Below are positions 1 to 64,000 of a stretch of 64,000 nucleotides of DNA, piece after piece; positions within the stretch are counted from its first letter, which is position 1, and each line of letters starts with the position of its first letter. The notes beneath the pieces were generated by a model that was not told the origin of the DNA, did not search any database, and saw only the letters and a list, made by a program, of their open reading frames with translations. The stretch is from Paenibacillus suaedae (lineage in GTDB: Bacteria; Bacillota; Bacilli; Paenibacillales; Paenibacillaceae). The DNA lies in assembly GCF_032337355.1 (NCBI RefSeq), contig NZ_JAVYAA010000001.1, positions 1,253,905 through 1,317,904 of the forward strand, in the 5' to 3' direction. The position numbers and the translations under genes are program-made.

Positions 1-109
1 TCAGAATCTCCAACCCGTTATTGCTCTTGCCTTCATTGCCAGTAGGCTTCCATGTAATGTACAATGATCCGTTCCGCGCAATTGTTGTTGGGGGGAGTAT
101 TGGTATTGG

Positions 110-1444
110 CTAACTGCGGAACAACTGCAAGGGATCAACCCGGTATACCTTCCATGCGGGTCCGATTGATGCAAGGAATCCTACTATCAATGCACCAAGA
201 ACCAGTTGAATCTCTCCTGGTGCAATCCGAAGCGCATCGACATGTACGCCGCTCCATTCCAAGATGGAGCTTGCGCTGAACGATGTCGCGAGATGTCCAA
301 GGAACAAGCCAAGAATAGCGCCAATTCCCGTTAGGAACATGCCTTCTCCGATTAAGATCGTCCATACATACAACCGTGACTTGCCAATTAGCCGCATAAG
401 GCCGACGTCTTTCTTGCGCTCTGTCACGACGGATGTGAGCGATAGCAAGAGGGTGATTGCGGCCAGCAGAACACAGAGGAGCGATACGAACTGCACGAGC
501 TCCGTTCCACGATCCACTACATTGACGACATCCGCTACGGCTTTGCTCGTATATACCGCCTGCACATCGGCACGCTGATTAAATTTGTTCTTTATTGCTT
601 GTGCGCCGAGCAGGGACTTAGGTTGTACGAGAATGGCTGTAATCATCTTATCTTCTTCGTGTGTAATGCCATGTACATGCCAGGCGTAATCGAGTGTCGT
701 GAAGACAGCGCGATCGTCCGCTGTTCCGAGTGTAGGAAGAATGCCTACGATTCGATAATCGAAGTGCTCATGATCATGATGCGATTCGTCGGACTCATTG
801 GAATGCTCTGATCCTGCTTCTTCCGCTGCTTCTACTTGCTGTTCAGAGTGTGTTTCTTGATGCTGATCATTAGAAGATGCCTCCGAACCTGAATCCGAAC
901 CCGATTTCTCATTAGTAGGGTTGTCAAAGGAATGACTGCCACTATTCACAAGGCCATGATTGCCGTGGAACGTATCGCCAACACGCAGACCAAGCTGACT
1001 AGCCACATGCGAGCCGATGACGGCTTCCCCAGTCTTCGCATACATGCCGCCTGCCTTCATACTTTGATCCCCGTAGCGCGTATAGAAGTAGGCTGCATCC
1101 ATGCCGACGATTGGATATCCTTGATAGGAGTCGCCGGCCGTCATCGCATACGCATGAGCAACCTCTGATTCCTTCAGCACATCATGCAGAACCTGTTGAG
1201 GGATGTTCTGGGCAGGAGTGCCGACTCGATAGTAGGTATTCAGCACAAGCTGTGTGGAGCTTCCTTTGGAACCGAGTGTTAATTCGAAGGGGCCATAGCC
1301 CTTCTCAGCACCGTGCTCGATTCCCGCACGAACCTGAAGGAGTACGAGTAGAAGCGCGATGGTAATCGCAATCGATACAATGGTAAGGAGGGAGAGCGTC
1401 TTCCGATGCATCATGTTGCGCCACAGTAGTTGGAACACACTCAT
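110..1444 (-). CDS. ABC transporter permease, FtsX/MacB-like, with an acidic His/Asp/Glu/Ser-rich low-complexity insert in the extracytoplasmic domain
   Basis: 444-aa ORF with N- and C-terminal TM segments typical of the FtsX fold. It overlaps the upstream ATPase gene by 4 nt (ATGA coupling). Confidence 0.7.
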   Translation of the reverse strand: MSVFQLLWRNMMHRKTLSLLTIVSIAITIALLLVLLQVRAGIEHGAEKGYGPFELTLGSKGSSTQLVLNTYYRVGTPAQNIPQQVLHDVLKESEVAHAYAMTAGDSYQGYPIVGMDAAYFYTRYGDQSMKAGGMYAKTGEAVIGSHVASQLGLRVGDTFHGNHGLVNSGSHSFDNPTNEKSGSDSGSEASSNDQHQETHSEQQVEAAEEAGSEHSNESDESHHDHEHFDYRIVGILPTLGTADDRAVFTTLDYAWHVHGITHEEDKMITAILVQPKSLLGAQAIKNKFNQRADVQAVYTSKAVADVVNVVDRGTELVQFVSLLCVLLAAITLLLSLTSVVTERKKDVGLMRLIGKSRLYVWTILIGEGMFLTGIGAILGLFLGHLATSFSASSILEWSGVHVDALRIAPGEIQLVLGALIVGFLASIGPAWKVYRVDPLQLFRS

Positions 1445-2169
1445 GTTGCTGCTCCCTCCATAAGCCGCATGCTGTTCATACTGCTCTTTTCAGCCGGATA
1501 AGGATGTACAGCAAGTCGATTAATGGCGGAGATATGAAGCTGCATCGGGTACTGTGAAGCCAAGTGCTGGTCATGGGTGACTGTCAGCAAGGTTGAACCT
1601 TCCTCCTGTGCCAGTTGGAGAAGGAGATTCATCGTATATTGTGCCGTATCGTAATCGAGACTTCCGGTTGGCTCATCCGCTAGGAGAAGGGAAGGGCGAT
1701 TAATCAGGGCACGAATGATCGCAACCCGCTGCTGTTGACCTCTCGACAGCTGCCCTGGAAGATGATTCATACGATCCTGCAAGCCGACCCGCTCGAACCA
1801 TTGCAGAATATGCGAATGCCGTGCCCGTCCATGCAAGCTGCCATCGTAGACCAGCTCAATATTTTGCTTCGCAGATAGGGAAGAGATGAGATGGAAGTCC
1901 TGAAAAATAATGCCCACATTCTTTGAGCGAAAGTGGTCACGTTCCAGCTCTGTCATCTGGTGCAGAGGTTCATTGCCGACCTTACAGGTTCCTTCATCTG
2001 GAGCGAGTACGCCGCACAGCAGGTATAACAACGTGCTCTTGCCGCTGCCGCTAGGGCCAAGCAGTGCAATTCGATCTCCTTGTGCAACATGCCAATGTGG
2101 AATATCGAGAATGGGAAGAAGCTGCTGTTGATTCCGATAGGACTTGCGTACCTGATGAAGCTGTATCAT
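1441..2169 (-). CDS. ABC transporter ATP-binding protein
   Basis: Walker [13 protein letters not shown] signature [15 protein letters not shown] and Walker B LLLADEPT are all present. Confidence 0.9.
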   Translation of the reverse strand: MIQLHQVRKSYRNQQQLLPILDIPHWHVAQGDRIALLGPSGSGKSTLLYLLCGVLAPDEGTCKVGNEPLHQMTELERDHFRSKNVGIIFQDFHLISSLSAKQNIELVYDGSLHGRARHSHILQWFERVGLQDRMNHLPGQLSRGQQQRVAIIRALINRPSLLLADEPTGSLDYDTAQYTMNLLLQLAQEEGSTLLTVTHDQHLASQYPMQLHISAINRLAVHPYPAEKSSMNSMRLMEGAAT

Positions 2170-2243
2170 AGAATCACCTCATTTAGTAAGGAAAAGGCAG
2201 GATGACACTGTCACCCCACCCGTTCTCATTCGAATCGATTTGA

Positions 2244-3983
2244 TTATTTCAAAATGATGCGCTCAGACAAGGAATCCCACTTCAATGCTTTGCCAGTCAG
2301 CTTGCTGAATGCGTCAAGATCCACGTAGAGGACATTGCGATCCAATTCTGCTGGAATCGAAACCGCTTTGCCGTTCAATGTAACGGAAGATCCGTCTTGA
2401 ACCTTCAATGTCGCCTTGTCTTTCGTAAATGTAGTCGTCTTCGATGCGCTATCATTCGTTACTTTAATTTGCAGTGCTTGTGCCAGCTTCAGGGCAGGGA
2501 AGAGAACCTTGCCATCACGGCTTACCTTGAATTTCGGATACAAGTGCTTGCTTTGCAGCTCGGCAGTTGCTTTCTTCAGATCCAAGCCTTGCACTTTCGC
2601 GATGCTTGTCGCAATTGCTGTGTTATCAATTTGACCTTTTACATATTCCGTAATTGGACCATACGCCCATACGCCTACATCTACCGCAGAGTGGCCGTGT
2701 CCAGACCAGCCCACCAAGTAGCGCTTCGCCATCACTTGATTGAATGCGCCTTCTTGCTTATAGGAAGAACCGTCGCCTTGCATGATGTATTGAGCTTCTT
2801 CATCGGTGATATCTGTGAAGCCTGTATGCTTCTTGATTAACGCCTTCACTTCGTCAGTGGATGCAGCTTTTGCAAGCTGTGGCCCAAGCAGCTCAGAGGA
2901 GATTTTTTGCTTGTCCCAAGTATCTACATTTAGTTCATAGATGTTGTCACGGGACAGGGAGAAGCCGCCTGTCTCATGATCGGCTGTAATTACGATGGAA
3001 GTGTTGCCGTCCTTCTTCGCGAAATCAAGAGCAACCTTCACTGCTGCATCGAAATCAAGCGTCTCTTGAATCATGGCGCCCAGATCATTCGCGTGGCCTG
3101 CATGGTCGATACGTCCGCCTTCAATCATCATCGTGAAGCCTTTTGGATTCGTAGAGAGAGACTTAATTGCTGCAGCCGTCATGTCTGCAAGGCTTGGAGT
3201 CTCAGGCTTGCGATCAAGCACGTAGTCTACATGGGAATCGTGGAAGAGGCCAAGAACCTTGCCGTTTTTCGATGTTAACGATTGCAGGCCCTTTTTGTCG
3301 TATACAACTTTATAGCCTTTTTTCTCGAAATCAGGAATGATTGTCTTGTCTTCGCGCTTGCCTTTCTCCTGCTTGCTTACGAATTGACGCTTGCCGCCTC
3401 CGAGCAGAACGTCAACTGCGCCTGACTCTAAATATTGGGATGCGATGGCATTTTCATTGTCGCGATTGCGAACATGGGATGCATATACCGCAGGTGTCGC
3501 ATGTGTAATACGAGCTGTCGTTACAAGACCAGTTGACTTGCCAACAGCCTTAGAAGCTTCGATTACGGAAGCGAATGGCTTCGAGATATCTTCATTTGAT
3601 ACGCTGATTGCAGCGTTGTATGTTTTGTTGCCTGTTGCAAATGCAGTACCTGCAGATGCAGAGTCTGTTACTTCACCGGATACGATCGTATCTCCGTCTT
3701 CGCCCTTGTCAGCGAAGGTTGTTGCTTGGCCCACATACAGGCTGTCCATATATAAGGATGGACGCTTCAGCTTGTTCTTGGAGTAGATTCGTGCGGCAGA
3801 TACTTGAGCAGGACCCATGCCGTCACCGATAAGGACGATGAGATTTTTCGAAGTAGGTTCTGGTTTTGCTGCACCCTTAGCGAGTACTGCATCGGATTGC
3901 ATAGCTCCGAATGGCAGCATGAGAAGTGCCAGCGTCGTCACCAGCGACTTGCGTAACATTTTATTCAACCGAAATCCCTCCAA
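2244..3983 (-). CDS. secreted alkaline phosphatase (PhoA family) with C-terminal copper-amine-oxidase-N-like stalk domain
   Basis: Signal peptide, DGMGP motif, active-site TDSASAGTA motif and metal-ligand DHAGH are present. The C-terminal region resembles stalk-domain repeats of other proteins in this window. Confidence 0.8.
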   Translation of the reverse strand: MEGFRLNKMLRKSLVTTLALLMLPFGAMQSDAVLAKGAAKPEPTSKNLIVLIGDGMGPAQVSAARIYSKNKLKRPSLYMDSLYVGQATTFADKGEDGDTIVSGEVTDSASAGTAFATGNKTYNAAISVSNEDISKPFASVIEASKAVGKSTGLVTTARITHATPAVYASHVRNRDNENAIASQYLESGAVDVLLGGGKRQFVSKQEKGKREDKTIIPDFEKKGYKVVYDKKGLQSLTSKNGKVLGLFHDSHVDYVLDRKPETPSLADMTAAAIKSLSTNPKGFTMMIEGGRIDHAGHANDLGAMIQETLDFDAAVKVALDFAKKDGNTSIVITADHETGGFSLSRDNIYELNVDTWDKQKISSELLGPQLAKAASTDEVKALIKKHTGFTDITDEEAQYIMQGDGSSYKQEGAFNQVMAKRYLVGWSGHGHSAVDVGVWAYGPITEYVKGQIDNTAIATSIAKVQGLDLKKATAELQSKHLYPKFKVSRDGKVLFPALKLAQALQIKVTNDSASKTTTFTKDKATLKVQDGSSVTLNGKAVSIPAELDRNVLYVDLDAFSKLTGKALKWDSLSERIILK

Positions 3984-4330
3984 CCAAGTATGTAATTTAC
4001 ATGTTTATTGTAGTCAAGGATTGTTAGCGATTGTGTAAATAAATGTAATTGGAAAATCAAATAGACTTGTATATTTTGTAAATCACCCCTATTGCGATCT
4101 TTGATACGCCTATGTCCGGCCTGAATAGCAGTAGGTTATAAGATTCGCTTTTATGAGTAGATTTAGCAAATGAAATGCTGCATGTGTCGGTATGGGCTGC
4201 TAGTTGTGAGTAATCGAATAGAAATGGGACGTAAGACCTGTAATGATAATCAGGTAGTCCATTGATTGTTTATCGTATAATACCTATACTTGGTAATGAT
4301 TTGGTAAAAAAGCGGGAGGAGAACGACATC

Positions 4331-4939
4331 ATGGAGCGCTTTATAGATCCCCTTGGCCTTCCTTTTGGATTTTATGCGATATTGCGTCGGAACGAGCAGG
4401 TTGCCGTGAAGTGCCCGAAATGCACTGGCTTGGCCTACATCTCTAAAGGGGAGCAGGGAGTCGTAGTGAACTGCACGGCATGCTTCCATCAAGAGAAGGA
4501 ACCGGAAGCTTATCGGTATACAGCCAGCGGAATGTGCACGGTGTGCGAGAGATGGTTCAATGAAGAGGTTACCGATCACAAGCAGCAGACACATAAGGCA
4601 GTGCATATCGCATGCCCGCATTGCTCAGCTGTGAATCAAGTGCCTATACGTAAGATTGCGGCCTATTCAGGCTGCTACTTGGATTTTCGAAATGAACGGG
4701 ACCCGATCTTTCAATTGGAGATGTACTACTTGGATTATTTCCGCGGGAAGCCTGTATGGGCAGCCAATAGAGAGCATCTGAACTATTTGATCAGCTACAT
4801 ATCGGCAGAACTGCGTGAGAAGCCAGCTACTGTCATCAAGCGCACGGCTTCACACTCGCTGCCCAAATATATGAAAGAAGCGAAGAACCGAGAAGCTATC
4901 GTGAAGCTGCTTCATAAGCTGCAGCGTATAGATAGGTAA
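4331..4939 (+). CDS. hypothetical protein with two CxxC...CxxC zinc-ribbon motifs
   Basis: RBS GGGAGGAG sits 9 nt before ATG 4331; the tracked ATG 4262 lacks an RBS. Cys pairs are CPKC/CTAC and CTVC/CPHC. Confidence 0.5.
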   Translation: MERFIDPLGLPFGFYAILRRNEQVAVKCPKCTGLAYISKGEQGVVVNCTACFHQEKEPEAYRYTASGMCTVCERWFNEEVTDHKQQTHKAVHIACPHCSAVNQVPIRKIAAYSGCYLDFRNERDPIFQLEMYYLDYFRGKPVWAANREHLNYLISYISAELREKPATVIKRTASHSLPKYMKEAKNREAIVKLLHKLQRIDR

Positions 4940-4956
4940 TTGGATAAGGAGGCATC

Positions 4957-5613
4957 ATGAGCAAACTCAAGCTTAAATTGGCTATTGCGCTAGTCATTAT
5001 TGTTATTCTGAGCATTCCTGCTTACTTTATTGGCCGTACATTTGGTGTGTTCCAAGGCGAGGTCGTCTTAAGCAAGTATGCGTTAGCGATTGAGAAGGAC
5101 GGCAAAAGGTATAATGCATGGCCTCTTCTTAACTATAATTCCGCAATGGATAAGAAGGGAGAAGAGCGGCAGTTCTATTATCGGGTAGATACGGGAGACT
5201 TGGATGAATTGTTTATGCTGGCGTATGGCCAATATGAGGTGAAGTCCTCTGAGGAGAACCCCTTTTTAGACGGCAAAGTTCAGTATGATAACGAGCGTGT
5301 ACATGCGTATATCAAAACAGTTCCGAAGTTTGAAAATGCGAATGACTACACGAATATGTATGAATTTTTCGATGACAAAGGAAATCATGTATATACCTAT
5401 GATCCGTCCGCTCCCATGGACACGGATTATGTGAAGGATATTATTCATGCTGGCATGTCGCGGACATCGGCAGGTGGGGGAACTACGGAGGCCGTCGATC
5501 GTTACATCAATGTGACGAAGCTGTTCAAGGACAAATTAGATATTACGGTAAAGCTAAAAGTTGACGATGATAATCGTATTGTAACGATCGTGATGACACG
5601 AGACAGGACGTGA
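4957..5613 (+). CDS. hypothetical membrane-anchored protein
   Basis: Perfect RBS AAGGAGG, N-terminal TM helix, and tight spacing in an apparent operon. Confidence 0.55.
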   Translation: MSKLKLKLAIALVIIVILSIPAYFIGRTFGVFQGEVVLSKYALAIEKDGKRYNAWPLLNYNSAMDKKGEERQFYYRVDTGDLDELFMLAYGQYEVKSSEENPFLDGKVQYDNERVHAYIKTVPKFENANDYTNMYEFFDDKGNHVYTYDPSAPMDTDYVKDIIHAGMSRTSAGGGTTEAVDRYINVTKLFKDKLDITVKLKVDDDNRIVTIVMTRDRT

Positions 5614-6179
5614 TGATAGTGACGAATCAGAGTGAATGCAGACAAGGACCTGCTTATTTGGATGGCATTGCAATCCCAGAGAAGCCTGCGGCATGGCACG
5701 AGGTAGAATGGACAGGAAGGCTGGCTATTGATGGTGGAGCGAAGAGGTTCCATATTTTCTATTATGGGGAGCTTATGGACGATCTGATAGCGTCGACGGA
5801 CTTTGCACCACCGCTCATTCTTGCAGAAGATCCAGCAACAGGGAAGCGCTACGTGCTGTTCGATGGATGCAAGCATGGATATGATGCGATGCTGTGCGAT
5901 GCGTTCACTGCGGAGCAGCATAATGAACGGAAGCCGCTGCTTCCTTATGTAGATGGGGACGGAGAGGATGTATTCGAAGTATTCGTAACCGTCTATTACA
6001 ATGTCGACTGGGACGACGAATTCGAAGAAGAAGTGGATGAGGACGGGAAGCTGGAGCTGATAAGCGGGGAGAAATGCGACTTCGATGAAGCGAAGCGCAA
6101 TGGATACGACGCGATCAGTATCACAATCGTGAACTCGCGCGGACGCAAGACGGAAATTGCTCAAGAAGAGCTGGCCTAG
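5610..6179 (+). CDS. hypothetical acidic protein
   Basis: GTG start overlaps the upstream stop (GTGA). The C-terminus is highly acidic. Confidence 0.5.
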   Translation: MMIVTNQSECRQGPAYLDGIAIPEKPAAWHEVEWTGRLAIDGGAKRFHIFYYGELMDDLIASTDFAPPLILAEDPATGKRYVLFDGCKHGYDAMLCDAFTAEQHNERKPLLPYVDGDGEDVFEVFVTVYYNVDWDDEFEEEVDEDGKLELISGEKCDFDEAKRNGYDAISITIVNSRGRKTEIAQEELA

Positions 6180-6204
6180 CCAGGATAAGTAGAGAGTAGC
6201 GGCC

Positions 6205-6492
6205 ATGAGAAAATCAACGGTTTGTGTACTGCTGGCATTCCTTTTCGCTGTGGGAGTACTGGTCGGTGGGGGAAGTTATTATTTGCTGTTGCAGCCCTCC
6301 GTTCAGGATATGTTTTTGACTCGGCCGTTTATGATCGTGCTGTTTATCGGCTGTGTTATCGGGATCGTGGCCTTGGTCGGGAGCATGGTGAAAAGGTTTT
6401 TAGGTTCGGAGTTGTTTATGTTGTTTTTAATCGGGATTGTGCTCGGATTCGCAGGGATCTGGATTTGGGTGATGACGGGCATGTCGACGTAA
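6205..6492 (+). CDS. small integral membrane protein (3 TM)
   Basis: Hydrophobic 95-aa ORF directly following the operon. Confidence 0.4.
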   Translation: MRKSTVCVLLAFLFAVGVLVGGGSYYLLLQPSVQDMFLTRPFMIVLFIGCVIGIVALVGSMVKRFLGSELFMLFLIGIVLGFAGIWIWVMTGMST

Positions 6493-6680
6493 TTCGCTAG
6501 GATGAACCATGGTCTAGTACATGCATATATGTGAGTATGGACAAGCGGTTTAGTAAAAAATGGAGATAACCTTCTGTGCAACCTTTCGATCGAGTGTCCC
6601 GTCTGAGTGTGTGAATCAGCTGAGATATCATTGCGCAATGCGTCAACACCAACGAACCATTCGAGAGGAAGTAGACACCT

Positions 6681-8045
6681 ATGAAGAAGACAACCATTGC
6701 AACTACCGTAGCATTAGCTCTTGGATTGATGGGCGCACAAGCGTATGCAGCCCCGGCGACACAACCAGTCGACACGAAGGCTGTTGCAACGAACATGGAA
6801 GTGAAAGACTTGGGCACGAATTTCTACGACAAATATGTGAAGCAGTTCGTATATAACGAGAATGGCGATATTGTAGGGATAAAACTTAGCGCTTCTCTGG
6901 ATACAACATGGGTACATAACGTCGGCGCACAAGAGTCGGTTACGATTAACGGCAAAAAAGCGTCCGGACAAGTGATGGTAGATGGAAATCACATCCTCGT
7001 ACCATTCCGTGCGGTAACCGAAGGACTTGGCTACAAGCTCACATGGAATCAGGCAGAGAAATCGTCCACCGCGGTAAAAGGCGACAAGATGGTGACGGCT
7101 ATACTGAACAAAGATGAATACCGTCAAGCGGAGAACATTCTGCATCTTGGAAAAGCAGCATTGCTCAAGGAACAGACGTTGTATGTACCGCTGCAGTTCG
7201 TCTCCAATGTGCTGCATGCAGGTGTGACGATAGATGCCAACGGTCACATCGAGATTGAGAAAGACCAAGATCCACAAGACTCCTTCGATGGCATGCATTG
7301 GGTCATTGTCGTAAATGGCGAAGGCCTTGGCGTGGACAAGAAGGATGTGTACACGACCGAGCACAATGTCATGGTGCCCGTTGAAGAAATCGGCAAGGCG
7401 CTCGGCTACAAAGTCGAGAAGAACGAGAAGACTGGCGCATACGAGTTCTCCCGCGCTGCCAAGTGGATTGCACTGAAGGAAGGCGACACGAAAGCCTCAG
7501 TAGGCAAAATGCTCGTCGAACTGAAGGAAGCAGCAGCTGTAAAGAACGGCAAGCTGTACATGCCGGTTGACTCCCTTGGCGACGTCTTCGGCGTGAAGTT
7601 CGGCATCGACCCGACTGGCGTAATCGGTATTAGTGAAGGAACGGAAGGGAAAGAAGATCCAAACCAAATTCCACAGGATTCCTTCGGCGGCATGCACTGG
7701 GTACTTGTTGTAAACGGTGAAGGCCTCGGCGAGATATCCAAGGAAGTATTCACAACTGAACACAACGTCATGGTGCCAATCGAAGAGATCGGCAAGGCTC
7801 TGGGCTACAAAGTGGAAAAGAACGAGAAGACAGGCGCATACGAGTTCATGCGCGGAGCGAGATGGATTGCGTTGAAAGAAGGCGACAAGAGAGCATCTGT
7901 AGCTAGGATGTTCGTCGAGCTGAAGGAAGCACCAATCGTGAAGAACGGCAAGCTCTTCATGCCACTCGACTCCATGCAAGACGTCTTCGGCGCTAAGTTC
8001 GGCGTAGACCCGACAGGCGTTGTTGGGATTAGCGATAAAGAGTAG
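6681..8045 (+). CDS. secreted protein with copper amine oxidase N-terminal-like (stalk) domains; internal 130-aa tandem duplication
   Basis: RBS GAGGAAG, signal peptide (AQAYAA cleavage), and the motif GKLYMPVDSLGDVFG repeated. Confidence 0.7.
   Translation: MKKTTIATTVALALGLMGAQAYAAPATQPVDTKAVATNMEVKDLGTNFYDKYVKQFVYNENGDIVGIKLSASLDTTWVHNVGAQESVTINGKKASGQVMVDGNHILVPFRAVTEGLGYKLTWNQAEKSSTAVKGDKMVTAILNKDEYRQAENILHLGKAALLKEQTLYVPLQFVSNVLHAGVTIDANGHIEIEKDQDPQDSFDGMHWVIVVNGEGLGVDKKDVYTTEHNVMVPVEEIGKALGYKVEKNEKTGAYEFSRAAKWIALKEGDTKASVGKMLVELKEAAAVKNGKLYMPVDSLGDVFGVKFGIDPTGVIGISEGTEGKEDPNQIPQDSFGGMHWVLVVNGEGLGEISKEVFTTEHNVMVPIEEIGKALGYKVEKNEKTGAYEFMRGARWIALKEGDKRASVARMFVELKEAPIVKNGKLFMPLDSMQDVFGAKFGVDPTGVVGISDKE
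7264..8042 (+). repeat. intragenic tandem duplication (two roughly 390-bp units, about 80% aa identity)
   Basis: Residues DSFDGMHWVIVVNGEGLG...GVIGIS and DSFGGMHWVLVVNGEGLG...GVVGIS are duplicated head-to-tail. Confidence 0.8.
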
Positions 8046-8164
8046 GGTATTGGGTTATGGACTGAGGCTATCGCTTCAGTTTAGATATAAATAGATTAAA
8101 GAGATAAATAGATATAGAAAAAGTACAAAGTGAAGATAAAAGGTTAGAATTATAGGTAAGTCAA

Positions 8165-8217
8165 AAGACACGCTATCTGTTAGGGGAATACCCCTGCTGC
8201 TGGTGTGTCTTTTTTGT
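8165..8217 (+). terminator. rho-independent terminator
   Basis: Hairpin agacacgc...gtgtgtct with inner agggg/cccct, followed by TTTTTT. Confidence 0.6.
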
Positions 8218-8395
8218 GTTGGTACAGGGTATGGGAGCTATTTTAGGGTGAGGAGATAATGATTATTACAGGTGTGTCAAATAAATGGCAACAATTTCAT
8301 GGTAATTTTGTCCTGTAGGTTAGATAATTGGTATTAGGTATTTGCGAAGTATGCAAATATTCTCTAGGTGAAATAACCTTTTACAATAATAACAA

Positions 8396-9670
8396 ATGAA
8401 GAGGCTGATAACATTGCAATTAGAAAATTTCGCAGAAATTCTTAAAGTAATCTTTCCACGAAGTGAAGTTAAACATGATACAGATAAAATTATTTTCGAG
8501 TACAGAGGATTAGAAATTAAAATTGATCAAATTCAAATCTCTGAGTTATCAGATAGACTTTCAATTTTAGAACATAGGGAAAGTACATTGTTGTATTCCG
8601 ATAATTATTACGAAACTCTTGTTAGTTTTGAAGGCAGAAGAATTATGTCTCGATTTGAGAATAATTTTGATGTCGAGGATACTCAAAATAATATTAATTA
8701 TTTAATTGGTAAGGCTTCTGATGAATATATCCTATTTTTATTGCAAGTTCTTCATACAAACGATCTTCTAAGAGAATTTACCAGAAGAACATTTTATCCA
8801 TCACACATGTTGCAGGAACGCTTTGAGAGATCTGGTAGTACTAATGTTTTCGATTTTTTAAGGATTGGTTTAAGAAATTTATATACCTTAAAAATTACAA
8901 CTAGAGATTCAAAAAGCTATGCAGAATTCGAACGCTATAATAATTCATTCTTATTCCACTTGGCGTATAATTTTGATGCTTCAATTGTTGAAATTAAATT
9001 GCTTGAAGATTTTTTGAATTCTCAACGATTAGAACGAATTCGCAGGAATACTGACGAAGTAGATCCTCCTCGAAGAAGATATATTCCTGAACTTGTATAT
9101 CATTATCAAATGGCTGTTGCATCAGAAAGTCCATATCTACAATTTATATCTTACTATCATGTAATTGAGCACTTCTTCGAGAAGATTTATAATGAGGAGT
9201 TAGTCAAAGTTGTACAAGATACCGTTTCTAGTCCAAGCTTTTCACTTAAAAGAGAGAACGATATTAAGAAAGTTATTAGAGTAATTAACAACAAATTAAG
9301 AGCAAGACATGAGGAATATTCAATTAATGAAAGAGAAGCATTAGAGTTAACTTTAATCAAGTATATTGATTCAAATTCACTTAAAGAAAAACTAAAAGAG
9401 TATGATGACTCGTTACTTGATTTCTACCATGATAATGAAGTTGTCTTCTCAGGAGGAGCAACTATTAATTTTGATTCGCCACAAGAAAAAGAAATCCTAA
9501 AAAAAATATCTTCGAGAATTTATTCAACAAGAAATTCAATTGTCCATAGTAAGGAAAATGACAAATTAAAATATACGCCTTTCAAGCATGACAGGTATTT
9601 AATTAAAGAAATACCTTTAGTAAGATTTATTGCTGAAGAAATTATATTATCAAACTCAAAACTTTTGTAG
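8396..9670 (+). CDS. hypothetical protein with C-terminal HEPN-like Rx4H motif (RNSIVH); candidate Abi/defence RNase
   Basis: 424-aa ORF in a low-GC island. A C-terminal R-x4-H motif sits in a predicted helical region. Alternative TTG start at 8414 has RBS AAGAGG. Confidence 0.45.
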   Translation: MKRLITLQLENFAEILKVIFPRSEVKHDTDKIIFEYRGLEIKIDQIQISELSDRLSILEHRESTLLYSDNYYETLVSFEGRRIMSRFENNFDVEDTQNNINYLIGKASDEYILFLLQVLHTNDLLREFTRRTFYPSHMLQERFERSGSTNVFDFLRIGLRNLYTLKITTRDSKSYAEFERYNNSFLFHLAYNFDASIVEIKLLEDFLNSQRLERIRRNTDEVDPPRRRYIPELVYHYQMAVASESPYLQFISYYHVIEHFFEKIYNEELVKVVQDTVSSPSFSLKRENDIKKVIRVINNKLRARHEEYSINEREALELTLIKYIDSNSLKEKLKEYDDSLLDFYHDNEVVFSGGATINFDSPQEKEILKKISSRIYSTRNSIVHSKENDKLKYTPFKHDRYLIKEIPLVRFIAEEIILSNSKLL

Positions 9671-9786
9671 GAGTCTCAAGACGAAGGTACTTCACCAAAC
9701 ACTGTTTTTATGCTGCAAGCCTCACAGCTCTCGATCCATCAGAAGTATTTGCAAGGGAGTTGGGCAAACCGTACACACCCGACGTT

Positions 9787-9817
9787 GTCGGGTGTCGTGA
9801 ACACAAGAACGTTAGGC
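9787..9817 (+). promoter_or_regulatory. conserved leader motif copy 1 (degenerate) upstream of TIR gene
   Basis: gtcgggtgtcgtgaacacaagaacgtta shares the core cgggt-tcgt-ga-aca-agaacgtta with copies at 10880 and 11878. Confidence 0.45.
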
Positions 9818-9848
9818 TCATGCAAAACAACTATGGAGGGAATTAACA

Positions 9849-10742
9849 ATGCCGAGTATTTTTTTGAGTCATACGAGCATAGATAAACCATTTGTTGAGA
9901 AATTAGCAAGGGATTTAAAGAGGTTAGGTGTAAATGTATGGTTTGATAAGTGGGAAATAAAAATAGGTGATTCAATAACTTGGAAGATTGAAGATGGAAT
10001 AAGGGAAAATGAATTTCTTGGTTTAGTGCTATCGCCTGAAGCTTTAAATTCAGAGTGGGTAAAAAGTGAACTGGGAGCAGCGTGGGTTAAGCAAATGCAA
10101 CAAAAAAAGGTTTTTGTGTTACCAATATATTACAGAAAATGTCAGATGCCTTATTTTTTGGCAGACCGTAAATTTGCTGATTTCAGGAATGATTACGAAA
10201 GTGGATTTAATGAGTTAGCTGCTATATTTGGTATAGATGAAACGGAAGCAATAACTCAAGATAACTGGAGGAAATTCACCAAAAACAGAAAAGTGAATTG
10301 GAAACAATATAAGATTAGAGAGTTTGAAGAATTAGTAACAACACTTGTTGATCGAGCAGTGCTACATAATTGGAGTGTTTGGGTGGGTGGAACTTCAAAT
10401 GAATACTCCATCACTCTTTATGCTTACCAGAAACCAGAGAGTAAGTCAATTTCGATTAAGCTAGTAGGTGGGAGTAATGCCTATATGGCAACATTTAAGA
10501 ATGAATCGAACCCCAATAATTTGAAAGTTAGTGATTTTGATATCTATGTTGGAAACTCTATTGACTACTGCGACGAATTTGTTTGGAGAGTTATGGAGGA
10601 CTTTAACAATAATTTCGGTACTCCAACAGAAAAGGCTCACTATTTTACTGAGCGATTTTCCAGAAATGATGAAATCTATGAGGCAACAAAAGATATGTTA
10701 AAGAGGTTTAATTGGTATAAGGGAAATAATATTCTTAAGTGA
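9849..10742 (+). CDS. TIR-domain protein (N-terminal TIR with conserved WxxxE glutamate, C-terminal domain of unknown function)
   Basis: IFLSHTSIDKPFVEKLARDLKRLGVNVWFDKWEI...FLGLVLSPEALNSEWVKSEL matches the bacterial TIR pattern (FISYSH...D...WC..EL). RBS GGAGGG. Confidence 0.8.
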   Translation: MPSIFLSHTSIDKPFVEKLARDLKRLGVNVWFDKWEIKIGDSITWKIEDGIRENEFLGLVLSPEALNSEWVKSELGAAWVKQMQQKKVFVLPIYYRKCQMPYFLADRKFADFRNDYESGFNELAAIFGIDETEAITQDNWRKFTKNRKVNWKQYKIREFEELVTTLVDRAVLHNWSVWVGGTSNEYSITLYAYQKPESKSISIKLVGGSNAYMATFKNESNPNNLKVSDFDIYVGNSIDYCDEFVWRVMEDFNNNFGTPTEKAHYFTERFSRNDEIYEATKDMLKRFNWYKGNNILK

Positions 10743-10879
10743 TTCTAAGAAGGCATGAACATCGGTTAAGACTATATCTACGCTGCGGGTTTTGCACTTA
10801 GTTAGAAGAAGTATTAAGCATAGGAGTGGGTTCAACAACGCCCCTGTGAGAGTCCGTTGGACCAAATCGCTTACGCACC

Positions 10880-10921
10880 TTTAAGCCTCTCGGGTTCGTA
10901 GATACAAGAACGTTATCCGAA
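10880..10921 (+). promoter_or_regulatory. conserved 42-nt leader motif copy 2
   Basis: tttaagcctctcgggttcgtagatacaagaacgttatccgaa is about 93% identical to copy 3 at 11878. Confidence 0.55.
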
Positions 10922-10944
10922 ATAACTGTTAAGGATGAAAAAAC

Positions 10945-11715
10945 ATGAGTGTAAATGCTGAATCATCTGTAATTACAAATGATAATGAAGAAAATAATGA
11001 GCTGAATACTGACTTAATTGGCCTCGATTTTGTTGATTTAAAAATTCAAAAACTAATGGGAGAGAAGATAGCTGACCAAAAACTAACAAATGCATTAAGA
11101 TTTCTTTTCGGAATAATAACAGTTGTAGGAATCCTGATAATATTTCATGTAATTGATACTTTTCTTTATATCGGGATTATCTTAGTCATAATAGGTGGGG
11201 GAATTTTTGGAGCGAGTTTTTCTGATACGAAACAAAGTAAGTTTGACACTGAAATAAGAGCACTTGAGTTGCAGAAACAACGGCTTGAAAAAAAGTCTAC
11301 AAATAACAACACGAGCAGGTATTTTGATAGTTTGGTATCAATTAATCTAAGAAATCTAGAAGAATATTATGATCTAGTCAAGCTTAGTAATAAGAAGTCA
11401 TTCTATTCTTCATTAGTAATGAGTTTTTTTGGAATACTGATCATCTCAGGTGCTCTCACAGTATCATATTTTAGTTCAGAGTTTAAAGATATTACTTATA
11501 TAGTAACAGCTGCAGGAATATTAGTAGAAGTAATATCTGGGTTAATGTTCTTCCTATATAGTAGAACTGTCCTGCAACTTAAAAGTTACCATGACAGTTT
11601 AATCGATGTTCAGAATGTATTACTATCATTTAAGTTAATCGAGGATACAAAAGATGAGCAAATGAGATCTGAGGTAATGAAACAAATGATAGAAAATTTA
11701 ATTAAACGTAAATAA
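10945..11715 (+). CDS. membrane protein with two TM hairpins and central coiled-coil (candidate pore-forming effector partner of the TIR protein; SLATT-like organisation)
   Basis: 256-aa ORF. Two pairs of strongly hydrophobic helices flank a charged coiled-coil segment, with no enzymatic motif. Confidence 0.55.
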   Translation: MSVNAESSVITNDNEENNELNTDLIGLDFVDLKIQKLMGEKIADQKLTNALRFLFGIITVVGILIIFHVIDTFLYIGIILVIIGGGIFGASFSDTKQSKFDTEIRALELQKQRLEKKSTNNNTSRYFDSLVSINLRNLEEYYDLVKLSNKKSFYSSLVMSFFGILIISGALTVSYFSSEFKDITYIVTAAGILVEVISGLMFFLYSRTVLQLKSYHDSLIDVQNVLLSFKLIEDTKDEQMRSEVMKQMIENLIKRK

Positions 11716-11877
11716 TCATAGTAATATTCGTGTAAGACAGTAAATTAGCATAACACAACATCGACAAAGCAAGCGACCCTGTTGCACATTGATCCTCAAA
11801 AAGAAGTAATTGACAGAAAAGCGGAATCAGTTGGCCAATAACTGCGAGCCCAAGTTTCCGACCCGTTCTATATGGTC

Positions 11878-11920
11878 ATTTAAGGCTCTCGGTTTCGTAG
11901 ATACAAAAACGTTATCCGAA
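11878..11920 (+). promoter_or_regulatory. conserved 42-nt leader motif copy 3
   Basis: tttaaggctctcggtttcgtagatacaaaaacgttatccgaa. Confidence 0.55.
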
Positions 11921-11937
11921 TCGAAAGGAATGAAACA

Positions 11938-12378
11938 ATGAAATACTTTATATCAGATGACCATTGGGATATTAATGGTTACTGGGAACAAGTAAAGACT
12001 CTTGAACCAAGAATGAGTAAGAGAGCATTCAAATTTTTCTCCTTACATTCCTTTCACGATGCAAAGGTTGAAAGTTTTTCTATTATCAATACAAGGAATT
12101 CAAGAACAATTAAATACCCGACTAGAATTGAAGCCCTTCTTACACAAGGGAATAGGAGTACTTACAAGATCATTTGGGATAAAGTGATTGGTATACGATT
12201 TGACTATTTAGCTAAGGAAAACTTGAATTGGATCGGTTTGGATGATTGGACGTATGACGAATTGACATTGAATGATGATAACTCTTTAAATCATGAGATT
12301 CAATTATCATCAGGAACATCAATATATATTAATTTTCAAAGAATTGACTACCGGCGGATTCAAAGAAGTTCGACTTAA
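11938..12378 (+). CDS. hypothetical protein (possibly N-terminal part of a frameshifted gene)
   Basis: RBS AAAGGA. It overlaps ORF 12293-12544 in the +1 frame by 28 codons. Confidence 0.45.
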   Translation: MKYFISDDHWDINGYWEQVKTLEPRMSKRAFKFFSLHSFHDAKVESFSIINTRNSRTIKYPTRIEALLTQGNRSTYKIIWDKVIGIRFDYLAKENLNWIGLDDWTYDELTLNDDNSLNHEIQLSSGTSIYINFQRIDYRRIQRSST

Positions 12379-12544
12379 GATAACATCATATTCACACATT
12401 GGACAGACGCCCTCGGGTTCAAGGGAGCTGGAGCTGTGGATACCCTCTAACTGGTTTCATGAATTAGTTAGACGTTATGGGAAATGTATGGAGTTAAAAA
12501 GATCTCAATATATAAAACCTATTATTACTCTTGATGAGTATTAA
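12293..12544 (+). CDS. hypothetical ORF (possible C-terminal part of frameshifted gene); contains internal 4th copy of CTCGGGTTC motif at 12409-12425
   Basis: Opens immediately after an in-frame stop and has no RBS of its own. Confidence 0.3.
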   Translation: MRFNYHQEHQYILIFKELTTGGFKEVRLKITSYSHIGQTPSGSRELELWIPSNWFHELVRRYGKCMELKRSQYIKPIITLDEY

Positions 12545-12634
12545 GTTCAATAAGAAGCGTGTCCATTAATGAAAATAGATATGAATTTATTTGACAGGTA
12601 TGTAGAGGAAACAGACAATCCGAGGTGATATAAA

Positions 12635-13156
12635 ATGCTAAAATTCGAAAACAAAGAATTAGAAATATATGATTTTTGGCTTCCCAAAGAAATAGAAGCT
12701 CAAATTATAAAATGTTTTGTTGGATTACATGATCAATTACTATTCCCTTATTATGCATGTAATTTCGAGTCGTTCCCAGAAGACATTGATTACATAAAAG
12801 CTCGGACAAAGTTTATAAGCCAAGATCCAGTTTTCGAAGATATAACACTTTTAAATCCAAACGATTATATATATTGGTACGAGCCTACTGGATTTGAGGA
12901 TTTAGTAGGTATACTTAATAGGGATTATTTTACTTATAGATGTATTGTTGTTCCCAAAGATGGTTCGTTGAAAGATTGTAGATTTAAATTATTCACTTAT
13001 GAGCATGCAATGTATATGGAAGAAGAAACAAGAGCTTTATATATTGAAGAAAGCAAAGAAAATGATTATGAAAATAATGTTTATCCGCTTATAAGAAAAA
13101 TTCCAATGGATATTACGAATGAAATGAATTTTAAAACAGAAGGTGAAGACTCATAA
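12635..13156 (+). CDS. hypothetical protein; paralog of 56237-56689
   Basis: RBS GAGGTGA. The shared block LFTYEHAMYMEEETRAL aligns with LFAYEHAQYHDEECTAL. Confidence 0.55.
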   Translation: MLKFENKELEIYDFWLPKEIEAQIIKCFVGLHDQLLFPYYACNFESFPEDIDYIKARTKFISQDPVFEDITLLNPNDYIYWYEPTGFEDLVGILNRDYFTYRCIVVPKDGSLKDCRFKLFTYEHAMYMEEETRALYIEESKENDYENNVYPLIRKIPMDITNEMNFKTEGEDS

Positions 13157-13488
13157 AATTACTTTTTGTATGCAGCAGAAATAAATGGAGAAGCTTAACT
13201 GCGGAGAAAATCTTTAATCTATTGAATGAATATGATGTAAGGTCAGCAGGTACTGAAGAGGGTGCTCGGATTAAGGTTACGGGTGGTCATATTGGCTGGG
13301 CAGATATCATTTTTGTGATGGAGAAGAAGCATATAAGAAGATTAAGAGATAAGTATAGTTTTGAGTTGAATGGTAAGAAACTAATATGCTTGGATATTCC
13401 AGATGATTTTACATATATGGATGAAGAACTAATCGAGTTGTTGAAAGCAAGAGTATCCGAATATATAGAAATCCCAGATGAATTTTGA
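13153..13488 (+). CDS. low-molecular-weight protein-tyrosine-phosphatase-like protein (CX5R motif CSRNKWR), no canonical start codon; possible pseudogene
   Basis: The frame is open from 13147 and encodes LLFVCSRNKWRSLTAEKIF. There is no ATG/GTG/TTG before the first tracked ATG at 13222; ATA sits at 13153. Confidence 0.45.
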   Translation: MKLLFVCSRNKWRSLTAEKIFNLLNEYDVRSAGTEEGARIKVTGGHIGWADIIFVMEKKHIRRLRDKYSFELNGKKLICLDIPDDFTYMDEELIELLKARVSEYIEIPDEF

Positions 13489-13754
13489 AAGAAATAGAAG
13501 AAGCCTCAACTGCGAACAAAAAGTGATTCATTGGAGACATTATGGGCATCAAACTTGTTCTTGTTACCGTTGAAGAGAAGGAATTATTAGACTGAATGTT
13601 GATTAACCGCTAGGGACATTTTCAGAAATTTAACATCCTACATTCTTGCATTCTCAATATGAATTTGTCCATAATCGAGTAAAGTGGTTTCAATTGATTG
13701 ATTACACTTTCCGGTATCTTGTCCAATAATATTTCTCTTAATGGAGGTATCCGT

Positions 13755-14747
13755 ATGTCGCAAGTTCAAGTTTTGGGGCTTCTGAAAAGACAGTTGAAAA
13801 TGTTCACATCTGTTGTTCTCGCCATTCTTATTTTTGGAATGTCTGTTTTGCCTGCTTTTGCGGCTACTCCTGGGAAAACGGTAAGCGCATCGGCCACGCT
13901 CGCTTACAATCTTAAAGGATTGAATCACAATGTGGCTGTACAGAAAGCTTACATCGCAGATAAGTATCTTTACGTAACTCAGCGGTCTGGGGGAACATGT
14001 TATCTTTCACGATTGCTCATAAACGGAAATAATGCAACGTACGTAGATGAAATGACCGTTACCAACACTGGACATTGTCAAACCCTCGATATGTATACAT
14101 ACAACGATATCAATTATTTCTATTTCAGTTCAAAAGCCGATCCTTCAACATCGTACAACTGGTCCCTCCAGGTGGCACGACTTACATACGCTGCCGGCAC
14201 GTCAGTTGATTATACGAATCTTCATCGGTTCACCTACATGAATTATGCGAATAAAACGGGTGCAAGACTAGGAGAAACCTATCGTGTTGATGGGGGAGGA
14301 AATAGTAAATATACGGTTTTCCGGGTACAAACGAAAGAAGGTACCGTAACTTGGTCGATATATGACACAGTGGCGTTGAATAAACTTCTTGATAGCAACG
14401 AACAAGTTCGTCTGGATAGTGCGGCGGCGATAAACGCATGTGTGACCAGTTTTACGCAGTCGGGCGATGGTATAGTCAGACCTAACGGATCTTTCCAGGG
14501 GGCTGATATGCTCGATAGCACAGAAATTTATACGTCAGGCGGAGCAGAAGGTGAAACCCCGCAGATTGCGATGATGACAAACAATGGAGCGTACAAAGCC
14601 CTCGTGAAAATTACGAATGTGGGAACTCATGAAATCGAGGGAGTACAGACTAAAAACGGTAACGTATATTTTACAATCGTTACGGATCCCGTAAATAAGA
14701 AAGATACACAGAAAGTTTATTACGTTCCTGATAGCGTATTTAAATAA
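13755..14747 (+). CDS. secreted hypothetical protein
   Basis: RBS GGAGG sits 7 nt before ATG 13755. Signal peptide with AFAA cleavage site. Confidence 0.6.
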   Translation: MSQVQVLGLLKRQLKMFTSVVLAILIFGMSVLPAFAATPGKTVSASATLAYNLKGLNHNVAVQKAYIADKYLYVTQRSGGTCYLSRLLINGNNATYVDEMTVTNTGHCQTLDMYTYNDINYFYFSSKADPSTSYNWSLQVARLTYAAGTSVDYTNLHRFTYMNYANKTGARLGETYRVDGGGNSKYTVFRVQTKEGTVTWSIYDTVALNKLLDSNEQVRLDSAAAINACVTSFTQSGDGIVRPNGSFQGADMLDSTEIYTSGGAEGETPQIAMMTNNGAYKALVKITNVGTHEIEGVQTKNGNVYFTIVTDPVNKKDTQKVYYVPDSVFK

Positions 14748-14880
14748 CGGTCAAACGGGTCAATCCTAGTGCGTAACGTTTCCTAACAGAAACCAAGTGC
14801 AGACATGATATGCCGCCATTTTGGTGGCTTATTTGTCGTCTTGAAGAAGTATTGGAGCTCACAACAGATGAATGTTTAGA

Positions 14881-14945
14881 ATGTCGACCAACATCGGGTA
14901 CATGGGAATATCGCTCTTAGAACTGCAGCTCTAATTAGATTATAT
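14881..14945 (+). repeat. about 60-bp direct repeat copy A (partner at 16622-16680)
   Basis: atgtcgaccaacatcgggtacatgggaatatcgctcttagaactgcagctctaattagat. Confidence 0.6.
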
Positions 14946-15061
14946 TTGAAATATAGACTGGAAAATATGGAAATTACAAGCGATGAGGGAGATAATAAAT
15001 ATAGGAAAGACGCCTTGTTCAATGGGATAAATATCGCGAAAGCATATGAAAGGAGTTCACT

Positions 15062-15835
15062 ATGGAACATGAAGCGTTAGTTGCTCGGTTTCTTCTTTTT
15101 CTGTCGGTTGAAAAGCAGCCTATTAGCTTGGCGTTTCTCAATGAACTTATTCAGAGGCATCAAGAGAGAGTGAGGTGGGAAACGCTGACGAAAATACTCG
15201 ATTGGGAAAAAGGAAATCGAACAGGAAACTACCTCCCTTCTATTGATACGTACATCGAGCGCATCGTGAACAAAGGGATGGGAGGAACATGTTGGACAAA
15301 TGCAATAGGGTTTCATTGGCTGCTATCCCGGCTTGGATTTTCCGTTTCTTATATGTACATGGATCCTGGCCACTTGTGTTTGCGCGTGGATCTTGATCAA
15401 CCTTACTATGTAGATGTCGGGTATTGTGCTCCGCTATTTCAGGCATACCCGCTGTATCAATCTTTTCAAGTGAAAAATGTAAGGGAAGTCTTTACCTATC
15501 GGGTATCTCAGAATGAAATTCAGATTATTCGAAACCCCGGACCTACTAAAAACCTTGATCCCAATCCGATAGCATTAGAAAAAATGACTCCGCTGATTAG
15601 GAATGCGAACAATTGGGAAACATCGCCTATGCTGCAAAACATTCAAATTTTCGGCTACATCAATGGAATTCCGACTTCGTTGAACGATAATGTGCTAAAG
15701 CAATATTTTCATCATGAGAAGGTGGAAAGACATCTAAACCCTGACGAGCTGAGAGAATGGGTTACGGAAAAGTTTCAAATCGATCAGCAAATGTACGAAA
15801 ATGCCTTAAGCATATTCAATGAGAAGAAAACATAA
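15062..15835 (+). CDS. arylamine N-acetyltransferase (NAT family)
   Basis: Catalytic-cysteine context GMGGTCWTNAIGF matches NAT (RGGYCFELN-like). RBS AAAGGAG. Length 257 aa. Confidence 0.75.
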   Translation: MEHEALVARFLLFLSVEKQPISLAFLNELIQRHQERVRWETLTKILDWEKGNRTGNYLPSIDTYIERIVNKGMGGTCWTNAIGFHWLLSRLGFSVSYMYMDPGHLCLRVDLDQPYYVDVGYCAPLFQAYPLYQSFQVKNVREVFTYRVSQNEIQIIRNPGPTKNLDPNPIALEKMTPLIRNANNWETSPMLQNIQIFGYINGIPTSLNDNVLKQYFHHEKVERHLNPDELREWVTEKFQIDQQMYENALSIFNEKKT

Positions 15836-16103
15836 TGTATGGAGCCTCATCGAGCCTGAGTACGAAGTAAAAGGAAAGTTGAGTTGGAGTTGGGCAGTTA
15901 AAGCTCTAAAGGCGGCATGGGATCTGATTCCTGATAGTGTGAAGGTAGCTTTGGGAGGCACAGCAGGTTTTGCTACGCTATTAAGTGTAATTGACAACTT
16001 TACTGGCGCTGTTGAAGATGCTGTCTATGCAGGAGCACTTGCAGTAACAGGGAACGAGACGGTTGCTTGGTGGATCACTAAAGCATTGATGTTATTGCTA
16101 TAA
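15819..16103 (+). CDS. small Trp/Ala/Gly-rich hypothetical protein (bacteriocin-like?), start uncertain
   Basis: No signal peptide. An amphipathic W-rich N-terminus precedes a GG/AG-rich hydrophobic tail. Confidence 0.3.
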   Translation: MRRKHNVWSLIEPEYEVKGKLSWSWAVKALKAAWDLIPDSVKVALGGTAGFATLLSVIDNFTGAVEDAVYAGALAVTGNETVAWWITKALMLLL

Positions 16104-16146
16104 GTAAAAGTCCTGAGTACAACTTTTATCTAGAGGTGGTGAGAGC

Positions 16147-16326
16147 TTGGAAGACAAAAAGTTCAATAAGCTAACCACTGCAACAGCTGTCATTCTCCCA
16201 ATATTATTTATTGTCACATTCTTTGTTTTGCTCAAAATGAACTACTTGGTTACAGATATTATTGCATATGTTTTAGCTGTTGTTTGGATTGTGGTTACAA
16301 TAAGAGGTATGAAACGGCCGAAGTGA
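16147..16326 (+). CDS. 59-aa two-TM membrane protein (immunity-like), TTG start
   Basis: RBS GAGGTGG about 7 nt before TTG. Two hydrophobic helices. Missing from the ORF track because it is under 60 aa. Confidence 0.4.
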   Translation: MEDKKFNKLTTATAVILPILFIVTFFVLLKMNYLVTDIIAYVLAVVWIVVTIRGMKRPK

Positions 16327-16621
16327 TGGGAACAATGCTAAAACAGGGACACCTTCGGGTGTCCTTATTAAATAAGAGATTGATTCATTAATAGGGGGCA
16401 ACTTAGTGTTGATTAACACATGATGGGAGGTTTAATATCAAAGATAATCAAAGTCAAAGACAATAATCAGTTCAGCCTGTAGATGAGTTTCAAGCACACA
16501 GCAGTCTCCTATGTTAAAACAAATAAACCGCCAAATTGGCGGCTTACTATGTTTGCATTGGAATTCTGTTTGGAAACTTTGCGTAAGGAGCCTGCCAGCT
16601 TTCATTTTATGAGAAGCTTGT

Positions 16622-16680
16622 CATGTCAACCATTTATTCGGGTACATGGTATCTTACAACTACAGCTCTAATTGGATAAT
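16622..16680 (+). repeat. about 60-bp direct repeat copy B
   Basis: atgtcaaccatttattcgggtacatggtatcttacaactacagctctaattggat. Confidence 0.6.
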
Positions 16681-16710
16681 TGGGGGTTACTTTGGCTGTT
16701 ATAAGAAATT

Positions 16711-16741
16711 AAGGATGCCTCGAAAAAGCATCCTTTTTATT
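16711..16741. terminator. bidirectional rho-independent terminator
   Basis: aaggatgcctcgaaaaagcatcctttttat. Confidence 0.75.
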
Positions 16742-17168
16742 ATTCTGTATCAGGTTTAAAGATCAAATACAGTACATAAACAATAAGTGTAGCGATACCC
16801 AATTCAAACAGCAACCTCAAATAATCCAATTGATAAGCTTCAAAGAAATCACCAACTTTTTGTTCGCTTTGCAGCTCCCAAAGAGGAACATACTTCTTGG
16901 ATTCATACTTCATTTCTCTGCCCCAAACTACTGTCACTGGAACTTTTAATACACCTAAAATTGTAATTACAATCAAATAGATGCTCAGAAAAATTCTCTT
17001 GATAAGCAAATACAGAACCTCCCCCAAAAAAAAGTTGAATGACAATAAACGACATTTGGATAACAAAATTCCAAAAAATATTTTTAATACCATCAATATT
17101 CGACAGACAGGCATTTGACCACATGTTAAATTAAGATCAACATTTGGGAATTTACCTAAATGTACCAT
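16740..17168 (-). CDS. hypothetical membrane protein (start uncertain; may be only the C-terminal 58 codons, 16740-16915)
   Basis: Hydrophobic ORF. A CCCCCAAAAAAAA homopolymer tract inside the coding frame hints at a slippage-prone site. Confidence 0.3.
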   Translation of the reverse strand: MVHLGKFPNVDLNLTCGQMPVCRILMVLKIFFGILLSKCRLLSFNFFLGEVLYLLIKRIFLSIYLIVITILGVLKVPVTVVWGREMKYESKKYVPLWELQSEQKVGDFFEAYQLDYLRLLFELGIATLIVYVLYLIFKPDTE

Positions 17169-17188
17169 ATTATAGGAGGAATGAAAAG

Positions 17189-17887
17189 ATGAAAAAAGTA
17201 TCTATTACATCAATGATTCTGCTCCTGGTCTGTAGTTTGTTTGTGTCGGTGGTTTCAGCAGATGCAGACAACATCCCACAGCCAAAGAATAGCAAACCTT
17301 ATCGTGTTCCCTTCGAACTCTTGAACCAACAAAGCATGAGCAACCAGAAGGGGGCTGTGACGATCACTATCACAGACCCACAAAAACTCAAGGAAATCGC
17401 ACTGGAAGAAGGGTTGAATGAGGTTCCAAAGTCGGTTGAGTATGAGTATTTCCCGAACGAAAATAGTAACAAAGATATCTACAGCTTACTTGCAAATGAG
17501 TACTGGCTTACTACAGAAGACAGAGGTCGTGGACACTATTCCTCGTCTGACATGTACAAAGAATTTTACGTTTATGGTCCCGACACCTTTAAGATTTCCG
17601 AAGACACAGAAGTATACTCAAAAAAAGACGGATCGTTGAATGTGGAACTGTATATTTTGTCAGGTGCTGTTGGATTCGAAATTGGAAGAAGAGATACAAG
17701 CAGATGGGAAAGTGTAACCACTATAGCAAAAAATGAAAAAATCAGATTTCAGCTCTATACTACTCATCATAAAGTAGATTACTGGGAATGGTTCGGTCCG
17801 AAATATAACAAAAAAAGCTCAAAGTGTACAGCAGCAGGGTCTGCTTACAATCCTGATGGTGTATTAATCAAAAAGACTACATTCTAA
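17189..17887 (+). CDS. secreted hypothetical protein
   Basis: RBS GGAGG 9 nt upstream. Signal peptide MKKVSITSMILLLVCSLFVSVVSADA. Confidence 0.6.
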   Translation: MKKVSITSMILLLVCSLFVSVVSADADNIPQPKNSKPYRVPFELLNQQSMSNQKGAVTITITDPQKLKEIALEEGLNEVPKSVEYEYFPNENSNKDIYSLLANEYWLTTEDRGRGHYSSSDMYKEFYVYGPDTFKISEDTEVYSKKDGSLNVELYILSGAVGFEIGRRDTSRWESVTTIAKNEKIRFQLYTTHHKVDYWEWFGPKYNKKSSKCTAAGSAYNPDGVLIKKTTF

Positions 17888-17905
17888 TGTTTGTGTAACA
17901 TATTC

Positions 17906-17940
17906 AAAAATGCCTTGTTGTATGACAAGGCATTCTTATA
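17906..17940 (+). terminator. rho-independent terminator
   Basis: aatgccttgt-tgtatg-acaaggcatt followed by a T-rich tail. Confidence 0.65.
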
Positions 17941-17990
17941 TTCTGATAGGAGTGTCCTATTTAATACCTTAAAGGTAGGAGGTGGTATTA

Positions 17991-18113
17991 ATGGATCAGG
18001 AAACTAGAAAAATTTTGAAATTTATTCTTAGAACTATTGCAGTTATTTTAGTTCTTGTCATCATCTTAATTGTTTTTGGCGTAGTCCAGTTCATCATCTT
18101 GACAAATAGTTAA
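17991..18113 (+). CDS. 40-aa hydrophobic micro-protein
   Basis: Strong RBS AGGAGGTGG 5 nt before ATG. A single TM helix. Confidence 0.4.
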   Translation: MDQETRKILKFILRTIAVILVLVIILIVFGVVQFIILTNS

Positions 18114-18440
18114 CGGACATAAGGATGGAAAATCCAAATTTATTTCCCTTATTCAGAATAAGGGTTTTTTTATTAATAGGGCAACTTTGTGTCGAGATGA
18201 TGATATATACATATAATTAGGGTTCTACTGCGAACAGCCGCACCAGATGATGTCTGTTGAACTTAAAGTTATTGCATTATAAAAAAGCTTTGATATATAA
18301 GGTTTCTAATGCAACTATTATTAGTTCACCGTACAGATGACAACAACAATAATAAATTACTAATTATTTGAATTCACCGTATCCACGAACATTAAAAATG
18401 TCCCCATGATGGACATAGGGACAGCTGCTAGTTACAAGTG

Positions 18441-18593
18441 TTAATTTCTCGAACGTTTCTTCTTCTGCATTTCTAGTATTAATCTATCTAGTTCTTGGCT
18501 GATAAGAACCACCTCTTCGTTTGAAAATCCTCCCTTATTATTCTCGACAATCTTGATTAACTTCTTCCTTAGTTCAACAATTTTATCCTCCAA
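18441..18593 (-). CDS. Spo0E-like sporulation regulatory phosphatase (50 aa), TTG start
   Basis: Translation MEDKIVELRKKLIKIVENNKGGFSNEEVVLISQELDRLILEMQKKKRSRN contains the Spo0E signature SQELDxLI. RBS GAGGTGAG. Missing from the ORF track. Confidence 0.5.
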   Translation of the reverse strand: MEDKIVELRKKLIKIVENNKGGFSNEEVVLISQELDRLILEMQKKKRSRN

Positions 18594-18667
18594 AGAATCT
18601 ATAACATCTCACCTCAGTGCACTATCTCTCTATTGAGTATAATGCAGGTTGGATTGTCAACACTAAA

Positions 18668-19462
18668 TCAGACAGCTTTTTTAAGGGATAATCTTCTGTA
18701 ATCTACTGGACTCATATAGCCTAAGGTTCCATGGATGCGATGTTTGTTGAACCAATTTACGTAGTCATATAGCTCCAATTCTAGGTGATGTAAACTGTGG
18801 AAGTTCATCTGATTAATGAATTCCGTCTTCATAATTTTAAACGTAGCTTCTGCAACTGCGTTATCATAAGGGCACCCCTTCATGCTTAAGGAACGACCGA
18901 TCTTGAACGTAGCAAGTGTCTCATCAATCAACTTGTTCTTAAATTCACTACCGCGATCGGTATGGAATAATTGAATTTGACTTAGATTTCCTTGCACAGA
19001 AGCAAAGGCTCTTGTGACTAAAGCTGCGTCCTTTTTCGGCCCTACACTTGAGCCAATGATCTCTCGATTAAAGAGGTCAACTAATACACAGATGTAGTGC
19101 CATCTGTTTTTGACTTTGACATACGTTAGATCGCTTACAACGACGCGCTTAGCTTCAGATTGCTGGAACTTGCGGTTCAGTTCATTTACCTGTTGCGATT
19201 CGTTGCATGTTGTTTTGTGAGGTTTGTATTGAGCCACGGTGTATGTAGAAACAAGGCCTTGTTCCTTCATAATGCGGCAAATTCGACGTCTTGATACGAT
19301 AAGTCCACGTTCGTGAAGCTTTGCTTTAATCTTTCTTGTACCATATGCATTTCGGTTCTTCTGGAAGATTTCAACGATAAGCTTCGTAATACCATCTTCA
19401 TTGCTGGAGTTTTTTGCTTCATAATAGTACGTACTTCTAGTTATTTGCAGGACGTCGCACAT
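18668..19462 (-). CDS. IS3-family transposase OrfB (DDE integrase core)
   Basis: D in VVSDLTYV, D in FHTDRGSEF, E in DNAVAEATF. Confidence 0.85.
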   Translation of the reverse strand: MCDVLQITRSTYYYEAKNSSNEDGITKLIVEIFQKNRNAYGTRKIKAKLHERGLIVSRRRICRIMKEQGLVSTYTVAQYKPHKTTCNESQQVNELNRKFQQSEAKRVVVSDLTYVKVKNRWHYICVLVDLFNREIIGSSVGPKKDAALVTRAFASVQGNLSQIQLFHTDRGSEFKNKLIDETLATFKIGRSLSMKGCPYDNAVAEATFKIMKTEFINQMNFHSLHHLELELYDYVNWFNKHRIHGTLGYMSPVDYRRLSLKKAV

Positions 19463-19503
19463 TGCTGATACCGAGTATTTGTCGCGATTTTGATGGATGA
19501 CAC

Positions 19504-19785
19504 TTACTTTCGTCCCATGATCAGCGCTGCTTGCTTTAGGATGTCATTCTCCATTTTGAGTCGTTGGTTTTCTTTCCGTAATGCAATAAGTTCATTTTCT
19601 TCTGGAGAGCGGTTGTCCTTCTCTGAGAAGGAACCTGTTTGGTGGGCTTGTTTAATCCAGCGATCCAATGCAGATGCACTCAACTCATACTCACTTACAA
19701 TGTCTGCTCTTGATTTCCCATTCTCGTATAGCTGAACCATCTGTTTCTTGAAATCATCTGTAAATGTTCGTCTTATTCTTGGCAT
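19504..19785 (-). CDS. IS3-family transposase OrfA (HTH)
   Basis: 93-aa HTH/leucine-zipper protein typical of IS3 orfA. Confidence 0.8.
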   Translation of the reverse strand: MPRIRRTFTDDFKKQMVQLYENGKSRADIVSEYELSASALDRWIKQAHQTGSFSEKDNRSPEENELIALRKENQRLKMENDILKQAALIMGRK

Positions 19786-19910
19786 AGTAGATCCGCTCCT
19801 TGTTATGATGTGTTAATTCTACTAGCCCTTAATTTTTCTGTCCAACTAAGTGTAGCCGATCCAGGTTCCAGTAAGATATGTGAGAAAATACCACTGCAAC
19901 ATCATGTCGA

Positions 19911-19939
19911 AAAATGAAAAAGAGCATCAAATGATGCTC
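19911..19939 (-). terminator. rho-independent terminator of the peptide/regulator operon
   Basis: On the minus strand, gagcatc-attt-gatgctc is followed by TTTTTCATTTTT. Confidence 0.7.
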
Positions 19940-19945
19940 CCAACA

Positions 19946-20056
19946 TTACCAAGGGTGAATACTACCATGATCTCCAGTGAATGCAGTTATAGAAGTGATT
20001 AATAGGACTGTGTTAAACAATGTGTTAAAATAAAATTTCTTCATGAATTTCTTCAA
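19946..20056 (-). CDS. 36-aa secreted signalling pro-peptide (NprX/PapR-like), TTG start
   Basis: Translation MKKFMKKFYFNTLFNTVLLITSITAFTGDHGSIHPW. RBS GGGGAGG sits 7 nt before TTG. It lies immediately 3' of the RNPP regulator and is followed by a terminator. Missing from the ORF track. Confidence 0.5.
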   Translation of the reverse strand: MKKFMKKFYFNTLFNTVLLITSITAFTGDHGSIHPW

Positions 20057-20072
20057 TGCAAGACCTCCCCAA

Positions 20073-21335
20073 TTAAGTAGTAAAGTAAGCGTCCAATTGT
20101 TCAAGTGTGCCTTTATTCATGGAGATATTATTCCCTAAATGATAATTAACTACCATATTTAAACATTTCTTTTCTTCAATTGTATCATTAATTTTAGAAT
20201 ATTCCATTGCACCATCAAGCAAATATGAAATACCCTTTTCAGGTTCGCCCACAGCTAAGTAGTACTCACCCTTAAGTTGCAAATGATCGGCATACCGAGA
20301 ACGTACTAAGGGATTGGTCTGAGTTAAAAATGATGGATCTATACCACCATTTTCAATAAGCCGTCCTGCTTGTTCAAGCTCTTTTCTCTGCAAATATAAT
20401 CGCAGGAGCTGATTAGTTGCAGGAACAACGAAATCACTGCTGCATTTTTCTAAAAATGAAGAGAGCTGCTGAACTGATAAGTCAACTCTTCCTTGTCTTG
20501 CATTAATTAGAGCTTCCATAAGGAGGGTGTTTTCCCGAATGTTTGGGTAATCGAATTGTTTATATTGAATTGAATAAAGCTCTGATTCTTTATATTCGCC
20601 AAGACCAAAATAAGCGTCTCTAAGGACTCCTACTGCATGGACTTTATAAGGACTATCTCCGTGTACAAGGACATTTTTGCAGTGCTCTATACTCTCTTGA
20701 AAGTGCTTTAAGTTAAGAGCATGTATACCCAACTTATAATACAACTCAATCTTCTCATGTTGTGGCAAAAAGTCGACGTAATTTAAAATGTATTTCCCAC
20801 TGTAATATGTTTCCTTCAATTTGCTAAAATCATTTCGCTCAATCAGATATCGTTGGTACAAACCTTTAGATATATAGGGCATTATTCCGTGCGAACGCGA
20901 GTGTTCTATGATGAGGTTATATAAGGATAATTTCATGGAGGTATCTTCAATGGAGTCGATGTGTTTATATAGCTTTTCGGTTAAATCTAAGCTTTCTTCA
21001 TTCGGAGATTCAAGGTATTTAGCTGCGACCTTACGAATTAGTTCAGTGCTGCTCCTTCGTAGGATCGTCGCTTGCAGGATATCGAACAACAAGTCTGACC
21101 TTTTCTCTTTTTCAACGTAATAATCAACCAATGTTTCAAAAGGAATCTGTAATGCAGCAGCCAATGGCTGTACCGTTGAGAAATCTGGTCGTTTTACTTC
21201 ACCGTTCTCTATCCTCGATATCGTACTTTTGTTTATGCCTGACAGCTCTGATAACTGCGTAATCGTTATATTCGATGCAAATCTAGTGTCGTGAATTAGT
21301 TCTCCGATTGTTTTTATGATCGATGCCGTCTTCAA
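20073..21335 (-). CDS. RNPP-family quorum-sensing regulator (NprR-like: N-terminal XRE HTH plus TPR array)
   Basis: HTH ITITQLSELSGINKSTISRIENGEVKRP. 420 aa with TPR-like helical repeats. Confidence 0.7.
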   Translation of the reverse strand: MKTASIIKTIGELIHDTRFASNITITQLSELSGINKSTISRIENGEVKRPDFSTVQPLAAALQIPFETLVDYYVEKEKRSDLLFDILQATILRRSSTELIRKVAAKYLESPNEESLDLTEKLYKHIDSIEDTSMKLSLYNLIIEHSRSHGIMPYISKGLYQRYLIERNDFSKLKETYYSGKYILNYVDFLPQHEKIELYYKLGIHALNLKHFQESIEHCKNVLVHGDSPYKVHAVGVLRDAYFGLGEYKESELYSIQYKQFDYPNIRENTLLMEALINARQGRVDLSVQQLSSFLEKCSSDFVVPATNQLLRLYLQRKELEQAGRLIENGGIDPSFLTQTNPLVRSRYADHLQLKGEYYLAVGEPEKGISYLLDGAMEYSKINDTIEEKKCLNMVVNYHLGNNISMNKGTLEQLDAYFTT

Positions 21336-21596
21336 TGTCAGCCCTCCTTCTTCCGAATTAATTACCTATATTTTACCATGTTGTGAATGGTATGTAAATT
21401 GAATGATGACATGAGAAAGATAAGAAACGGAGGGAGAGAGTGAAGAGTGTAGCGACCCAATTCTACGCTACAGAATGGTTAATTCATAGAAAGTGATCAA
21501 TAGAGAATTTCGAAGAAGCCGATCCATACATTGTGAACCATGAACGTTAGCTGAAAAGAACTAGAGTATAACAACTAATAAACAGGTGATTTATAA

Positions 21597-22010
21597 GAGT
21601 TCATTTTCTATCATTACCAGTACAAAAGCATTGACTTTATTGAAGAGAAAATCGTTGAGTATAACGAATCGAATGTATCATTTAACCCTAAGGTTTCTTT
21701 TGCTGAAATTAATAAGCTTATCAAGGAAGCGGATGGAAACATGATTGCGGAAATCAATTGTTTTGATTACGCTTGGAAATGTTTGTACGTCGGTGCACTT
21801 TGTGTGAAGGAAGAATACAGAAAGAGTGGCTTAGGATCAAAACTATTAACCGATTTGGAAGCGGTTGCTAGAAAGTATGAAGTACAATTAATTCATTTAG
21901 ATACATTTGATTTTCAGGCATTAGATTTCTATTTGAAGCATGGATATGAAGTTTATGGTGTACTGGATAAGTGTCATAAACGGTATAATCTAAATAAAGT
22001 TCTAGAGTAA
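21597..22010 (+). pseudogene. GNAT acetyltransferase, N-terminally truncated
   Basis: The frame is open only from 21597; stops lie at 21576 and 21594. The acetyl-CoA motif region is present but the N-terminal beta1-alpha2 region is missing. Confidence 0.5.
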
Positions 22011-22132
22011 AGGAACGTAGCTCAAATAATGCTCCTGCGATAGCTTTCTGAGAAAAGTAATTATTGAATTTCACAAATAGACGCCTTGTTCATTGGGATG
22101 AATATGGCGAAATCACTTAAAAGGAGCTCACT

Positions 22133-22703
22133 ATGGAACAAGAAGCGTTAGTTACTCGTTTTCTCGATTTTCTGTCGGTTGAAAAGCAACAGATCAGCTT
22201 GACGTTTCTTAATGAACTAATCCAAAAACATCAAGAAAAGAGTGAAATGGGAAACGCTAACGAAAATACTCGATTGGGAAAAAGGAAATCGAACAGGAAA
22301 CTACCTCCCTTCTATTGATACGTACATCGAGCGCATCGTGAACAAAGGGATGGGAGGAACATGCTGGACAAATGCAATAGGGTTTCATTGGCTGATATCC
22401 AAGCTTGGATTTTCCGTTTCTTATATGTACATGGATCAGCATTAGACAAAATGACTCCGCTGATTAGGAATGCGAACAATTGGGATACGTCGCCAATGCT
22501 GCAAAAAATTCAGATCTTCGGCTACATCAATGGAATTCCGACTTCGTTGAAACGATGATGTCCTGAAGCAATATTTTCAGCATGAGAAGGTGGAAAGACA
22601 TCTAACCCCTGACGAACTGAGAGAATGGGTTACTGAAAAGTTTCAAATCGATCAGCAAATGTACGAAAATGCCTTAAGCATATTCAGTAAGAAGAGAACA
22701 TAA
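22133..22703 (+). pseudogene. arylamine N-acetyltransferase pseudogene (decayed duplicate of 15062-15835)
   Basis: Three frame-split ORFs carry near-identical DNA (the GMGGTCWTNAIGF block is identical). There is an internal deletion of about 180 bp plus frameshifts. The upstream 50 bp is also conserved. Confidence 0.8.
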
Positions 22704-23487
22704 TGTATGGAGCCTCATCGAGAAATACATGTTACTAGATAGGAAGCAGATCCTTTATGCTAGCGTGTATTTTTTGTTTGTTATTTTAGATTTGTTTGAA
22801 GGGAAATGGTTGATTAAAAACTGAAATGATTCCCGTAAATTACATGTCAATCTCTAATTATGCAAGAGATAATTGATAGTATACACCGATTGAAACTGCT
22901 ATTTGAAAAAAATAAAATATTTACAGTAAACATTTAGTGTTAAAGTTCTGATACAATCACTGCCCATTTTCTTAGTTATCTGATTTAAGGGTAAACAAGT
23001 TAAAACGGAAGAAATCTTAACATAAAGTGAGCACAACGAGAGCATAACCTGAACACCAAATGACAGTTTATCCGTGTCATTCTCGCTTTAATATTGCAAC
23101 TTTTATTAATTTCTCCACGGTTCTCCTCCTCTTAATAAATTTTGACGACAATGTGGGATATTTCGGGGAATATTGACGACCACATGACGAATTATACGTG
23201 TTACTATGACATTGTGAAAGAGCAGGCGAGATGACACGCACGGCTGCATATGGGCAGCACACGAACCGTGGCGTACCTCATCCCGCTTTTTCTTTTTTTT
23301 ATAATTTCAAACTTTTTCTTAGTTGACGTTTTAATTATTATGACTGATCAATACTTCAGATTGAAAATTTGATTAAGGAATTATTGCAAAAAAATGGTTG
23401 ACGATGGAATTGGTATGCTATATAAGTAAATTAGTAACATTATCTGGATATAATGTGACGAAATTATGATGAGGAGGAAATGCAATT

Positions 23488-23979
23488 ATGAACCATAGTA
23501 TTAAATGTCTTCTAGTTGCAACATTGTCTGCGGCAAGCATTCTAGCTGTGACACCATCAGCATTTGCTGACGATTCCACATCCAAAAGCCCGCTCTACCA
23601 TTCTAATCTGCCAGTAATTGAAGTAGGGAATGGAAATGTACTTGAAGATGAAGTTATCGCATCAACCACCTCAGTAGCATCTTTATTTAGTGGTCTCGAT
23701 GTGATTAATGCCCAGGGACAGGACGTAACGACGAACGCCATTGGCATTCAAGAAGTTACACGTACAACTATAAGGGTCCCGGTAAATAGTACCGTAACTA
23801 TGGGGGGCCCTAATAGTGGTTATACTTACGATCTATACGATACTACTGGAGGTCCTTGGAGTATAACTTCTGATGGGAAACTCACCAATGGAGGTGTGGG
23901 CTCCGCATACCTCGATCTTTACATGAACGGTACCATTGCTTTGAAATATAAGGTGGTAACCTATTTTCCAACGAACTGA
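23488..23979 (+). CDS. secreted hypothetical protein
   Basis: RBS GAGGAGG. Signal peptide with AFA cleavage site. Confidence 0.6.
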   Translation: MNHSIKCLLVATLSAASILAVTPSAFADDSTSKSPLYHSNLPVIEVGNGNVLEDEVIASTTSVASLFSGLDVINAQGQDVTTNAIGIQEVTRTTIRVPVNSTVTMGGPNSGYTYDLYDTTGGPWSITSDGKLTNGGVGSAYLDLYMNGTIALKYKVVTYFPTN

Positions 23980-24225
23980 TGCTCCGTATGGAGGCCCTGC
24001 GCTGTGAATTAAGCGTGGGGCTTTTATCCGTTCAGCAATTAAGATAGATTAAAAGAAGGGCAAGAATGAGCGGTTGCGGGCTTCTGGTGAAGTGTTTCGA
24101 TTCCACCTATAGGAAACCAACTCAACACAATGGAGACTGGCTGTAGCGGTTGTTGCTACTCAGATGCCTTAGTGATGTTGTATAATGATGGTAAATACTG
24201 AATGGGTACTTAGGAGGTTATACTA

Positions 24226-24549
24226 ATGAGTTCACATCATTTATTTAGGATCGTAAGATATCTATCGGATATAGTCGATAAGGGTGGTAACGTTGAAGTA
24301 GAGATGGTGGTAGATAAAGTAAGTAGTGGGTGTACGATTCAATGGTTAGTAGCAGAGTATCCAACCTATGATTTTAGCATATTAACTAATGAGTATAAGC
24401 ACGCGGGTGATGAAGTAAACAAATTATTGAAGGACGAATACTACGGAACAAGCCTAAACTCAAATCGTTTTAATAATGGATATTGTTTTTTAATAACATT
24501 GGTTTCAGAAGCAATTTATCGCTCTTATGAAGAGAATAATTTTGAATAA
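24226..24549 (+). CDS. hypothetical protein
   Basis: RBS AGGAGG. Confidence 0.45.
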   Translation: MSSHHLFRIVRYLSDIVDKGGNVEVEMVVDKVSSGCTIQWLVAEYPTYDFSILTNEYKHAGDEVNKLLKDEYYGTSLNSNRFNNGYCFLITLVSEAIYRSYEENNFE

Positions 24550-24559
24550 GCCGCTATAG

Positions 24560-25550
24560 TGAACTGCACCCCAATTGTTAGACACACTCTAACAGTTGGA
24601 GGTGCAGTTTTTTATGACTAAATTTACGAAGGATAGGAAATTGGCGATAATTCAAGGGTACAACCCTGATCTTCTATCGCAGACAGAATACGCAAACGAA
24701 ATGGACGTTATCAAGTCCCAATTCCAATATTGGCTGAAGCTTTATGAGATGCATGGTGAGTCTGCCTTTACTAATTGCTATACAAATTTATTCGGCAAGC
24801 TTTAAACTGGACGTACTTAATCATATGGCTCAATCAAAAGCTTCTCTCATGGACACCGCTGCTCTGTTCAACCTTTCGAACTTTTCCATCTTGCATTCCT
24901 GGCAGAAAAGATGGAGACAGACGGTTTAGAAGCCCTTGAGCCAAAAAAGAAGGGGCGTCCATCCATGAAGAAAAAATCCAATTCGTCTACTAAACGATCC
25001 GTAGTTGAAGGGTCTGTCGAAGCGCTCGAAGAACGTATCAAGCAGCTTGAAATGGAGAATAAGTATCTAAAAAAGTTGAATGCCTTTGTTCGAAACAAGG
25101 AACAATCACCAAACAGGACAAAGCACAAACCGTCTGGGAACTGAGGCATAAATATCCGGTGAAGGCACTCATAAAGCTGGCTGGTATCCCGCGTAACACC
25201 TATTACAACCTTATAAAGCGTATAAACCAACCAGATCCGAATGCGGATTTGAGAGCTGAGATCCAGTCCATTTACGCGGAACATGATGGACGTTACGGAT
25301 ATCGTCGTATTCGTGATGAATTGGAAATCTGTGGGTGTAAAGTGAACCACAAGAAGGTTCAGCGGCTCATGAAGGAGATGGGGCTTAAATGCCTAGTCCG
25401 CATGAAAAAGTATAAGTCATATAAAGGGACTGTCGGCAAGACTGCACCGAATCATCTGGATCGCCAGTTCACGGCGGAGGCGTCAAATGAGAAGTGGGTA
25501 ACGGACATCACGGAGTTTAAGTTATTTGGAGAAAAGCTGTATCTGTCGCT
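24560..25550 (+). mobile_element. degraded IS3-family element (orfA/orfB with multiple frameshifts, 3' truncated within DDE domain)
   Basis: The left end is TGAACTGCACC. OrfA is split across ORFs 24596, 24744 and 24911. OrfB 25159 ends after the first Asp region (KLYLS). Confidence 0.7.
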
Positions 25551-25727
25551 CAATAGGAGAATGCTGCGTGATTTAAATGACAAGGAAATATACAGGGGAG
25601 ACTTAATAAATACTTCCAATTGTTTAGTACGGAAAAATAGAGACAACCTATTAGACAGGGGAAACATACATGATGAATCAACAAGTTGTTTTAGACGGTA
25701 TTACAAATCTTTTGAAATGTGAATTAT

Positions 25728-25875
25728 CGTAATCGCTAGTCGGAATCTATTTACACGGTTCAATGGCGATGGGGGCTTTACCCCTCAACAAAGTGATATT
25801 GATATATTAGTCATTGTAAAGGAAAAGCTACCTAATTATATGTACAAGATTATTGCTCGGGAAATAATTCGTCTA
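25728..25875 (+). pseudogene. nucleotidyltransferase (ANT/aadA-like) N-terminal fragment, frameshifted at a G5 run
   Basis: IYLHGSMAMG and GFTPQSDIDILVIV lie in adjacent frames. Confidence 0.45.
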
Positions 25876-25885
25876 TAAAAGGATG

Positions 25886-25967
25886 AATGCTAGAGCACGG
25901 CATTCGATATTGGATTGAATATGGAGTAAGGTAGAAAAGTATTTTTTAGTTCCGAGCTCCGTGCTCT
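25886..25967. repeat. perfect 12-bp inverted repeat (gctagagcacgg / ccgtgctctagc) flanking a 58-bp spacer
   Basis: Seen directly in the sequence. Confidence 0.6.
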
Positions 25968-26009
25968 AGCTAAGCCTTTACTTGTAACGATTAAATGAAT
26001 TACGGCTGA

Positions 26010-27845
26010 TTACAAATCTAGCTCCGGCTGTTCCACTTCTTGAGGAACGGATGCTCGAAGCACCTGAACGTTGGACGTCGCCTGGAGTCCCCTATAGGCA
26101 GCATGGATTTTCGTGAATCCCGCCTTACGGCCAATCAGATTCCCCTCATCATCGCATTCGAGAATGTCCGGATTGGCGCTTCGGAAAGTTGCTTCCTTGG
26201 TCACGTCTATTTCTTTATGTACGGAATAGTCGTAAAGTATGACCCTTACATCGATCATGGAGCCGACACTTAGCGAGTAGTCGTTCGAATCCAGCCGGAG
26301 GTTTCCGCGGGCCGGTTCAGGCTCAACCCAATCCTCCGGCAGCACGGTTACTTTCAAGCTGGCATTGAGCCCTCCGTAAGTGGCCCCAATATATGTGACT
26401 CCAGGCTCATGACCCGTGACTCTACCTGATGCGTCGATGTCGGCAATACGGGAATCATCCGAACTATACACGGCAACGCCTGATATATCGCTGACCATTC
26501 CATTACCGTACACGGCTTGCAGTACTGTCGGCATGCTGGTGCCTGATTTTACTTGCATCTCTTTCTCCATGAATGAAATGCTTGCCAATGTCTGTTCGGT
26601 AGGAGGCATGTTCTCGAAAGGTGTCAGCTTCATGAGCTGAAGCTTCCATACCTCTCCTCGTTTCACGGTTCCGGTAAAAATAAACCCGCCGTCGCGAGCT
26701 ATCGCTGCCTTGCCAACGTCGCTCAGCGGCGGGCCTGGGAGTACTTCGCGGCTTGTCAACTCGCCATTTACGTCGAACGTCACTATCGCATATTCGTATT
26801 TCCAGCCTGAGCTCGTGTCTAACATGCGCATACCGAGCAGAGCATACCCGTCTTTCGTCCGCACCAGACTTTTGAAGGATTCCGGGATTGGGGCTTTATA
26901 TGTTTTTTCCCACTCCGGCTGACCGTTTACGTCCGTCTTTGTGAGGATGGTGACATCACCCTGCTTTGTTCTTTTACGGTTGCCTATCAGATAACCTCCG
27001 TCATCGGCAGAGATGATAGAAAAGGCACGCCGTCTCGTATTTGGATCGTGGAACGGCCGTGACCATACGATGTCGCCCTGCTCATTAAGCTTCATCATAA
27101 GCATGGCGTCCTCATCGCCAGACTCATAATCTGGATAGCCTATGCCGCCAATTACAATATAACCTCCGTCACTGGCGGGGATCATATCGGTAAAGAATTC
27201 GCTGCCGATAAAGCGATAATCACGATACCATACCTTTTCTCCGTTGCTATCCACCTTCAGGATGTAGCACTTTTCATAGGCGCTGGCAGAGAACATCCCT
27301 CTCCCGGCAATCATAAAGCTGCCATCATTCGTTTCAACAATAGCTACCGGAGTGTGGTGGAATTGACCATCCTCAACAGCCTTGTGCCACAGTACTTGTC
27401 CAGACGCATCCAGCCGAATGAGATATAGCTTGTCCATCGGTTTGCCGTCGTAGGACTTGTAGGTGCCGGCTACTAAATATCCTCCGTCCCTAGTCTCTAT
27501 CGCCCGGTACGCGGCATTCCCGGACGAATAATGATCTAGCTTTTGCTCCCATAGCGGCTGTCCTTCTACATCCGTTTTAATGACATAAGCCTTAACGACA
27601 TATTGCCAACTATCTTGCCCAATCATATCCTTCTCCGTAATGCTCCCTACCGTCAAATAACCGCCATCGGAGGTAGGGATGACCGCTTCCCCTCTGGAAC
27701 TATTTCCATAATCCCTAAACCATTCCACGGTAGCCCGCGGTTGCGACGGCTCGGCAGCTGCTGGACTCATCGTACTCTGTAACCCGAGTGTTAGCATGAT
27801 TCCGGCAATGCACACGGCTATCAAGCGTGTACATGTGTTGAACAA
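26010..27845 (-). CDS. secreted beta-propeller-like repeat protein with C-terminal Big_2 (bacterial Ig-like) domains
   Basis: A repeated xDGGY(L/I)xxG blade-like motif occurs about 7 times. The likely TTG start at 27845 has RBS GAGAGG and a signal peptide ending AAA. The tracked N-terminal extension to 28085 is probably spurious. Confidence 0.6.
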   Translation of the reverse strand: MFNTCTRLIAVCIAGIMLTLGLQSTMSPAAAEPSQPRATVEWFRDYGNSSRGEAVIPTSDGGYLTVGSITEKDMIGQDSWQYVVKAYVIKTDVEGQPLWEQKLDHYSSGNAAYRAIETRDGGYLVAGTYKSYDGKPMDKLYLIRLDASGQVLWHKAVEDGQFHHTPVAIVETNDGSFMIAGRGMFSASAYEKCYILKVDSNGEKVWYRDYRFIGSEFFTDMIPASDGGYIVIGGIGYPDYESGDEDAMLMMKLNEQGDIVWSRPFHDPNTRRRAFSIISADDGGYLIGNRKRTKQGDVTILTKTDVNGQPEWEKTYKAPIPESFKSLVRTKDGYALLGMRMLDTSSGWKYEYAIVTFDVNGELTSREVLPGPPLSDVGKAAIARDGGFIFTGTVKRGEVWKLQLMKLTPFENMPPTEQTLASISFMEKEMQVKSGTSMPTVLQAVYGNGMVSDISGVAVYSSDDSRIADIDASGRVTGHEPGVTYIGATYGGLNASLKVTVLPEDWVEPEPARGNLRLDSNDYSLSVGSMIDVRVILYDYSVHKEIDVTKEATFRSANPDILECDDEGNLIGRKAGFTKIHAAYRGLQATSNVQVLRASVPQEVEQPELDL

Positions 27846-28250
27846 ATGACGCACCTCTCTCCATGAATTATTGCTTGATGTTTGCTGATTGCTGTCGAAG
27901 CAAGCGTTGTGGATAGCCTCTATTATGATTATCCATTGGATCATTATTCCTGTGTATCCCACGAATTGCATAATTCTGTATGACGCTCGAACGGTTTTTA
28001 ATCCTGCACGATAGGGACGGCCTACCCATAAGCTCCGGTGAAAAAAATAAATGATATTGTCATATTTATGGAAATCACCTAACACCTTCCTATTTACACC
28101 AAATAAGTAAGCGCAATTGGAATGATGTTAGCAGCAGTTTGGTTAGGGTGTGGTTCCTTACACGCATGTCGCAAGAAATCGATCTGTAGTTCAAAATGTC
28201 GAATTTCCCCATCCTTTTTACCTATATTTGCTGTATGATTAACGTATAGA

Positions 28251-28907
28251 TTGGAGATGAAAATTCTTCTAATGGAGGGAAGCATTATCGAAATCTTATC
28301 GAGAGTCAAGGAACTCATGTCCATCAACATCAATAGTCTATTTCAGAAGTCAGAAGATCCTGAGAAAACCATTGATGATTACATGCGGAAGTTGAACGAT
28401 GATCTCGGCAAAGTGAAGGCTGAGACGGCTTCCGTTGTTGCAGCAGAGCAGCGAGCCAAACGAGCATTGGACGAATGCGCAGCAGAAATTGCAAAACTGC
28501 AGCGATATGCGGAGAAATCAGCGGCAGATGGGAATGAAGCAGGGGCACGTACTTTTTTAGAGAAAAAGGCAGTTCATTCGGAAAAGTTGCAGCAGCTGCA
28601 AACGGCTTATGATATGGCAGCTTCAACTGCTTCTCAAATGAAGCAACTGCAGGACAAGCTGGTCTCTGATATCGGCGAGCTGGAGGCGCGGCGTGCAGCA
28701 CTTAAGGGGAAGCTTGCAGCGGCCCAGGTACAGGAACGAATAAATGCAAGCAACTCTATACATGGAGATCAGGCTTCCGCATTCGATGCGATGGAAGACA
28801 AGGTGAACCGTGCTTACGACGAAGCGATGGCGCTTGCTGAACTTCGAGATGAGAAGAAAGACGATTTGGACGAACTGATCGAGCAGTTGAAGAAGAAAAA
28901 GAATTGA
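28251..28907 (+). CDS. pspA: PspA/IM30 family phage-shock protein
   Basis: ILSRVKELMSININSLFQKSEDPEK aligns with the PspA N-terminus [25 protein letters not shown]. Long coiled-coil. Confidence 0.8.
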   Translation: MEMKILLMEGSIIEILSRVKELMSININSLFQKSEDPEKTIDDYMRKLNDDLGKVKAETASVVAAEQRAKRALDECAAEIAKLQRYAEKSAADGNEAGARTFLEKKAVHSEKLQQLQTAYDMAASTASQMKQLQDKLVSDIGELEARRAALKGKLAAAQVQERINASNSIHGDQASAFDAMEDKVNRAYDEAMALAELRDEKKDDLDELIEQLKKKKN

Positions 28908-28958
28908 ATCTCGATTCATAGGCACTACATATAAATAGATACTTTCTATGCTCTAGGG

Positions 28959-30002
28959 GTGAATAGGTTGCCGGTTATTGAATATAAATGCCCGAACTGC
29001 GGTAGCGGGATGGAGTATGATACGTATTCGGAGATGTTAACCTGTCATAGCTGTGGAAGAGAAGACAATGTTCAGGACATGCAGGATCCGATGACCAAAT
29101 ACGTGTTCACAGAGGAAGATGCTGCGGAGGAATATCACTGCCATAGCTGTGGCGCTGTCATTATCACAGAAGCAGAGACGAGCGCAACGAGCTGCAGCTT
29201 TTGTGGATCTGCCGTTGTATTAGGAGATCGATTGACGGGAAATTTGGCGCCGGTGAAGATTATTCCTTTTGCCATTAGCAAGGAAGAAGCAGTGATGGAG
29301 TTCAAAAGATGGTGTGGAAAGGGACTCATTACTCCGAAAGGGTTCATGTCGGCGAATCGAATTAAGGGAATAACGGGGATGTATGTCCCATTCTGGCTCT
29401 ATGATTTGCAGAATGAAATTGAGGTTCATGGCAGAGCCACGAAGGTCAGCAAATACCGCTCAGGCGATTACGATTATACGGAAACAGCACACTATGATTT
29501 CTATCGCGAGATTTGCCTGGACTATATAAAAGTTCCGGTGGATGCTTCGGCAAAGATGACAGATGAACTTATGGATAAGCTCGAACCTTTTCCCTATGAA
29601 AAGCTTGAGAACTTTAAGACTCCATACTTAGCAGGTTATGTTGCTGAAACGTATAGTTATAACGAGGAAGAGCTGCTGCCGCGGGTAAAGGAAAAAATAA
29701 AAGAGTATATTTTTGAATTCATAGATTCAACCGTAACGGAATATACGTCAGCGAAGTATGACAATGTTCATATTCACACGGAGACGCAGCGAGCTGACTA
29801 TGTTCTGCTTCCGGTCTGGGTACTGCATTATGACTATAATAAACTGGAATATACGTTTGCGATGAATGGACAGACGGGCAAGGTGGTCGGCAAGCCCCCG
29901 ATCAGCAAGTCGAAGGTGTTCGCATGGTTTGCGGGATTATCAGCGATATTCTTCCTCGTATTTCAGCTTGTGTCCTATTTATATATAGGGGGGAAACTCT
30001 GA
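28959..30002 (+). CDS. ydjG: YdjG-like protein with two N-terminal zinc ribbons and C-terminal TM helix
   Basis: CPNCG...CHSCG and CHSCG...CSFCG pairs. Its position after pspA matches the B. subtilis pspA-ydjGHI operon. Confidence 0.55.
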   Translation: MNRLPVIEYKCPNCGSGMEYDTYSEMLTCHSCGREDNVQDMQDPMTKYVFTEEDAAEEYHCHSCGAVIITEAETSATSCSFCGSAVVLGDRLTGNLAPVKIIPFAISKEEAVMEFKRWCGKGLITPKGFMSANRIKGITGMYVPFWLYDLQNEIEVHGRATKVSKYRSGDYDYTETAHYDFYREICLDYIKVPVDASAKMTDELMDKLEPFPYEKLENFKTPYLAGYVAETYSYNEEELLPRVKEKIKEYIFEFIDSTVTEYTSAKYDNVHIHTETQRADYVLLPVWVLHYDYNKLEYTFAMNGQTGKVVGKPPISKSKVFAWFAGLSAIFFLVFQLVSYLYIGGKL

Positions 30003-31477
30003 TGAGAAGGCATCGTGTTATCGCTGTCGTCCTGCTGTTCGCAGCATTGCTGCTCGTCATCCCCATGGAGATGATCACGGGAAGTGTCAGTGCGGCTGCC
30101 AAGAATAACAAGCAGTTAATTGATGATTCCGTGGGTGTACTCAGTAAGAAGGAAGTAAAAGAATTGAACGAGTTGGCTAATCGGTATGGATCGGAAATAG
30201 GGATCAATATCATCGGAATTGTAACAGATAAAGATCAAGGGACTTGGGAAGTGCTGCAGGATTTATACGCGAAGAATAACTCCAATGAAGATTTTTCTGT
30301 CAGTAATGCAGCTGTGCTGATTCTGAATACGAATCATGAGAAAATCTACATAAATGTATTTCAAAAGGCGGCAGATCATTTGGACGATGAACGGCTAAGC
30401 AGCATAACCGATATTGTCGCTGATGAATATGGGGAAGGCCGTTTTAAGGCTGCTTTTCAAAGGTATATTGAGTCCGTCTATCAGTATGTAACAGCGGGAT
30501 CGCAAGCAGTTGACTCGGGTAAAAACAGTACCGTTAGCAGTACAATCAGCAGCACGAACGATGGGACTACGTTTACGAGCACGACAACCACGACAAGCAG
30601 TAGCACATCAGGCACAACCAGCAGCACTTTTACGAGCACCTCCACCAGTACTACGAACGGGACTAGCTTTACCAGCTCAAGCAGTGGTGGTAGCACAAGC
30701 GGTGCAATGAATAGTTCTAATCCAAGTATGTTCAAAAAATGGAGCGACGCGAGCAATAAAAAAGGAAGTCAGCTGATCTTCGATGAGGCAAAGCTCCTGA
30801 CTGGGCGAGAATACGAAGAGCTGCAAGAACTGGCTAAGCAGTATAGTGAAGAGCGAAAAACGGACATGATTATTTATACGACAAATGATCCATCTGCTTA
30901 TGACGTAAAGAGAATGACTCAAGACTTCTATGATGAATATGGTCCTGGTTATAAAATGCGTCATGGCAACGCTATCATTTTAATGGTAGACATGACACAT
31001 AGAGAGATATATCTTTCTGGATTCTATAAGGCGAAAGTATATTTCGACGATGATAGATTGGATCAAATCAGAGATAAGATTGCCCCGTATTTAGCGGATA
31101 AGGAATACAAGGATGGATTTTTAACCTATCTGAAGACGGTTCATAAATACATGGGCTACCGCCCAGGAGTGAATCCTGACAATCTCTTATTGAATATATG
31201 GGTTCAACTAGGTGCGGCTTTAGTCATTGGAGGCGGAATCGTTACGCTGCTCGTATATCGTTCCGGCGGACGGGTTACCGTAGATGCTCAGACGTATGAA
31301 GATCCGAACTCAGCAGGTTTGGTTGATTATTCGGATCAATATATCCGTACCTGCACAACAAGAACGAGAAGATATAGCAGCAGCTCCAGCTCCAGTTCAA
31401 GCGGTGGTGGAGGCAGTGGAGGCGGAGGAACGACTTCGGGTGGTCATTCGCATAGCGGCAGCAGAGGATCATTTTAG
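30002..31477 (+). CDS. ydjH: YdjH-like membrane protein with two TPM domains and Gly/Ser-rich C-terminus
   Basis: ATGA start/stop overlap. Signal/TM helix, TPM-like segments, a TM helix and a poly-S/G tail. Confidence 0.55.
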   Translation: MRRHRVIAVVLLFAALLLVIPMEMITGSVSAAAKNNKQLIDDSVGVLSKKEVKELNELANRYGSEIGINIIGIVTDKDQGTWEVLQDLYAKNNSNEDFSVSNAAVLILNTNHEKIYINVFQKAADHLDDERLSSITDIVADEYGEGRFKAAFQRYIESVYQYVTAGSQAVDSGKNSTVSSTISSTNDGTTFTSTTTTTSSSTSGTTSSTFTSTSTSTTNGTSFTSSSSGGSTSGAMNSSNPSMFKKWSDASNKKGSQLIFDEAKLLTGREYEELQELAKQYSEERKTDMIIYTTNDPSAYDVKRMTQDFYDEYGPGYKMRHGNAIILMVDMTHREIYLSGFYKAKVYFDDDRLDQIRDKIAPYLADKEYKDGFLTYLKTVHKYMGYRPGVNPDNLLLNIWVQLGAALVIGGGIVTLLVYRSGGRVTVDAQTYEDPNSAGLVDYSDQYIRTCTTRTRRYSSSSSSSSSGGGGSGGGGTTSGGHSHSGSRGSF

Positions 31478-31498
31478 GGGAGAGACGGAGGTTAATAC

Positions 31499-32503
31499 AT
31501 GTTTTTCAAAAATCAATTTGCAAATGTGGTGGAATGGGAAGAGTTCCGCGATGATATGATCTTTTGGAAATGGGGCAATCGAGAGATCAAAAAAGGAAGC
31601 AAGCTGATTATTCGCGCGGGTCAGGATGCGATCTTCATCAATAATGGTAAAATCGAAGGGATCTTTCAGGACGATGGCGAGTACAGCATTGATTCCGAAA
31701 TCATTCCGTTCCTTTCTACACTCAAAGGTTTTAAGTTTGGCTTCAACAGTGGAATGCGAGTCGAGGTGCTATTCGTTAATACGAAGGAGTTCATGGTCAG
31801 ATGGGGAACGCGAAATCCAATCCTGATTCCTCACCCGAAACTCCCAGGCGGCATGCCAATTCGTGCGAACGGCACGTTCAACTTTAAGGTGAATGATTAT
31901 GTTACCCTGATTGATAAGATTGCCGGAGTCAAAGAGAGCTATCTCGTCGAAGATGTGAAGCTGCGAATCACTTCGATTCTGGATCAGTTGTTAATGAAGT
32001 GGATTGCAAGAGAAGGCAAGGACTTATTCAATTTGCAGGCGAATGCATTTGATATTTCCAGAGGGATAAAGGAAGATCTGGATATGGAAGTAATAAACAA
32101 TGGAATTACTATAACAGGCTTCCAGGTCATGAGCTTCAATTACCCAGAAGAAATCCAAGATATGATCACGAAGACGGCATCCTATGAGATGATTGGCGAT
32201 ATGCAGAAGTATCAGCAAGTTGCGATGACGGACGGGATTGCTTCCGGTGATGTAAGCGGCGGGGGAATGGCCTCAGATATGGCAGGCATGATGATGGGAA
32301 TGAACATGGCGAACGAGATGGTGAAAAATATGAATCAAGACCAGAAGCCGGCAACAGGCGAATCGGCAGCATCATCCGATGCTAGTGCTTCCATTACTTC
32401 TGCTTCTACGGAAGGCAATCAGAAGCCGAACTTCTGTCCGAACTGTGGAGCGAAGAATGAAGGCTCTAATTTCTGTCCGAATTGTGGCCACAAGCTGGGG
32501 TAA
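31499..32503 (+). CDS. ydjI: YdjI-like SPFH/band-7-like protein with C-terminal double zinc ribbon
   Basis: RBS GGAGG. C-terminal CPNCG...CPNCG pair. Operon position. Confidence 0.55.
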   Translation: MFFKNQFANVVEWEEFRDDMIFWKWGNREIKKGSKLIIRAGQDAIFINNGKIEGIFQDDGEYSIDSEIIPFLSTLKGFKFGFNSGMRVEVLFVNTKEFMVRWGTRNPILIPHPKLPGGMPIRANGTFNFKVNDYVTLIDKIAGVKESYLVEDVKLRITSILDQLLMKWIAREGKDLFNLQANAFDISRGIKEDLDMEVINNGITITGFQVMSFNYPEEIQDMITKTASYEMIGDMQKYQQVAMTDGIASGDVSGGGMASDMAGMMMGMNMANEMVKNMNQDQKPATGESAASSDASASITSASTEGNQKPNFCPNCGAKNEGSNFCPNCGHKLG

Positions 32504-32609
32504 CGTCAACCATAATAGATTGTAGAAGTGATAGATAGGTTGTTCCTAAATAGGTACATGACACTGAAACGATAGATAATATACAAAAGATAAAAGGGAG
32601 ATAAATGGA

Positions 32610-32999
32610 ATGACAACAACATATGCATCATTTGCTTGCTGTCTTCAAATGTTTCCGACACCAGATTTGCATCGTACAGCTGAGTACTATGAGAATCTAG
32701 GATACCGTTCGGTCTATTATTTAGAATCTGCTGAACCGCATGTATGCTTGTACCGAGATGCAATGGAAATTGTGTTGACGAAGGGTAATCCAGAGAATTT
32801 CAAACCGAATCGATTGCTCCATGGGTATGGGTACGACGGATACTTTATTACGACAGACCAGCAGGGAATGCTGGAGGAATTGACCGCGAGAGGCGTTAAG
32901 ATTGTGCGTCCACTCACGACAACTGATTATAACAATCGAGAATTCGTATTCGAGGATGTAGACGGAAGATGGATTGCGGTCGGAATGAAGCAATCATAG
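32610..32999 (+). CDS. VOC/glyoxalase-bleomycin-resistance-fold protein
   Basis: 129-aa ORF with RBS AAGGGAG. Fold assignment is by pattern only. Confidence 0.4.
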   Translation: MTTTYASFACCLQMFPTPDLHRTAEYYENLGYRSVYYLESAEPHVCLYRDAMEIVLTKGNPENFKPNRLLHGYGYDGYFITTDQQGMLEELTARGVKIVRPLTTTDYNNREFVFEDVDGRWIAVGMKQS

Positions 33000-33028
33000 T
33001 TTCCAATGGAAATGAGGGTTAGTAAAGA

Positions 33029-33574
33029 ATGCTAGAGCATCAGCTGAAACAATATTTGCGTGAGCATGAAGCGTTCATGCGTGATTTGCGTATCGTTCAG
33101 GATTTACAACTGCCGCAATGCTATATTGCAGCGGGGTACATTCGCAACTATGTATGGGACAAGCTTCATGGGTTCGATAATCGCAGCAGACATAGTGATA
33201 TTGATGTTGTGTATTTTGATCGCGATGATGTATCAGAGGAACGGGATCTTCGCTTGGAGCAAGGGCTGATTCAGCAGACGGGCAATGAGAAATGGTCGGT
33301 CAAAAATCAAGCAAGAATGCACACTCATAATGGAGTAGAACCCTATGCATCAACATGGGACGCACTGTATCACTGGCCAGAAACGGCGACGGCTGTCGGT
33401 GCTCGTCTGGACGAACACGATCAATTGGATATTTGTGCACCGTATGGACTGGAAGATTTATTTCAGCTCGTCGTGAGAAGATGTCCGCAGTTCCCGAATC
33501 ACAGCTATTATGTGGAACGGGTTAGCAAGAAGAATTGGAAGGAACAGTGGCCGCTTCTTACGATCATAGAATAA
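33029..33574 (+). CDS. nucleotidyltransferase family protein (DUF925-like)
   Basis: YIAAGYIRNYVWDKLHGF...SDIDVVYFD. Confidence 0.5.
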   Translation: MLEHQLKQYLREHEAFMRDLRIVQDLQLPQCYIAAGYIRNYVWDKLHGFDNRSRHSDIDVVYFDRDDVSEERDLRLEQGLIQQTGNEKWSVKNQARMHTHNGVEPYASTWDALYHWPETATAVGARLDEHDQLDICAPYGLEDLFQLVVRRCPQFPNHSYYVERVSKKNWKEQWPLLTIIE

Positions 33575-33852
33575 ATGATTGAATATGGAATTTGTGGTTG
33601 AACACGACCATGTTAATTGTAGTATCGTATATAGAGGATAGTTAGTTCATTATATGAGCTACTTTCCTCTATTTTTTGTTCAATAGAAATCTTAACAATA
33701 GCATTAACACTTTGTATAAATTATTTAATATATTGAGGAGAAAGGCTTTCGTTAGGGGGTTGTTGTGAGAGTACAAGAAGTAATTCTTAATGATAATAAA
33801 AAGAGATATAACGAAAATATCAGTAGTATCAAATAGAGATGGGAGCTTAAAG

Positions 33853-34179
33853 ATGGCGAATAGAATTGTTGGAGACTTGGAAAATAAACTAATCATCTAC
33901 GGGTACAGGAAGCCTCTGCGTTCGCATACTTATTTACCTTTTCTTCCTGAGGCAATAGTTGATGAATTTATAGATGCTACAGTGGTACGAGAGCACGCCA
34001 GTAAAGAACAAGAGATTTATCAAATTTATTACTGTTTTGAAGGGGATGGAGAATTCATTTTTCGAATAATTGTCTCGTATCTCGAGGATTCAATCACCAT
34101 CCTTGCAGATGATGCTAATATCGCGGTGCGTGCTTATAAGGCTCTTTGCGAAAGTTTGGCACGATGGAAGTTACATTGA
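33853..34179 (+). CDS. hypothetical protein (AT-rich islet)
   Basis: RBS GGGAG sits 7 nt before ATG 33853. Confidence 0.4.
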   Translation: MANRIVGDLENKLIIYGYRKPLRSHTYLPFLPEAIVDEFIDATVVREHASKEQEIYQIYYCFEGDGEFIFRIIVSYLEDSITILADDANIAVRAYKALCESLARWKLH

Positions 34180-34354
34180 AGCTAATGGGTAATGATAGTA
34201 AAGTTGAGCAAACAACCGCAGCGGTCAGCTTTGTCGTTGAAGTAACTGGCAGGATAGTTGAATGATTTTGCGAATAACTTAAGTCATGACGAATTTACGA
34301 AGTTCGCAAAAAAGACGTTAGCCGAAAGAAGTTCTTAGTTTAGGAGGAGTCTAT

Positions 34355-35125
34355 ATGATATTAGAAAAAGTTATAAATAGAATTGTAATACAAAGTGAAT
34401 ATAAGGATTTTGTTGATAAGTATATAGATAATATACTTACCGAATTTAAAGGTAAGATTCATAGCATTTATATGTGTGGCTCAATTCCAAAAGGAACTGC
34501 TAAACCTTTTAAGTCAGATGCAGACTTTACTATTGTATGTGTAAATCCCAAAGATATTGATTACGAAAGATTGTCAAATATTAAAGACAGGCTTTTGGAA
34601 GAATATCCAGTATTAACTAAGATTGATACGATAATTTGCTCGATTGACGATGTATTAAGTAAACCAAATGATTGGGGTTTTTGGGTAAAGATAATTTGTG
34701 TTTGCATATATGGTCATGACGTTGGTGAAAAAGTACCACCGATAATTATTTCTCCAGAGTTCATTTTAGACTTAAATACAGAGACCAAGAAGGAAGTAGA
34801 TCGTATTCATAGTTTACTTTCTAATGCTAGTGATAACACAATGAAAACTAGATATATTAAAGGTTACTCTAAGAGATTAATTCGTGCATTATACTCTTTG
34901 GTTTTAGAAGATACAGGTGTATGGCAAGATGACATTATTATGATGAAGAATGCCATATTAAACTATTGTGAGATTGACTCCGCTTTAGTTGATTATCTGT
35001 ATGCTTGTTACTTGGATAGTAATAATGTACTTGTTGAAGAGTTTCTGGGAATTGCAGATGAAGTATATAGCTATTTTGAGAACGCGTTAAATGCAATGGC
35101 TGCTTCCAGAACTTCCTTCGACTAA
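34355..35125 (+). CDS. Pol-beta-type nucleotidyltransferase-domain protein (KNTase/ANT-like architecture)
   Basis: Motif GSIPKGTAKPFKSDADFTIV (GS-x9-13-D-x-D) with a helical C-terminal domain. RBS AGGAGG. Confidence 0.5.
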   Translation: MILEKVINRIVIQSEYKDFVDKYIDNILTEFKGKIHSIYMCGSIPKGTAKPFKSDADFTIVCVNPKDIDYERLSNIKDRLLEEYPVLTKIDTIICSIDDVLSKPNDWGFWVKIICVCIYGHDVGEKVPPIIISPEFILDLNTETKKEVDRIHSLLSNASDNTMKTRYIKGYSKRLIRALYSLVLEDTGVWQDDIIMMKNAILNYCEIDSALVDYLYACYLDSNNVLVEEFLGIADEVYSYFENALNAMAASRTSFD

Positions 35126-35329
35126 CACCATATTGACGTTTCGGGTCACTCTGAGAAGCGAGTGACCACATCCAGCCCCCTAAGCCCGTCGGGACGTCAC
35201 TGCATTAGGTGTTCGGCAAGCCTCACAACTATAAGCAGCGACTCTAATTAAAACATAAGACTATTGAGCTAACGGGCAGGTTAGTACAGATATGGTTTTC
35301 CTTTTAATTCAAATAATTGACTTTAAATA

Positions 35330-35602
35330 GCTATTACCGTAGAATGAGGAAAATTACATATTAATGCTTTAATGGAGAAAGTATATCAATTCCTTCTTAC
35401 AGGGAGGAAACGCCCGAGATTGAGAGCGCTTCTAGGGAAAAGGGTTAAATGAAGTTCGCTCCGGAGCAGTCCTTTGAAACCTTTCTAGCTAAGCAGAGGT
35501 GTACCGGTTTAACCGTTATTCATTATAGTGTGAACTTTTAAATAATTTTCTAATATAGGGTGGTACCGCGGCTCCTCGTCCCTTTGGAAGAGGGGCTTTT
35601 TG
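35330..35602 (+). promoter_or_regulatory. T-box riboswitch leader with terminator
   Basis: Canonical T-box sequence AATATAGGGTGGTACCGCGG at 35553-35572, F-box CCGTTA at about 35512, GAGAG element, and a terminator hairpin with T tract at 35573-35602. Confidence 0.6.
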
Positions 35603-35742
35603 TATTCAATGAAGTTATATTCTGCAACATTATCCATTAGATTGCGTTTATCTAACTGAAGGGGAGCGTATCGCAAAGAATTTTCGAAGACAAGAATTGA
35701 GCGAGGGTCAAGAATATGATAGAAACGTGGAAGGAAACATCT

Positions 35743-36528
35743 ATGAAAAAAACAATAATCGCACTAACACTTTCTTTTGTGTGTACCTTACTAATCGGTA
35801 ATCCAACGATAAGCTTCGCCAATAATTTTTCGAATACGGTTGACAATGGAAAAGTTGAAAATGGACGAGTACTGATTCCATTACGTGCTGTTTCAGAAAG
35901 ATTCAATTCAGAAGTGATCTGGAATCAGGCAAAAAAAAGCATTACGATTATTCGTGGCAATCGAGAGCTATTGCTGTATGTTAATTCTCACACTGCTTTA
36001 TTAAATAACGCTGCTTTCAAGCTTGATGTGCCAGCAAAAATTGATAATGGAACAACTTATGTACCAGCACGTGTTTTTGCTGAAGCCTTTGGCGGAACAG
36101 CGCTGTGGTCCGAACAAGAACGAAAAGCAACCATTACGATCGGACAGCAACAGGTCTTTATCCGTACAGAGCCACTCAAGTCTTGGAGAATGAGTCAGGA
36201 GAGAATAGACGTGCTTAATACAAAGATAAATGAAGCCACCGATCTCTCAAGCTATTCGCAAATTCGAACCTATTTCAGACCTTATTTCACGGACGCATTT
36301 ATAAACAAGATTATTTACAGTAATGGCATTAAAAATAACGCTATACTAACAAAAAAGGCCGATATTACCTACGACAGCACCACAGCGGCAGGAATGCACC
36401 AATCTGCTTACCTTGAAAGTGGTCCTATCAATCTCGAGCTCGTTGATCGTTATGTATTCTATAAATTTGTTGATAACCAATGGAAGGTAGACGATGTGAA
36501 TGTGGGCAGACAAATAATTGAGCCATAA
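35743..36528 (+). CDS. secreted protein with copper amine oxidase N-terminal-like stalk domain
   Basis: RBS GGAAGGA 7 nt upstream. Signal peptide. Motif RVLIPLRAVSERFNSEVIWNQ. Confidence 0.6.
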   Translation: MKKTIIALTLSFVCTLLIGNPTISFANNFSNTVDNGKVENGRVLIPLRAVSERFNSEVIWNQAKKSITIIRGNRELLLYVNSHTALLNNAAFKLDVPAKIDNGTTYVPARVFAEAFGGTALWSEQERKATITIGQQQVFIRTEPLKSWRMSQERIDVLNTKINEATDLSSYSQIRTYFRPYFTDAFINKIIYSNGIKNNAILTKKADITYDSTTAAGMHQSAYLESGPINLELVDRYVFYKFVDNQWKVDDVNVGRQIIEP

Positions 36529-36592
36529 TACGGATTAGCAGTCCATTAAGAGGCTATTTCGAGTCAGAGGACAAAAATATACTAACATTTTG

Positions 36593-36625
36593 AAGCCGCT
36601 AATTATGCGGCTTTTTATTTTTATT
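36593..36625 (+). terminator. rho-independent terminator
   Basis: agccgc-taattat-gcggct followed by TTTTTATTTTTATT. Confidence 0.8.
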
Positions 36626-36737
36626 CCCGACTGATTACAAGAACTTTGTTACATTCCCGATATTATGATTTTAAGTGAGTTATGGCGACTGTACGAAGCT
36701 GATAAACGTATCAAGGGCTTTTGTTCAAGTACATTGA

Positions 36738-36908
36738 AAGCCTAGCAGTTTTACCGGGGATCAGGCGCGTACTTATCGTGAGGGAGGCACGGGTCTCGGT
36801 CTGTTCATCGCGAAAAATATCGTGACTCAGCATCAAGGTACGATTACGGCCCAAAGCAGTTCGATTCGCACGCTTTTTGAAATCCGGTTTTCGAAGCTGG
36901 ACCTTTAA
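36738..36908 (+). pseudogene. C-terminal fragment of a sensor histidine kinase (HATPase_c G2 box GGTGLGL)
   Basis: 57 codons, REGGTGLGLFIAKNIVTQHQGTI, with no upstream kinase body. Confidence 0.6.
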
Positions 36909-37261
36909 GGAAAATTTAAACTTAACCCTACTTCTTATTTTATATTTCTGCCCTATTCTTAATGAATGAATGGGAGGAGGAACCAATGAATGAAGAAGTG
37001 GGTTTTTGGTACGGCTTCATTATGACGAGAACGATAAAAAAATGGATCCAAAAGGATGCTTTAGCGGCATTGATGTTTCTCGCCTAAAATCCGAAACAAG
37101 TCCAGTGAAGCGAATGGCAAGGAAACAATGATTCAATCGGATAATCTCTATGAGGAAGACCTGATTATTCTAGAAAGCAGTGAGCCTTTACAAGACGGAA
37201 ACCGTGTTCATTTGCAATAGTTATACATATATGTGATGAAAATTCAGGAGGAATTCATTCA

Positions 37262-38563
37262 ATGAAAAAGTGTTTTTGTATCCTATTTATTGGTATTTTA
37301 ACATTGTCAATGACCGCATGCGGTTCTGGAGGCAGCAATGAATCGGCAAGTACGGAGAAACCGGAAATAAAAGAAGGGAAAACAATCGTTACTTTGGCGT
37401 TGCAGCTATGGCCTACACAATCGAGCACATTTTATAAGACGATAGAAAAAAAGGTTGAAGAAAAGTATCCGGACATCGATCTGCAACTTCAGATTTCAGA
37501 TGATTTTGAAAAATACCAAAAAACGACGAATGCAGCGCTACTATCGGGCAAAGGTCCGGATATTTTCGAAATCAGCAATTTGCCTATCGAAGATTATGTG
37601 AACAAAAAGCTTGTCCTGAACATGGATGAGCTCATCGAGCAAGACAAAACGGTGAATAAAAGCGATTTGCAAATGAACATTTTGGATGCGGTAAAGCTGA
37701 ACGGCGGTTCTTATGCCATGCCCTTAGGGTTCACCCTGCGGACGTTCGTAGGGGATGGGGACATTCTTAAGAACGCGAATGTTGACGATAAGAATTGGAC
37801 ATGGAAGGAGTTCGAAGAGATTTCGAAAAAACTGGGAGATAGCGGCTCGGAACGCCGCTACGCTTTAGCGAATGACCCCCCGGAGCTAATCCTTCAAGAG
37901 CTGATTGTCGATAAATACACGGAATTCGTTGATCCTACAGCGAAAAAAGCCAAATTCGACTCGCCCTTATTTCTGGAAACGATGCAACAAATCAAAAAAA
38001 TGTTTGATGATAAAGTAATGACTTCGGAACCAGCGGATATAGGCAAGCAAATGTTTTATTCTACTGTTTTGCAATCGCCGGCAGAATTAATCAATGGCCC
38101 TCATCTTCTCTTCTCCGATCCGAAGTTGCTGCAAAAACCTGAACAAAAAGGCGGAACGAGGATTGTTGTAGCATCCCGGTTCGCAATAAATGCCAAATCT
38201 CCGGTTAAAGAGGAGGCTTGGAAGGTTATTGCTTACTTGTTATCCGAAGAAGTGCAATCGCTACAAGAGAGAGAAGGGTTTTCACTGCTTAAATCCGTGA
38301 ATGAGAAGCAGTTGAACGACATTCAAGAACAAGTTAAAAGTGGGACGTACAAGCTTCCAGACGGGAAAGCGCCTAAGGTGTCGGACGAAGAGTTCACTCA
38401 GTTCAAACAATTCATTAATACAGCGGATAACTATTCGGATGCGGACGGTCGTGTGATTTCCATTATCGGAGATGAGGTCAGATCATTCTTTAGCGGACAA
38501 AAGTCTGCGGAAGAAGTAGCCAAGCTGATCCAGAACAAGGTGACAACTTTATTAAACGAATAA
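37262..38563 (+). CDS. ABC transporter solute-binding lipoprotein (family 1, carbohydrate-type); orphan
   Basis: Lipobox LSMTAC. 433 aa. No permease genes follow. Confidence 0.7.
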   Translation: MKKCFCILFIGILTLSMTACGSGGSNESASTEKPEIKEGKTIVTLALQLWPTQSSTFYKTIEKKVEEKYPDIDLQLQISDDFEKYQKTTNAALLSGKGPDIFEISNLPIEDYVNKKLVLNMDELIEQDKTVNKSDLQMNILDAVKLNGGSYAMPLGFTLRTFVGDGDILKNANVDDKNWTWKEFEEISKKLGDSGSERRYALANDPPELILQELIVDKYTEFVDPTAKKAKFDSPLFLETMQQIKKMFDDKVMTSEPADIGKQMFYSTVLQSPAELINGPHLLFSDPKLLQKPEQKGGTRIVVASRFAINAKSPVKEEAWKVIAYLLSEEVQSLQEREGFSLLKSVNEKQLNDIQEQVKSGTYKLPDGKAPKVSDEEFTQFKQFINTADNYSDADGRVISIIGDEVRSFFSGQKSAEEVAKLIQNKVTTLLNE

Positions 38564-38612
38564 CATAAGTTCAGTTCTGAACAATTTTGTTAATTAACCG
38601 AAGAAGAGAATC

Positions 38613-38695
38613 CCCTTGAACAGGAAACTGAACTGTGACCCTTAACGTCAATGTCATTACTCTATTAACTTAATGACATTGACTTGACGGGGTAC
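38613..38695. repeat. long imperfect palindrome (about 36-bp arms, 11-nt loop)
   Basis: ggaaactgaactgtgacccttaacgtcaatgtcatta / taatgacattgacttgacggggtacagttcagtcc. Confidence 0.7.
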
Positions 38696-38941
38696 AGTTC
38701 AGTCCTAGTCCGCCGATGCTTCTTATTACGGGGTCAGTCTAAAACTTATTTTACAGAGGCGCCGATTTTGCAATTCAAAAGCCGCATAGGATCAACAACC
38801 TCGGTACAATAGTATATTTTCCCGTGACAATTACGGTGCTGGTTTATTGAACTAACCGTGCCTGTTAGTTTCATGAATACAGTTATAGAAGATCATGAAC
38901 AGAGTAAAAATACTCTCATCATGAGTGATTTGTCTACTTCA

Positions 38942-39508
38942 TTACAACTCGGTAATCGGGATGAACGGTTCGGGCTTGTTTGTGTGATCGCCTATCATTT
39001 TCTCCATCCAGATCATATCGTACCACTGATCAAATTTGTAAGCGCATTTGGTGAAATGAGCTACCTTCTTATAGCCTAGATGGCTGTGGAATTTCTCGCT
39101 GCCGTTGTCCAAAAATTCATTCGGCTCACATGGATAAGAGATACATGCGTTCACGTTAATAACATTCTGCCGCTTCAAGGCGTCCTCCAAAGCATAATAC
39201 AGCTTCTTGCCTAGTCCAGCTCCGCGACAATCCTGCCGTAGATACACGCTTGTTTCAACTGACCAGTCATACGCAGCACGGCCTTTAAAGACAGATGCAT
39301 ATGCATATCCGCAGATTCTCTCGTTTTGAATGATTACTAGATAGGGGTATCTTTGCAGCGTTTGCCGAATTCGATTTGCAAATTCTTGGACAGTTGGTAC
39401 GGTATACTCGAACGTGATAGCCGTATCGGTGACATAGGGAGCGTAGATGTGTAACAGCTCCTGCGCATCAGCTTCTTCTGCCATGCGAATGTAAATATCT
39501 TGGTTCAT
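38942..39508 (-). CDS. GNAT family N-acetyltransferase
   Basis: RGAGLGKKLYYALEDALKRQNV acetyl-CoA-binding motif. Confidence 0.7.
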   Translation of the reverse strand: MNQDIYIRMAEEADAQELLHIYAPYVTDTAITFEYTVPTVQEFANRIRQTLQRYPYLVIIQNERICGYAYASVFKGRAAYDWSVETSVYLRQDCRGAGLGKKLYYALEDALKRQNVINVNACISYPCEPNEFLDNGSEKFHSHLGYKKVAHFTKCAYKFDQWYDMIWMEKMIGDHTNKPEPFIPITEL

Positions 39509-39878
39509 AAACGCTCGCCTTTCTATTAATGTTGTCGTAGTCTATGTGTTCATGATTTTAGCATAATTCTCAGTAACGTACATCATTTTCACTGCTCTTG
39601 ATTGGTTTACAATGCTAGGAGACTGCACAGAGTGAAGACATGTGGGAGCTAGGAGCAGCTTGTGCAGATGCAGCAGTAGGAGGTTGCAAGGACGTTGCCA
39701 TCGAGCCACTGATGTATGCTCTGTCCGGCACACTGAAATACTGGAGAATTATTAGATACGATGATTTTCGCCGATTCTCTATTAGGGAGTCGGTTTTTTT
39801 TTGTAATTTAAAATATTTTTACTGAACATCGTCTTTTTGATGATTCATATCGTTAATAGAGATGAGGGGGGGAGTACT

Positions 39879-40457
39879 GTGCTTTCCGATGAGGAGCTAA
39901 TTACAGAAATACGAAGCGGCAGCCAAGCTGCAATGGAGATGCTGGTCAAGCGGCATTACGCGATGATCTTCTCATACATCTATCGCAAGATCGGGAACCA
40001 TCATACTGCATATGATCTGACGCAAGAAGTATTCATCAAGATGATGCAATCGCTGCCCAGCTATCAGAGCCATGGCAAGTTCGAACATTGGCTGCTGAAA
40101 ATTGCTGTTAATCACTGTCTAGACTACTACCGCAGCAAACAGTATCGTAACTCGCATGTCCAAGCTGAACTGGACGAGACGATTCCGGATGCTCATAGCA
40201 ACGTATGGGACTTATTCCAGTTGCATGACCAGCAGGAACAAGCGAAGCAGGCTGTGCTCGCTCTGCCGGAACATCAGCGAGATGCTATCATTCTCAATTA
40301 TTATCATGGGCTTAAGATACGAGAGATTGCGGATGTGACGGGAGCAAATGAATCGACCATTAAATCTCGTATTCGTTCGGGAATTTCAAGGCTGAAGAAA
40401 ATGCTGCTAGGAGAGGAGGAATCGAGCGATGAGCAAGCGGAGAGAAAACAAGGGTAA
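39879..40457 (+). CDS. ECF (sigma-70 family) RNA polymerase sigma factor
   Basis: Likely GTG start after RBS GAGGGGGGGAG. Region 2 YDLTQEVFIKM and region 4 IADVTGANESTIKSRIRSG are present. Confidence 0.7.
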   Translation: MLSDEELITEIRSGSQAAMEMLVKRHYAMIFSYIYRKIGNHHTAYDLTQEVFIKMMQSLPSYQSHGKFEHWLLKIAVNHCLDYYRSKQYRNSHVQAELDETIPDAHSNVWDLFQLHDQQEQAKQAVLALPEHQRDAIILNYYHGLKIREIADVTGANESTIKSRIRSGISRLKKMLLGEEESSDEQAERKQG

Positions 40458-41310
40458 GTCAGTTTGGGAGGAGGACATGGAGAAAGCGGACGATCTTGAT
40501 GCAGAGCTGTGGATGCTTGAATCGGTATTACAGCAATACCGTGTGGAACTGCCCGAGGAACAGCGAATCAATACTACCATTGACGTACTGCGACAATATG
40601 TCCCTGATATAAGCGAAAACCCGCGGGAAGTATCAATGATGAGCTATTGGCGACGATGGATCAACCTGTGGAAGATAGCTGCTGCTGATATTGGCATGTT
40701 CAGTAAGCTGTACTGGATAAGTTGTCTTATTTTGTTCGGGGCAGGGGGATGGATGGGTGTGACTGTTCAGCAGATGCCTGCTATCGTAGTCATTCTTTTT
40801 TCACCGCTTCCGTTCGTGATTGGGTTATTAGAAGTGTTCAAGGGAAGGGAGCAGGGGGTTCTGGAAATGGAGCTGGCCTGCAAAGTTTCTGCACAGGAGC
40901 TAATGCTATCGCGTCTGCTTTTTATCGTAATGAATAGTCTTATTCTGAACACCTGCTTATCTGGCCTAGTATATCTTGTTCGTGGCGATATTTCATTTTG
41001 GGGTCTAACGTGGACTTGGTTTACACCGTTTATCATCGTTGCTAGCTCATCTCTATGGCTGGCTATGCGTATCCGATGTACCGTCAGTTCGATGGTGACA
41101 ATAAGCATATGGATGGCTGTCGGAATGATCTTACTCACACGTCCGGATATGCTAACGCGCATGATGGATTTACATATACTCATTACGATTTTGGTTAATG
41201 CAGGTGCAGTGTATCTTCTATTCAGACAAGGGTGGAAGCTGCTGCGAAATCACACCTTTATTGCGGAAGGAAGCTTAAGCTATGGAGCTAACGATTCAGA
41301 ATATTTCTAA
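40429..41310 (+). CDS. polytopic membrane protein, probable anti-sigma factor
   Basis: Overlaps the sigma gene. Six or more TM helices. Confidence 0.5.
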   Translation: MSKRRENKGKSVWEEDMEKADDLDAELWMLESVLQQYRVELPEEQRINTTIDVLRQYVPDISENPREVSMMSYWRRWINLWKIAAADIGMFSKLYWISCLILFGAGGWMGVTVQQMPAIVVILFSPLPFVIGLLEVFKGREQGVLEMELACKVSAQELMLSRLLFIVMNSLILNTCLSGLVYLVRGDISFWGLTWTWFTPFIIVASSSLWLAMRIRCTVSSMVTISIWMAVGMILLTRPDMLTRMMDLHILITILVNAGAVYLLFRQGWKLLRNHTFIAEGSLSYGANDSEYF

Positions 41311-42151
41311 ACAATTCAAAGAGCTTGTTGCCGTCAATCAATTTACTGCTGAATTAAGCTGCGGTGTATATGGCTTGCTGGGCCCGAATGGAGCGGGAAA
41401 GACAACATTGCTGCGCATGCTTGCGGATATTCTGCGTCCAACTAGCGGCATGATTCGGTTGAATGGGCAGGATATACGAACGATGGAAGAGCGTTATCGG
41501 GATGTCCTCGGCTATTTGCCCCAGCAATTTGGATACTACAGGCAGTTCACTGGGCGACGATTTCTCATGTACATTGCGGCGTTAAAAGGGCTTGAAAAAA
41601 GGGCTGCAGCTACAAAGGTCGAGGAAGTTCTTCAACTGGTCGGTCTTGGTTATGAAGCAGACTCTAAAATAAAATCCTACTCCGGAGGTATGCGGCAGCG
41701 GCTCGGTATAGCGCAAGCATTATTGAATGATCCGAAGGTGCTCATCCTGGACGAGCCTACTGCCGGACTTGATCCAACAGAACGAATTCGTTTTCGCAAT
41801 ATATTATCGGAAATGTCCGCAAATCGGATCATCCTGTTATCAACTCATATTGTGTCGGATATCGAGTACGTTGCCAAAGATGTGCTGCTTATGAAACAAG
41901 GATACCTGCTCAAGCAAGATAGGCTCGTCTCTTTATTAAAAGAATTGAAGGAATCGGTATGGAAGGTCACGGTTGATGAAAATCAGCTCCCCGTCTTGAA
42001 ACAGCGTTACAAGATAGTCAATATCCTTCGCCGTGACAGTGGGGTTGAGGTTCGTATCCTGTCTCCAGACAAGCCGCTGCTGACAGCTCAGCCAGTGACG
42101 GCAGGATTGGAAGACCTATATTTTCATTATTTTAATGAGGAGATTATGTAA
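41282..42151 (+). CDS. ABC transporter ATP-binding protein (BcrA-like)
   Basis: GPNGAGKTT, SGGMRQRLGIAQALL, LILDEPTAGLD. Confidence 0.85.
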   Translation: MELTIQNISKQFKELVAVNQFTAELSCGVYGLLGPNGAGKTTLLRMLADILRPTSGMIRLNGQDIRTMEERYRDVLGYLPQQFGYYRQFTGRRFLMYIAALKGLEKRAAATKVEEVLQLVGLGYEADSKIKSYSGGMRQRLGIAQALLNDPKVLILDEPTAGLDPTERIRFRNILSEMSANRIILLSTHIVSDIEYVAKDVLLMKQGYLLKQDRLVSLLKELKESVWKVTVDENQLPVLKQRYKIVNILRRDSGVEVRILSPDKPLLTAQPVTAGLEDLYFHYFNEEIM

Positions 42152-43278
42152 TGAGACAGTTATTGAGGTACGAGCTGTTGAAGATCGTATGGCGCAAGAG
42201 CGTATTTGTTGTTGGTCTATTAATTGCAGCTATCTATACGGTGGTTATTGCATTTCATGCTGAATATTATCAAGATGGGTCAAAAGAATACCGCTCATAT
42301 GCGCGTGAGATTACAGCAGAAGATATTCAGCGGGTGGATGAAAGATACAAGAGGAGCAACTGGCATCAGCTGCCGATTCAAGAAAAAAGTATTATGGAGG
42401 ATATCTCAGGAATACCCAATATGCTGCATAAATATGAACAGAAACTGATCGATATCGACATGCGGCTCATGCTAAGCAAGCCTGACTCATACGAATATAA
42501 ACAAAACAAATTACAAGAAAAACTACTGTCGGAGCAAGGGCCGCCAACCGCTCAATTATACTATAATATGCCATGGGGCGAATTGATCTATATGGTCGAT
42601 CAATTTGGTGTTGCCTTCATGGGAGCCATGCTTCTCATCGGACTTTCTCCAATCTATTCAGAAGAATATACTAGGAGGATGGACAGCTTGCTCTTAAGCA
42701 GCAGACATGGGCGAAGCAAGCTTATTCATGCAAAATGCTTAGCAGCTATTCTGTACACCTTGTTGTGTGTCCTGGTATTTCAGCTGATCAATATGGGGGT
42801 AACGGCCTTGTTGTTTGGCAACTTGGATGGAGCCACCACACCTCTTGATAGTATGAGAAGGTATGGAGACACACGTCCTTTTGCAGAATATCCGTATTCA
42901 TTCACCGTGTTAGAGTACTATTTTATTCAATTAGGGGTGCAAACCATTGGCTGTGCAGCATTTGCGATTGCCGTGACGTTTATTTCCTCACTTAGCCGTT
43001 CATCGTTGGTCACGATGTTGCTAGCGGGGGGCGTACTTGGAATTCCCTATCTACTATTGGATGTTCGTAATATTCGTTATCCGATTATCGAATGGATGGT
43101 GACATTCGGCTACAGTCAGTTTATCCGGGTTACACATCTTTTCAACAGTTTCCGTACAGTTAATCTCTTTGGGGAGCCTATCCTATATCCGATAGCTGCA
43201 TTAGCAGCTCTTTTGGCAGTGACGGCCGTCTTTGTATGGGGAACAACCTTGTTATTCCGACGTCGGCAAGCATGGTAG
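42151..43278 (+). CDS. ABC-2 type transporter permease
   Basis: ATGA overlap. Six TM helices. Confidence 0.7.
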   Translation: MRQLLRYELLKIVWRKSVFVVGLLIAAIYTVVIAFHAEYYQDGSKEYRSYAREITAEDIQRVDERYKRSNWHQLPIQEKSIMEDISGIPNMLHKYEQKLIDIDMRLMLSKPDSYEYKQNKLQEKLLSEQGPPTAQLYYNMPWGELIYMVDQFGVAFMGAMLLIGLSPIYSEEYTRRMDSLLLSSRHGRSKLIHAKCLAAILYTLLCVLVFQLINMGVTALLFGNLDGATTPLDSMRRYGDTRPFAEYPYSFTVLEYYFIQLGVQTIGCAAFAIAVTFISSLSRSSLVTMLLAGGVLGIPYLLLDVRNIRYPIIEWMVTFGYSQFIRVTHLFNSFRTVNLFGEPILYPIAALAALLAVTAVFVWGTTLLFRRRQAW

Positions 43279-43355
43279 TGGTGACAGAGGATGTTGGCTA
43301 GGTCTTGAGGGCTGTTGAACAAGGAAAATGATGATTATAAAGGGGAAAACATTCG

Positions 43356-44111
43356 TTGAGTGCCAATCAAAAAGCTATTGAATTAAATCCTTCATCTCAT
43401 TTTTCTTACAATATTTTGGGGGAAATTTATGTTGAGAAGGAAATGTGGCAACAGGCCGCAGATGCCTTGAACCAATCTTTGATCATACACCCTTCAAATG
43501 AAGCTTATAACAATTTGGCTATTGCCAAATATCATCTTGGACAAATACAAGAAGCTTCAGACTTTTTCCTTCAATGTTCCCGAAATTCTGATTATGCAAT
43601 GTACAGTCATGTTAAGTGCTTAATCGAGCTTGGGAGAAAAATTGAAGCGAAGAAGAAATTAGATGTATTTTCTGAAGATGATGATGATTTTGTCGGTGAT
43701 GTAGAAGTTGCAGAGTTATATCTTGAATTAGGCTGTTTCAATGAGTCTATTTATTGGTTTTACAAAGGTTGGGGACAGTATTGGAAAACACCAGACTGGG
43801 TTAGTAGATTCGTATACGCTTTATGTAAAACCCAAAATGAAAATCGAGCTCGTGACATCTTGAATGAAGTAATTCAACAAAAAATTGAGGAAATAAAAGA
43901 AGCTCATAAAGATGATTGTGACGAGGATTGGACAGAAAGGGAGAAAGAAGAGCACATCAAGCAATTGCTTGATGAGAAAAAAGAATATGAGCATATGTTT
44001 GAGAAAATTTCATTAGGATTTATTCCCTCGATGGAATTTAACACTTCAATGAGCTCGGGCTGTTACTTGTTCGGATGTAAACGACACAATCACCCAGAGT
44101 ACCAAGAATAA
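43356..44111 (+). CDS. TPR-repeat protein
   Basis: TTG start. Helical 34-residue repeats. Confidence 0.5.
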   Translation: MSANQKAIELNPSSHFSYNILGEIYVEKEMWQQAADALNQSLIIHPSNEAYNNLAIAKYHLGQIQEASDFFLQCSRNSDYAMYSHVKCLIELGRKIEAKKKLDVFSEDDDDFVGDVEVAELYLELGCFNESIYWFYKGWGQYWKTPDWVSRFVYALCKTQNENRARDILNEVIQQKIEEIKEAHKDDCDEDWTEREKEEHIKQLLDEKKEYEHMFEKISLGFIPSMEFNTSMSSGCYLFGCKRHNHPEYQE

Positions 44112-44132
44112 AAAGAAAAGTTGATTTGATGG

Positions 44133-44162
44133 GCTACACATAAGATGATAGCCCATTTTTTG
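44133..44162 (+). terminator. rho-independent terminator
   Basis: tgggcta-cacataagatga-tagccca followed by TTTTTT. Confidence 0.75.
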
Positions 44163-44346
44163 TTGATTATTAGCAATCCTCATTTTGGGCTGGCATTGCT
44201 TCAATTCCACCATTTGCGATACGTTACCATTTGGAGAAGTACGATGTATCCGTATCACCAAGAAGTCTTTTCCTGTCTGAAATTTACTGTTGACAATCCA
44301 ATATATATAATAAAGGAAAACAGGGTGTTTAAAAGGAGATGACGAA

Positions 44347-45276
44347 TTGGTGAGTGTAATCAGCAAAGAGATATTTAAATTAGAGCGTAAAAGATTTTTT
44401 AAGAAACCTATCATTTTTATCGCCTACAATGACGGTTTCTATTTTCAAAATCCAAGAAGTAGCGAAAAAGTAAACTTCGAGAATATAATTAATATCTTCA
44501 TCGCAGAGCCTTACAGATTATGCGAAAAAAGCTTTGTCATATTATACAAAAGTGCCGATGGAGAAGAATGGAGATTAGATTTAACAAAGTCTTTATTAGG
44601 CAGGGGTGTAGAAAAGCTTGAAAAATTGTTTGAACAAGAATGGAGGCCACTTTTAAGCAATAAAGAAACAAGTGAGACAATTAAATGGTTTAATGCGGCA
44701 TATGCTATTTTTGCTGTAGCAACTTGGAGGGATTTGGGAGTGTTTGGCGGAGTGGTTCCTACCGAAGGGGCTAAAGAAGAGCAATTTTCTATTTTAGCAG
44801 CAGATTGGGGAATTGAATCCAGAGAAGAAGCAGATGAAGTTATGGAATTATTATTTTCCGGCAAGACGAATGTACAGTACATAGAAGAATTAAAAAAATC
44901 CAAAGAAGTAGCAGACCCATTTAGATATGAATTGTGTCATGTTATAAAAGAAAAAATGGGCGATAAAGGGGTTTTGGCTTGGGATTTAGTTAGACTTATC
45001 CATGTGGCTTCCATGTGCTATATTGCAGGTATCTATACGAAAGAAGAAGCATTGGATCTATGTTTACAAGCTGCAGAAATACTGCAAAGAGTTTATTCGA
45101 GTTTTGATGAAATGGGGCAGAGCTACTTGCTTGGATATAGTTTTTGGTCTAAAGAGGACTTGAATGGAAAAACGAATGATGCAAGAGAACGCAAAGATAT
45201 TCATGAAATGTTATTAAAATTAGAAAACGGCCCATATAGCTTAGACTTTCATCTTCCATTGAACAAAGACTGGTAA
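44347..45276 (+). CDS. hypothetical protein (DUF1266-like)
   Basis: 309-aa ORF. Confidence 0.45.
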   Translation: MVSVISKEIFKLERKRFFKKPIIFIAYNDGFYFQNPRSSEKVNFENIINIFIAEPYRLCEKSFVILYKSADGEEWRLDLTKSLLGRGVEKLEKLFEQEWRPLLSNKETSETIKWFNAAYAIFAVATWRDLGVFGGVVPTEGAKEEQFSILAADWGIESREEADEVMELLFSGKTNVQYIEELKKSKEVADPFRYELCHVIKEKMGDKGVLAWDLVRLIHVASMCYIAGIYTKEEALDLCLQAAEILQRVYSSFDEMGQSYLLGYSFWSKEDLNGKTNDARERKDIHEMLLKLENGPYSLDFHLPLNKDW

Positions 45277-45296
45277 TTATGAAAGGATTCGATTAG

Positions 45297-46289
45297 TTGC
45301 AAAACAAAAATTCGTGGCCCATTTCCACGCCGGATCAGTATAATATGGATCAGGAATACATAGAGAAGTTCGGAAAAGCTGTAAAGAAAACGAAAGTTAA
45401 GAGCTGTTTGATTCTAAAGGAAGGTACATTAATCTATCAGTATTACAAAAACAATAAGATTAGAGACAACCTTCAGCGGATTAATTCATGTACCAAAAGT
45501 ATTATTTCCATATTAATTGGGATAGCGATAGAGGAAGGATTTATACCTTCGGTTAATATCACCATGGAGCATTATTTTCCTGATATCGTAAACAATCAAG
45601 CAGATATACGCAAGAAAGACATTACTATTGAGCATCTACTGACGATGAGCGTTGGGTTGGATTGGCCGGAGTTCGGTGAATGGAACTATATGCCCCCTAT
45701 GTTTACCCACGATGTAGTAAAGTTTGTATTTGACAGGGAGTTAGTAGATGATCCGGGAAAACGAATGAACTACAATTCGGGATGTTCCCATGTGCTTTCC
45801 GCTATTTTAACCAAAGCCACCGGCATGAAGACTTCGGCATTTGCAGAGCAGTATTTGTTTACACCTTTAGGCATAGACGGGGATTACCATTGGTTTGAGG
45901 ATGCGAAAGGCATTAGTTATGGCTCTGATGGTCTAAGGTTACATCCGTATAATTTAGCTAAGTTCGGTCAGCTTTACTTGCAAGATGGTATATGGAAGGG
46001 CAAGAGAATTGTATCTGCGGAATGGATTAAGAAATCTACGGAGCCTTACTTGTTAACCTATGAAAATATTGGTTATTATGCTTCTCATTGGTGGGTAGCA
46101 AAGCTAGATACTAATCAGGATGATTTTTCTTTGAACAACAGGATGTACTTTGCAATGGGGAGAAACGGACAATTTATTATTATCATTCCAAGTTTGCAAA
46201 CGGTAGTCGTGTTTACAAGCACATTGGACAATACCATCAGACCTTTGGATTTTGTACGCGAATACATTGTTAAGTCGATGGTTAAATAA
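45297..46289 (+). CDS. serine hydrolase of the beta-lactamase/PBP family
   Basis: SxxK motif SCTKS near the N-terminus. 330 aa. Confidence 0.6.
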   Translation: MQNKNSWPISTPDQYNMDQEYIEKFGKAVKKTKVKSCLILKEGTLIYQYYKNNKIRDNLQRINSCTKSIISILIGIAIEEGFIPSVNITMEHYFPDIVNNQADIRKKDITIEHLLTMSVGLDWPEFGEWNYMPPMFTHDVVKFVFDRELVDDPGKRMNYNSGCSHVLSAILTKATGMKTSAFAEQYLFTPLGIDGDYHWFEDAKGISYGSDGLRLHPYNLAKFGQLYLQDGIWKGKRIVSAEWIKKSTEPYLLTYENIGYYASHWWVAKLDTNQDDFSLNNRMYFAMGRNGQFIIIIPSLQTVVVFTSTLDNTIRPLDFVREYIVKSMVK

Positions 46290-46383
46290 ATGACTAAATC
46301 ATAGGGAAATAATTATTCTGCGCAAAAACAGCCAGCGATTTCTTCGCTTTAAGTTGTAAAGCAGATAAATATTTGTCATTCAA

Positions 46384-46399
46384 CTCACGGGTACTTTAG
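46384..46399 (+). repeat. CTAACGGGCAG-family motif copy (ctcacgggtactttag)
   Basis: Variant of the array motif. Confidence 0.5.
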
Positions 46400-46420
46400 T
46401 ATAACTATTGAGTATGTAAG

Positions 46421-46669
46421 GTGGACGGGTTTGGGGGATATTTAGCCGATAGTTCAAAGCCATTCCCTAATTTCTTTCCAGTTGGACTATTTACAACACG
46501 CGAATTAGCTATTAACCAAATTGAAGCCATGCCCAGAGATAATAATTATCAGCTACTTCGGATGCCGATAAATAAAGACTTTTCGTATTTCCATAAAAAG
46601 AGTGGAAAGTTAGTTGGAATGGATGCTATTCATCACGAACATTTTCATTATAAAGACGAGTCAAATTAA
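46421..46669 (+). CDS. small hypothetical protein
   Basis: 82-aa ORF. Start uncertain. Confidence 0.35.
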   Translation: MDGFGGYLADSSKPFPNFFPVGLFTTRELAINQIEAMPRDNNYQLLRMPINKDFSYFHKKSGKLVGMDAIHHEHFHYKDESN

Positions 46670-46676
46670 TCATTAA

Positions 46677-46694
46677 GCTAACGGGCAGTTTAGC
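46677..46694 (+). repeat. array motif copy (gctaacgggcagtttagc) 8 nt after stop
   Basis: Seen directly in the sequence. Confidence 0.6.
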
Positions 46695-46781
46695 TTGGGA
46701 AATGTTAAGCAATGTGATAGGGGAATTGGTCTATCTGTAGAATTAATAATCATTTATTGTTTATTTAGGAGACCTAACCTT

Positions 46782-47099
46782 ATGAAGCTTTTTGCGAAAG
46801 AAGTTAAGAAGATTGTAGTCAACAATTATGAGTTTCTTTGCGTAATCGACCAAAGATCTGAAAAGGACTTCATTAGTTTTAAAATATACCCGTCCGAGAC
46901 GAAAACATCGTATTTCTTAATATTATTTTCTTGGAAAATCAACTGGGCAACGAATCTTTGTCAACCGATTGTTTGTGCAAAGTTAATTCAACATGCCATA
47001 AGAAGTGGTTGGATCTATAATATTAAACGCTCTGTATTTAAGATTCAAAATGGAGACGATCTAATTGGTCAATTAGGTTTAGATCAGTTAGACCGATAA
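46782..47099 (+). CDS. small hypothetical protein
   Basis: RBS AGGAG before ATG 46782. Confidence 0.4.
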   Translation: MKLFAKEVKKIVVNNYEFLCVIDQRSEKDFISFKIYPSETKTSYFLILFSWKINWATNLCQPIVCAKLIQHAIRSGWIYNIKRSVFKIQNGDDLIGQLGLDQLDR

Positions 47100-47113
47100 C
47101 TCCAATCGGTTGA

Positions 47114-47130
47114 GCTGACGGGCAGGATAG
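47114..47130 (+). repeat. array motif copy (gctgacgggcaggatag)
   Basis: Seen directly in the sequence. Confidence 0.6.
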
Positions 47131-47433
47131 TTTAATGATTTCGCCGAATTCATCTTCAGAGGTGAAAAGAATATGAAAACTATATTTTTAGTTCAACATT
47201 CTTAAGAGGTCGGGGAAGATGTATGATGAGCCAGGTCTTAGGGATTATTTAGATGCTTTTTATATTAGTGAATATGAAATTGACAAAGATAATTGGACAG
47301 AAGGGTTTAGTAAATGGTCAGAAGCGAATGAACAAGTGAATGAGTAACTTGTTTCTACGTTGAACTAACGGAGAACGATAGTTGAATACAGACACGAAGG
47401 CAGCCGGTCATAATGATCGGATGCCTTTGTTTT

Positions 47434-47450
47434 ACTAACGGGCAGTTTAC
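47434..47450 (+). repeat. array motif copy (actaacgggcagtttac)
   Basis: Seen directly in the sequence. Confidence 0.6.
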
Positions 47451-47483
47451 TTCGAAAAGGTATGAAGAAAGGACTATTCTAAC

Positions 47484-47855
47484 ATGGAACACGTATCAAA
47501 TGTAGACAAGCAGGAATCAATAAAATCTTTGCAATCGACAATCAGTAAACTAGAGAATGCCTTGTCCCAGATGACTCAAAATGGTGCAAGTACTACTCTA
47601 GTGAAGAAACGGCTCAGAGCTATTTACATCGGCTTAGCTTTGCTAGAAAACGTTTGGAATCAAAGCCCCCATCATTATACCCAGGGAGATTTAGCAGAAG
47701 CTCGCAATGTTATTACTGGTTTATTTCCATCAATTGAAAACAGTTATGCTAAGTCAAAGACTGGTAGTCCCCAAAGAACACTCCTGGAAAGAAGAATTAA
47801 AGCGTTAGAACTAGCTGTTCAAGCGATTGACGAACTTTCCACTAATAACTCGTAA
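47484..47855 (+). CDS. hypothetical helical protein
   Basis: 123-aa ORF. Confidence 0.45.
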   Translation: MEHVSNVDKQESIKSLQSTISKLENALSQMTQNGASTTLVKKRLRAIYIGLALLENVWNQSPHHYTQGDLAEARNVITGLFPSIENSYAKSKTGSPQRTLLERRIKALELAVQAIDELSTNNS

Positions 47856-47888
47856 TATCAACGAAGCACCTCTAAGTTAACGGGACAC

Positions 47889-47907
47889 GATAGCTTAATA
47901 AATAACT
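47889..47907 (+). repeat. array motif copy (gttaacgggacacgatagc)
   Basis: Seen directly in the sequence. Confidence 0.55.
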
Positions 47908-47922
47908 AAAACGTGGCTGCCG

Positions 47923-47954
47923 TCATGGATCGGCAGCCACGTTGCGCTAACCGG
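47923..47954. repeat. perfect 12-bp-stem palindrome acgtggctgccg-tcatggat-cggcagccacgt
   Basis: A T tract follows only on the minus strand. Confidence 0.6.
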
Positions 47955-47957
47955 CAG

Positions 47958-47975
47958 GATAATGGTAATGGAATA
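47958..47975 (+). repeat. array motif copy (gctaaccggcaggataat)
   Basis: Seen directly in the sequence. Confidence 0.55.
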
Positions 47976-48069
47976 ATGAGGAATTACCTCGAATTTCAAA
48001 TAGGTGAGAAAAACAGAACATAATACTCGTCTATATAGATGTACCAACTTTATGAGGAAGGAGAAAGTT

Positions 48070-48651
48070 ATGAGCTGCAATCAGACAGATGATGATATCA
48101 TCACCCTTATTCTTCATGGTAAGCCCGAACGGTTCGCTGATTTGGTCAACAAATACAAACAGAAAGTGTATGGGATCTTAGTCGGGATGGGTGCGACCCA
48201 CGAGGATGCACAAGATACCGCCCAAGAGGCCTTCATGAAAGCATACCGTAATCTGGGGTCACATGAATCAGGCAAGAGCTTTGCCGCATGGCTATATACC
48301 ATTGTTGTTCGCACATTCCAGGATAAATTTAAGCGTAAAGCATTGACCCTGATTGAACTGGATACAGATAATTTCATAGAAGTGGATACGCCAGAACATA
48401 TCTACTTGAAAGCTGAGTCCGAAGCAGACATTCATCGCCTGATGTTGCAATTATCCGATATACAACGGCTGGTCTTATTATTGCGCTATACCGAAGAGCT
48501 TACTTATGAAGAAATGTGCGCTGTAACAGGGTTGAACATGCATCAAGTCAAAAATGCATTGTACCGTGGTAAACAATCACTAAAACGCCTCATCGAGCAG
48601 AAAGGAGCGTATGCATGTGGCACAGAATTGCATCAATCAAGAACGTATTGA
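48070..48651 (+). CDS. ECF sigma factor
   Basis: RBS GGAAGGAG. Regions 2 and 4 are recognisable (EEMCAVTGLNMHQVKNALYRGKQSLKRL). Confidence 0.7.
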   Translation: MSCNQTDDDIITLILHGKPERFADLVNKYKQKVYGILVGMGATHEDAQDTAQEAFMKAYRNLGSHESGKSFAAWLYTIVVRTFQDKFKRKALTLIELDTDNFIEVDTPEHIYLKAESEADIHRLMLQLSDIQRLVLLLRYTEELTYEEMCAVTGLNMHQVKNALYRGKQSLKRLIEQKGAYACGTELHQSRTY

Positions 48652-50329
48652 GGAGTTAATGATCCAGAAACAACTGGGTACTGTGATGGAACATATCGAA
48701 GGATGTATAGCATGTCGCCTTCGGTTGGAGGCATGTATTGAGGAAGGCCAGATGTTGAAGGACGCACTATTTCATGCACAACCTGACGAGGATTTCACCG
48801 CGCAGGTCATGGCTGGTATTCTCTCTACTGACAGCGCTTCTATAGAGGAGCAACAAATTTCAGAAGATGGTGAGAATTACAGCGGGTGGTTCCGTCGGAA
48901 GCTGCGTATTCGTTGGCCACTGGTTACTGCCGCAGGATTACTGCTGGTTCTCCTCTCCATGAGTTTCGCGCAGCCGACGATTGCGAATTGGATTAAATCT
49001 TTGTTCAGCACGACGGATACTGTCGATGTAAGCTTGTTGCACTCGGAGAATTTAGGCATTCATCACTTTGCAAATATTAAGGTGAGTGACAAAGGATATA
49101 CGCTTGAGATCAAGGAAGTCGTTGTCGATACGGTCCGAGCACTCATTGCGTATCGTCTAACCGATCCAAGTGGAAAAGTGGTCAACGATATGTTTAATGC
49201 GGATTTGATTGCATTTACGGATGCGAATGGGAAGTCAATAGGTGCGCGTGTGACAGGACATGATTTTTTACCTGAGTTAAAAGAGAATGGATATGTTAAT
49301 TCTGGGTATTCTATTGCGAAAATAAGCTTCGTCAACACCCCAGAAACGGATATCATTCACATGAACGGCAACATTGACTATATTGGCCACACTTCGGAGA
49401 AACCTGAATTCTATAATTTTCTGCAAGGAAATTGGCGTTTTTCCATGGAGATCGACATCAAATTAGCGAGGAAGCAGTTTCAAATGATTCCACTACATGA
49501 CGCGAAATATATAGCGCCAGATGGCACACAGATTGCAGCTACGAAATTAATTTATCATGCCAGCGCATACCAAATTGAATTTCAAACCAGGATTTCTCCA
49601 GCTGCGGTACCTCCATCAGATCCCATTCATATGAATGACTACCACCAGTTAGGTTTTTACTTGGAGGATCAACATGGGAATAAGCTTGGTAGAGTGAATT
49701 ATGCGGCCAACGATAAGGATGAGGATTATCGCAGCACTCTAGACAATATGTACTGTCGTAATGACAACAAGGATTCGTCTGATTTAATCACCTGTATATA
49801 TACGATGTATAACATTAGGGACAACGTGCCTGATCCGGCTCGAATCGTTGTGAAGAATTACAACCTTCCCGTACATTCTTCGGAATCGGTTACGGTCAAT
49901 ATGAAGCAATTATCATCACATCCCGTTACTATGAAGGCGCAGGGAGATGTACTCGCAGTGATGAAAGTAGATGGATTTGCAGATTCACGGCCTTTTTTAG
50001 AACAGGGCAAAGGGACTTCGTTGAAACTAATCGTATCTGGCGTATTTCGTAATAACTTTAGGTATGATCAATGGGTAGCAACGGATGAAGCAGGTCAAGC
50101 TTATACACTATATATCAATGGGACTGGTGAGATGCATTACAAGAACGTTGAAGACGACCGCATGACACTTACATTAGAAGGAGGAAGACCTGAGGAGTCA
50201 CCATTCGCCCTCGTTGATGGCATGCAGCATATACCGAAGCAGCTCACACTTACACGAAAAGTTACTGATAAATTATTTACCGGCTTGGAGTGGAGTATTC
50301 TTTTGCCTGCTTGCACACAAGAGGACTAG
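48611..50329 (+). CDS. anti-sigma factor (N-terminal zf-HC2-like CxxC, single TM, large extracytoplasmic domain)
   Basis: HIEGCIACRLRLEAC, TM helix LVTAAGLLLVLLSM, overlap with the sigma gene. Confidence 0.6.
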   Translation: MHVAQNCINQERIEELMIQKQLGTVMEHIEGCIACRLRLEACIEEGQMLKDALFHAQPDEDFTAQVMAGILSTDSASIEEQQISEDGENYSGWFRRKLRIRWPLVTAAGLLLVLLSMSFAQPTIANWIKSLFSTTDTVDVSLLHSENLGIHHFANIKVSDKGYTLEIKEVVVDTVRALIAYRLTDPSGKVVNDMFNADLIAFTDANGKSIGARVTGHDFLPELKENGYVNSGYSIAKISFVNTPETDIIHMNGNIDYIGHTSEKPEFYNFLQGNWRFSMEIDIKLARKQFQMIPLHDAKYIAPDGTQIAATKLIYHASAYQIEFQTRISPAAVPPSDPIHMNDYHQLGFYLEDQHGNKLGRVNYAANDKDEDYRSTLDNMYCRNDNKDSSDLITCIYTMYNIRDNVPDPARIVVKNYNLPVHSSESVTVNMKQLSSHPVTMKAQGDVLAVMKVDGFADSRPFLEQGKGTSLKLIVSGVFRNNFRYDQWVATDEAGQAYTLYINGTGEMHYKNVEDDRMTLTLEGGRPEESPFALVDGMQHIPKQLTLTRKVTDKLFTGLEWSILLPACTQED

Positions 50330-50400
50330 CTCACTGCTGTTAAGCCTTGTATTGTACTATAAAAACAGTTTAACTTTTTTTATATGACCTTGTATGGTTA

Positions 50401-50419
50401 CTCTAACGGGTACGATAGT
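50401..50419 (+). repeat. array motif copy (ctctaacgggtacgatagt)
   Basis: Seen directly in the sequence. Confidence 0.55.
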
Positions 50420-50438
50420 TGACTAACACACTTTATTG

Positions 50439-50466
50439 AGCAGGCGACGATAGTCTGCTCTTTTTG
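50439..50466 (+). terminator. rho-independent terminator (gagcag-gcgacgatagt-ctgctc then TTTTT); its loop contains a motif-like gacgatag
   Basis: Seen directly in the sequence. Confidence 0.65.
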
Positions 50467-50470
50467 TTAA

Positions 50471-50488
50471 GCTAATCGGTAGGTTCGT
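50471..50488 (+). repeat. array motif copy (gctaatcggtaggttcgt)
   Basis: Seen directly in the sequence. Confidence 0.5.
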
Positions 50489-50801
50489 ATGAAAAGCCCC
50501 TACTTGTATTTATCTATGCGTAATGTTAATCTGAACAATAGAGATGCAAACAAAGGAGCATTAAACCTTATCATGTTGATTACTCTGTAAAGATTAACAA
50601 TTCGAAAAGATGCCTGTAATAGTGACTATACTATTTTATTTGGCATGCTTTTCTTTAATCTTACAGGGTATGCAGGGAAAGGTATATCATAAACCCATTC
50701 TGCGGATACCTGATGGTATCCGCTTTTATTTTCGCGGGAAACCGCATCTCTATTGATTCTTACCTGCTTATCCTCCTAATAACGAATGGAGGAACTATAT
50801 T

Positions 50802-51656
50802 ATGAGATCGAAGTTAGTCTTGATTGAGGGGTTGCCAGGATCCGGGAAAACAACAACTGCTGAACTAGTTCATGAAATTCTTACGGAAATGAACATTAAA
50901 TCTCAGCTGTTTTTAGAAGGAAATCAAGATCATCCTGCTGATTATGACGGAGTCGCCTTTTTTAAGAAAAATGAATTCGATGAATTATTGAGTACCCACG
51001 AAAAGTTCAAAGATTTGTTGAGTAATCGTATGATTAAAGATGGTAACAATTACTTCCTAGAATATCGGAAAGTAAAAAACGAATACGATTCACGTTTTCC
51101 AGATGAATTGCTACATGCAGTTTTCAAAAATGATGTGTATGAATTGTCACTAGATCTGAACAGGAAACTGATAACAGAGAAATGGAAGAAGTTTACGGAG
51201 AGTGTTTTGAATGGTACAGACACCTTTGTTTTTGATTGTTGTTTTATACAAAATCCTGTAACTATGGGGATGATTAAATATGCCGCAAAGAAGGAAGACG
51301 TTATAAGTTATGTCATAGAACTGGCAACAATTGTGGAGCAACTGAATCCATTGTTGATTTACGTAGAACAGAACGATTTTGAACTTTCTTTCAGAAAGGC
51401 TGTAAAAGAAAGACCTCAAGAATGGTCAGAGGGATTTATAGAATATTATACAAGCCAAGGGTATGGAAAAAAGCAGAGTTACAAAGGGTTAGAAGGAACT
51501 CTGCAGGTTCTTAAGGCAAGAAGGGAATTAGAAGAAGAAATATTTAATGGCTTACATATAGCTAAGAAAAAAGTGGACAACTCTTCCTATCATATTAACG
51601 ATTATAAGCAAGTTTTAGTGGGGATTTTATCAGAATATTTTGACGCAACAAACTAA
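50802..51656 (+). CDS. P-loop NTPase/kinase-like protein
   Basis: Walker A GLPGSGKTT at the N-terminus. RBS GGAGG. Confidence 0.55.
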   Translation: MRSKLVLIEGLPGSGKTTTAELVHEILTEMNIKSQLFLEGNQDHPADYDGVAFFKKNEFDELLSTHEKFKDLLSNRMIKDGNNYFLEYRKVKNEYDSRFPDELLHAVFKNDVYELSLDLNRKLITEKWKKFTESVLNGTDTFVFDCCFIQNPVTMGMIKYAAKKEDVISYVIELATIVEQLNPLLIYVEQNDFELSFRKAVKERPQEWSEGFIEYYTSQGYGKKQSYKGLEGTLQVLKARRELEEEIFNGLHIAKKKVDNSSYHINDYKQVLVGILSEYFDATN

Positions 51657-51670
51657 CGAGAATCTATTAC

Positions 51671-51690
51671 ACTAAACGGGACACGTTAAC
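51671..51690 (+). repeat. array motif copy (actaaacgggacacgttaac)
   Basis: Seen directly in the sequence. Confidence 0.5.
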
Positions 51691-51696
51691 GCAATG

Positions 51697-51748
51697 GAAC
51701 AGCGACAGTCTAGGACTTTATTTTCTCGTCCTAAGCTGTCGCTGTTCC
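51697..51748. repeat. long palindrome (21-bp arms ggaacagcgacagtctaggac / gtcctaagctgtcgctgttcc)
   Basis: Seen directly in the sequence. Confidence 0.65.
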
Positions 51749-51777
51749 AGCTTCTCAGGTCAGTCTAACAGCGTCCG

Positions 51778-52401
51778 TTATTTATTGTCCGCCTCTGCCA
51801 GAGAGAGTAGATATTCTGCCACATTCACAGGCACTTTAGAGTAGAACTTACGGATGGGGGCAAGGGAAGGTAGAGGTTCCATTACCATATAGTATCCATC
51901 CTTATTTTTGTATAACGTGTTTCGGCTGGTTTCGTAAAGTTCCCCCGTATTGTTGCCAAACACGGTTTTCGTCTTTTCCGACCACGTTACATAGACAAGC
52001 AAGTCCTTCGCATCTTCCGGGATGGAACGAAGGTATTTCCAACGCTCAATATGGAGGTTTTTTGTAAATTCGAAGATTTGCTTATTGTCTGTGATCGTAT
52101 GCAATCGACTGCCATCGGTAATGGAGTGAACTTCTATTTTCTGTTTTTTTTGTGCCATACGATCCTTGACATCGTCCCATTCTATATTTTGCACATCTTC
52201 ATCATCCTCAATCTCTGTAGCGACTTCGTCCCAGACAGCGTTTTGTACGGTCTCATTCACGAAATTGGCTGTATCTTCTAATTCCTCAAGACCTTGGACA
52301 CTTTCTACAATCTGGTTTGTTATTATGCCTGATGAACAACCGCCCAGAAGCAATGCTGCCGCCAGTCCGCCAATCAGGAGTATATTTTTCTTGTTACGCA
52401 T
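51778..52401 (-). CDS. lipoprotein, hypothetical
   Basis: RBS GGGGGAT. Lipobox LLGGCSSG. The tracked upstream extension is likely spurious. Confidence 0.55.
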   Translation of the reverse strand: MRNKKNILLIGGLAAALLLGGCSSGIITNQIVESVQGLEELEDTANFVNETVQNAVWDEVATEIEDDEDVQNIEWDDVKDRMAQKKQKIEVHSITDGSRLHTITDNKQIFEFTKNLHIERWKYLRSIPEDAKDLLVYVTWSEKTKTVFGNNTGELYETSRNTLYKNKDGYYMVMEPLPSLAPIRKFYSKVPVNVAEYLLSLAEADNK

Positions 52402-52476
52402 CGTTATCCCCCGTTCCTTTTTTGCCAAACTAATAATCAATAACCTACAAACAAAATCGTTCGCACACAAAAGAGT

Positions 52477-52512
52477 GCTGCAACCATTCAGATTGTAGCA
52501 CTCGATCCTTTT
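52477..52512 (-). terminator. rho-independent terminator after the kinase gene
   Basis: gagtgct...agcactc with a T tract on the minus strand. Confidence 0.5.
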
Positions 52513-52560
52513 GAGATTATGCACTTGTAAAAAATCGACGGGGTTTTTGTCAAAATTGGG

Positions 52561-53862
52561 TTACCTGTCATACAAAGCAATCCGAACTAGGAAAGAATGG
52601 TTTGAGCTTTCTACATCCATGGTGCCAAGTTCATCCACGGCTTTTTTCACGTTCTTTAATCCTAATCCATGGAAAAACGGTTCGTTCTTCGTAGACACAG
52701 GCAATCCGTTGTCCCATTTCTGAATGGGGCTCGCTGAATTCTCAATGCGGATGAATAGCGTGTGGTTGATGTAGGACAGGTTGATGCGAACCCAACGCTC
52801 CCCACTCTGTAATTCCCTGCACGCCTCTCTCGCATTATCCATCAGATTCCCAACGATAATGACGGCTTGTTCAAATGACAGCTTTAAGCTAGAAGGTACA
52901 TGAATATCTGTCTCGACGGATACGCCCTCGTGGAGCATTTCGGCGATTTTGATGTTCAATATGGAATCCAAGTATTGGTTCCCGGTTGAAATCACGGTTT
53001 CAATTTCTTTGAGCTGACCGGATGCAGCGTTTAAAAAGCCAATGAGTTCGTTGTTGTTGTCCTGCTTTGCCGCCAGCTGCTCGGCAGTTCGGATATAATT
53101 CCCCATATCATGATGCAGTGCCCGAACCTGCTGATGGGCGGCCTCTAGTTCCTTGTAATACCTATGCTGTAATTGCACCTGCTGTTCCAGCATGGTGTTC
53201 TCCCGTTCTGTATGCATTAGGGTAGAGAATTTATCAAAAACCACAAACAGCGAAAGGTTAATGAACAAAAATATGAGACTAATTGGAATTTCCACGGTCA
53301 GCGAGTAGGGATCCTCCCTGTTAGAAATATAATATTCCATAACGCCTAGCGCTGCCGTACTGGCTACGGTAATGGCCATAAGTAAAAGCCAAAGATGAAA
53401 AGGGATAGACCACTGTTTCCCTTTGTCCGTTTTTCGGATAAGTTCCAATAACAGATAAAAACCTACGTGACATAGAATAAGTGTTAGCCAAATGCTCTTA
53501 TCTTCGATTGGTGTAACGATCAAATCGTATAATAGAATCCAGAAATAGGATACCGTTAAAAGTATCCCAATATATAACACCTTTTTTTGGCGATTCGACG
53601 GATAGCATAGTAAAAAGAACATACTGCATAGTACGGTGATGGGTGGAAGCGCCGCAGGGCGGACGGGATTCAGAATCATTCGCAAACCGCATGTTATAGC
53701 CAGCATTGCAATAGCGGCTGCTGCATACAGCTTGATGTGATTGATCCGAGCCTCTCCAAACACTTTGGTAAAGAGACGCAGTATAAATAGAATCTCGATC
53801 ATGCTAAGAACGACTTCAAGCCCAAAAATGATCGCATCGGTAGTTGTCTGAAAATAAGTCAT
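52561..53862 (-). CDS. HPK10-type (AgrC/ComD-like) polytopic sensor histidine kinase
   Basis: Six or more N-terminal TM helices. H-box LHHDMGNYI fits RHDxxNhL. HATPase GLGLKNV. Confidence 0.65.
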   Translation of the reverse strand: MTYFQTTTDAIIFGLEVVLSMIEILFILRLFTKVFGEARINHIKLYAAAAIAMLAITCGLRMILNPVRPAALPPITVLCSMFFLLCYPSNRQKKVLYIGILLTVSYFWILLYDLIVTPIEDKSIWLTLILCHVGFYLLLELIRKTDKGKQWSIPFHLWLLLMAITVASTAALGVMEYYISNREDPYSLTVEIPISLIFLFINLSLFVVFDKFSTLMHTERENTMLEQQVQLQHRYYKELEAAHQQVRALHHDMGNYIRTAEQLAAKQDNNNELIGFLNAASGQLKEIETVISTGNQYLDSILNIKIAEMLHEGVSVETDIHVPSSLKLSFEQAVIIVGNLMDNAREACRELQSGERWVRINLSYINHTLFIRIENSASPIQKWDNGLPVSTKNEPFFHGLGLKNVKKAVDELGTMDVESSNHSFLVRIALYDR

Positions 53863-54578
53863 GGATTGCCGCTTCTCCGTTCTATGAAGGACAGATGTGC
53901 TTGTTTCACCTCGTTCAGATAGCGCTTGCTGATCGGCAATTGTGCTTCGTTTTGCAAATGAATAGCCATTTTGTTAATGGAGCGGATGTACTCCATATTC
54001 ACTAAGAATGAGGCGTGAATCCGGCAAAACAGATTCGTATCCAGCCCAGACAGGATGTCCGCGATTTTTCCGTAAAACTCATAGGTATCTCGATTGGTAT
54101 GGATAATTACCCTTCTTCCTGCCCCTTCAAAATAAAGAATGTCACTGCAGCGAAGCTGGTATTTGTCATGCCCGATCTGAAAAAAGAATAGCTGCTTCGA
54201 CACTTTGATGTGTTCCGCAGCGTCCAGCAAGATGGGGGACAACTTTTGAGTAGTTACAGGCTTTCTTAAAAAGCGAAACGGCAAAACTTCAAAAACTTCA
54301 TATACATATTCTTTATGGTCTGTGATAAAGATAATGATCGCATTTCGATCCTGCTCCCGGATAACCGAAGCAATTTCAATTCCATTTTGGCCAGGCATTT
54401 CAATATCAAGCAGATAAATATGATAATGTGACCCGGCCTGCAAGCATCTTAGCAAGTCAGCGCCACTATAATACACATCGCTGGAGAATTCCATTCCGGA
54501 CATGTTTGAAAGTAGATCCTCAATATCATTTGCAACATTTCTATCATTATCACATATTGCTACGTTCATTACAGCCAC
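53859..54578 (-). CDS. LytTR-family response regulator (AgrA/ComE-like)
   Basis: Receiver domain plus C-terminal LytTR (FCRIHASFLVN). ATGA overlap with the kinase. Confidence 0.75.
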   Translation of the reverse strand: MAVMNVAICDNDRNVANDIEDLLSNMSGMEFSSDVYYSGADLLRCLQAGSHYHIYLLDIEMPGQNGIEIASVIREQDRNAIIIFITDHKEYVYEVFEVLPFRFLRKPVTTQKLSPILLDAAEHIKVSKQLFFFQIGHDKYQLRCSDILYFEGAGRRVIIHTNRDTYEFYGKIADILSGLDTNLFCRIHASFLVNMEYIRSINKMAIHLQNEAQLPISKRYLNEVKQAHLSFIERRSGNP

Positions 54579-54756
54579 TCCATTAATAACCTGATAACTT
54601 GATTCTATAATATTTTTAGGAAGCCTACAATTTTGTTACATATAGATAGTTCATATTATGTTTACAAATCTCTTAGGAGAATATTGCCTTCTGATAGGTT
54701 AAGCGCTATAATCGGTAGGGTTTGTAGATCTACATATATGCTATAAAGGGGGAATC

Positions 54757-56151
54757 TTGGTGAAGACTAGCAAATGGGATAAGATCAAACGTAGTCTGGC
54801 CAGCGGTCTAGTTGCTTCAGTTGCAATGCTCGGATTTGTCATTCCGGCACAGGCGAATCAAGCGCCGGTCGAAGCTCCGCAAGTAAGTTCTTGGTCGATC
54901 AGCGTTCTGAATGAGGGAGAAAAGTACGGAATTTTCCCACTGACGTGGTACACAGACGGTACTTTCCAACAGCCAATATCAACGGATAAGTTCCAAGCAC
55001 TCTTGAAGGCAACTTCTGCGAAGCTGGATGCACTGGAATTAAAGAGAAAGAATACGTTCACTGTACCAGCAACCGAGAAAGTCATTACGAGAGAATCGGT
55101 CATTAATGCAGTATATGGTGTATTGGATCAATACGAATTGCCAGAATCGATGAACATTGGCACGGACGAGCCGGTTGCTTTCTTCCAGAAGAAAGGGATC
55201 GTTAACGGTACAGGCAAAGGCCTTGATCTAGACAAGCCAAGTACGGTTGAGCAAGCGGTTGTTATGGCAAGCCGTCTTGTAGAGTACACGTATGATGCTG
55301 TTGACGGTGGAGCGAAGGGGCTTCTGTGGAAGGCAACGAAAGGGCAAAACACACTTTACATGCTCGGATCGATTCATGTCGGCACTCCTGAAATGTATCC
55401 GATGAAGAAGAGTGTGCGGGATGCTTTCAAGCAGGCAGATTCGTTGTGGGTTGAAGTTAATTTGCTAGGCAACAAAGATATGGACTACTTCACACAATCG
55501 ATGGCGTATGCAGACGGTACAACATTGAAGGATCATGTCTCGAAGGAAACCTATGCGAAGCTGCAACAGGTATTGGAGCAAATGCAGCTGCCGAAGGATG
55601 TCTTTGACGGCTTCAAGCCATGGGCCGTATCGAATAGCCTTACGCTTGCTGGCATGACTGGGGCCGCAGAAGAGATGGCGCAAGCTGCTGCGCTTGGCAT
55701 TGATTCCTACTTCACCAATTCGGCAGTGCTTACTGGCAAGACAATTCATGAGCTGGAAGGCTTAAAGTTCCAAGCTGATGTCTTCAGTAAGGTTCCAGCT
55801 GCGACACAAGAGAAGGAATTGAATGATGCATTGGATCACGTGCTGACACCGACAGGCAAGCCGGATGAGTCCATGGAGCTGTTACAATCTTGGCAGAAGC
55901 TGTGGGTGAAGGCGGATCTAGATCAGTTCACGAAATCCTTCATTAGCACGGAAGAGATGACACAAACTGATTCGGCAAAGCGCTTGTTTGGCGAACGCGA
56001 CAAGAACATGGCGAAGAAGCTGATGGAGCTGTTGGATAAAGAAGGCTCCGCGACGCACTTTGTCGTTGTAGGTGCAGGCCATTACGTGATCCAAGATATG
56101 GTCGTTGATCAGTTGAAGGCGAACGGGTATCAAGTAGAATTCGTGAAATAG
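54757..56151 (+). CDS. secreted TraB/GumN family protein
   Basis: LLWKATKGQNTLYMLGSIHVG motif. Signal peptide. Confidence 0.6.
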   Translation: MVKTSKWDKIKRSLASGLVASVAMLGFVIPAQANQAPVEAPQVSSWSISVLNEGEKYGIFPLTWYTDGTFQQPISTDKFQALLKATSAKLDALELKRKNTFTVPATEKVITRESVINAVYGVLDQYELPESMNIGTDEPVAFFQKKGIVNGTGKGLDLDKPSTVEQAVVMASRLVEYTYDAVDGGAKGLLWKATKGQNTLYMLGSIHVGTPEMYPMKKSVRDAFKQADSLWVEVNLLGNKDMDYFTQSMAYADGTTLKDHVSKETYAKLQQVLEQMQLPKDVFDGFKPWAVSNSLTLAGMTGAAEEMAQAAALGIDSYFTNSAVLTGKTIHELEGLKFQADVFSKVPAATQEKELNDALDHVLTPTGKPDESMELLQSWQKLWVKADLDQFTKSFISTEEMTQTDSAKRLFGERDKNMAKKLMELLDKEGSATHFVVVGAGHYVIQDMVVDQLKANGYQVEFVK

Positions 56152-56236
56152 AATAGTGGAATAGAGAGGCTTATCCTTATGTCACTGACTGGTGGCGAGG
56201 ATAGGCCTCTTTTTCTACGATATTCGGGGGGATATC

Positions 56237-56689
56237 ATGATCGTTTATGATGATTATATGATCGTAGATTTTAATGAAAATAAGGATCTTGAAGCATCGG
56301 TTCTCTATTCCTTTTTGTCAGAAGACGACCAACTTTTATTTGGTGAATATATTTACGGCTTGTCACCAGAGCTCATAGAAGAAAGAACCGTGTTAACTAG
56401 TGCAGAATGGATTTTCGATTGGTTGCCAGATCCGCAAAAACAAATTCGATGGTATGCACCTAAATCGAAAGAAGAACTTAAGCAATTTTTCTTGGAAACG
56501 TTGTATCCTCCTTATCATTGTGTTGTGCTTTCCAGAAATAAAGGAATCAAAGACTATAAATATATATTATTTGCATATGAACATGCTCAATATCATGATG
56601 AAGAGTGTACGGCACTTCTTGTAATGAGGGAAAAGGAAGAAGGAAGCTTCGTAAGAGATATCGCTCCTCTGATTGAATCATTATCGTGA
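56237..56689 (+). CDS. hypothetical protein, paralog of 12635-13156
   Basis: RBS GGGGGGAT. Shared C-terminal block. Confidence 0.5.
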   Translation: MIVYDDYMIVDFNENKDLEASVLYSFLSEDDQLLFGEYIYGLSPELIEERTVLTSAEWIFDWLPDPQKQIRWYAPKSKEELKQFFLETLYPPYHCVVLSRNKGIKDYKYILFAYEHAQYHDEECTALLVMREKEEGSFVRDIAPLIESLS

Positions 56690-56744
56690 ATATTCAATAT
56701 GGTGACATGATGTGCTGATTGCTTTTGCTTTACAGGCATCCTTC

Positions 56745-56805
56745 AACAAAAAAGAACGGATCGATTGCCCTCAAAGGATGAGAGCATCGGTCTGTTCTTT
56801 ATTTA
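56745..56805. terminator. bidirectional terminator
   Basis: agaacggatcgat...atcggtctgttct flanked by A and T tracts. Confidence 0.6.
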
Positions 56806-56842
56806 CTGCTTATTCCCATTTCAATCCGTATTCATCTCTAAA

Positions 56843-57460
56843 TTAATTCGCTTGATTGATGCACAATGACTGAAGATGCTCATTCAGAATTCGCTCAACA
56901 CGCTCGACTTGCAAGCGCTGCGGCTGAAGGATGAGGTGAAGGGCGAGCCCATCAAGTAGCGCATATAATTTCTCAATTTCAATCTCATAGTCGAGATCTG
57001 GCTTGGCCAACTTCTTCTCCTGCAGCAGGTCTATCACGTATTTGGTAACATAATAAATCCCATCGTTCAACTCATTGCTTAAGTGCTGAAGCTCGGTATG
57101 CGTGATCGTCTTGGAGGTGAAGGACAGCCATGCTTCCATTTCGGTTCTTCGGTCTTCGTCGATAGGCAGGAACTGCATCAGAAGCTGAAGCAGGCTGGGA
57201 AGTATTCGATCATCGAGCACAAGCGTGGATAACCGTTCCTCCACCTGCTCGCGGAAAATATTCATGCAAAAGGCAAATAGCTCAACTTGTGAAGAAAAAT
57301 AATGACGCAAGGAACCAACAGATAATCCTGCTTCTATCGCGACCGTTCGAACGGTTGCATGATCAAGCCCCTCGCGCTGAATGACGCGTATAGCCGCTTC
57401 GGCAACAAGTCTTTTTCGTTTTTCATGATCAACAATTTTTGGCATGTCCCTATTATACAC
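56843..57460 (-). CDS. TetR family transcriptional regulator
   Basis: HTH TVRTVAIEAGLSVGSLRHYF. Confidence 0.8.
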   Translation of the reverse strand: MYNRDMPKIVDHEKRKRLVAEAAIRVIQREGLDHATVRTVAIEAGLSVGSLRHYFSSQVELFAFCMNIFREQVEERLSTLVLDDRILPSLLQLLMQFLPIDEDRRTEMEAWLSFTSKTITHTELQHLSNELNDGIYYVTKYVIDLLQEKKLAKPDLDYEIEIEKLYALLDGLALHLILQPQRLQVERVERILNEHLQSLCINQAN

Positions 57461-57539
57461 ACTTTACCGTTTTTATACAGCATGGTATACTCCTTTTTAA
57501 TACATTGTACTAAATAAATAGAGAAGGAAGGGATACGGC

Positions 57540-58586
57540 ATGCCGAGCGAGCTCATAAGCAACACGACCAAAGGGAAGGCACGTTGGAAAAAAGGGTTAT
57601 TGTTTTCTTTTTTGTTCCTCATCATTCTGATTGGTTCAGGATTTGTGTATGAAATGATTGCTTCGAAGCTCGGAGAGCAAGCCTTCCCTATGCAGGGCAA
57701 GCTTATTCAGATTGACTCTGGCAATTACCAGCTTCATCTGCAGCGTACTGGCGAAAGTCGGAAAGGTGTTCCTACCATCATCATGGAAGCGGGAAGCGGG
57801 GAGACGAGTCTATCTTGGGGGGACATCCCCGCACAGCTTGCTCCATTTGCCACTGTCGTGACGTATGATCGTGCAGGTTATGCCTGGAGTACGAAGGCAC
57901 GTACGGAACGAACAGGAGAACATATAGTGAGGGAACTGCATGAAGCACTCGACAAAGAAGGAATTAAGGGGCCTTACATCCTAGTTGGGCATTCCTTAGG
58001 CGGCATGTATGCACGATTATTTGCTCAGACCTATCGGGAAGAAGTGACCGGGTTAGTGTTAATTGACGCTAGAACAGAAGATTACATGCGGGAGACAGCA
58101 TCAATCTATGCGCAGGAAACCAATCAAGAAAGGCCATCCGCTTTCTTACTTGGACTTATGAAGAGCTCAGGCGTGCTGCGCCTGTTCCAAGATTCCTTGC
58201 TGGAAGGGCTGGTTGCAAAGGAAAAGCGTTCGCAGTTCATCAATGTGATTGCGAAGCCAAGCTATTTCGAAGCCGTTGAGGAGGAAGCGAAGCTGCTTGG
58301 GAGCACGGAAGATGTGATTCGTGGACAGAAGCTGGGAGGTATGCCGGTAAGAGTGATTCCACGAGGAATTCCACACCCTTTCTCAAATGCGGGCATTTCC
58401 GAACAGGGCGCGAAGAAGCTTGAGGAAATCTGGCAGGCAGGCCAACGGAGAATGCTGGACATTTCAACGAATAGCAAGCTGATTGTGGCGACGAAGAGCG
58501 GGCATATGGTCATCAATGATGAACCACAGCTGGTGGTGGACGTTACGAAGGAAGTTCTGTCATTGACTACCGCAACAAAAAACTAA
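57540..58586 (+). CDS. alpha/beta hydrolase
   Basis: GHSLGG nucleophile elbow. N-terminal TM helix. Confidence 0.7.
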   Translation: MPSELISNTTKGKARWKKGLLFSFLFLIILIGSGFVYEMIASKLGEQAFPMQGKLIQIDSGNYQLHLQRTGESRKGVPTIIMEAGSGETSLSWGDIPAQLAPFATVVTYDRAGYAWSTKARTERTGEHIVRELHEALDKEGIKGPYILVGHSLGGMYARLFAQTYREEVTGLVLIDARTEDYMRETASIYAQETNQERPSAFLLGLMKSSGVLRLFQDSLLEGLVAKEKRSQFINVIAKPSYFEAVEEEAKLLGSTEDVIRGQKLGGMPVRVIPRGIPHPFSNAGISEQGAKKLEEIWQAGQRRMLDISTNSKLIVATKSGHMVINDEPQLVVDVTKEVLSLTTATKN

Positions 58587-58703
58587 GAATCACATGCTAT
58601 ATGCAACGGCACCATACGCTACAAAAGATGGGGCAATTATGATTAATCGATCAATTGGTGTTGATATGTAGGGATATATTGCAGGGATATATTGCAGGGA
58701 TAT

Positions 58704-58745
58704 AAAAAGGTCAGGATACAGCGGATTGCTGCGTTCCTGACCTTG
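58704..58745 (-). terminator. rho-independent terminator of the peptidase/ABC operon
   Basis: ggtcagga...tcctgacc with a T tract on the minus strand. Confidence 0.7.
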
Positions 58746-58795
58746 ATTGGTATGCAGCCAAGCTGCTGGTATCACACACGTTGGGCCTGACTGAA

Positions 58796-60019
58796 TTACA
58801 GAGCTATCAGATCCCGGGATAAGGTGTTCAGCCGCTCGATTCCGTTATCTGTAATGAGCACCATATCCTCGATCATGATTGATCCGATGCCGTAGCCGTA
58901 GTAAGGGGTCTCCAAGCAAATCACCATGCCTGGCTGGAATATCGTGTTCTCGGATGGGCTTAGAAATGGAGCTTCTTCAGCTGCCAAGCTAAGACCTGCA
59001 CTGTGGCCTAAATGACCGCGATTGTAGGTAGGCAGACCAGATTGACGGATAATAGACATGGCATCGTTGAAGGCATGCTCCATCGGCATACCAGGTTCGA
59101 TGATCTTCAATAGATGATCATGTCCAGTTCGCAGTGCGTTGTAGATGCGCTTTACTGTATCGGATGGTTCGCCGAGCACGAAGGTACGGGCGATGTCCGA
59201 ACCGTAGCCAGCAACATCAACACCAACATCGAACTTAATAACCTCTCCAGCTTGGCTAGGTCTTGTATCAAAAATATGTGCAGGTGCGAAATGGTCACCC
59301 ACAGATATCATATGGAAGCGGGAAGGCGAGCCGCTCGCATGAGTCAGCAGCGCGAGCCGAAACGCATCCGCGATCTCAGCTGCAGAGCTGCCGATGTGAA
59401 TGCCCTTGCTGGCTTCTGTGATGCCGATCTCGGCATATGCGCAGCTCTGGCGGAGCTGTTCAACCTCCCATGGAGTCTTGAGCATACGCAGTTCGGTGAA
59501 GATCGCGCTGGCTTCCGTCAGTTCGACATTCGGCAGGGCTTCTTGCAGTGCTTGCGCAGCTGCGTACTTCATGGAGCCTAGCTCTACAGCAATTTTGCCG
59601 TTACTTACTCCGTAATCAGCGAGCACGTGTTGGAGCAGGCCGAACATCTCCTGAACTTGATGATTGACGGGGCGTCTGCCTTCATACTTATCACCCCGCA
59701 AGCCAAGTGGATCATCGACATCGACCCAGGTCGGGTACGTTCGCAGCTCGCATTGTGGAAGGTCATTCGGAACGCCAGCCGCTTCGAACTCGTTCATAAT
59801 AATGACCGTCTGGCGCGATGGATCGCGGAACATAACGGCCAATGCGACTTCGCTCATCCGCAGCGTATACATGAATGTGCTGGGGTGGCCAGACAAGTAA
59901 TAGAAATTTTCGCAGCCTGATGCCACAATCGCTTCTATGTTCTCTCTTTCCATAATAGAACGAGCCCGTTCCGCGACACTGGCCAGATGCGCTGCTTTGT
60001 CGAACGTCATGCTGTACAC
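58796..60019 (-). CDS. M24 family metallopeptidase (Xaa-Pro dipeptidase/creatinase-like)
   Basis: Creatinase N-domain plus pita-bread fold. Metal ligands in DVGVDVAGYGSDIART...GHSAGLS...E. Confidence 0.65.
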   Translation of the reverse strand: MYSMTFDKAAHLASVAERARSIMERENIEAIVASGCENFYYLSGHPSTFMYTLRMSEVALAVMFRDPSRQTVIIMNEFEAAGVPNDLPQCELRTYPTWVDVDDPLGLRGDKYEGRRPVNHQVQEMFGLLQHVLADYGVSNGKIAVELGSMKYAAAQALQEALPNVELTEASAIFTELRMLKTPWEVEQLRQSCAYAEIGITEASKGIHIGSSAAEIADAFRLALLTHASGSPSRFHMISVGDHFAPAHIFDTRPSQAGEVIKFDVGVDVAGYGSDIARTFVLGEPSDTVKRIYNALRTGHDHLLKIIEPGMPMEHAFNDAMSIIRQSGLPTYNRGHLGHSAGLSLAAEEAPFLSPSENTIFQPGMVICLETPYYGYGIGSIMIEDMVLITDNGIERLNTLSRDLIAL

Positions 60020-60079
60020 TCCCTTTGCAGAATTCTTATCTTATCGTAACGACCAGATCATTCCGAGCTTCTGCTCGTC

Positions 60080-60841
60080 TTATGAGATCGTGTCTGGTTC
60101 ACTGGCGAGCTGACGCAAGAACTTGCGGGCACGCTCCGTCTTAGGCTGATCGAAAAATTGCTCAGGAGTTCCTTCCTCCTGAATAACACCGTCGCTCATG
60201 AAGATGACGCGATTCGCAACTTCCCTTGCGAATTTCATCTCATGTGTCACGATGATCATGGTCATGCCTTCTGATGCCAGCTTCTTCATCACCGCCAGCA
60301 CTTCGCCTGTCAGTTCGGGATCAAGTGCAGAAGTCGGTTCATCGAAGAGCATAATTTGCGGCTGCATCGCGAGTGCGCGAGCAATGGCGACACGCTGCTG
60401 CTGACCCCCAGACAGGCGGGACGGATACTCGTCCTTTTTGTGGAGGAGGCCTACTTTTTCAAGAAGTGTCTCTCCAATTGTTGCGGCATCAGCCTTGCTC
60501 ATCTTCTTCACAATGGTCGGAGCCATCGTGACGTTTTCCAACACGGTCATATGAGGGAATAGGTTGAACGACTGGAACACCATCCCGGTTAATGTGCGAA
60601 TACGCTGTACGGCTTTCTTCTTGGAAGAGGCGTCCAGCGCAGCATTCCATACCGCATCACCGATCTGAATAGATCCGGAATCAGGAGTCTCTAAGCCATT
60701 CAAGCAGCGCAGCAGTGTGCTTTTGCCAGATCCGCTGGGGCCGACGAGTACGACGATTTCACCGGAACGGACTTGCAGATCAATATCTTGGAACACGACC
60801 AGTTCGCCGAAGCTTTTTCCTAGTTTTTTTACCTCAATCAT
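60080..60841 (-). CDS. polar amino-acid ABC transporter ATP-binding protein
   Basis: [38 protein letters not shown]. Confidence 0.9.
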
Positions 60842-60856
60842 GATGATCTCACGTCC

Positions 60857-61510
60857 TTAGTAGGCTTTCGACAAGTGAGCTTCGATTCGGTTCAGAATCG
60901 CGGAGAAGCTCAGGCTCATTACCCAATACATAATGGCAATCGCAATGAAAAATGGCATCGCCACGTAATACTGCGCAATCAACAATTGCGCGGTGCGCAG
61001 CAGCTCGGTTACCGTAACGATCGATACGAGCGAGGTCTCCTTCAGCATGCCGATGAACGTATTGCCCATTGGGGGAATCGCTACACGAGCAGCCTGCGGC
61101 AGCACAACCCGCCACATCGTCTGCCATGGCGTCAGCCCAAGGGATTGGGCAGCCTCTGTCTGTCCGCTGGATACAGCAAGAATGGCACCGCGGAACGTCT
61201 CGGACAAGTAAGCGCTGATGTTGATACTAAGTGAAATAAAGGCCGCGTTGAGCGGCCCGAGTGTGATCCCGAAGTCGGGTAGTCCATAGTAGATAATGAA
61301 GATTTGCACCAATACAGGCGTTCCGCGAATGATGGACACATATATTCTTGCGACATTGCGGACGAACTTATTTCCCTTTAAGCGAGCTACGGCGACAACC
61401 AGTCCGATGAGGAGTCCAAAGAACATGGATACGATCGTAATCAGCAGTGTGTAGTAAGCGCCTTTTAATAGAAAGTCTAGGTTTTGAATAACGAGTTCCA
61501 TCTCTTGCAC
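60857..61510 (-). CDS. polar amino-acid ABC transporter permease
   Basis: EAA-loop region and 5 TM helices. Confidence 0.8.
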   Translation of the reverse strand: MQEMELVIQNLDFLLKGAYYTLLITIVSMFFGLLIGLVVAVARLKGNKFVRNVARIYVSIIRGTPVLVQIFIIYYGLPDFGITLGPLNAAFISLSINISAYLSETFRGAILAVSSGQTEAAQSLGLTPWQTMWRVVLPQAARVAIPPMGNTFIGMLKETSLVSIVTVTELLRTAQLLIAQYYVAMPFFIAIAIMYWVMSLSFSAILNRIEAHLSKAY

Positions 61511-61524
61511 CTTCCCGGACTGGC

Positions 61525-62349
61525 TTAAATGTTAGGTTCTACATCAAACCATTTTTTGAAGATTTCTTTGAATGTACCGTCTGCTTTCATTTCTTCTAGT
61601 GCTTTATTAATGGCAGCTAACAGCTCTGGGTTATCTTTACGAATCGCGATACCTGCTACATCCTCTTTAATTGGCTCTCCAACTGCCTTCACGTCGAAAT
61701 GATTTTTGTCAATCAGCGGCTTGAGTGCAAATACATTGTTAATCGTCGCATCAATACGGCCAACATTCAAATCCTGCAAGGATGTAATGACGTCGTTATA
61801 TGTGGCAATTTCAAAGTTTCCAACCTTAGGCATAGCTACATCACGCAAATACTTCTCGTCATTGGTTCCAAGTCCGACACCAATCTTCTTGTCTTTGAAG
61901 TCTTCGAGCTTCTGAATGGACGTATTGCCACTCTTGACGATGACATTTACCGCATTTTTCACATACGGAGTGGAGAAGTCCATCTTCTGCTTGCGATCAT
62001 CCGTAATGGTTACTTGGCTGACCAGTGCATCGTATTTATCTTTTTGCAATCCTTCGATCAAGCCCGAGAATTCACCAGTAATGAACTCAACTTCCACGCC
62101 AATATGCTTAGCGACCGCCTTGGCGATATCGGCATCGAAGCCATCGACCTCGCGCTTGTCATTGATGAAGTTATATGGGGCATAGGTACCCATAAGCCCG
62201 ACTCTAATTTTTCCGGATTGCTTGATGTGTTCCAGCGCGTTAGTGGAACCTGCATTAGATGATGACTTGCTTCCGCATCCGACAAGTGCGACTGCAAGAA
62301 CGGTTAGCAGAGTAGTGGCTTTCAGAAATTTTTTCAGTTGGACTGACAT
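61525..62349 (-). CDS. amino-acid ABC transporter substrate-binding lipoprotein
   Basis: Lipobox LVGCGS. 274 aa. Confidence 0.8.
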   Translation of the reverse strand: MSVQLKKFLKATTLLTVLAVALVGCGSKSSSNAGSTNALEHIKQSGKIRVGLMGTYAPYNFINDKREVDGFDADIAKAVAKHIGVEVEFITGEFSGLIEGLQKDKYDALVSQVTITDDRKQKMDFSTPYVKNAVNVIVKSGNTSIQKLEDFKDKKIGVGLGTNDEKYLRDVAMPKVGNFEIATYNDVITSLQDLNVGRIDATINNVFALKPLIDKNHFDVKAVGEPIKEDVAGIAIRKDNPELLAAINKALEEMKADGTFKEIFKKWFDVEPNI

Positions 62350-62452
62350 CGTTGTTGCCTCCTTTTAAATGTAGAGATCTCCCCTGCACGAATGGCAGAA
62401 TACGTTCTCTATTTCGTGCTGAACCTGTCTATGAAAATGGCTATGAGCGAAG

Positions 62453-63175
62453 TTATCCGAGCAGCCCTCGAAATTCGAATGTGGCCGTGGCTTCAGCGAT
62501 TTGTGCTGGTGAGTAGCCGGATTGATAATCGACCTCATGCATGGGCCCGAAGAGCCATTTGGACAATACTCCAGTAATCAAGCAGACGAGAATATTGGCG
62601 CGCAGCGACAAATCATTCGTGTTCGGCAGCATGCCGAGCTCGGTCGCCCGCTGTATATTGTGCTTGAACGCTTCTTCGAAAGCGATCCAAGTCTGTGAGA
62701 CCGCCTCTCGTACTGCAGGATCAGCGCCTTGCCCCTTCATGAGAAGCAGTGCCATCAAGTTCCGGTTCTGATCAGCGAACGTGAATAGTTCGGTCAGCAG
62801 TCGTGCGGATGAGCTCACCATATCATCTACTGTGCCGCTATGCTTGCGATAGCCTTGAGCGATGACGTTGGTTAGTTTCTCCTTACCATCGTGAATTAAC
62901 TCTAGGATGATCTGTTCCTTGCTATGAAAATACCAATAGAACGTTCCTTGTGACACACCAGCGGACTTCACCACATCCGAAATCTTCGTACAATGGTATC
63001 CTTTGCTTGCGAAGAGATAGAGTGCGGCGTTCATGAGCTGCTGACGTCTATCTTGTTCTTGATTTGGAACGGTAGGCAGCTTAGGCAGTTTGCATCGCCC
63101 TCTCTTCTTAACTGATTCGTCAGTTAAGTTTAATTCCGATGCGATTACTATACTTTCGAATGGGCTTGGTGTCAA
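62453..63175 (-). CDS. TetR family transcriptional regulator
   Basis: HTH QLMNAALYLFASKGYHCTKISDVVKSAGVSQGTFYWYF. Confidence 0.75.
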   Translation of the reverse strand: MTPSPFESIVIASELNLTDESVKKRGRCKLPKLPTVPNQEQDRRQQLMNAALYLFASKGYHCTKISDVVKSAGVSQGTFYWYFHSKEQIILELIHDGKEKLTNVIAQGYRKHSGTVDDMVSSSARLLTELFTFADQNRNLMALLLMKGQGADPAVREAVSQTWIAFEEAFKHNIQRATELGMLPNTNDLSLRANILVCLITGVLSKWLFGPMHEVDYQSGYSPAQIAEATATFEFRGLLG

Positions 63176-63371
63176 GGATTAAATCAAATTGGAATAGTCG
63201 GAAAATGAAAAAATCACGGTGAGAAAGAGAATATCGCAGGAATTGACTTTATTATTTTCCAAGCAGGATAATAGGAAAAGTGGAGTAATAATAGCTTGAG
63301 ATGTAGGCAGTTATAGCCTTGAATCCCAGTTATATAGGATCGCAGCAGAACATGGAAAGGAAGCGAATGAG

Positions 63372-63779
63372 ATGAACCCACCGAAGCATATCGTATCCGC
63401 AGCAGCAATTATTGTGAATGAAAATAATGAGATCTTGTTAATTAGAGGCCCTCGAAGAGGGTGGGAGATGCCGGGTGGTCAAGTGGAAGAAGGAGAATCA
63501 CTAGCGCAAGCGGCCATTCGCGAGACGAAGGAAGAAGCGGGAGTCGATATTGAAATTGTTCGCTTCTGTGGCATTTATCAAAATGTATCCGGCGGAATTT
63601 GCAATACGTTATTTCTTGCCAAGCAGGTAGGCGGTGAGCTAACGACGACAGAGGAAGCGCTGGAGGTGGGTTATTTTCCAGTGCAAGAAGCATTGAATAT
63701 GGTTACGTGGAAAAACTTCCGCGAGCGGATTGAAAAATGCTTGGATTCTACCCAGCAGCCTTTTTATGTGGAGTTTTAA
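63372..63779 (+). CDS. NUDIX hydrolase
   Basis: Nudix box GGQVEEGESLAQAAIRETKEEAGV. Confidence 0.85.
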   Translation: MNPPKHIVSAAAIIVNENNEILLIRGPRRGWEMPGGQVEEGESLAQAAIRETKEEAGVDIEIVRFCGIYQNVSGGICNTLFLAKQVGGELTTTEEALEVGYFPVQEALNMVTWKNFRERIEKCLDSTQQPFYVEF

Positions 63780-63865
63780 TTTTGTACATAGATCGAGGAT
63801 GTGTTGGCATATCGGCTAACAAAAATCTTGGTTATGAATCGTAACAGGTATGCCTCATATATGCA

Positions 63866-63901
63866 GTAAAAAAAGAGGCCGAGCATGCAGGTGCTCGGCC
63901 T
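63866..63901 (-). terminator. rho-independent terminator for a minus-strand gene entering from the right edge
   Basis: aggccgagca-tgcagg-tgctcggcct with a T tract on the minus strand. Confidence 0.65.
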
Positions 63902-64000
63902 TAATCGATTGGTACTATTGATGGTCATACGCAGCTAATGTACGGAGCGATCTGCATTTCCGCTAATGCAACCTCACCGCACATTTTTTGGCTTCGCAGC

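Follow-up and report, generated by a model that had tools for sequence, protein, structure and literature searches.

A short repeat in Paenibacillus suaedae points to a putative integron-like gene-cassette system in Paenibacillaceae

Genes and repeated elements in the window

In the window, i.e., the whole 64-kb stretch of Paenibacillus suaedae DNA analysed in this study, four related elements were found in series between 9697 and 12477, all of them on the + strand and alternating with ORFs (Table 1). Two 42-mers in this region (10880–10921 and 11879–11920) were 93% identical, as the preliminary description had reported, apart from the start of the second one, which had been placed at 11878. 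Their 33-nt core has two sites within the 64 kb, namely both 42-mer copies, with 0 expected. The 12-mer ACAARAACGTTA was detected on the + strand at 9803, 10904, and 11903, plus a match with one mismatch at 50139, which makes four matches in total compared to 0.75 expected, a number that none of 100 shuffles reached. The gap between the motif end and the following ATG amounted to 34 nt for the first copy (9814 to 9849), 23 nt for the second (10921 to 10945), and 17 nt for the third (11920 to 11938). A leader ending 20–25 nt ahead of each start codon, as claimed before, is thus roughly right in position.

While the surrounding intergenic regions had been regarded as dissimilar, this turned out to be wrong, since the covariance model R1, derived from other genomes alone, aligned elements 1–3 end to end, with E values of 1e-16 to 1e-8 under this one model. 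Element 2 reached 65.4 bits (E 1.3e-16; nhmmer E 1e-15), and element 1 reached 42.5 bits (E 3.6e-10) over the full model span. The first 42-mer consists of the 3' end of element 2 plus 6 nt of cassette 3, and the second one represents the 3' end of element 3. A fourth copy had been proposed on the basis of the core gccctcgggttcaaggg inside an ORF at 12293–12544. This copy is real and corresponds to element 4, but it is not defined by that core, and the ORF is probably spurious. With R2, the model of the 90-nt subtype, element 4 was the top match in the window, again at full span (16.7 bits, E about 0.02); R1 set identical ends, and its first c. 55 nt resemble the 90-nt elements of P. polymyxa, as judged by eye. 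At E ≤ 0.05, neither R1 nor R2 detected a copy in the window beyond these four in the array.

Table 1. Putative features of the array in the window
Feature	Position	Strand	Remarks
attI-like remnant with first junction (possible, tentative)	8340–8366	+	GTATTTGCGAAGTATGCAAATATTCTCTA up to the junction; TCTA in place of GTTA
Cassette 1	8367–9696	+	ORF 8396–9670, 424 aa; weak DzbB/MauJ-like matches (Pfam, PADLOC)
Element 1, attC-like, with internal deletion	9697–9814	+	P5–P7 region shortened; ends ...CGTGAACACAAGAACGTTA
Cassette 2, TIR-domain protein	9815–10766	+	ORF 9849–10742, 297 aa
Element 2, best-preserved attC-like site	10767–10915	+	L boxes of the TATCTACG/CGTAGATA variant
Cassette 3, two-transmembrane protein	10916–11750	+	ORF 10945–11715, 256 aa; CyanoTRADDas_TM 3.2e-9
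Element 3, attC-like, 5' half decayed	11751–11914	+	R1 37.4 bits, E 9.5e-9
Cassette 4	11915–12380	+	ORF 11938–12378, 146 aa, no family
Element 4, decayed short (90-nt cloverleaf) subtype	12381–12477	+	TAAC...ATATTCA...TGAAT...GACGTTA
Cassette 5	12478–13135 (end approximate)	+	ORF 12635–13156, 173 aa; starts with TGGGAAAT after GTTA
Cassette 6 remnant, LMW phosphatase-like ORF	13136–13510	+	CSRNKWRS motif, stop 13488

With regard to the cassettes, the ORF of cassette 2 matched TIR_2 (3.9e-29; PDC-S66/ThsB-like), and the cassette is also present in an array of P. alvei TS-15 (L047, 5204–4217), with identities of 75% at the nucleotide and 79% at the amino acid level. Neither this TIR protein nor the 146-aa protein of cassette 4 was on record in an exact look-up. 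In cassette 1, the flanks at the start (GGTGAAATAACCTT) and at the end (AAGGTACTTCACC) pair with each other, a score equalled by a fraction of 0.001 of 2000 shuffled end flanks. This pairing begins directly after the junction at 8340–8366, which resembles the attI junctions TTCGCAAATAAGACGTTA (L027) and TTCGTAAATAAGACGTTA (L120). Flank pairing reached 10/18 in cassette 3 (shuffle fraction 0.03), was weak in cassette 4, where it requires a 1-nt indel, and was weak overall in two of the four window cassettes. Cassette 5 has lost its terminal element, none being found after it with R1 or R2. The remnant of cassette 6, with junction elements deleted on both sides, is 75–76% identical to cassettes within two other arrays (L013, 3970–4301; L101, 1347–1022).

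No integrase homolog was found by tblastn in the 64-kb window, and upstream of the array no integrase remnant was detected even at E 50. Since the elements carry deletions as well, the array is probably frozen. Folding of the window copies as DNA, on both strands, resulted in z-scores of −2.3 to +0.9 and in no significant or long hairpin; a simple hairpin fold is uninformative here, given the decay of the copies and the branched nature of the real structure. A scan of the window array for promoters and terminators gave counts not above chance, with none in the elements, and any expression of the genes (DzbB-like, TIR, 2TM, and others) would have to come from upstream read-through. The region from 8367 to 13510 very probably represents a small array of about six mobile cassettes, partly decayed and without an integrase, and this would explain why unrelated low-GC genes, the one for the TIR protein among them, line up one after another behind the same sequence.

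The element family and its fold

In loci fetched from Paenibacillaceae genomes, the element was found more than 600 times, with 532 matches at E ≤ 1e-3 (100 loci, 682 kb), 92 further ones at E ≤ 0.01 (21 further sources), and another 23 at E ≤ 0.01 (four P. polymyxa-group loci). Arrays contained up to 12 copies per 8 kb, and the elements shared one orientation in 112 of 113 loci. Loci labelled Aegiribacteria (L001) and Bacillota MAG (L109) were discarded as chance pattern matches, and neither of the two pattern matches in viral contigs held an element. TAAC opens 400 of the 422 full-length elements, GTTA closes 408 of them, and P1 was paired in 98.6% of cells. The corresponding ends in the window are GTTAGGC (9811), GTTATCC (10912 and 11911), and GTTATGG (12474). 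Outside the TAAC/GTTA core, the wider attC consensus of R'' and R' (RYYYAAC, GTTRRRY) is only loosely followed.

The elements are 90–190 nt long, the short subtype being a 90-nt cloverleaf. An asymmetric internal loop (ACN/AAGAAC) separates the TAAC/GTTA pair from an L stem of 9 bp, in which L'' (GTATTCACG) pairs with L' (CGTGAATAC) and which closes a multi-branch junction of three to five hairpins. A structure-guided covariance model was needed, since MAFFT alignment of four window intergenic regions was poor; RNAalifold on the MAFFT alignment gave the L stem only. Covariation supports seven helices, including all junction helices: 92.3% of cells were paired compared to about 35% with the partners slid, changes occurred on both sides in 38 of 46 pairs, and the observed values were matched in none of 500 shuffles. 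L'' and L' co-vary as well (TATTCACG/CGTGAATA vs. TATCTACG/CGTAGATA), with double changes in seven of nine pairs. In regard to the strands, the bottom one was more stable in 86 of 108 elements, and would-be wobble cells, which were rare overall, numbered 176 on the bottom versus 86 on the top strand. This preference comes down to a 2:1 wobble ratio, which could also be caused by mutation bias. The element is far more elaborate and internally more conserved than any attC, so that it may have an additional function beyond the explanation given below.

Cassettes, recombinase, and array start

A cassette consists of one tightly packed ORF followed by the element. The longest ORF was co-oriented with the elements in 245 of 285 cassettes; at the median, ORFs had 160 aa and filled 80% of the insert, leaving gaps of 46 nt ahead of the start codon and 32 nt behind the stop. 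The 14 nt following GTTA pair with the 14 nt preceding the TAAC of the next element. In 287 cassettes, the start and end flanks of the same cassette were complementary at 9.99 of 14 positions, whereas the flanks of one and the same element gave 5.80 and random pairs 5.75, and positions +6 and +7, located in the R arm, are conserved mismatches. Between these upstream (U) and downstream (D) flanks lie 120–2800 nt of unrelated sequence. Since the bases after GTTA pair with those before the TAAC of the same cassette, an excised circle would rebuild a long R stem, and as far as sequence comparison goes, the flank complementarity reads as the signature of circularisable cassettes. In a duplicate within one genome (97.6% identity), homology starts at the junction ...GAACGTTA, covers the ORF, and includes the entire downstream element as far as its GTTA. 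Cassettes common to different species were also identified; in two such pairs, the downstream element had diverged or been exchanged in its 3' part, so that elements seem to evolve by conversion or other crossovers, too.

In at least 11 loci, the array was preceded just upstream by a Xer/IntI-like tyrosine recombinase (about 380 aa) encoded in the orientation of the cassettes, and loci fetched via three integrase proteins instead of the DNA motif carried elements downstream in seven of seven cases. XerA, XerC, and XerD were its top matches. For the P. polymyxa integrase, the best solved-structure match was VchIntI4 (140 bits), with archaeal XerA scoring equally well. Compared to VchIntI4, the integrase has 16 residues where IntI4 has 58, i.e., the IntI-specific insert is absent, and its match to the integron integrase model TIGR02249 is split, skips model positions 180–229, and reaches 184–194 bits versus the curated cut-off of 265. 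It also carries an extra N-terminal region of c. 100 aa. Some members were named 'site-specific tyrosine recombinase/integron integrase' by NCBI, a name derived from a generic XerA model. Array-linked integrase genes were often frameshifted or truncated (L027, L039, L033, L014, L021, and L059). On plasmids, no integrase homolog of more than 45% identity was found, and among the matches listed the top ones were all from other phyla.

The arrays start at an attI-like site ending in ...TTCGTAAATAAGACGTTA, and this form of junction recurs in L027, L039, L054, L113, L120, and L121, all of them related loci. In P. polymyxa-group strains with identical integrases, the first cassettes differ and homology breaks exactly after ...ACGTTA; L124 and L125 are 99.9–100% identical up to this point and about 27% beyond.

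Interpretation and comparison with known systems

We consider it highly probable that the arrays constitute an integron-like gene-cassette system native to Paenibacillaceae and that the motif is the 3' end of its attC-like site; the evidence for such a recombination system is entirely comparative. The 42-base repeat would be the conserved tail (L' box, spacer, and R' GTTA) of a folded recombination site of 90–190 bases between mobile gene cassettes, followed by the initial bases of the next cassette. The recombinase would excise cassettes by recombination between two elements and insert them at attI, with a putative crossover inside AAC-GTTA, and the element may be recognised as folded single-stranded DNA, probably as the bottom strand, in analogy to integrons. 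Among the readings offered in the preliminary description, that of a cassette junction, remaining where genes had been inserted serially at a hotspot, was essentially correct.

Its other reading, an operator or 5' UTR RNA element, did not find support as the primary function. In general, a cis-acting RNA (5' UTR, riboswitch, ribozyme, or processing signal) or a protein operator controlling cassette expression would fit the location of the element on the coding strand between co-oriented ORFs, where it ends 17–46 nt before start codons, and its strong, co-varying structure, whose interior is conserved beyond the needs of a mere hairpin; without terminators between the genes, it would also be transcribed. 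Structured intergenic RNA motifs in Rfam are similar in length, multi-stem architecture, and covariation, but a search of 4227 families gave no relevant match at E ≤ 5 for the window region and at E ≤ 1 for four intact arrays, and the elements contain no promoter-like site. Moreover, top-strand G-U makes up just 1.3% of paired cells with twice as many A-C cells, the top strand is mostly the less stable one, and covariation links the sequence just 3' of the motif to the far end of the same cassette and not to its own element, so that wobble pattern and flank logic point to DNA. Since such cassette-specific complementarity, the attI breakpoint, and the link to an integrase would be left unexplained, we regard control at the RNA or operator level as very unlikely to be what the element is for, though an extra RNA-level effect on expression would be compatible with the data. 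An even smaller chance is given to a dispersed non-autonomous repeat (REP/BIME- or MITE-like) piled up in the intergenic regions of a variable island. The high copy number, structure, and intergenic location would agree with it, as would the decayed window copies with no enzyme gene nearby, but the uniform orientation, the strict alternation of copies with single ORFs, the array starts at one integrase-linked site, and the absence of a fifth copy at E ≤ 0.05 from the window do not, and the flanks are inverted complements across the neighbouring gene, not target-site duplications. A random scatter of fragments of a common repetitive element, which had been named before as a possible objection, applies in half: the motif does form part of a common repeat, yet this repeat is strictly positional and lies in one orientation.

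Two further explanations retain recombination. The elements could be attC sites of true integrons with an IntI that current detection tools miss. Shared with integrons are a tyrosine recombinase beside attI, after which mostly single-ORF cassettes with short gaps form a long array in one orientation, the lack of promoter-like or terminator-like sites between genes (here seen in the window), folded sites with AAC...GTT ends, pairing R and L boxes, and an R' half owned by the next cassette, homogeneity of sites within a genome, the occurrence of integrase pseudogenes and integrase-less arrays, and an overlapping cargo (GNAT, glyoxalase, DinB, NUDIX, toxin, and defence genes). Despite these features, the match to VchIntI4, and the NCBI names with their generic origin, we consider a true integron unlikely, since the integrase stays below the TIGR02249 cut-off, resembles archaeal XerA equally well, and differs from IntI, which has an additional domain of about 35–40 aa around helix I2, by the missing insert, the N-terminal extension, and its co-orientation with the cassettes. 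The sites differ, too: while attC is an imperfect hairpin of 57–141 nt that has extrahelical bases and whose terminal structure varies, the present elements are conserved cloverleaf or multi-branch structures with seven co-varying helices and conserved mismatches in the R arm, and their hosts are Bacillota. Integrons of the Treponema denticola type, with an 'inverted' integrase pointing in the same direction as the cassettes, combine an enzyme that has the IntI insert with attC sites in the form of ordinary hairpins; co-orientation is shared with the arrays described here, the insert and the plain hairpins are not. Alternatively, in a classical double-stranded system (Xer/dif or phage att), the 3' junction (L' box, spacer, GTTA, and GAAAT) alone would be functional, with the fold being incidental or serving another role. 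The attI sequence TTCGTAAATAAGACGTTA is indeed similar to the element's 3' junction (TTCGTGAATACAAGAACGTTA), both strands can pair equally well with wobbles being nearly absent, and the enzyme is as near to Xer as to IntI. Nevertheless, this appears improbable, since neither the covariation of L'' and L' nor the complementarity of the cassette-specific U and D flanks would be expected unless intra-strand pairing is selected. Xer-dependent dif modules (pdif, Acinetobacter plasmids) are likewise bounded by sites of Xer-family tyrosine recombinases, but have 28-bp duplex sites, use host XerC/XerD, alternate in orientation, and lack a dedicated integrase, attI, or folded site, in contrast to the long structured sites, uniform orientation, and dedicated integrase at the array start found here.

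Integrons are regarded as a Gram-negative speciality. Full-text literature searches covering integrons and cassette arrays in Paenibacillus, Cohnella, Paenibacillaceae, and Bacillota yielded no account of the system presented here, which is apparently widespread in Paenibacillus and relatives. Bacillota account for 22% of sequenced genomes, yet only one complete integron was detected in them by IntegronFinder 2.0 (PMC9024848). On balance, we lean towards a previously unreported, family-wide platform for gene capture that would function like an integron with other components, i.e., with an Xer-like integrase lacking the IntI domain and carrying a new N-terminal domain, a cloverleaf or multi-branch site, cassettes turning over in the P. 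polymyxa group, and a cargo of defence, resistance, and toxin genes, which would either have split off deeply as a sister lineage to integrons or have been invented independently. If true, a large soil-, plant-, and insect-associated Gram-positive family with a dense, apparently active cassette system would possess a gene-capture strategy in a form invisible to current detectors. With no IntI insert, another site architecture, and mismatches in the R arm, it would also provide another, divergent system in which to study the essentials of folded-DNA recombination, would have implications for the descent of integron integrases from Xer-like enzymes, and could supply novel components for shuffling genes synthetically in Gram-positive hosts.

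As to the contents of the cassettes, GNAT, APH, NUDIX, DinB, glyoxalase, SIR2, and TIR domains were identified. Defence genes (TIR, SIR2, HEPN, and DzbB-like), resistance-type genes (APH, GNAT, CPT, and glyoxalase), and toxin genes would be stocked in them under the reading favoured above, and the arrays might serve as a large, easily mined library of compact cassettes of these kinds.

Extent and fold of the repeated element

Both 42-mers of the preliminary description were found (10880-10921 and 11879-11920, 93% identical), and their 33-nt core had no further occurrence in the window (0 expected). The 12-mer ACAARAACGTTA was located at 9803, 10904, and 11903, each time on the plus strand with an ORF downstream, and the window scan resulted in one extra match with one mismatch at 50139 (4 in total versus 0.75 expected). 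Scanning the pattern TCGTRRAYACAARAACGTTA against one genome per species revealed, among the matches listed, more than 119 loci, many of them with numerous copies within 8 kb, and the hosts of these listed matches were nearly all Paenibacillus, Cohnella, Fontibacillus, Gorillibacterium, Saccharibacillus, and Brevibacillus. In those genomes, the motif forms the end of a 90-190-nt repeat, here called the element, with TAAC-ACN-GTATTCACG as its 5' end and CGTGAATAC-AAGAAC-GTTA as its 3' end.

Based on 24 elements of other genomes, the covariance model R1 (154 positions, 46 pairs) was built, and a second model, R2, was derived from the gap-free 90-nt subtype. R1 aligned three whole intergenic regions of the window end to end; therefore, the earlier statement that the spacers around the motif are dissimilar was wrong. 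The internal fourth copy described before is real (element 4), but the ORF thought to host it is probably no gene. This ORF of 83 aa extends from the end of the 146-aa ORF across element 4 into the beginning of cassette 5.

In 100 loci (682 kb), R1 identified 532 elements at E<=1e-3, and at E<=0.01 it added 92 from 21 further sources and 23 from four P. polymyxa-group loci. All copies lay on one strand in 112 of the 113 loci with matches (the window counting as one locus), and 61 of the 113 carried at least five copies. P. antibioticophila GD11 harbored 33 elements over four adjacent 8-kb blocks (L054, L003, L075, and L092). Seven co-oriented elements, the best four with 103-114 bits against R1, were also detected on a contig labelled uncultured archaeon (L038, CAYVFQ010000014.1), which most probably represents a mis-binned fragment of a Paenibacillaceae genome and not an archaeal array.

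Single-sequence folds (-50 to -73 kcal/mol) displayed one common architecture, namely a junction closed by the L stem, from which P3 (a short hairpin), P4 (a long one), and P5 (a long stem) branch, P5 bearing two small hairpins, P6 and P7, at its tip; elements of the 90-nt subtype form a simple cloverleaf with three hairpins of 4-7 bp. With 148 distinct sequences aligned to R1, standard pairs occupied 92.3% of cells versus about 35% after sliding the partners by 1-3 columns, changes on both sides were seen in 38 of the 46 pairs, and none of 500 shuffles reached the observed pairing values. Co-variation was present in every helix from P2 to P7, and the L boxes of element 2 in the window, TATCTACG/CGTAGATA, are a compensated variant of GTATTCACG/CGTGAATAC.

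Wobbles were very rare (86 top-strand G-T and 176 A-C cells of 6725), the A-C cells being those that would be G-T on the bottom strand. In 86 of 108 elements, the reverse complement folded more stably than the top strand. A functional RNA would not usually show such a pattern, which is consistent with a structure read as DNA, with a lean toward the bottom strand. Rfam yielded no family match in the window region or in four intact arrays tested. A known RNA family, a dispersed repeat, and a dif-module system were all rejected for this system. The multi-branch interior of the element is conserved.

Cassette boundaries and content

In 287 inserts with a full-length element on either side, the first 14 nt downstream of GTTA were complementary to the last 14 nt upstream of the next element's TAAC at 9.99 positions on average. 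The two flanks of a single element gave 5.80 and random pairs 5.75. Variable flank positions were paired in about 80% (controls about 30%), with conserved mismatches at +6 and +7 (GAAAT opposite ACATC). Given this complementarity, the sequence after GTTA belongs to the downstream gene unit, the cassette, and circularisation upon excision would restore an R stem of about 18 bp. In one cassette duplicated within a genome (97.6% identity), the upstream elements belonged to different subtypes; the homology begins within ...AGAACGTTA, covers the ORF together with the whole element downstream of it, and ends right after the GTTA of that element. The spacer variant CAGGAAC of the 90-nt class travels with its own element and position +1 with the next cassette, so that the crossover appears to lie within AAC-GTTA. 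Some cassettes were common to different species; in these older pairs, divergence or exchange had affected the 3' portion of the downstream element, suggesting that elements undergo conversion with one another.

In 245 of 285 cassettes, the longest ORF had the same orientation as the elements. The median ORF length was 160 aa (80% of the insert), and the median spacing was 46 nt between GTTA and the start codon and 32 nt between the stop codon and TAAC. Domains detected in 121 cassette ORFs were GNAT (9), APH, NUDIX, and DinB_2 (4 each), HAD (3), chloramphenicol-phosphotransferase-like, glyoxalase, and SIR2_2 (2 each), TIR_2 (1), and many DUFs. The first cassettes 3' of the integrase in the P. 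polymyxa group (L120, L124, L125, and L127) carried many defence-type domains: HEPN_RiboL-PSP, SIR2_2, Mrr_cat, protein kinase, DUF5677, and T5orf172.

Sub-threshold matches to BsrG, a type I toxin-antitoxin RNA, were located inside cassettes of L007 (1687-1940) and L054 (4075-4332), where they scored 43-44 bits (gathering score 55; E about 1e-7). Large integron arrays are stabilised by toxin-antitoxin cassettes, which these BsrG-like cassettes recall. Paenibacillus sp. HB172176 also possessed ORF-free cassettes (L007, 27-242, 3804-4404, 7168-7482, and 7790-8000) holding tandem repeats of 12, 50, and 22 nt, e.g., TATAAAAACCTG in 13 copies.

The integrase, its attI-like site, and the proposed recombination

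In at least 11 array loci, the first element is directly preceded, on the same strand, by a gene for a tyrosine recombinase, and loci that were retrieved from the protein side, with no use of the DNA motif, had arrays downstream of the integrase in every case. The gene was intact or full-length in L054, L113, and L079, and frameshifted, split, or truncated in L027, L039, L033, L014, L021, and L059; in L083 and L085 it runs off the end of the locus. Of the integrase genes seen next to arrays, roughly half were damaged, some truncated by an element, suggesting frequent inactivation, as reported for chromosomal integrons.

Full-length relatives of about 380 aa are common in Paenibacillus, Saccharibacillus, and Gorillibacterium under generic names only. 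The array-linked protein scored below every curated cut-off (XerA 199-209 bits versus 220; integron integrase 184-194 versus 265), and the integron integrase model gave a split match skipping its positions 180-229. In the alignment to VchIntI4, residues 108-277 correspond to 9-181 and 294-374 to 240-320, a stretch of 58 residues in IntI4 being represented by 16. The conserved N-terminal region of about 100 aa (residues 1-100 of integrases P0056, P0117, P0013, P0028, and P0038; motif R-K/R-W-x-P-x-x-K-x-W-x-I/F-P-Y) had no Pfam match and is an extension absent from IntI and Xer proteins.

The attI-like site, the entry point of the array, reads ...AAGACGTTA at the junction and comprises the palindrome ATTCACGAAGTTCGTGAAT (L''/L' boxes) and an L'-like box adjoining the crossover. 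In the P. polymyxa group, the integrase occupies one chromosomal locus. L124 and L125 encode an identical integrase and share 99.9-100% DNA identity up to ...TTCGTAAATAA(G/T)ACGTTA; beyond this GTTA, identity drops to about 27% with different first cassettes, and L120 and L127 differ again from both. This break is the footprint of site-specific insertion at an attI and of recent turnover.

Comparison of loci established how the site is built, where cassettes begin and end, that arrays are linked to an integrase and an attI, and that cassettes are replaced from strain to strain at GTTA. In the proposed mechanism, the integrase would recombine element with element for excision and element with attI for insertion, in both cases with the crossover within AAC-GTTA. 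The folded form would be the substrate, because pairing within one strand is selected both in the L boxes and in the cassette-specific flanks, and energy and wobble asymmetry hint that the bottom strand may be favoured, as in integrons.

In its proposed form, the system works like a sedentary chromosomal integron, but it lacks two features that define integrons, an integrase with the IntI insert and an attC that is a simple hairpin, and integrase orientation and host phylum differ as well. Recent integron papers regard Bacillota as essentially integron-free (PMC9024848), and full-text searches with partial journal coverage resulted in no description of this system.

The array in the window

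Between 8.4 and 13.2 kb, GC content was 29-37% within host sequence of about 50%.

Features of the array and of the sequence downstream
Feature	Position	Orientation	Score or annotation
Cassette 1 ORF	8396-9670	co-oriented	
Element 1	9697-9814		R1 42.5 bits
Cassette 2 ORF	9849-10742	co-oriented	TIR_2, 3.9e-29
Element 2	10767-10915		R1 65.4 bits, E 1.3e-16
Cassette 3 ORF	10945-11715	co-oriented	2TM, CyanoTRADDas_TM
Element 3	11751-11914		R1 37.4 bits
Cassette 4 ORF	11938-12378	co-oriented	
83-aa ORF	12293-12544		probably not a gene
Element 4	12381-12477	+	R2 top window match, 16.7 bits, E about 0.02
Cassette 5 ORF	12635-13156	co-oriented	
LMW-phosphatase-like unit	13153-13478		
65-nt inverted repeats	14772-14836 / 16519-16583		78% complementary
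Duplicated segment	15008-15854 / 22079-22722		84-96% identity
Arylamine N-acetyltransferase-like gene	15062-15835		
IS3-family transposase pair	18668-19785	-	HTH_Tnp_1 + rve
420-aa HTH protein	20073-21335		

At the start of cassette 1 (8367), GGTGAAATAACCTT pairs with AAGGTACTTCACC at 9679-9696, a value reached by about 0.1% of shuffled end flanks. The sequence before 8367 is tentatively attI junction-like, but with TCTA replacing GTTA. Flank pairing reached 10 of 18 in cassette 3 and was weak in cassettes 2 and 4. The TIR cassette showed 79% protein identity to an array cassette of P. alvei TS-15, where flank pairing is intact, and the LMW-phosphatase-like protein was 75-76% identical to cassettes of two other arrays, its elements being lost on both sides. 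No integrase homolog was found in the window, and no promoter-like or terminator-like sites above chance were detected in 8000-13300. The array is therefore old and partly eroded and lacks an integrase, comparable to a CALIN. PADLOC gave a weak relation to DzbB for cassette 1 and a relation to PDC-S66 and ThsB-type TIR proteins for cassette 2, so that a defence role seems plausible for some cassettes.

Downstream, a segment of about 0.85 kb covering most of the N-acetyltransferase-like gene is duplicated 7 kb away, the second copy with an internal deletion of about 200 nt. The inverted repeats enclose about 1.7 kb including this gene, and the segment between them may be mobile or invertible. 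The IS3 pair lies in the same low-GC island and adjoins the gene for the HTH protein.

Follow-up and report, generated by a model that had tools for sequence, protein, structure and literature searches.

A probably stranded pheS-type T-box leader beside a secreted stalk-protein gene in a Paenibacillus cassette array

We analyzed a 64-kb stretch of Paenibacillus suaedae DNA (hereafter the window) in which a T-box leader lies directly ahead of a gene for a secreted stalk protein. By its sequence, the leader belongs to the class I transcriptional T-boxes of the pheS type, and our preferred reading, to which we assign a probability of about 0.6, is that it is a stranded pheS-type switch, most likely a leftover that is starting to decay. 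The evidence comes from the leader itself, from stalk-gene loci elsewhere in Paenibacillus, and from the cassette array in which both are found. Coordinates are collected in Table 1.

The match to the Rfam T-box family (RF00230) covers model positions 1–219 and is the sole RNA-family match that cmscan finds within the 64-kb window. With full-length coverage and an E-value of 1.6e-18 over the region (1.1e-16 over all 64 kb), it lies far beyond chance. Nevertheless, the default Rfam scan, which applies a gathering score of 93 bits, reports no match for the leader, and the match surfaces in E-value mode. The initial annotation had named the lack of an RF00230 hit above threshold as grounds for dropping the leader; to the letter this is what the 83.8-bit score amounts to, while the E-value search returns the whole model. 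Since 93 bits is likewise missed by two of nine genuine pheS leaders (84.7 and 75.3, in a range of 75.3–116.3), the cut-off is simply strict, and indeed stricter than the T-box family itself.

All of the elements that had been described from the letters alone were found in the leader. The F-box-like CCGTTA is present at 35513–35518, the AGUA and GAA elements of an S-turn lie on either side of the specifier loop (35380–35383 and 35451–35453 in the cmscan alignment), and the T-box consensus is followed by a terminator hairpin and T tract at 35570–35601; a terminator scan also picks up 35578–35596. The bulge at 35561–35564 reads UGGU, a UGGN sequence able to pair with the NCCA end of a tRNA, and the earlier deduction of a tRNA with discriminator A stands and is consistent with tRNA-Phe. 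The 5′ arm of the terminator shares its strand with the 3′ strand of the antiterminator, making the two structures mutually exclusive. Upstream, the predicted start from the sigma-A-like promoter falls ∼8–14 nt ahead of the first T-box model position; support for this promoter is positional, as the count of such sites in the region is not above that of shuffles. Promoter, F-box, T-box sequence, antiterminator and terminator are all free of defects.

The amino acid specificity was read with the positional rule of TBDB, by which positions 2–4 of the specifier bulge, counted from its 3′ end, form the specifier codon (PMC7778990). The rule gives UUC, and the 17-nt specifier segment around it, GAAGUUCGCUCCGGAGC, recurs unchanged in 17 metagenome leaders; the 16 of these that could be read all sit upstream of pheS. 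These 17 matches have only conserved motifs in common with the window leader, which outside such motifs shows no close sequence similarity to any retrieved leader. By position and by this association with pheS we assign the leader to the Phe (UUC) class; the codons ACG, UAU and AUC, put forward earlier as specifier candidates, are excluded on the same two grounds. That the leader is not a T-box, and merely resembles one by chance below the Rfam threshold, is vanishingly improbable. This idea could draw on the score below the gathering score, the silent default scan and an unconstrained minimum free energy (MFE) fold no better than shuffles (z = −0.57), but it is refuted by the whole-window E-value with full model coverage, by the consensus T-box core with F-box, S-turn, UGGU bulge and overlapping terminator, by the specifier segment shared with leaders of pheS, and by the score range of genuine pheS leaders.

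Compared with the pheS leaders of Firmicutes, the window leader has the same Stem I kink-turn frame, specifier loop, AG bulge, distal loop, Stem II, Stem IIA/B with F-box and Stem III, and it shares the UGGU bulge and the terminator/antiterminator pair. It differs in having no pheS/pheT downstream, in reading AA and GCA at two motifs, and in a weak helix above the specifier loop. The 5′ strand of the kink-turn (35368–35373) reads UUUAAU, with A35371 in the place of the G of the sheared G-A pair. The kink-turn GA at the base of Stem I is a conserved, though not strictly defining, T-box feature; it is kept in 15 of 15 pheS leaders and in a Paenibacillus T-box described below, whereas the window leader has AA. 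In Stem II, the S-turn AGUA reads AGCA, C35494 taking the place of U, and GCA thus stands against GUA in 17/17 pheS leaders, a comparison set that includes none from Paenibacillus, so that both AA and GCA may be lineage-typical. The AG bulge is AGGGA at 35401–35405 and the distal loop (35414–35425) reads ...UUGAGA; the GAGAG at 35422–35426, previously singled out as an element of its own, is present and belongs to this distal loop.

A canonical Stem I can be drawn with 21 pairs at −5.9 kcal/mol, and the preferred in-frame fold is instead a pair of hairpins at −17.1 kcal/mol, energy models being poor on such motifs. The same in-frame folding test returns one continuous stem for 12/15 pheS leaders and for both AT-rich Paenibacillus T-boxes. 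Nearest-neighbour folding is a poor model of T-box Stem I, and unconstrained MFE folding, whether of Stem I or of the whole leader, did not recover the T-box fold and did no better than shuffles; the structure was read from the model alignment and from constrained folds with controls. We interpret the kink-turn AA as probable erosion, and most likely the half that recognizes tRNA has begun to erode, with function presumably weakened or lost. The earlier description of the leader as intact holds for its 3′ half, while the 5′ half carries these deviations.

Table 1. Features of the leader and its surroundings (window positions)
Feature	Coordinates	Strand	Basis
Junction site, left edge of nucleotidyltransferase cassette	34233–34268	+	28-bp-type profile match, E=2.3e-7
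Nucleotidyltransferase cassette gene (NTP_transf_2, 256 aa)	34355–35125	+	Pfam E=7.8e-5
Junction site, end of nucleotidyltransferase cassette	35261–35294	+	ATTGAGCTAAC-GGGCAG-GTTAGTACAGA; 28-bp-type profile match, E=7e-8
Predicted leader promoter, sigma-A-type (TTGACT-17-TAGAAT)	35317–35345	+	10/12 consensus matches
T-box leader (RF00230)	35360–35586	+	Full-length cmscan match, 83.8 bits
Stem I	35366–35467	+	cmscan alignment
Specifier codon UUC (Phe)	35455–35457	+	TBDB positional rule; purine G35458 and CUCC stem strand next
Stem II and Stem IIA/B	35470–35518	+	S-turn GAA 35476–35478, F-box CCGUUA 35513–35518 (cmscan alignment)
T-box sequence	35552–35571	+	AATATAGGGTGGTACCGCGG (DNA), AAUAUAGGGUGGUACCGCGG (RNA); matches model consensus (cmscan alignment)
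Antiterminator	35557–35583	+	Canonical form evaluates to −4.1 kcal/mol
Intrinsic terminator	35570–35601	+	Hairpin 35570–35597, −16.7 kcal/mol, then UUUUUGU
Stalk-gene unit	35615–36563	+	83–95% nt identity to 18 Paenibacillus orthologue loci
Predicted ECF-sigma-type promoter of stalk gene (TGCAAC-N16-CGTT)	35623–35648	+	Motif conservation; activity inferred
Secreted stalk protein gene	35743–36528	+	Pfam Cu_amine_oxidN1, E=2.4e-28
Stalk-gene terminator	36592–36614	+	Terminator scan
Histidine-kinase C-terminal fragment	36738–36908	+	HATPase_c positions 63–107 of 111 only, E=9e-7

The gene behind the leader does encode, as first annotated, a signal-peptide protein with a copper-amine-oxidase-N-like domain, and is no gene for aminoacylation or for the synthesis or transport of an amino acid that would match the specifier. 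Its product has a hydrophobic, signal-peptide-like N-terminus, a Cu_amine_oxidN1 domain (aa 37–131) and an NTF2-like C-terminal domain; the AlphaFold model (pLDDT 83) has NTF2-like folds as its Foldseek matches. An IseA-inhibitor assignment of the C-terminus was rejected, given a Pfam score of 19.6 bits against a cut-off of 29.9 and the generic NTF2-like predicted fold, and a PDB sequence search gave no match.

Homology with the 18 Paenibacillus orthologue loci begins at ∼35615, ∼10 nt past the T-box terminator, with nothing in common further upstream; among themselves, the relatives are similar upstream only as far as about −125 to −200. The T-box core motif was searched for in all 18 loci and found in none, nor did cmscan at E≤0.1 return a T-box in the five loci scanned, and the leader is not conserved upstream of stalk orthologues. 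What is conserved is a promoter motif that begins ∼20 nt 3′ of the T-box terminator, in which CTGCAACATT and CGTT are invariant in 11/11 aligned sequences (the window and ten relatives) across a spacer of N16/17; the window holds one further match to it against 0.25 expected. It fits the ECF promoter consensus of ‘AAC’ and ‘CGT’ with a 14–17 bp spacer, and resembles the B. subtilis sigma M/X/W/V promoters in its ‘AAC’ −35, ‘CGT’ −10 and 16–17 nt spacing (PMC5758882). The stalk-gene promoter is predicted from its motif. An ECF sigma gene lies nearby at 39837–40457, and is unlinked to the stalk gene in other genomes.

By these comparisons, the T-box leader does not appear to be the ancestral regulator of the stalk gene. 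Of the two readings offered initially, an orphan leader stranded by rearrangement is favoured, with cassette shuffling as the rearrangement; a non-canonical regulon member is unsupported for the stalk gene, since a T-box turned up at none of the 18 loci and the gene comes with an invariant ECF-type promoter of its own, downstream of the T-box terminator. Because the leader is in sense orientation to the stalk gene and there is no terminator between 35601 and 35743, any T-box read-through would reach the gene.

The cassette array provides the context for such a rearrangement. Its junction sites have the consensus ATTAAGCTAAC-GGGCAG-GATAGTTnAAT (28 copies), that is, 28 bp in which 11-bp inverted arms flank a spacer of 6 bp; the breakpoints between cassettes lie within this spacer. 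The nucleotidyltransferase cassette to the left of the leader is 95–97% identical at the nucleotide level to four other loci (L043–L046), and homology to one of these, L046, starts at window position 34244, within the left-hand site. At the right-hand end of the cassette, five genomes agree letter for letter as far as ...GCTAACGG before diverging inside the spacer; the T-box module begins just past this site. A terminator followed by a junction site is the normal punctuation of cassettes in these arrays. The nucleotidyltransferase cassette is closed by a conserved hairpin region and a junction site of its own. After the stalk-gene terminator, the junction-site position is degenerate in the alignment. 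As for what the nucleotidyltransferase does, its NCBIfam and PDB matches were weak and uninformative.

In their small gene units bounded by short sites, here of the 28-bp 11-6-11 type, in the near-identical units found in different neighbourhoods, and in the breaks of homology inside the spacer, the arrays resemble integron cassettes and recombination modules of the Xer/dif type, such as the pdif modules of Acinetobacter plasmids, the latter described in PMC6449649. In contrast to pdif modules, the arrays are chromosomal in Paenibacillus and most of their sites follow terminators as direct repeats; in sequence, too, they are unlike known dif sites, and recombination at them is inferred. Reading the junction motif as an integron attC site was rejected, since it is a short, sequence-conserved 11-6-11 palindrome and not a long, structure-conserved site. 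A Phage_integrase fragment lies beside one array (L043); a cognate recombinase could be assigned to none.

The same nucleotidyltransferase cassette occurs both with and without a T-box as its 5′ module. The T-box is found in three other species, namely Paenibacillus sp. BK720 (L043, positions 770–974 at 93.8 bits, and L044, 96–300), BS8-2 (L045, 5755–5959 at 90.1 bits), all by cmscan, and FSL W8-0187 (L054), where the assignment is based on a core motif at 1362 and an aligned leader and where an IS110 element separates the T-box from its gene. Three of the copies are ∼98% identical and so too alike for covariation. The unit shares with the window the cassette-array family and the arrangement of junction site, TTGACT-type promoter, T-box and then a gene unrelated to amino-acid supply, the gene here being orthologous to the left-hand neighbour of the window leader. 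Its T-box is a different one, with a canonical kink-turn, a continuous Stem I and most of Stem II missing. From its specifier bulge, GAAAAUGCCAG/CCUG, the TBDB rule yields Pro (CCA/CCU), while the −1 frame would yield Ala (GCC). In addition, the terminator of this T-box is followed directly by RBS and ATG, whereas the window leader is followed by another promoter. We found no published description of a T-box and nucleotidyltransferase cassette as a system. With a different, well-formed T-box in direct control of the nucleotidyltransferase orthologue in three other Paenibacillus species, the idea of a non-canonical T-box target is in itself not absurd.

A former partner gene was sought as well. 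No pheS/pheT remnant was found in the 64-kb window, which thus bears no sign of the aminoacyl-tRNA synthetase deletion between leader and ORF that had been considered; a weak tblastn match at 3558–3782 was rejected as such a remnant, as its frame has two stop codons and runs antisense to an alkaline phosphatase gene. Neither plasmids nor viral contigs yielded a match to the Phe leader, and no copy of it beside a partner gene came to light. The one strain-level relative that was found, a 99.8% identical contig retrieved via the solute-binding protein, ends at window position 36679, short of the leader, and a search for strain-level relatives by the window's nucleotidyltransferase, stalk and GNAT proteins found none of them on record. 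The histidine-kinase fragment at 36738, earlier taken as local decay, is real, and we read it as a probable rearrangement scar.

In the order of events that we propose, the leader came to occupy the place of a 5′ module right after a 28-bp recombination-type junction site of a Paenibacillus cassette array, the gene that it first served was lost or swapped out, and some 10 nt past its terminator it now adjoins a horizontally spread stalk-gene unit equipped with a predicted ECF-sigma-type promoter. Transcription would start at the sigma-A-like promoter, uncharged tRNA-Phe would be held by pairing of its ACCA end to the UGGU bulge, and the weak antiterminator would compete with the strong terminator. 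Since the tRNA-recognition half seems to have begun to erode, tRNA-dependent read-through is probably weak or lost. Most transcripts from the T-box promoter would stop at the terminator, with expression of the stalk gene left to its own promoter. Several observations speak against a stranded leader: a defect-free promoter, F-box, T-box, antiterminator and terminator are unexpected in an old relic, the sense orientation leaves the stalk gene open to any read-through, and T-box modules clearly control a non-amino-acid gene in sister cassettes.

These same observations lend themselves to a live regulator, added on in this lineage by cassette shuffling, in which the leader binds uncharged tRNA-Phe and permits read-through into the stalk/NTF2 gene, giving it two inputs, envelope stress through the ECF promoter and phenylalanine starvation. 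The complete set of parts (promoter, specifier loop with S-turn, distal platform motifs, F-box, bulge and terminator/antiterminator), the shared orientation with no intervening terminator, a score inside the range of working pheS leaders, the compact T-box–nucleotidyltransferase unit of relatives, which places T-boxes on non-canonical cassette genes, and the operation of T-box antitermination in Paenibacillus (PMC8002221) all argue for it. We still consider it somewhat unlikely, as the arrangement recurs at none of the 18 orthologue loci and, because the gene keeps its own invariant promoter downstream of the terminator, T-box control could only be additive. The join, moreover, lies upstream of that promoter and not at the RBS as in the nucleotidyltransferase unit, the kink-turn and Stem II S-turn are substituted at positions invariant in 15–17 pheS leaders, the Stem I topology is disfavoured, and no functional link connects phenylalanine supply with a secreted stalk/NTF2 protein.

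A role independent of tRNA, with the strong terminator insulating the stalk-gene ECF promoter against transcription arriving from the cassettes upstream or the ∼250-nt transcript acting as a small tRNA-Phe-binding RNA, would account for a pristine 3′ half, terminator included, beside an eroded 5′ half, and would be in line with terminator and junction site as usual cassette punctuation. It is highly doubtful: the upstream nucleotidyltransferase cassette already has its own hairpin region and junction site, the leader's own strong promoter would be superfluous for an insulator, and the comparisons lend no support to such a role being conserved. A broader proposal is that T-box leaders are portable 5′ modules of an undescribed, dif-like 28-bp Paenibacillus cassette system that wires accessory genes to tRNA charging, with the nucleotidyltransferase (Pro/Ala) T-box as a working example and the window's Phe leader still functional and controlling the stalk gene beside its ECF promoter; taken as a whole, we regard this as distinctly unlikely.

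For annotation, the case advises caution: a T-box match ahead of an unusual gene does not by itself make that gene a new regulon member, a matter that comparison with relatives quickly decides. The Rfam gathering score for T-boxes also overlooks real leaders. In the surroundings of the leader, T-box leaders are caught as they are acquired, exchanged and cut off from their genes at defined recombination-type junctions, and such junction-based exchange would be a concrete route for change in riboswitch regulons. In the sister genomes, the compact T-box–nucleotidyltransferase unit offers a testable instance of control by tRNA charging outside amino-acid metabolism.

Upstream of the secreted Cu_amine_oxidN1 protein gene (the stalk gene, 35743-36528, + strand) lies what we read, with a probability of about 0.6, as a pheS-type Phe T-box leader (the Phe leader) stranded by cassette shuffling: shuffling would have left it beside a mobile stalk-gene unit driven by an ECF-type promoter of its own, and erosion would have begun in the half of the leader that recognises tRNA. 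The T-box proposed in the initial annotation was searched for in two ways. An Rfam scan of the 64-kb window at gathering scores reported no RNA family, while cmscan in E-value mode matched RF00230 in its full length (model positions 1-219) to 35360-35586 (+ strand) at 83.8 bits, with E-values of 1.6e-18 for the region and 1.1e-16 for the whole window, the sole RNA-family match in the window at E<=0.05. The Rfam cut-off for RF00230 is 93 bits, and two of nine genuine pheS leaders fall below it on the same model (range 75.3-116.3 bits), so the sub-threshold score speaks neither against the identity of the Phe leader nor for decay. Chance resemblance to a T-box is excluded. The T-box sequence, UGGU, F-box, AGUA, GAA and terminator hairpin with T run, all named initially, were located, and the antiterminator and terminator have one strand in common, the usual T-box switch logic.

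Positions of leader elements, related T-boxes and junction sites (window positions unless a locus is named)
Feature	Position	Detail
Promoter	35317-35345	TTGACT-17-TAGAAT
AGUA	35380-35383
GAA	35451-35453
F-box	35513-35518
T-box sequence	35552-35571	UGGU at 35561-35564
Canonical antiterminator	35557-35583	-4.1 kcal/mol
Terminator hairpin and T run	35570-35597 plus run	UUUUUGU; -16.7 kcal/mol
Nucleotidyltransferase T-box	L043 770-974; L044 96-300; L045 5755-5959	93.8 and 90.1 bits
Nucleotidyltransferase T-box	L054 (FSL W8-0187) ~1180-1400	core motif and alignment
Junction sites	34233-34268; 35261-35294; 38844-38876 (-); 46669-46697; 47107-47142; 47427-47460; 47940-47965
Weaker junction-site copies	47358; 50394

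On its 3′ side, the specifier bulge has the sequence GAAGUUCG, followed by the CUCC stem strand. By the TBDB rule (PMC7778990), under which the specifier occupies positions 2-4 when counting from the bulge's 3′ end, the predicted specifier is UUC (Phe) with a purine next; neither ACG nor UAU/AUC, the candidates put forward earlier, occupies this position. Metagenome contigs scanned for the exact segment GAAGTTCGCTCCGGAGC plus the T-box core yielded 17 loci, and the downstream ORF encodes PheS in all 16 where it was readable, confirmed by Pfam in two (tRNA-synt_2d, E~1e-105, and Phe_tRNA-synt_N), the remainder being 39-98% identical to a Pfam-confirmed PheS. The discriminator A deduced from UGGU stands and agrees with tRNA-Phe. 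Neither pheS nor pheT was found in the window, whole or as a fragment, the one weak match being spurious.

The stalk protein combines a hydrophobic N-terminus, a Cu_amine_oxidN1 domain (E=2.4e-28) and a C-terminal domain that is NTF2-like in the AlphaFold model (pLDDT 83); a resemblance to IseA was below threshold. The same stalk domain is used a second time in the window, at the C-terminus of an alkaline phosphatase (2244-3983, -). Orthologues of the stalk protein in many Paenibacillus species are 71-92% identical to it in amino-acid sequence, and at 18 orthologue loci the nucleotide identity to the window (83-95%) is confined to ~35615 to ~36563, starting ~10 nt past the T run of the T-box terminator. 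Since upstream likeness among these relatives reaches just ~-125 to -200, the gene moves as part of a compact unit, and the high identity of this unit amid unrelated flanks (L001-L015, L023-L025) suggests recent horizontal spread. One record of the unit is labelled Neobacillus mesonae; L014 and L015 carry the gene broken into two ORFs, probably a pseudogene.

At its 5′ end the shared segment carries CTGCAACATT...CGTT (35623-35648), which is invariant in 11 of 11 aligned sequences and fits an ECF-sigma-type promoter, in which 14-17 bp separate an 'AAC' -35 element from a 'CGT' -10 element (PMC5758882). The stalk gene would thus bring its own promoter, 3′ of the T-box terminator. An operon 4 kb downstream (39837-43278) encodes an ECF sigma factor together with an ABC transporter and a putative membrane anti-sigma; this sigma may be the one that acts at the TGCAAC...CGTT promoter, but the sigma and stalk genes are unlinked in other genomes. 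The T-box core motif is absent from all 18 orthologue loci, and cmscan at E<=0.1 found no T-box in five of them, closest relatives (94.7% identity) included. Together with the promoter, this argues against the stalk gene as a non-canonical T-box regulon member, one of two readings initially offered.

The leader had also been called intact, which holds for its 3′ half, where no defects were seen, but not for its 5′ half. The kink-turn 5′ strand is AA (A at 35371) versus GA in 15 of 15 pheS leaders, and the Stem II S-turn is GCA (C at 35494) versus GUA in 17 of 17. Stem I can be drawn in canonical form (21 standard pairs), but at only -5.9 kcal/mol; folded with the specifier frame closed and the loop left open, its interior forms two hairpins, one sequestering the AG bulge, under energy models that handle such motifs poorly. 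The identical test gave one continuous stem in 12 of 15 pheS leaders and in both Paenibacillus nucleotidyltransferase T-boxes, and since the latter are AT-rich (38% GC), composition is ruled out as the cause. For T-box function, both the S-turns and the G-A pair of the kink-turn are important, and for this reason we read these deviations from pheS leaders, all non-Paenibacillus, as early erosion.

A 28-bp imperfect palindrome, the junction site, recurs past gene ends in the window, gene-oriented and usually directly after a terminator T run, with the consensus ATTAAGCTAAC-GGGCAG-GATAGTTnAAT (28 distinct copies, layout 11-6-11). It is also present in relatives' loci (L002, L008, L011, L014, L015, L043-L046, L048-L054) and prophage-like contigs, and bounds small cassettes. 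Near-identical cassettes of different species lose homology inside the spacer: the nucleotidyltransferase gene just upstream of the Phe leader (NTP_transf_2, 34355-35125) is a mobile unit, with 95-97% nucleotide identity in other species, whose right end is identical in five genomes through ...GCTAACGG and divergent thereafter, and whose left end likewise breaks within the site spacer. These breakpoints point to Xer/dif-type, site-specific exchange by a putative recombinase. The sites have the look of a cassette system in Paenibacillus, dif-like or integron-like and so far undescribed, comparable to the pdif modules of Acinetobacter plasmids (PMC6449649); no account of such a system was found in the searchable literature. 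At the end of the L043 array lie a Phage_integrase fragment of the tyrosine-recombinase type, which may lead to the enzyme acting on the junction sites, and an IS110 transposase (2983-3162 and 3344-4600). Within the nucleotidyltransferase cassette, the 3′ untranslated region includes a GC-rich segment (35137-35250) that contains a GGTCACTC...GAGTGACC hairpin, is kept in all five genomes compared and has no Rfam match.

The Phe leader starts directly past one such site (35261-35294). In L002 the site lies ~25 nt ahead of the stalk-unit start, and compared with that locus a ~315-nt promoter/T-box/terminator block fills the gap between site and stalk promoter. The local rearrangement suspected initially agrees with a histidine-kinase C-terminal fragment (36738-36908, HATPase_c G2-box end only) and a degenerate junction after the stalk terminator. 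After the fragment come degenerate sequence (36909-37261) and an isolated gene for an SBP_bac_1 solute-binding protein (37262-38563), as if a sensor/regulator/binding-protein triad had decayed here. Past the stalk terminator, a repeated element (36623-36673) that contains a duplication of ACATTCCCGA, and is found in L014 at 8562-8605 and 11295-11342 just ahead of junction sites, may be why the near-identical contig L047 breaks at 36679.

A different full-length T-box directly precedes the orthologous nucleotidyltransferase in Paenibacillus sp. BK720 (L043/L044) and BS8-2 (L045), and FSL W8-0187 (L054) has this leader too, as judged from core motif and alignment, in a compact order of site, TTGACT-17-TAATAT promoter, T-box, terminator, GGGAGG and ATG, with Stem II largely absent. 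For its specifier bulge, GAAAAUGCCAG or ...CCUG, the TBDB rule predicts Pro (CCA/CCU); the alternative in the -1 frame is Ala (GCC). As judged from sequence, a well-formed T-box appears directly to control a 256-aa NTP_transf_2 protein in three Paenibacillus species, a genuine non-canonical target.

This precedent makes the main rival more credible, namely that the Phe leader still functions and that read-through adds a Phe-starvation input to the stalk gene. Read-through is physically possible, the two being co-oriented with no further terminator between them, but a live regulator lacks comparative support and is at odds with the 5′-half deviations, and we consider it unlikely. Less probable still is a tRNA-independent role as an insulator or small RNA, possible but unsupported. 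The orphan leader stranded by rearrangement, the other initial reading, is favoured by the T-box-free orthologue loci and by cassette boundaries at junction sites.

How such stranding can arise is seen at the nucleotidyltransferase gene, which has no T-box in the window, L046 and P. xylanexedens (L055/L056) and shares sequence with the T-box form from the RBS onward only. In L054 an IS110-family transposase gene (1362-3001) sits directly 3′ of the T-box terminator, parting leader from gene, a live example of orphan T-box origin in these arrays. T-box leaders here are thus exchangeable 5′ modules, and they do get orphaned.

Follow-up and report, generated by a model that had tools for sequence, protein, structure and literature searches.

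A candidate Gram-positive counterpart of the integron: arrays of small gene cassettes bounded by dif-like sites in Bacillales

Here we ask what a short motif, repeated just 3′ of the stop codons of small and unrelated genes, represents in the genome of Paenibacillus sp. chi10 (‘P. suaedae’, P. alvei group). A preliminary description of the 64 kb stretch of DNA analysed here (the window) had likened its layout to either a gene-cassette array or an array of orphan immunity genes, with a conserved recombination or processing site. Comparison of the window with loci from other genomes suggests that the motif is probably the core of a 28–30 bp site-specific recombination site bounding mobile cassettes, with an array-borne Xer-like recombinase as the likely enzyme.

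Searching the 64-kb window for CTAACGGGCAGNNTAG with up to two mismatches returned seven matches, all on the plus strand, against 0.26 expected, and a PWM scan for the extended site found 12 strong plus-strand sites and one minus-strand site (Table 1). All are intergenic and confined to 34–52 kb, with no PWM sites in the 1–34 kb or 52–64 kb parts of the window, and shuffled-sequence controls gave 0–2 hits even at a much weaker PWM threshold. The motif is real and clustered, at numbers far above chance. Nor is it evenly spread, a distribution that would have made its position after genes unremarkable: the sites were intergenic and clustered both in the window and across 120 related loci, where predicted ORFs hold just 10% of sites compared with 75% coding sequence. 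The original list of copies needed some correction. Eight of its ten coordinates were accurate to within 1–2 nt, but the copies placed at 47889 and 47958 start at 47877 and 47947; the plus-strand orientation held for 12 sites, but copies at 34242 and 47365 and one on the minus strand had been missed. The additional motif-like copy at 50441 is simply the loop of a terminator hairpin (50438–50460), the motif given as 17 nt counts 16 letters as written, and the two long palindromes are both present, at 47910–47943 and 51696–51748.

The repeated motif is the middle of a longer imperfect palindrome, RTTRARCTAAC – GGGCAG or GGGNNAC – GATAGYTNAAT (11-6/7-11), in which two 11-bp inverted arms enclose an asymmetric centre of 6–8 bp and the GGG beside the left arm is invariant, giving a total site length of 28–30 bp. 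The consensus of 528 unique sites has the layout of a dif-like core site (inverted arms of ∼11 bp and a centre of 6–8 bp). Conservation of the arms is at the level of sequence: they show no covariation, Watson-Crick pairs being as frequent as expected (mutual information ≤0.03), and an A.A asymmetry is conserved at position ±2. The earlier statement that the motif has no consistent hairpin should be amended in view of the palindrome, although the arms do not covary. Recombinase dimers would presumably bind the sites in double-stranded form. Alternatively, the motif could act in RNA, forming a hairpin in the 3′ UTR through which processing, stability or termination of the upstream gene's transcript is controlled. 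Across the 120 related loci the nearest upstream ORF lies on the same strand as the site in 386 cases versus 48, many sites lie 0–30 nt past a stop codon, the site can be folded into an 11-bp imperfect stem with a 6–7 nt loop, and a true terminator often follows. However, the arms of the 528 sites show no compensatory changes, the site hairpin has no U-tract of its own, and Rfam gave no match for the whole window at gathering thresholds or for the region even at E ≤ 10. Given also that the synteny breakpoints and two-half inheritance described below are properties of DNA, we regard a purely RNA-level function as improbable, although an RNA role may exist on top of recombination.

Table 1. Sites, cassettes and associated features of the array, in window coordinates.
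Feature	Coordinates	Strand	Remarks
Degenerate site copy	34176-34204		Over stop of ORF 33790-34179
Site S1, GTTGAAGTAAC TGGCAG GATAGTTGAAT	34236..34263	+	5′ boundary of NTase-256 cassette; PWM scan
NTase-256 cassette, 256-aa nucleotidyltransferase ORF 34355-35125	34264..35262	+	Pfam NTP_transf_2
Site S2, ATTGAGCTAAC GGGCAG GTTAGTACAGA	35263..35290	+	3′ boundary of NTase-256 cassette
Minus-oriented site, ATGAAACTAAC AGGCACG GTTAGTTCAAT	38846..38874	-	68 nt past stop of minus-strand GNAT gene 38942-39508
Site S3, centre GGGTAC	46378..46405	+	Upstream of 82-aa gene; PWM scan
Cassette gene, 82 aa	46421..46669	+	No family (Pfam)
Site S4, ATTAAGCTAAC GGGCAG TTTAGCTTGGG	46672..46699	+	IS110-family target (at CT) in L005, L007
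Cassette gene, 105 aa	46782..47099	+	No family (Pfam)
Site S5, GTTGAGCTGAC GGGCAG GATAGTTTAAT	47109..47136	+	Pattern and PWM scans
Cassette gene, 42 aa	47219..47347	+	Weak DUF7336 match (Pfam)
Doublet: S6 (start 47359, centre GGAGAAC), terminator mini-cassette (hairpin 47396-47428), S7 (start 47429, centre GGGCAG)	47359..47456	+	Sites 70 nt apart
Cassette gene, 123 aa	47484..47855	+	No family (Pfam)
Doublet: S8 (start 47871, centre GGGACAC), mini-cassette (hairpin 47910-47943), S9 (start 47941, centre CGGCAG)	47871..47968	+	Sites 70 nt apart
Two-gene cassette: ECF sigma (likely start 48071), DUF4179 anti-sigma (48611-50329)	48004..50329	+	Pfam
Doublet: S10 (start 50397, centre GGGTAC), terminator mini-cassette (hairpin 50438-50460 and T-run), S11 (start 50466, centre CGGTAG)	50397..50493	+	Sites 69 nt apart
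P-loop NTPase cassette, 284 aa (50802-51656)	50494..51666	+	Leader ∼300 nt; Pfam
Site S12, TTACACTAAAC GGGACAC GTTAACGCAAT	51667..51695	+	Last plus-strand site
Long hairpin, terminal mini-cassette	51696..51748	+	Homologous to hairpin split by group II intron in L087
Degenerate minus-oriented site	~51758-51790	-	Overlaps stop of minus-strand gene 51778-52524

If the sites bound mobile cassettes, the stretches between them should come and go between strains, and this is what was observed. Strains of the P. alvei group have gained, lost and reordered cassettes, and the breakpoints lie inside sites, in keeping with the cassette-array reading; they differ in cassette content and order, so that the locus is not the invariant, syntenic one that a conserved terminator-associated sequence would predict. 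The nucleotidyltransferase cassette (NTase-256; 34243–35275) is located elsewhere in L001, L003 and L004, where it sits directly upstream of the 123-aa cassette, and it recurs at 94–98% nucleotide identity, always between sites, in P. vulneris, P. harenae, P. castaneae and a Cohnella sp. Homology of the window to L001, L048, L076 and L036 begins at S1, and homology to L003 starts at 38857, within the minus-oriented site. In L001 the 105-aa cassette follows the 123-aa cassette rather than preceding it, and the gene of the latter lies in a wholly different genomic context. The junction in L007 is exactly that expected of a deletion between S4 and S6, consisting of the left arm of S4 and the centre and right arm of S6. 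The mini-cassette between S6 and S7 follows differing upstream cassettes in L001, L003, L070 and L118, and the P-loop NTPase cassette is 89–91% identical at the nucleotide level in P. eucommiae (L084) and P. castaneae (L100). As for the alternative of an orphan-immunity array, it found no support in the window, where the 82-, 105- and 123-aa cassette proteins match no Pfam family. Imm11 and SUKH-type genes are present in site arrays elsewhere.

Care must be taken to separate site-mediated events from other rearrangements. Loss of the ECF-sigma/ABC block (39.6–43.2 kb) in L002 was considered and rejected as a site-mediated event, as the deletion ends within genes and not at sites. Some rearrangements near sites are better explained by an IS110-family element and so count against our reading, for example the L003 junction, which falls at the CT of S4, at an IS core. 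More broadly, the sites could be REP-like extragenic palindromes (structural, terminator-associated or mRNA-stabilising) that serve as IS110-family hot spots, with the rearrangements being by-products of IS activity or short homology and no dedicated cassette system involved. The position of the sites past stop codons, on the strand of the gene, fits such a view, as do the L003 junction and the IS110-family genes found in 18 of the 120 loci. IS110 elements are known to insert in REPs (PMC1525189), and IS110-family elements likewise insert at the left-arm CT here. Against this, the sites form same-strand clustered arrays rather than dispersed or alternating copies, no RAYT-like gene was found among the recurrent neighbours in the 120 loci, and near-identical single cassettes occur across different genera. 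There are also IS-free breakpoints inside sites, each arm going with the flank on its own side, and a tyrosine recombinase was embedded in an array in nine of nine genomes. RecA-dependent exchange in Bacillus requires homology far in excess of 28 bp, which further counts against short-homology by-products. We therefore consider REP-like palindromes and IS activity an unlikely account of the whole pattern.

The proposal that the motif is the core of a recombination site also predicts where sequence exchange should be found. Across the 120 genome loci, 100 of 268 internal BLAST endpoints fell within 40 nt of a site, a zone that makes up 4.7% of the sequence. Left-arm sequence varies together with the flank upstream of the site, and right-arm sequence with the flank downstream of it, which places the exchange in the centre. 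Site pairs that have only the upstream flank in common share the variable part of the centre in 70% of cases, those with only the downstream flank in common in 38%, and unrelated pairs in ∼10%. A model in which the whole variable centre moves with the downstream arm, by a single-point crossover to the left of the centre, was rejected and revised because the larger pair analysis linked the centre to both flanks. Because CTAACGGG is nearly invariant, sequence comparison does not locate the exact points of cleavage, which would be expected at the borders between arms and centre. Centres vary in length between 6, 7 and 8 nt, and recombination would thus seem to tolerate partners whose centres differ. 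Partner centres of differing length would be unusual for a classical tyrosine recombinase, which counts against our preferred explanation.

An IS110-family recombinase guided by a bridge RNA could in principle move the cassettes via the CT core of the left arm, instead of the Xer-like enzyme. IS110-family genes are the most recurrent neighbours of the sites, and a crossover within the invariant CTAACGGG block is possible on sequence grounds alone. Yet the IS110-family copies that we examined look like ordinary insertions: each splits a site, has its own ends and is accompanied by a duplicated CT. Moreover, since the centre is linked to both flanks, the exchange lies to the right of this CT. 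Furthermore, the IS ends are unlike the site, such that both donor and target loops would need reprogramming, and no domesticated single-copy IS110 gene was seen. A bridge-RNA-guided mover is thus very improbable. A tblastn search of the window with the IS110-family transposase returned no copy.

Site arrays were observed in more than 100 Bacillales genome stretches, with up to 15 sites per 8 kb on one strand, several arrays per chromosome and further arrays on plasmids. The genera include Paenibacillus, Cohnella, Brevibacillus, Neobacillus, Sporosarcina, Lysinibacillus and Viridibacillus. Besides resistance-like enzymes, the cassette cargo includes a mer operon, immunity proteins and sigma/anti-sigma pairs. 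Of 120 site-bearing loci, 10 contain ECF sigma genes, and terminator mini-cassettes of ∼70 nt are frequent. The sites serve as targets for IS110-family elements as well as for group II introns. Two hits of the genome scan outside Bacillales, in Corynebacterium and Pirellulales MAGs (L043 and L065), contained one and zero PWM sites, respectively, and were treated as chance.

The recombinase that we propose to act on these sites is a 279–280 aa Xer-like tyrosine recombinase, which was found inside a site array for all nine close homologues examined, in nine genomes and in one case on a plasmid (L035, L137, L138, L139, L141, L142, L143, L144/L145 and L146, plus plasmid L148). In L035 it forms a cassette of its own, and L051 and L027 retain remnants. 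Recombinase-positive strains include Paenibacillus sp. H1-7 and Sporosarcina psychrophila TMP10. The 5′ UTR of the recombinase gene is conserved and contains a CCTCCC that pairs with the RBS, which may provide translational control. It matches Pfam PF02899 and PF00589, corresponding to a SAM-like N-terminal domain and a catalytic domain, and its homologues fall into two clades of 468 (clade 1) and 535 (clade 2) members. The catalytic set (R, K, HxxR, H, Y) is intact, with R138, K162/K165, H229, R232, H255 and Y264 invariant in both clades. The gene lies between sites on both sides, co-oriented with the array in clade 1 and inverted in clade 2. Two site variants match the two recombinase clades: in Paenibacillaceae loci position +2 is A in 61% of sites and centres are GGGCAG or GGGNNAC, while in Bacillaceae and Planococcaceae loci +2 is T in 81% and centres are GGGGCAG or GGGTGC. 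On the strength of its embedding in arrays and of this match between clade and site variant, we suggest that the Xer-like recombinase is the likely enzyme moving the cassettes. Against this link, homologues without an array also exist, in a prophage-like contig (L140, 69% identical) and on a B. mycoides plasmid (L147, 52% identical). The earlier suggestion to look for a recombinase nearby or elsewhere in the genome was borne out in part: tblastn found no copy in the 64-kb window, which is a recombinase-less array, but a site-associated tyrosine recombinase is present in other genomes.

Some homologues carry the NCBI name “tyrosine recombinase/integron integrase”, which raises the possibility of a true integron (IntI plus attC) overlooked by integron-finding tools. 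Promoter-poor single genes arrayed on one strand would fit, the arm cores CTAAC...GTTAG resemble the attC R″/R′ boxes RYYYAAC...GTTRRRY, and the sites are targeted by IS1111-like elements and group II introns, as attC sites are. However, the integron-integrase model TIGR02249 matches the recombinase in two stretches (profile positions 12–181 and 241–301), skipping positions 182–240, which correspond to the IntI-specific insertion, and scores 82–91 bits where 265 would be needed. The recombinase reaches 180–198 bits with the XerC, XerD and XerA models; canonical XerC/XerD (CodV/RipX) equivalogs are a different matter, as the 185–198 bits obtained fall below cut-offs of 330–335. A PDB search likewise gave 3.6e-13 for IntI4 versus 1e-30 for XerD and XerC-like chains. 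Taken together with 28–30 bp sites that have sequence-conserved arms and neither L boxes nor structure-only conservation, a recombinase inside the arrays and often co-oriented with them, and several arrays per genome, a genuine integron is extremely unlikely.

Our preferred reading remains that of a cassette system served by the Xer-like recombinase. The site layout (RTTRARCTAAC and GATAGYTNAAT arms around a GGGCAG or GGG-N1-2-AC centre) would represent a tyrosine-recombinase core site such as dif, and each inter-site stretch would be a mobile cassette, usually of one gene, sometimes an operon and often a mere terminator unit of ∼70 nt. Each cassette would begin (5′) with a right arm and finish (3′) with a left arm, with exchange taking place within the centre, where the invariant GGG next to the left arm may support the first strand swap. 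Excision would then release a one-site circle, which on inserting into any further site would restore a pair of sites, the predicted outcome being same-strand arrays downstream of stop codons, dispersed over chromosomes and plasmids. The enzyme would be the dedicated recombinase, itself borne in the arrays of many Bacillales. On balance, we lean towards an order-wide Bacillales analogue of the integron, in which this recombinase would capture, excise and shuffle single-gene cassettes and mobile terminators at 28–30 bp dif-like sites, tolerating heterologous centres, with the dispersed arrays exchanged between genera.

Classical integrons are overwhelmingly Gram-negative, and the system described here looks like a Gram-positive counterpart, apparently undescribed to date. 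We found no earlier description in the literature on Paenibacillus cassettes, integron-like elements in Firmicutes, IS110 targets or Xer-like cassettes, and a survey of MITEs (PMC11602168) does not cover these elements. If correct, our interpretation would reveal a large unexplored path for the movement of single genes between Gram-positive genomes and plasmids in soil Bacillales, and provide an example of terminators acting as mobile cassettes. It would also mean that, by convergence, the cassette sites of two unrelated systems are both targeted by IS1111/IS110 elements and group II introns. A simple double-stranded 28-bp site with a small recombinase would be a candidate genetic tool, and with one protein and one short site the hypothesis is directly testable.

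Several known systems share features with these arrays. REP/BIME sequences associated with RAYT are also short imperfect palindromes found intergenically, 3′ of genes, and are preferred IS110-family targets; the Bacillales sites, in contrast, have no RAYT (Y1 HUH) among their recurrent neighbours, form direct same-strand rather than alternating arrays, and delimit mobile genes. On mechanism only, given that those enzymes move large elements, the system may be compared with IntDOT of CTnDOT, Tn916 Int and one-strand Xer recombination of CTX phage, where partners differ in the overlap or centre, few bases on one side are conserved (here GGG), and the centre of the product may come from either partner, the Bacillales side of this likeness being inferred from sequence patterns. 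Closer in layout are the pdif/dif modules of Acinetobacter plasmids, in which ∼28-bp 11-6-11 sites lie on either side of small modules with one gene or a few, are presumed substrates of Xer-type tyrosine recombinases, and recur with their modules in different contexts. The orientation of pdif sites alternates (C/D, D/C), however, whereas Bacillales arrays are direct repeats on one strand, and pdif sites are thought to use the host XerC/XerD, whereas Bacillales arrays bear a dedicated paralogue, are mainly chromosomal and are much longer. The Bacillales site is presumably also unrelated in sequence to Firmicutes dif, with that of B. subtilis as the reference.

The closest parallel in overall design is the integron. 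Both systems have one-strand arrays of mostly single-gene cassettes with the site just 3′ of the gene, cassettes that are shuffled between strains and common to several species (as found here), and a cargo that includes resistance-like enzymes such as nucleotidyltransferases, GNATs, APH, glyoxalase and beta-lactamase-fold proteins. Both include ORF-less cassettes, have sites parasitised by IS1111/IS110-type elements and group II introns, and involve a recombinase of the Xer superfamily of tyrosine recombinases. In contrast to IntI, the Bacillales recombinase lacks the IntI-specific insertion, and it most resembles XerC, XerD and XerA. Whereas attC sites are structure-conserved hairpins of 57–141 nt arranged as R″-L″...L′-R′, the Bacillales sites are sequence-conserved palindromes of 28–30 bp in which only the CTAAC/GTTAG arm cores resemble R boxes, and they do not qualify as attC. 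No attI/Pc platform was recognised, and the Bacillales recombinase lies between sites within the array; in integrons, intI is oriented divergently to the one array, which begins at attI and has the Pc promoter, whereas Bacillales genomes have several dispersed arrays. Many Bacillales cassettes carry their own terminator, and therefore these arrays are probably not transcribed from one common promoter.

The conserved motif array that a preliminary description had recognised at 46384-51748 from the sequence alone is real. With up to two mismatches allowed, the motif CTAACGGGCAGNNTAG has seven copies in the window, all on the plus strand, against 0.26 matches expected, and their flanks show that the conserved stretch extends beyond the 17-nt motif first noted. 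When this extended site was used in a position-weight scan, 12 strong plus-strand sites (S1 to S12, in order) and a single site on the minus strand were found (Table), with none at 1-34 kb or 52-64 kb of the window; the shuffled-sequence control gave 0-2 matches even at a far lower threshold. Most of the coordinates originally listed were correct, but two were displaced by ~11 nt (47889 and 47958 should read 47877 and 47947), three copies had been overlooked, and the motif-like copy at 50441 is merely a terminator loop. Exact protein matches place the window in Paenibacillus sp. chi10 ('P. suaedae'), which belongs to the P. alvei group. GC skew is positive on the plus strand throughout the window, which suggests that the array is co-oriented with replication. 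The site-free segment at 8001-24000 has a G+C content of 0.36-0.37, markedly below the rest of the window (0.40-0.49), and may be another acquired island.

Table. Sites and site doublets in the window.
Feature	Position	Strand	Remark
Plus-strand sites	34236, 35263, 46378, 46672, 47109, 47359, 47429, 47871, 47941, 50397, 50466, 51667	+	position-weight scan
Single minus-strand site	38846	-	3' of minus-strand GNAT gene
Doublets	47359/47429, 47871/47941, 50397/50466	+	common layout, sites 69-70 nt apart

The consensus built from 528 unique sites of the window and related loci reads RTTRARCTAAC, followed by GGGCAG (6 nt) or GGG-N1-2-AC (6-8 nt), followed by GATAGYTNAAT, so that an asymmetric centre is flanked by two inverted 11-bp arms. 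The arms are conserved in sequence, yet across the 528 sites their Watson-Crick pairing is what independent columns predict, mutual information does not exceed 0.03, and A occupies position +2 in 67% of them, producing a conserved A.A asymmetry with the left arm. Such a pattern fits protein recognition of double-stranded half-sites, and is not the one that selection for hairpin structure alone would leave. Rfam returned no match. Coding sequence makes up 75% of the 120 related loci, yet no more than 10% of their sites are inside predicted ORFs, and the closest upstream ORF shares the strand of the site in 386 cases versus 48.

The three doublets of the window have the same internal order: a site with a GGG..AC centre, ~45 nt containing a GC-rich hairpin (followed by a T-run in two of the three), and a site with a ..GCAG or ..GTAG centre. 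Over all loci there are 112 adjacent site pairs spaced 50-75 nt apart. Close pairs begin with an NNAC-type centre, and 85 of 125 have GGGCAG as their second centre. Because one such mini-unit was found behind differing upstream cassettes in different genomes, we conclude that the doublet units are ORF-less terminator cassettes. A further unit of this kind accounts for the long palindrome at 51696-51748, which is its hairpin. The ~300-nt leader of the P-loop NTPase gene (50494-50801) carries a terminator-like hairpin (50702-50723) and a T-run just before the start codon, and could function as an attenuator or riboregulator.

Ten contigs from related strains, retrieved with the 123-aa protein encoded at 47484-47855, bear out the earlier interpretation of the locus as a cassette array, since cassette order and content vary between strains with breakpoints in the sites. 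Gene order upstream of the 123-aa gene differs among these contigs (L001-L010, part of a series of genome stretches numbered with the prefix L): L002 has the order 85 aa, 105 aa, 123 aa; L003 and L004 have the 256-aa nucleotidyltransferase immediately upstream, a gene that lies 12 kb away in the window (34355-35125); and L007-L010 have an IS110-family element there. In L001, an unrelated chromosomal context, the window's order of the 105-aa and 123-aa cassettes is reversed, with the 123-aa cassette first. BLAST homology spans exactly 34243-35275 for the nucleotidyltransferase cassette, 47360-47899 for the mini-unit plus 123-aa unit and 46670-47125 for the 105-aa cassette, and L003 diverges from the window at 38857, within the minus-strand site. 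The L007 junction combines the left arm of S4 with the centre and right arm of S6, just as a deletion removing the two intervening cassettes would leave it. Nucleotide identity of the nucleotidyltransferase cassette is 94-98% in P. vulneris, P. harenae, P. castaneae, another Paenibacillus species and a Cohnella species, and that of the P-loop and 123-aa cassettes is 86-91% in other species. When genomes were compared with each other at all loci, 268 internal BLAST endpoints were obtained, of which 100 are no more than 40 nt from a site, a zone making up 4.7% of the sequence. Not all variation in the region is site-mediated, as the ECF-sigma/ABC-transporter block (39837-43278) is missing from L002 (5940-6060) through a deletion that ends within genes. 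Taken together, the comparisons argue strongly that the sites bound mobile cassettes and would act as recombination sites.

The point of exchange was mapped from site pairs with just one flank in common. Where only the upstream flank is shared the left arm is common and the right arm is not, and where only the downstream flank is shared it is the right arm that is common and the left arm that is not. Identity of the variable part of the centre is seen in 70% of upstream-sharing, 38% of downstream-sharing and ~10% of unrelated pairs. This distribution points to the centre as the exchange region, with a sequence that can derive from either partner. A tyrosine recombinase making staggered cuts in partners with differing overlap regions would leave such a pattern, and the first strand swap could draw the few bases of homology that it needs from the invariant GGG next to the left arm.

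ORF clustering of the 120 loci found no integrase at array ends, and the 64-kb window contains no copy of the recombinase described here, a 280-aa Xer-like tyrosine recombinase encoded between two sites in L035, with decayed copies in L051 and L027. It has 468 homologues at E < 1e-20, the best 91 of the 120 listed being 78-98% identical to it; those named in the list include many Paenibacillus species, Cohnella and 'Bacillus sp. FJAT-28004'. A second clade (279 aa, sharing ~50% identity with the first) emerged when the L051 pseudogene was reconstructed and used as the query; it is present in Sporosarcina, Paenisporosarcina, Viridibacillus, Neobacillus, Peribacillus, Metabacillus and others, genera that overlap the site-carrying genera outside Paenibacillus. 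In the nine genomes whose neighbourhoods were examined (L035, eight more close homologues and one plasmid copy), every close homologue sits within an array, and its neighbours differ each time, indicating that the recombinase gene behaves as a cassette itself. Clade 1 genes are oriented as the sites, usually with another site just 3' of the stop codon and, in L138, L139 and L141, one 95-108 nt upstream of the start; no strong site precedes the start in L137 or L142, L137 retaining only a degenerate copy. Clade 2 genes are inverted relative to the flanking sites on both sides, with a site ~100 nt upstream in L143, L146 and L148. No variation occurs at residues R138, K162/165, H229, R232, H255 and Y264. 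Site variants follow the recombinase clade: at Paenibacillaceae loci, 61% of sites have A at position +2 and centres are GGGCAG or GGGNNAC, and at Bacillaceae and Planococcaceae loci 81% have T there and centres are GGGGCAG or GGGTGC. Association and co-variation make this protein the candidate enzyme. The association has its limits among more distant homologues: one 69% identical lies on a prophage-like contig with no array, and one 52% identical, on Bacillus mycoides plasmid p507 (L147, 9900-10843), is free of arrays for 10 kb in both directions and has only an upstream left-arm-like half-site (TTGAATAACTAAC) and an RBS-pairing UTR. The recombinase genes of L138 (8795-8890), L139 (9906-10001), L035, L137 and L051 (3700-3824) share a conserved 5' UTR with pairing between CCTCCC and the GGGAGG RBS, the partners in L051 being CCCCCC and GGGGGG, which suggests translational control of the recombinase.

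The sites are themselves targets of other elements. IS110-family genes are the commonest neighbours of the arrays (18 of 120 loci), and an IS110/IS1111-like element, with a 421-aa DEDD transposase gene and ~375 nt of non-coding sequence downstream of it, is inserted at the left-arm CT (...ATTAAG-CT-AACGG...) with CT at both junctions in L007 (2533-4283); like junctions occur in L004, L005 and L008-L010, matching S4 (46672-46699). The main rival explanation, that the sites are a REP-like insertion sequence target with no dedicated system, would account for such insertions; given recombinase genes lodged within the arrays, we regard it as unlikely, and consider a site-and-cassette model with an Xer-like recombinase probable. 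Group II introns lie in or beside sites in L087 (~1745-3660), L096 (~1570-3200) and L017; the first interrupts a hairpin, homologous to the 51696-51748 palindrome, within its loop, and in the other two the inserted sequence starts immediately after CTAACGGG. On Sporosarcina psychrophila plasmid pSP10-266k, merR-merA (mercury resistance) lies between two sites adjoining a recombinase and an IS110-family gene (L148, 4098-6799), indicating that operon-sized resistance modules travel as plasmid cassettes.

Scanning one genome per species with CTAACGGGN{3,4}GATAGYTNAAT yielded at least 120 stretches. Those listed are nearly all from Bacillales, with Paenibacillus in the majority and further sites in Cohnella, Brevibacillus, Aneurinibacillus, Ammoniphilus, Neobacillus, Niallia, Cytobacillus, Lysinibacillus, Viridibacillus, Sporosarcina, Psychrobacillus, Halalkalibacter, Aeribacillus and Ectobacillus. 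An 8-kb stretch holds up to 15 sites, on one strand only within any stretch, and a genome may carry several distant arrays (Paenibacillus sp. H1-7 at 2.29, 2.38, 4.50 and 4.58 Mb).

No description of this system was found in the literature. Against the XerC, XerD and XerA models the recombinase reaches 180-198 bits, each time under the cut-off, and its closest solved structures are XerC-like, XerD and XerA; its match to the integron-integrase model is split into two segments, with the IntI-specific insertion left out, and with Xer-type proteins as the nearest structures its identification as IntI was rejected, as was that of the sites as attC. The functional likeness to integrons lies in arrays of single genes on one strand, in resistance-like cargo (NTase, GNAT, APH, glyoxalase, beta-lactamase-fold proteins and, on the Sporosarcina plasmid, merRA), in ORF-less cassettes, and in sites parasitised by an IS1111/IS110-type element and group II introns. 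The architecture of the sites resembles that of dif/pdif, but this system differs in its dedicated recombinase and in having all sites directly oriented.
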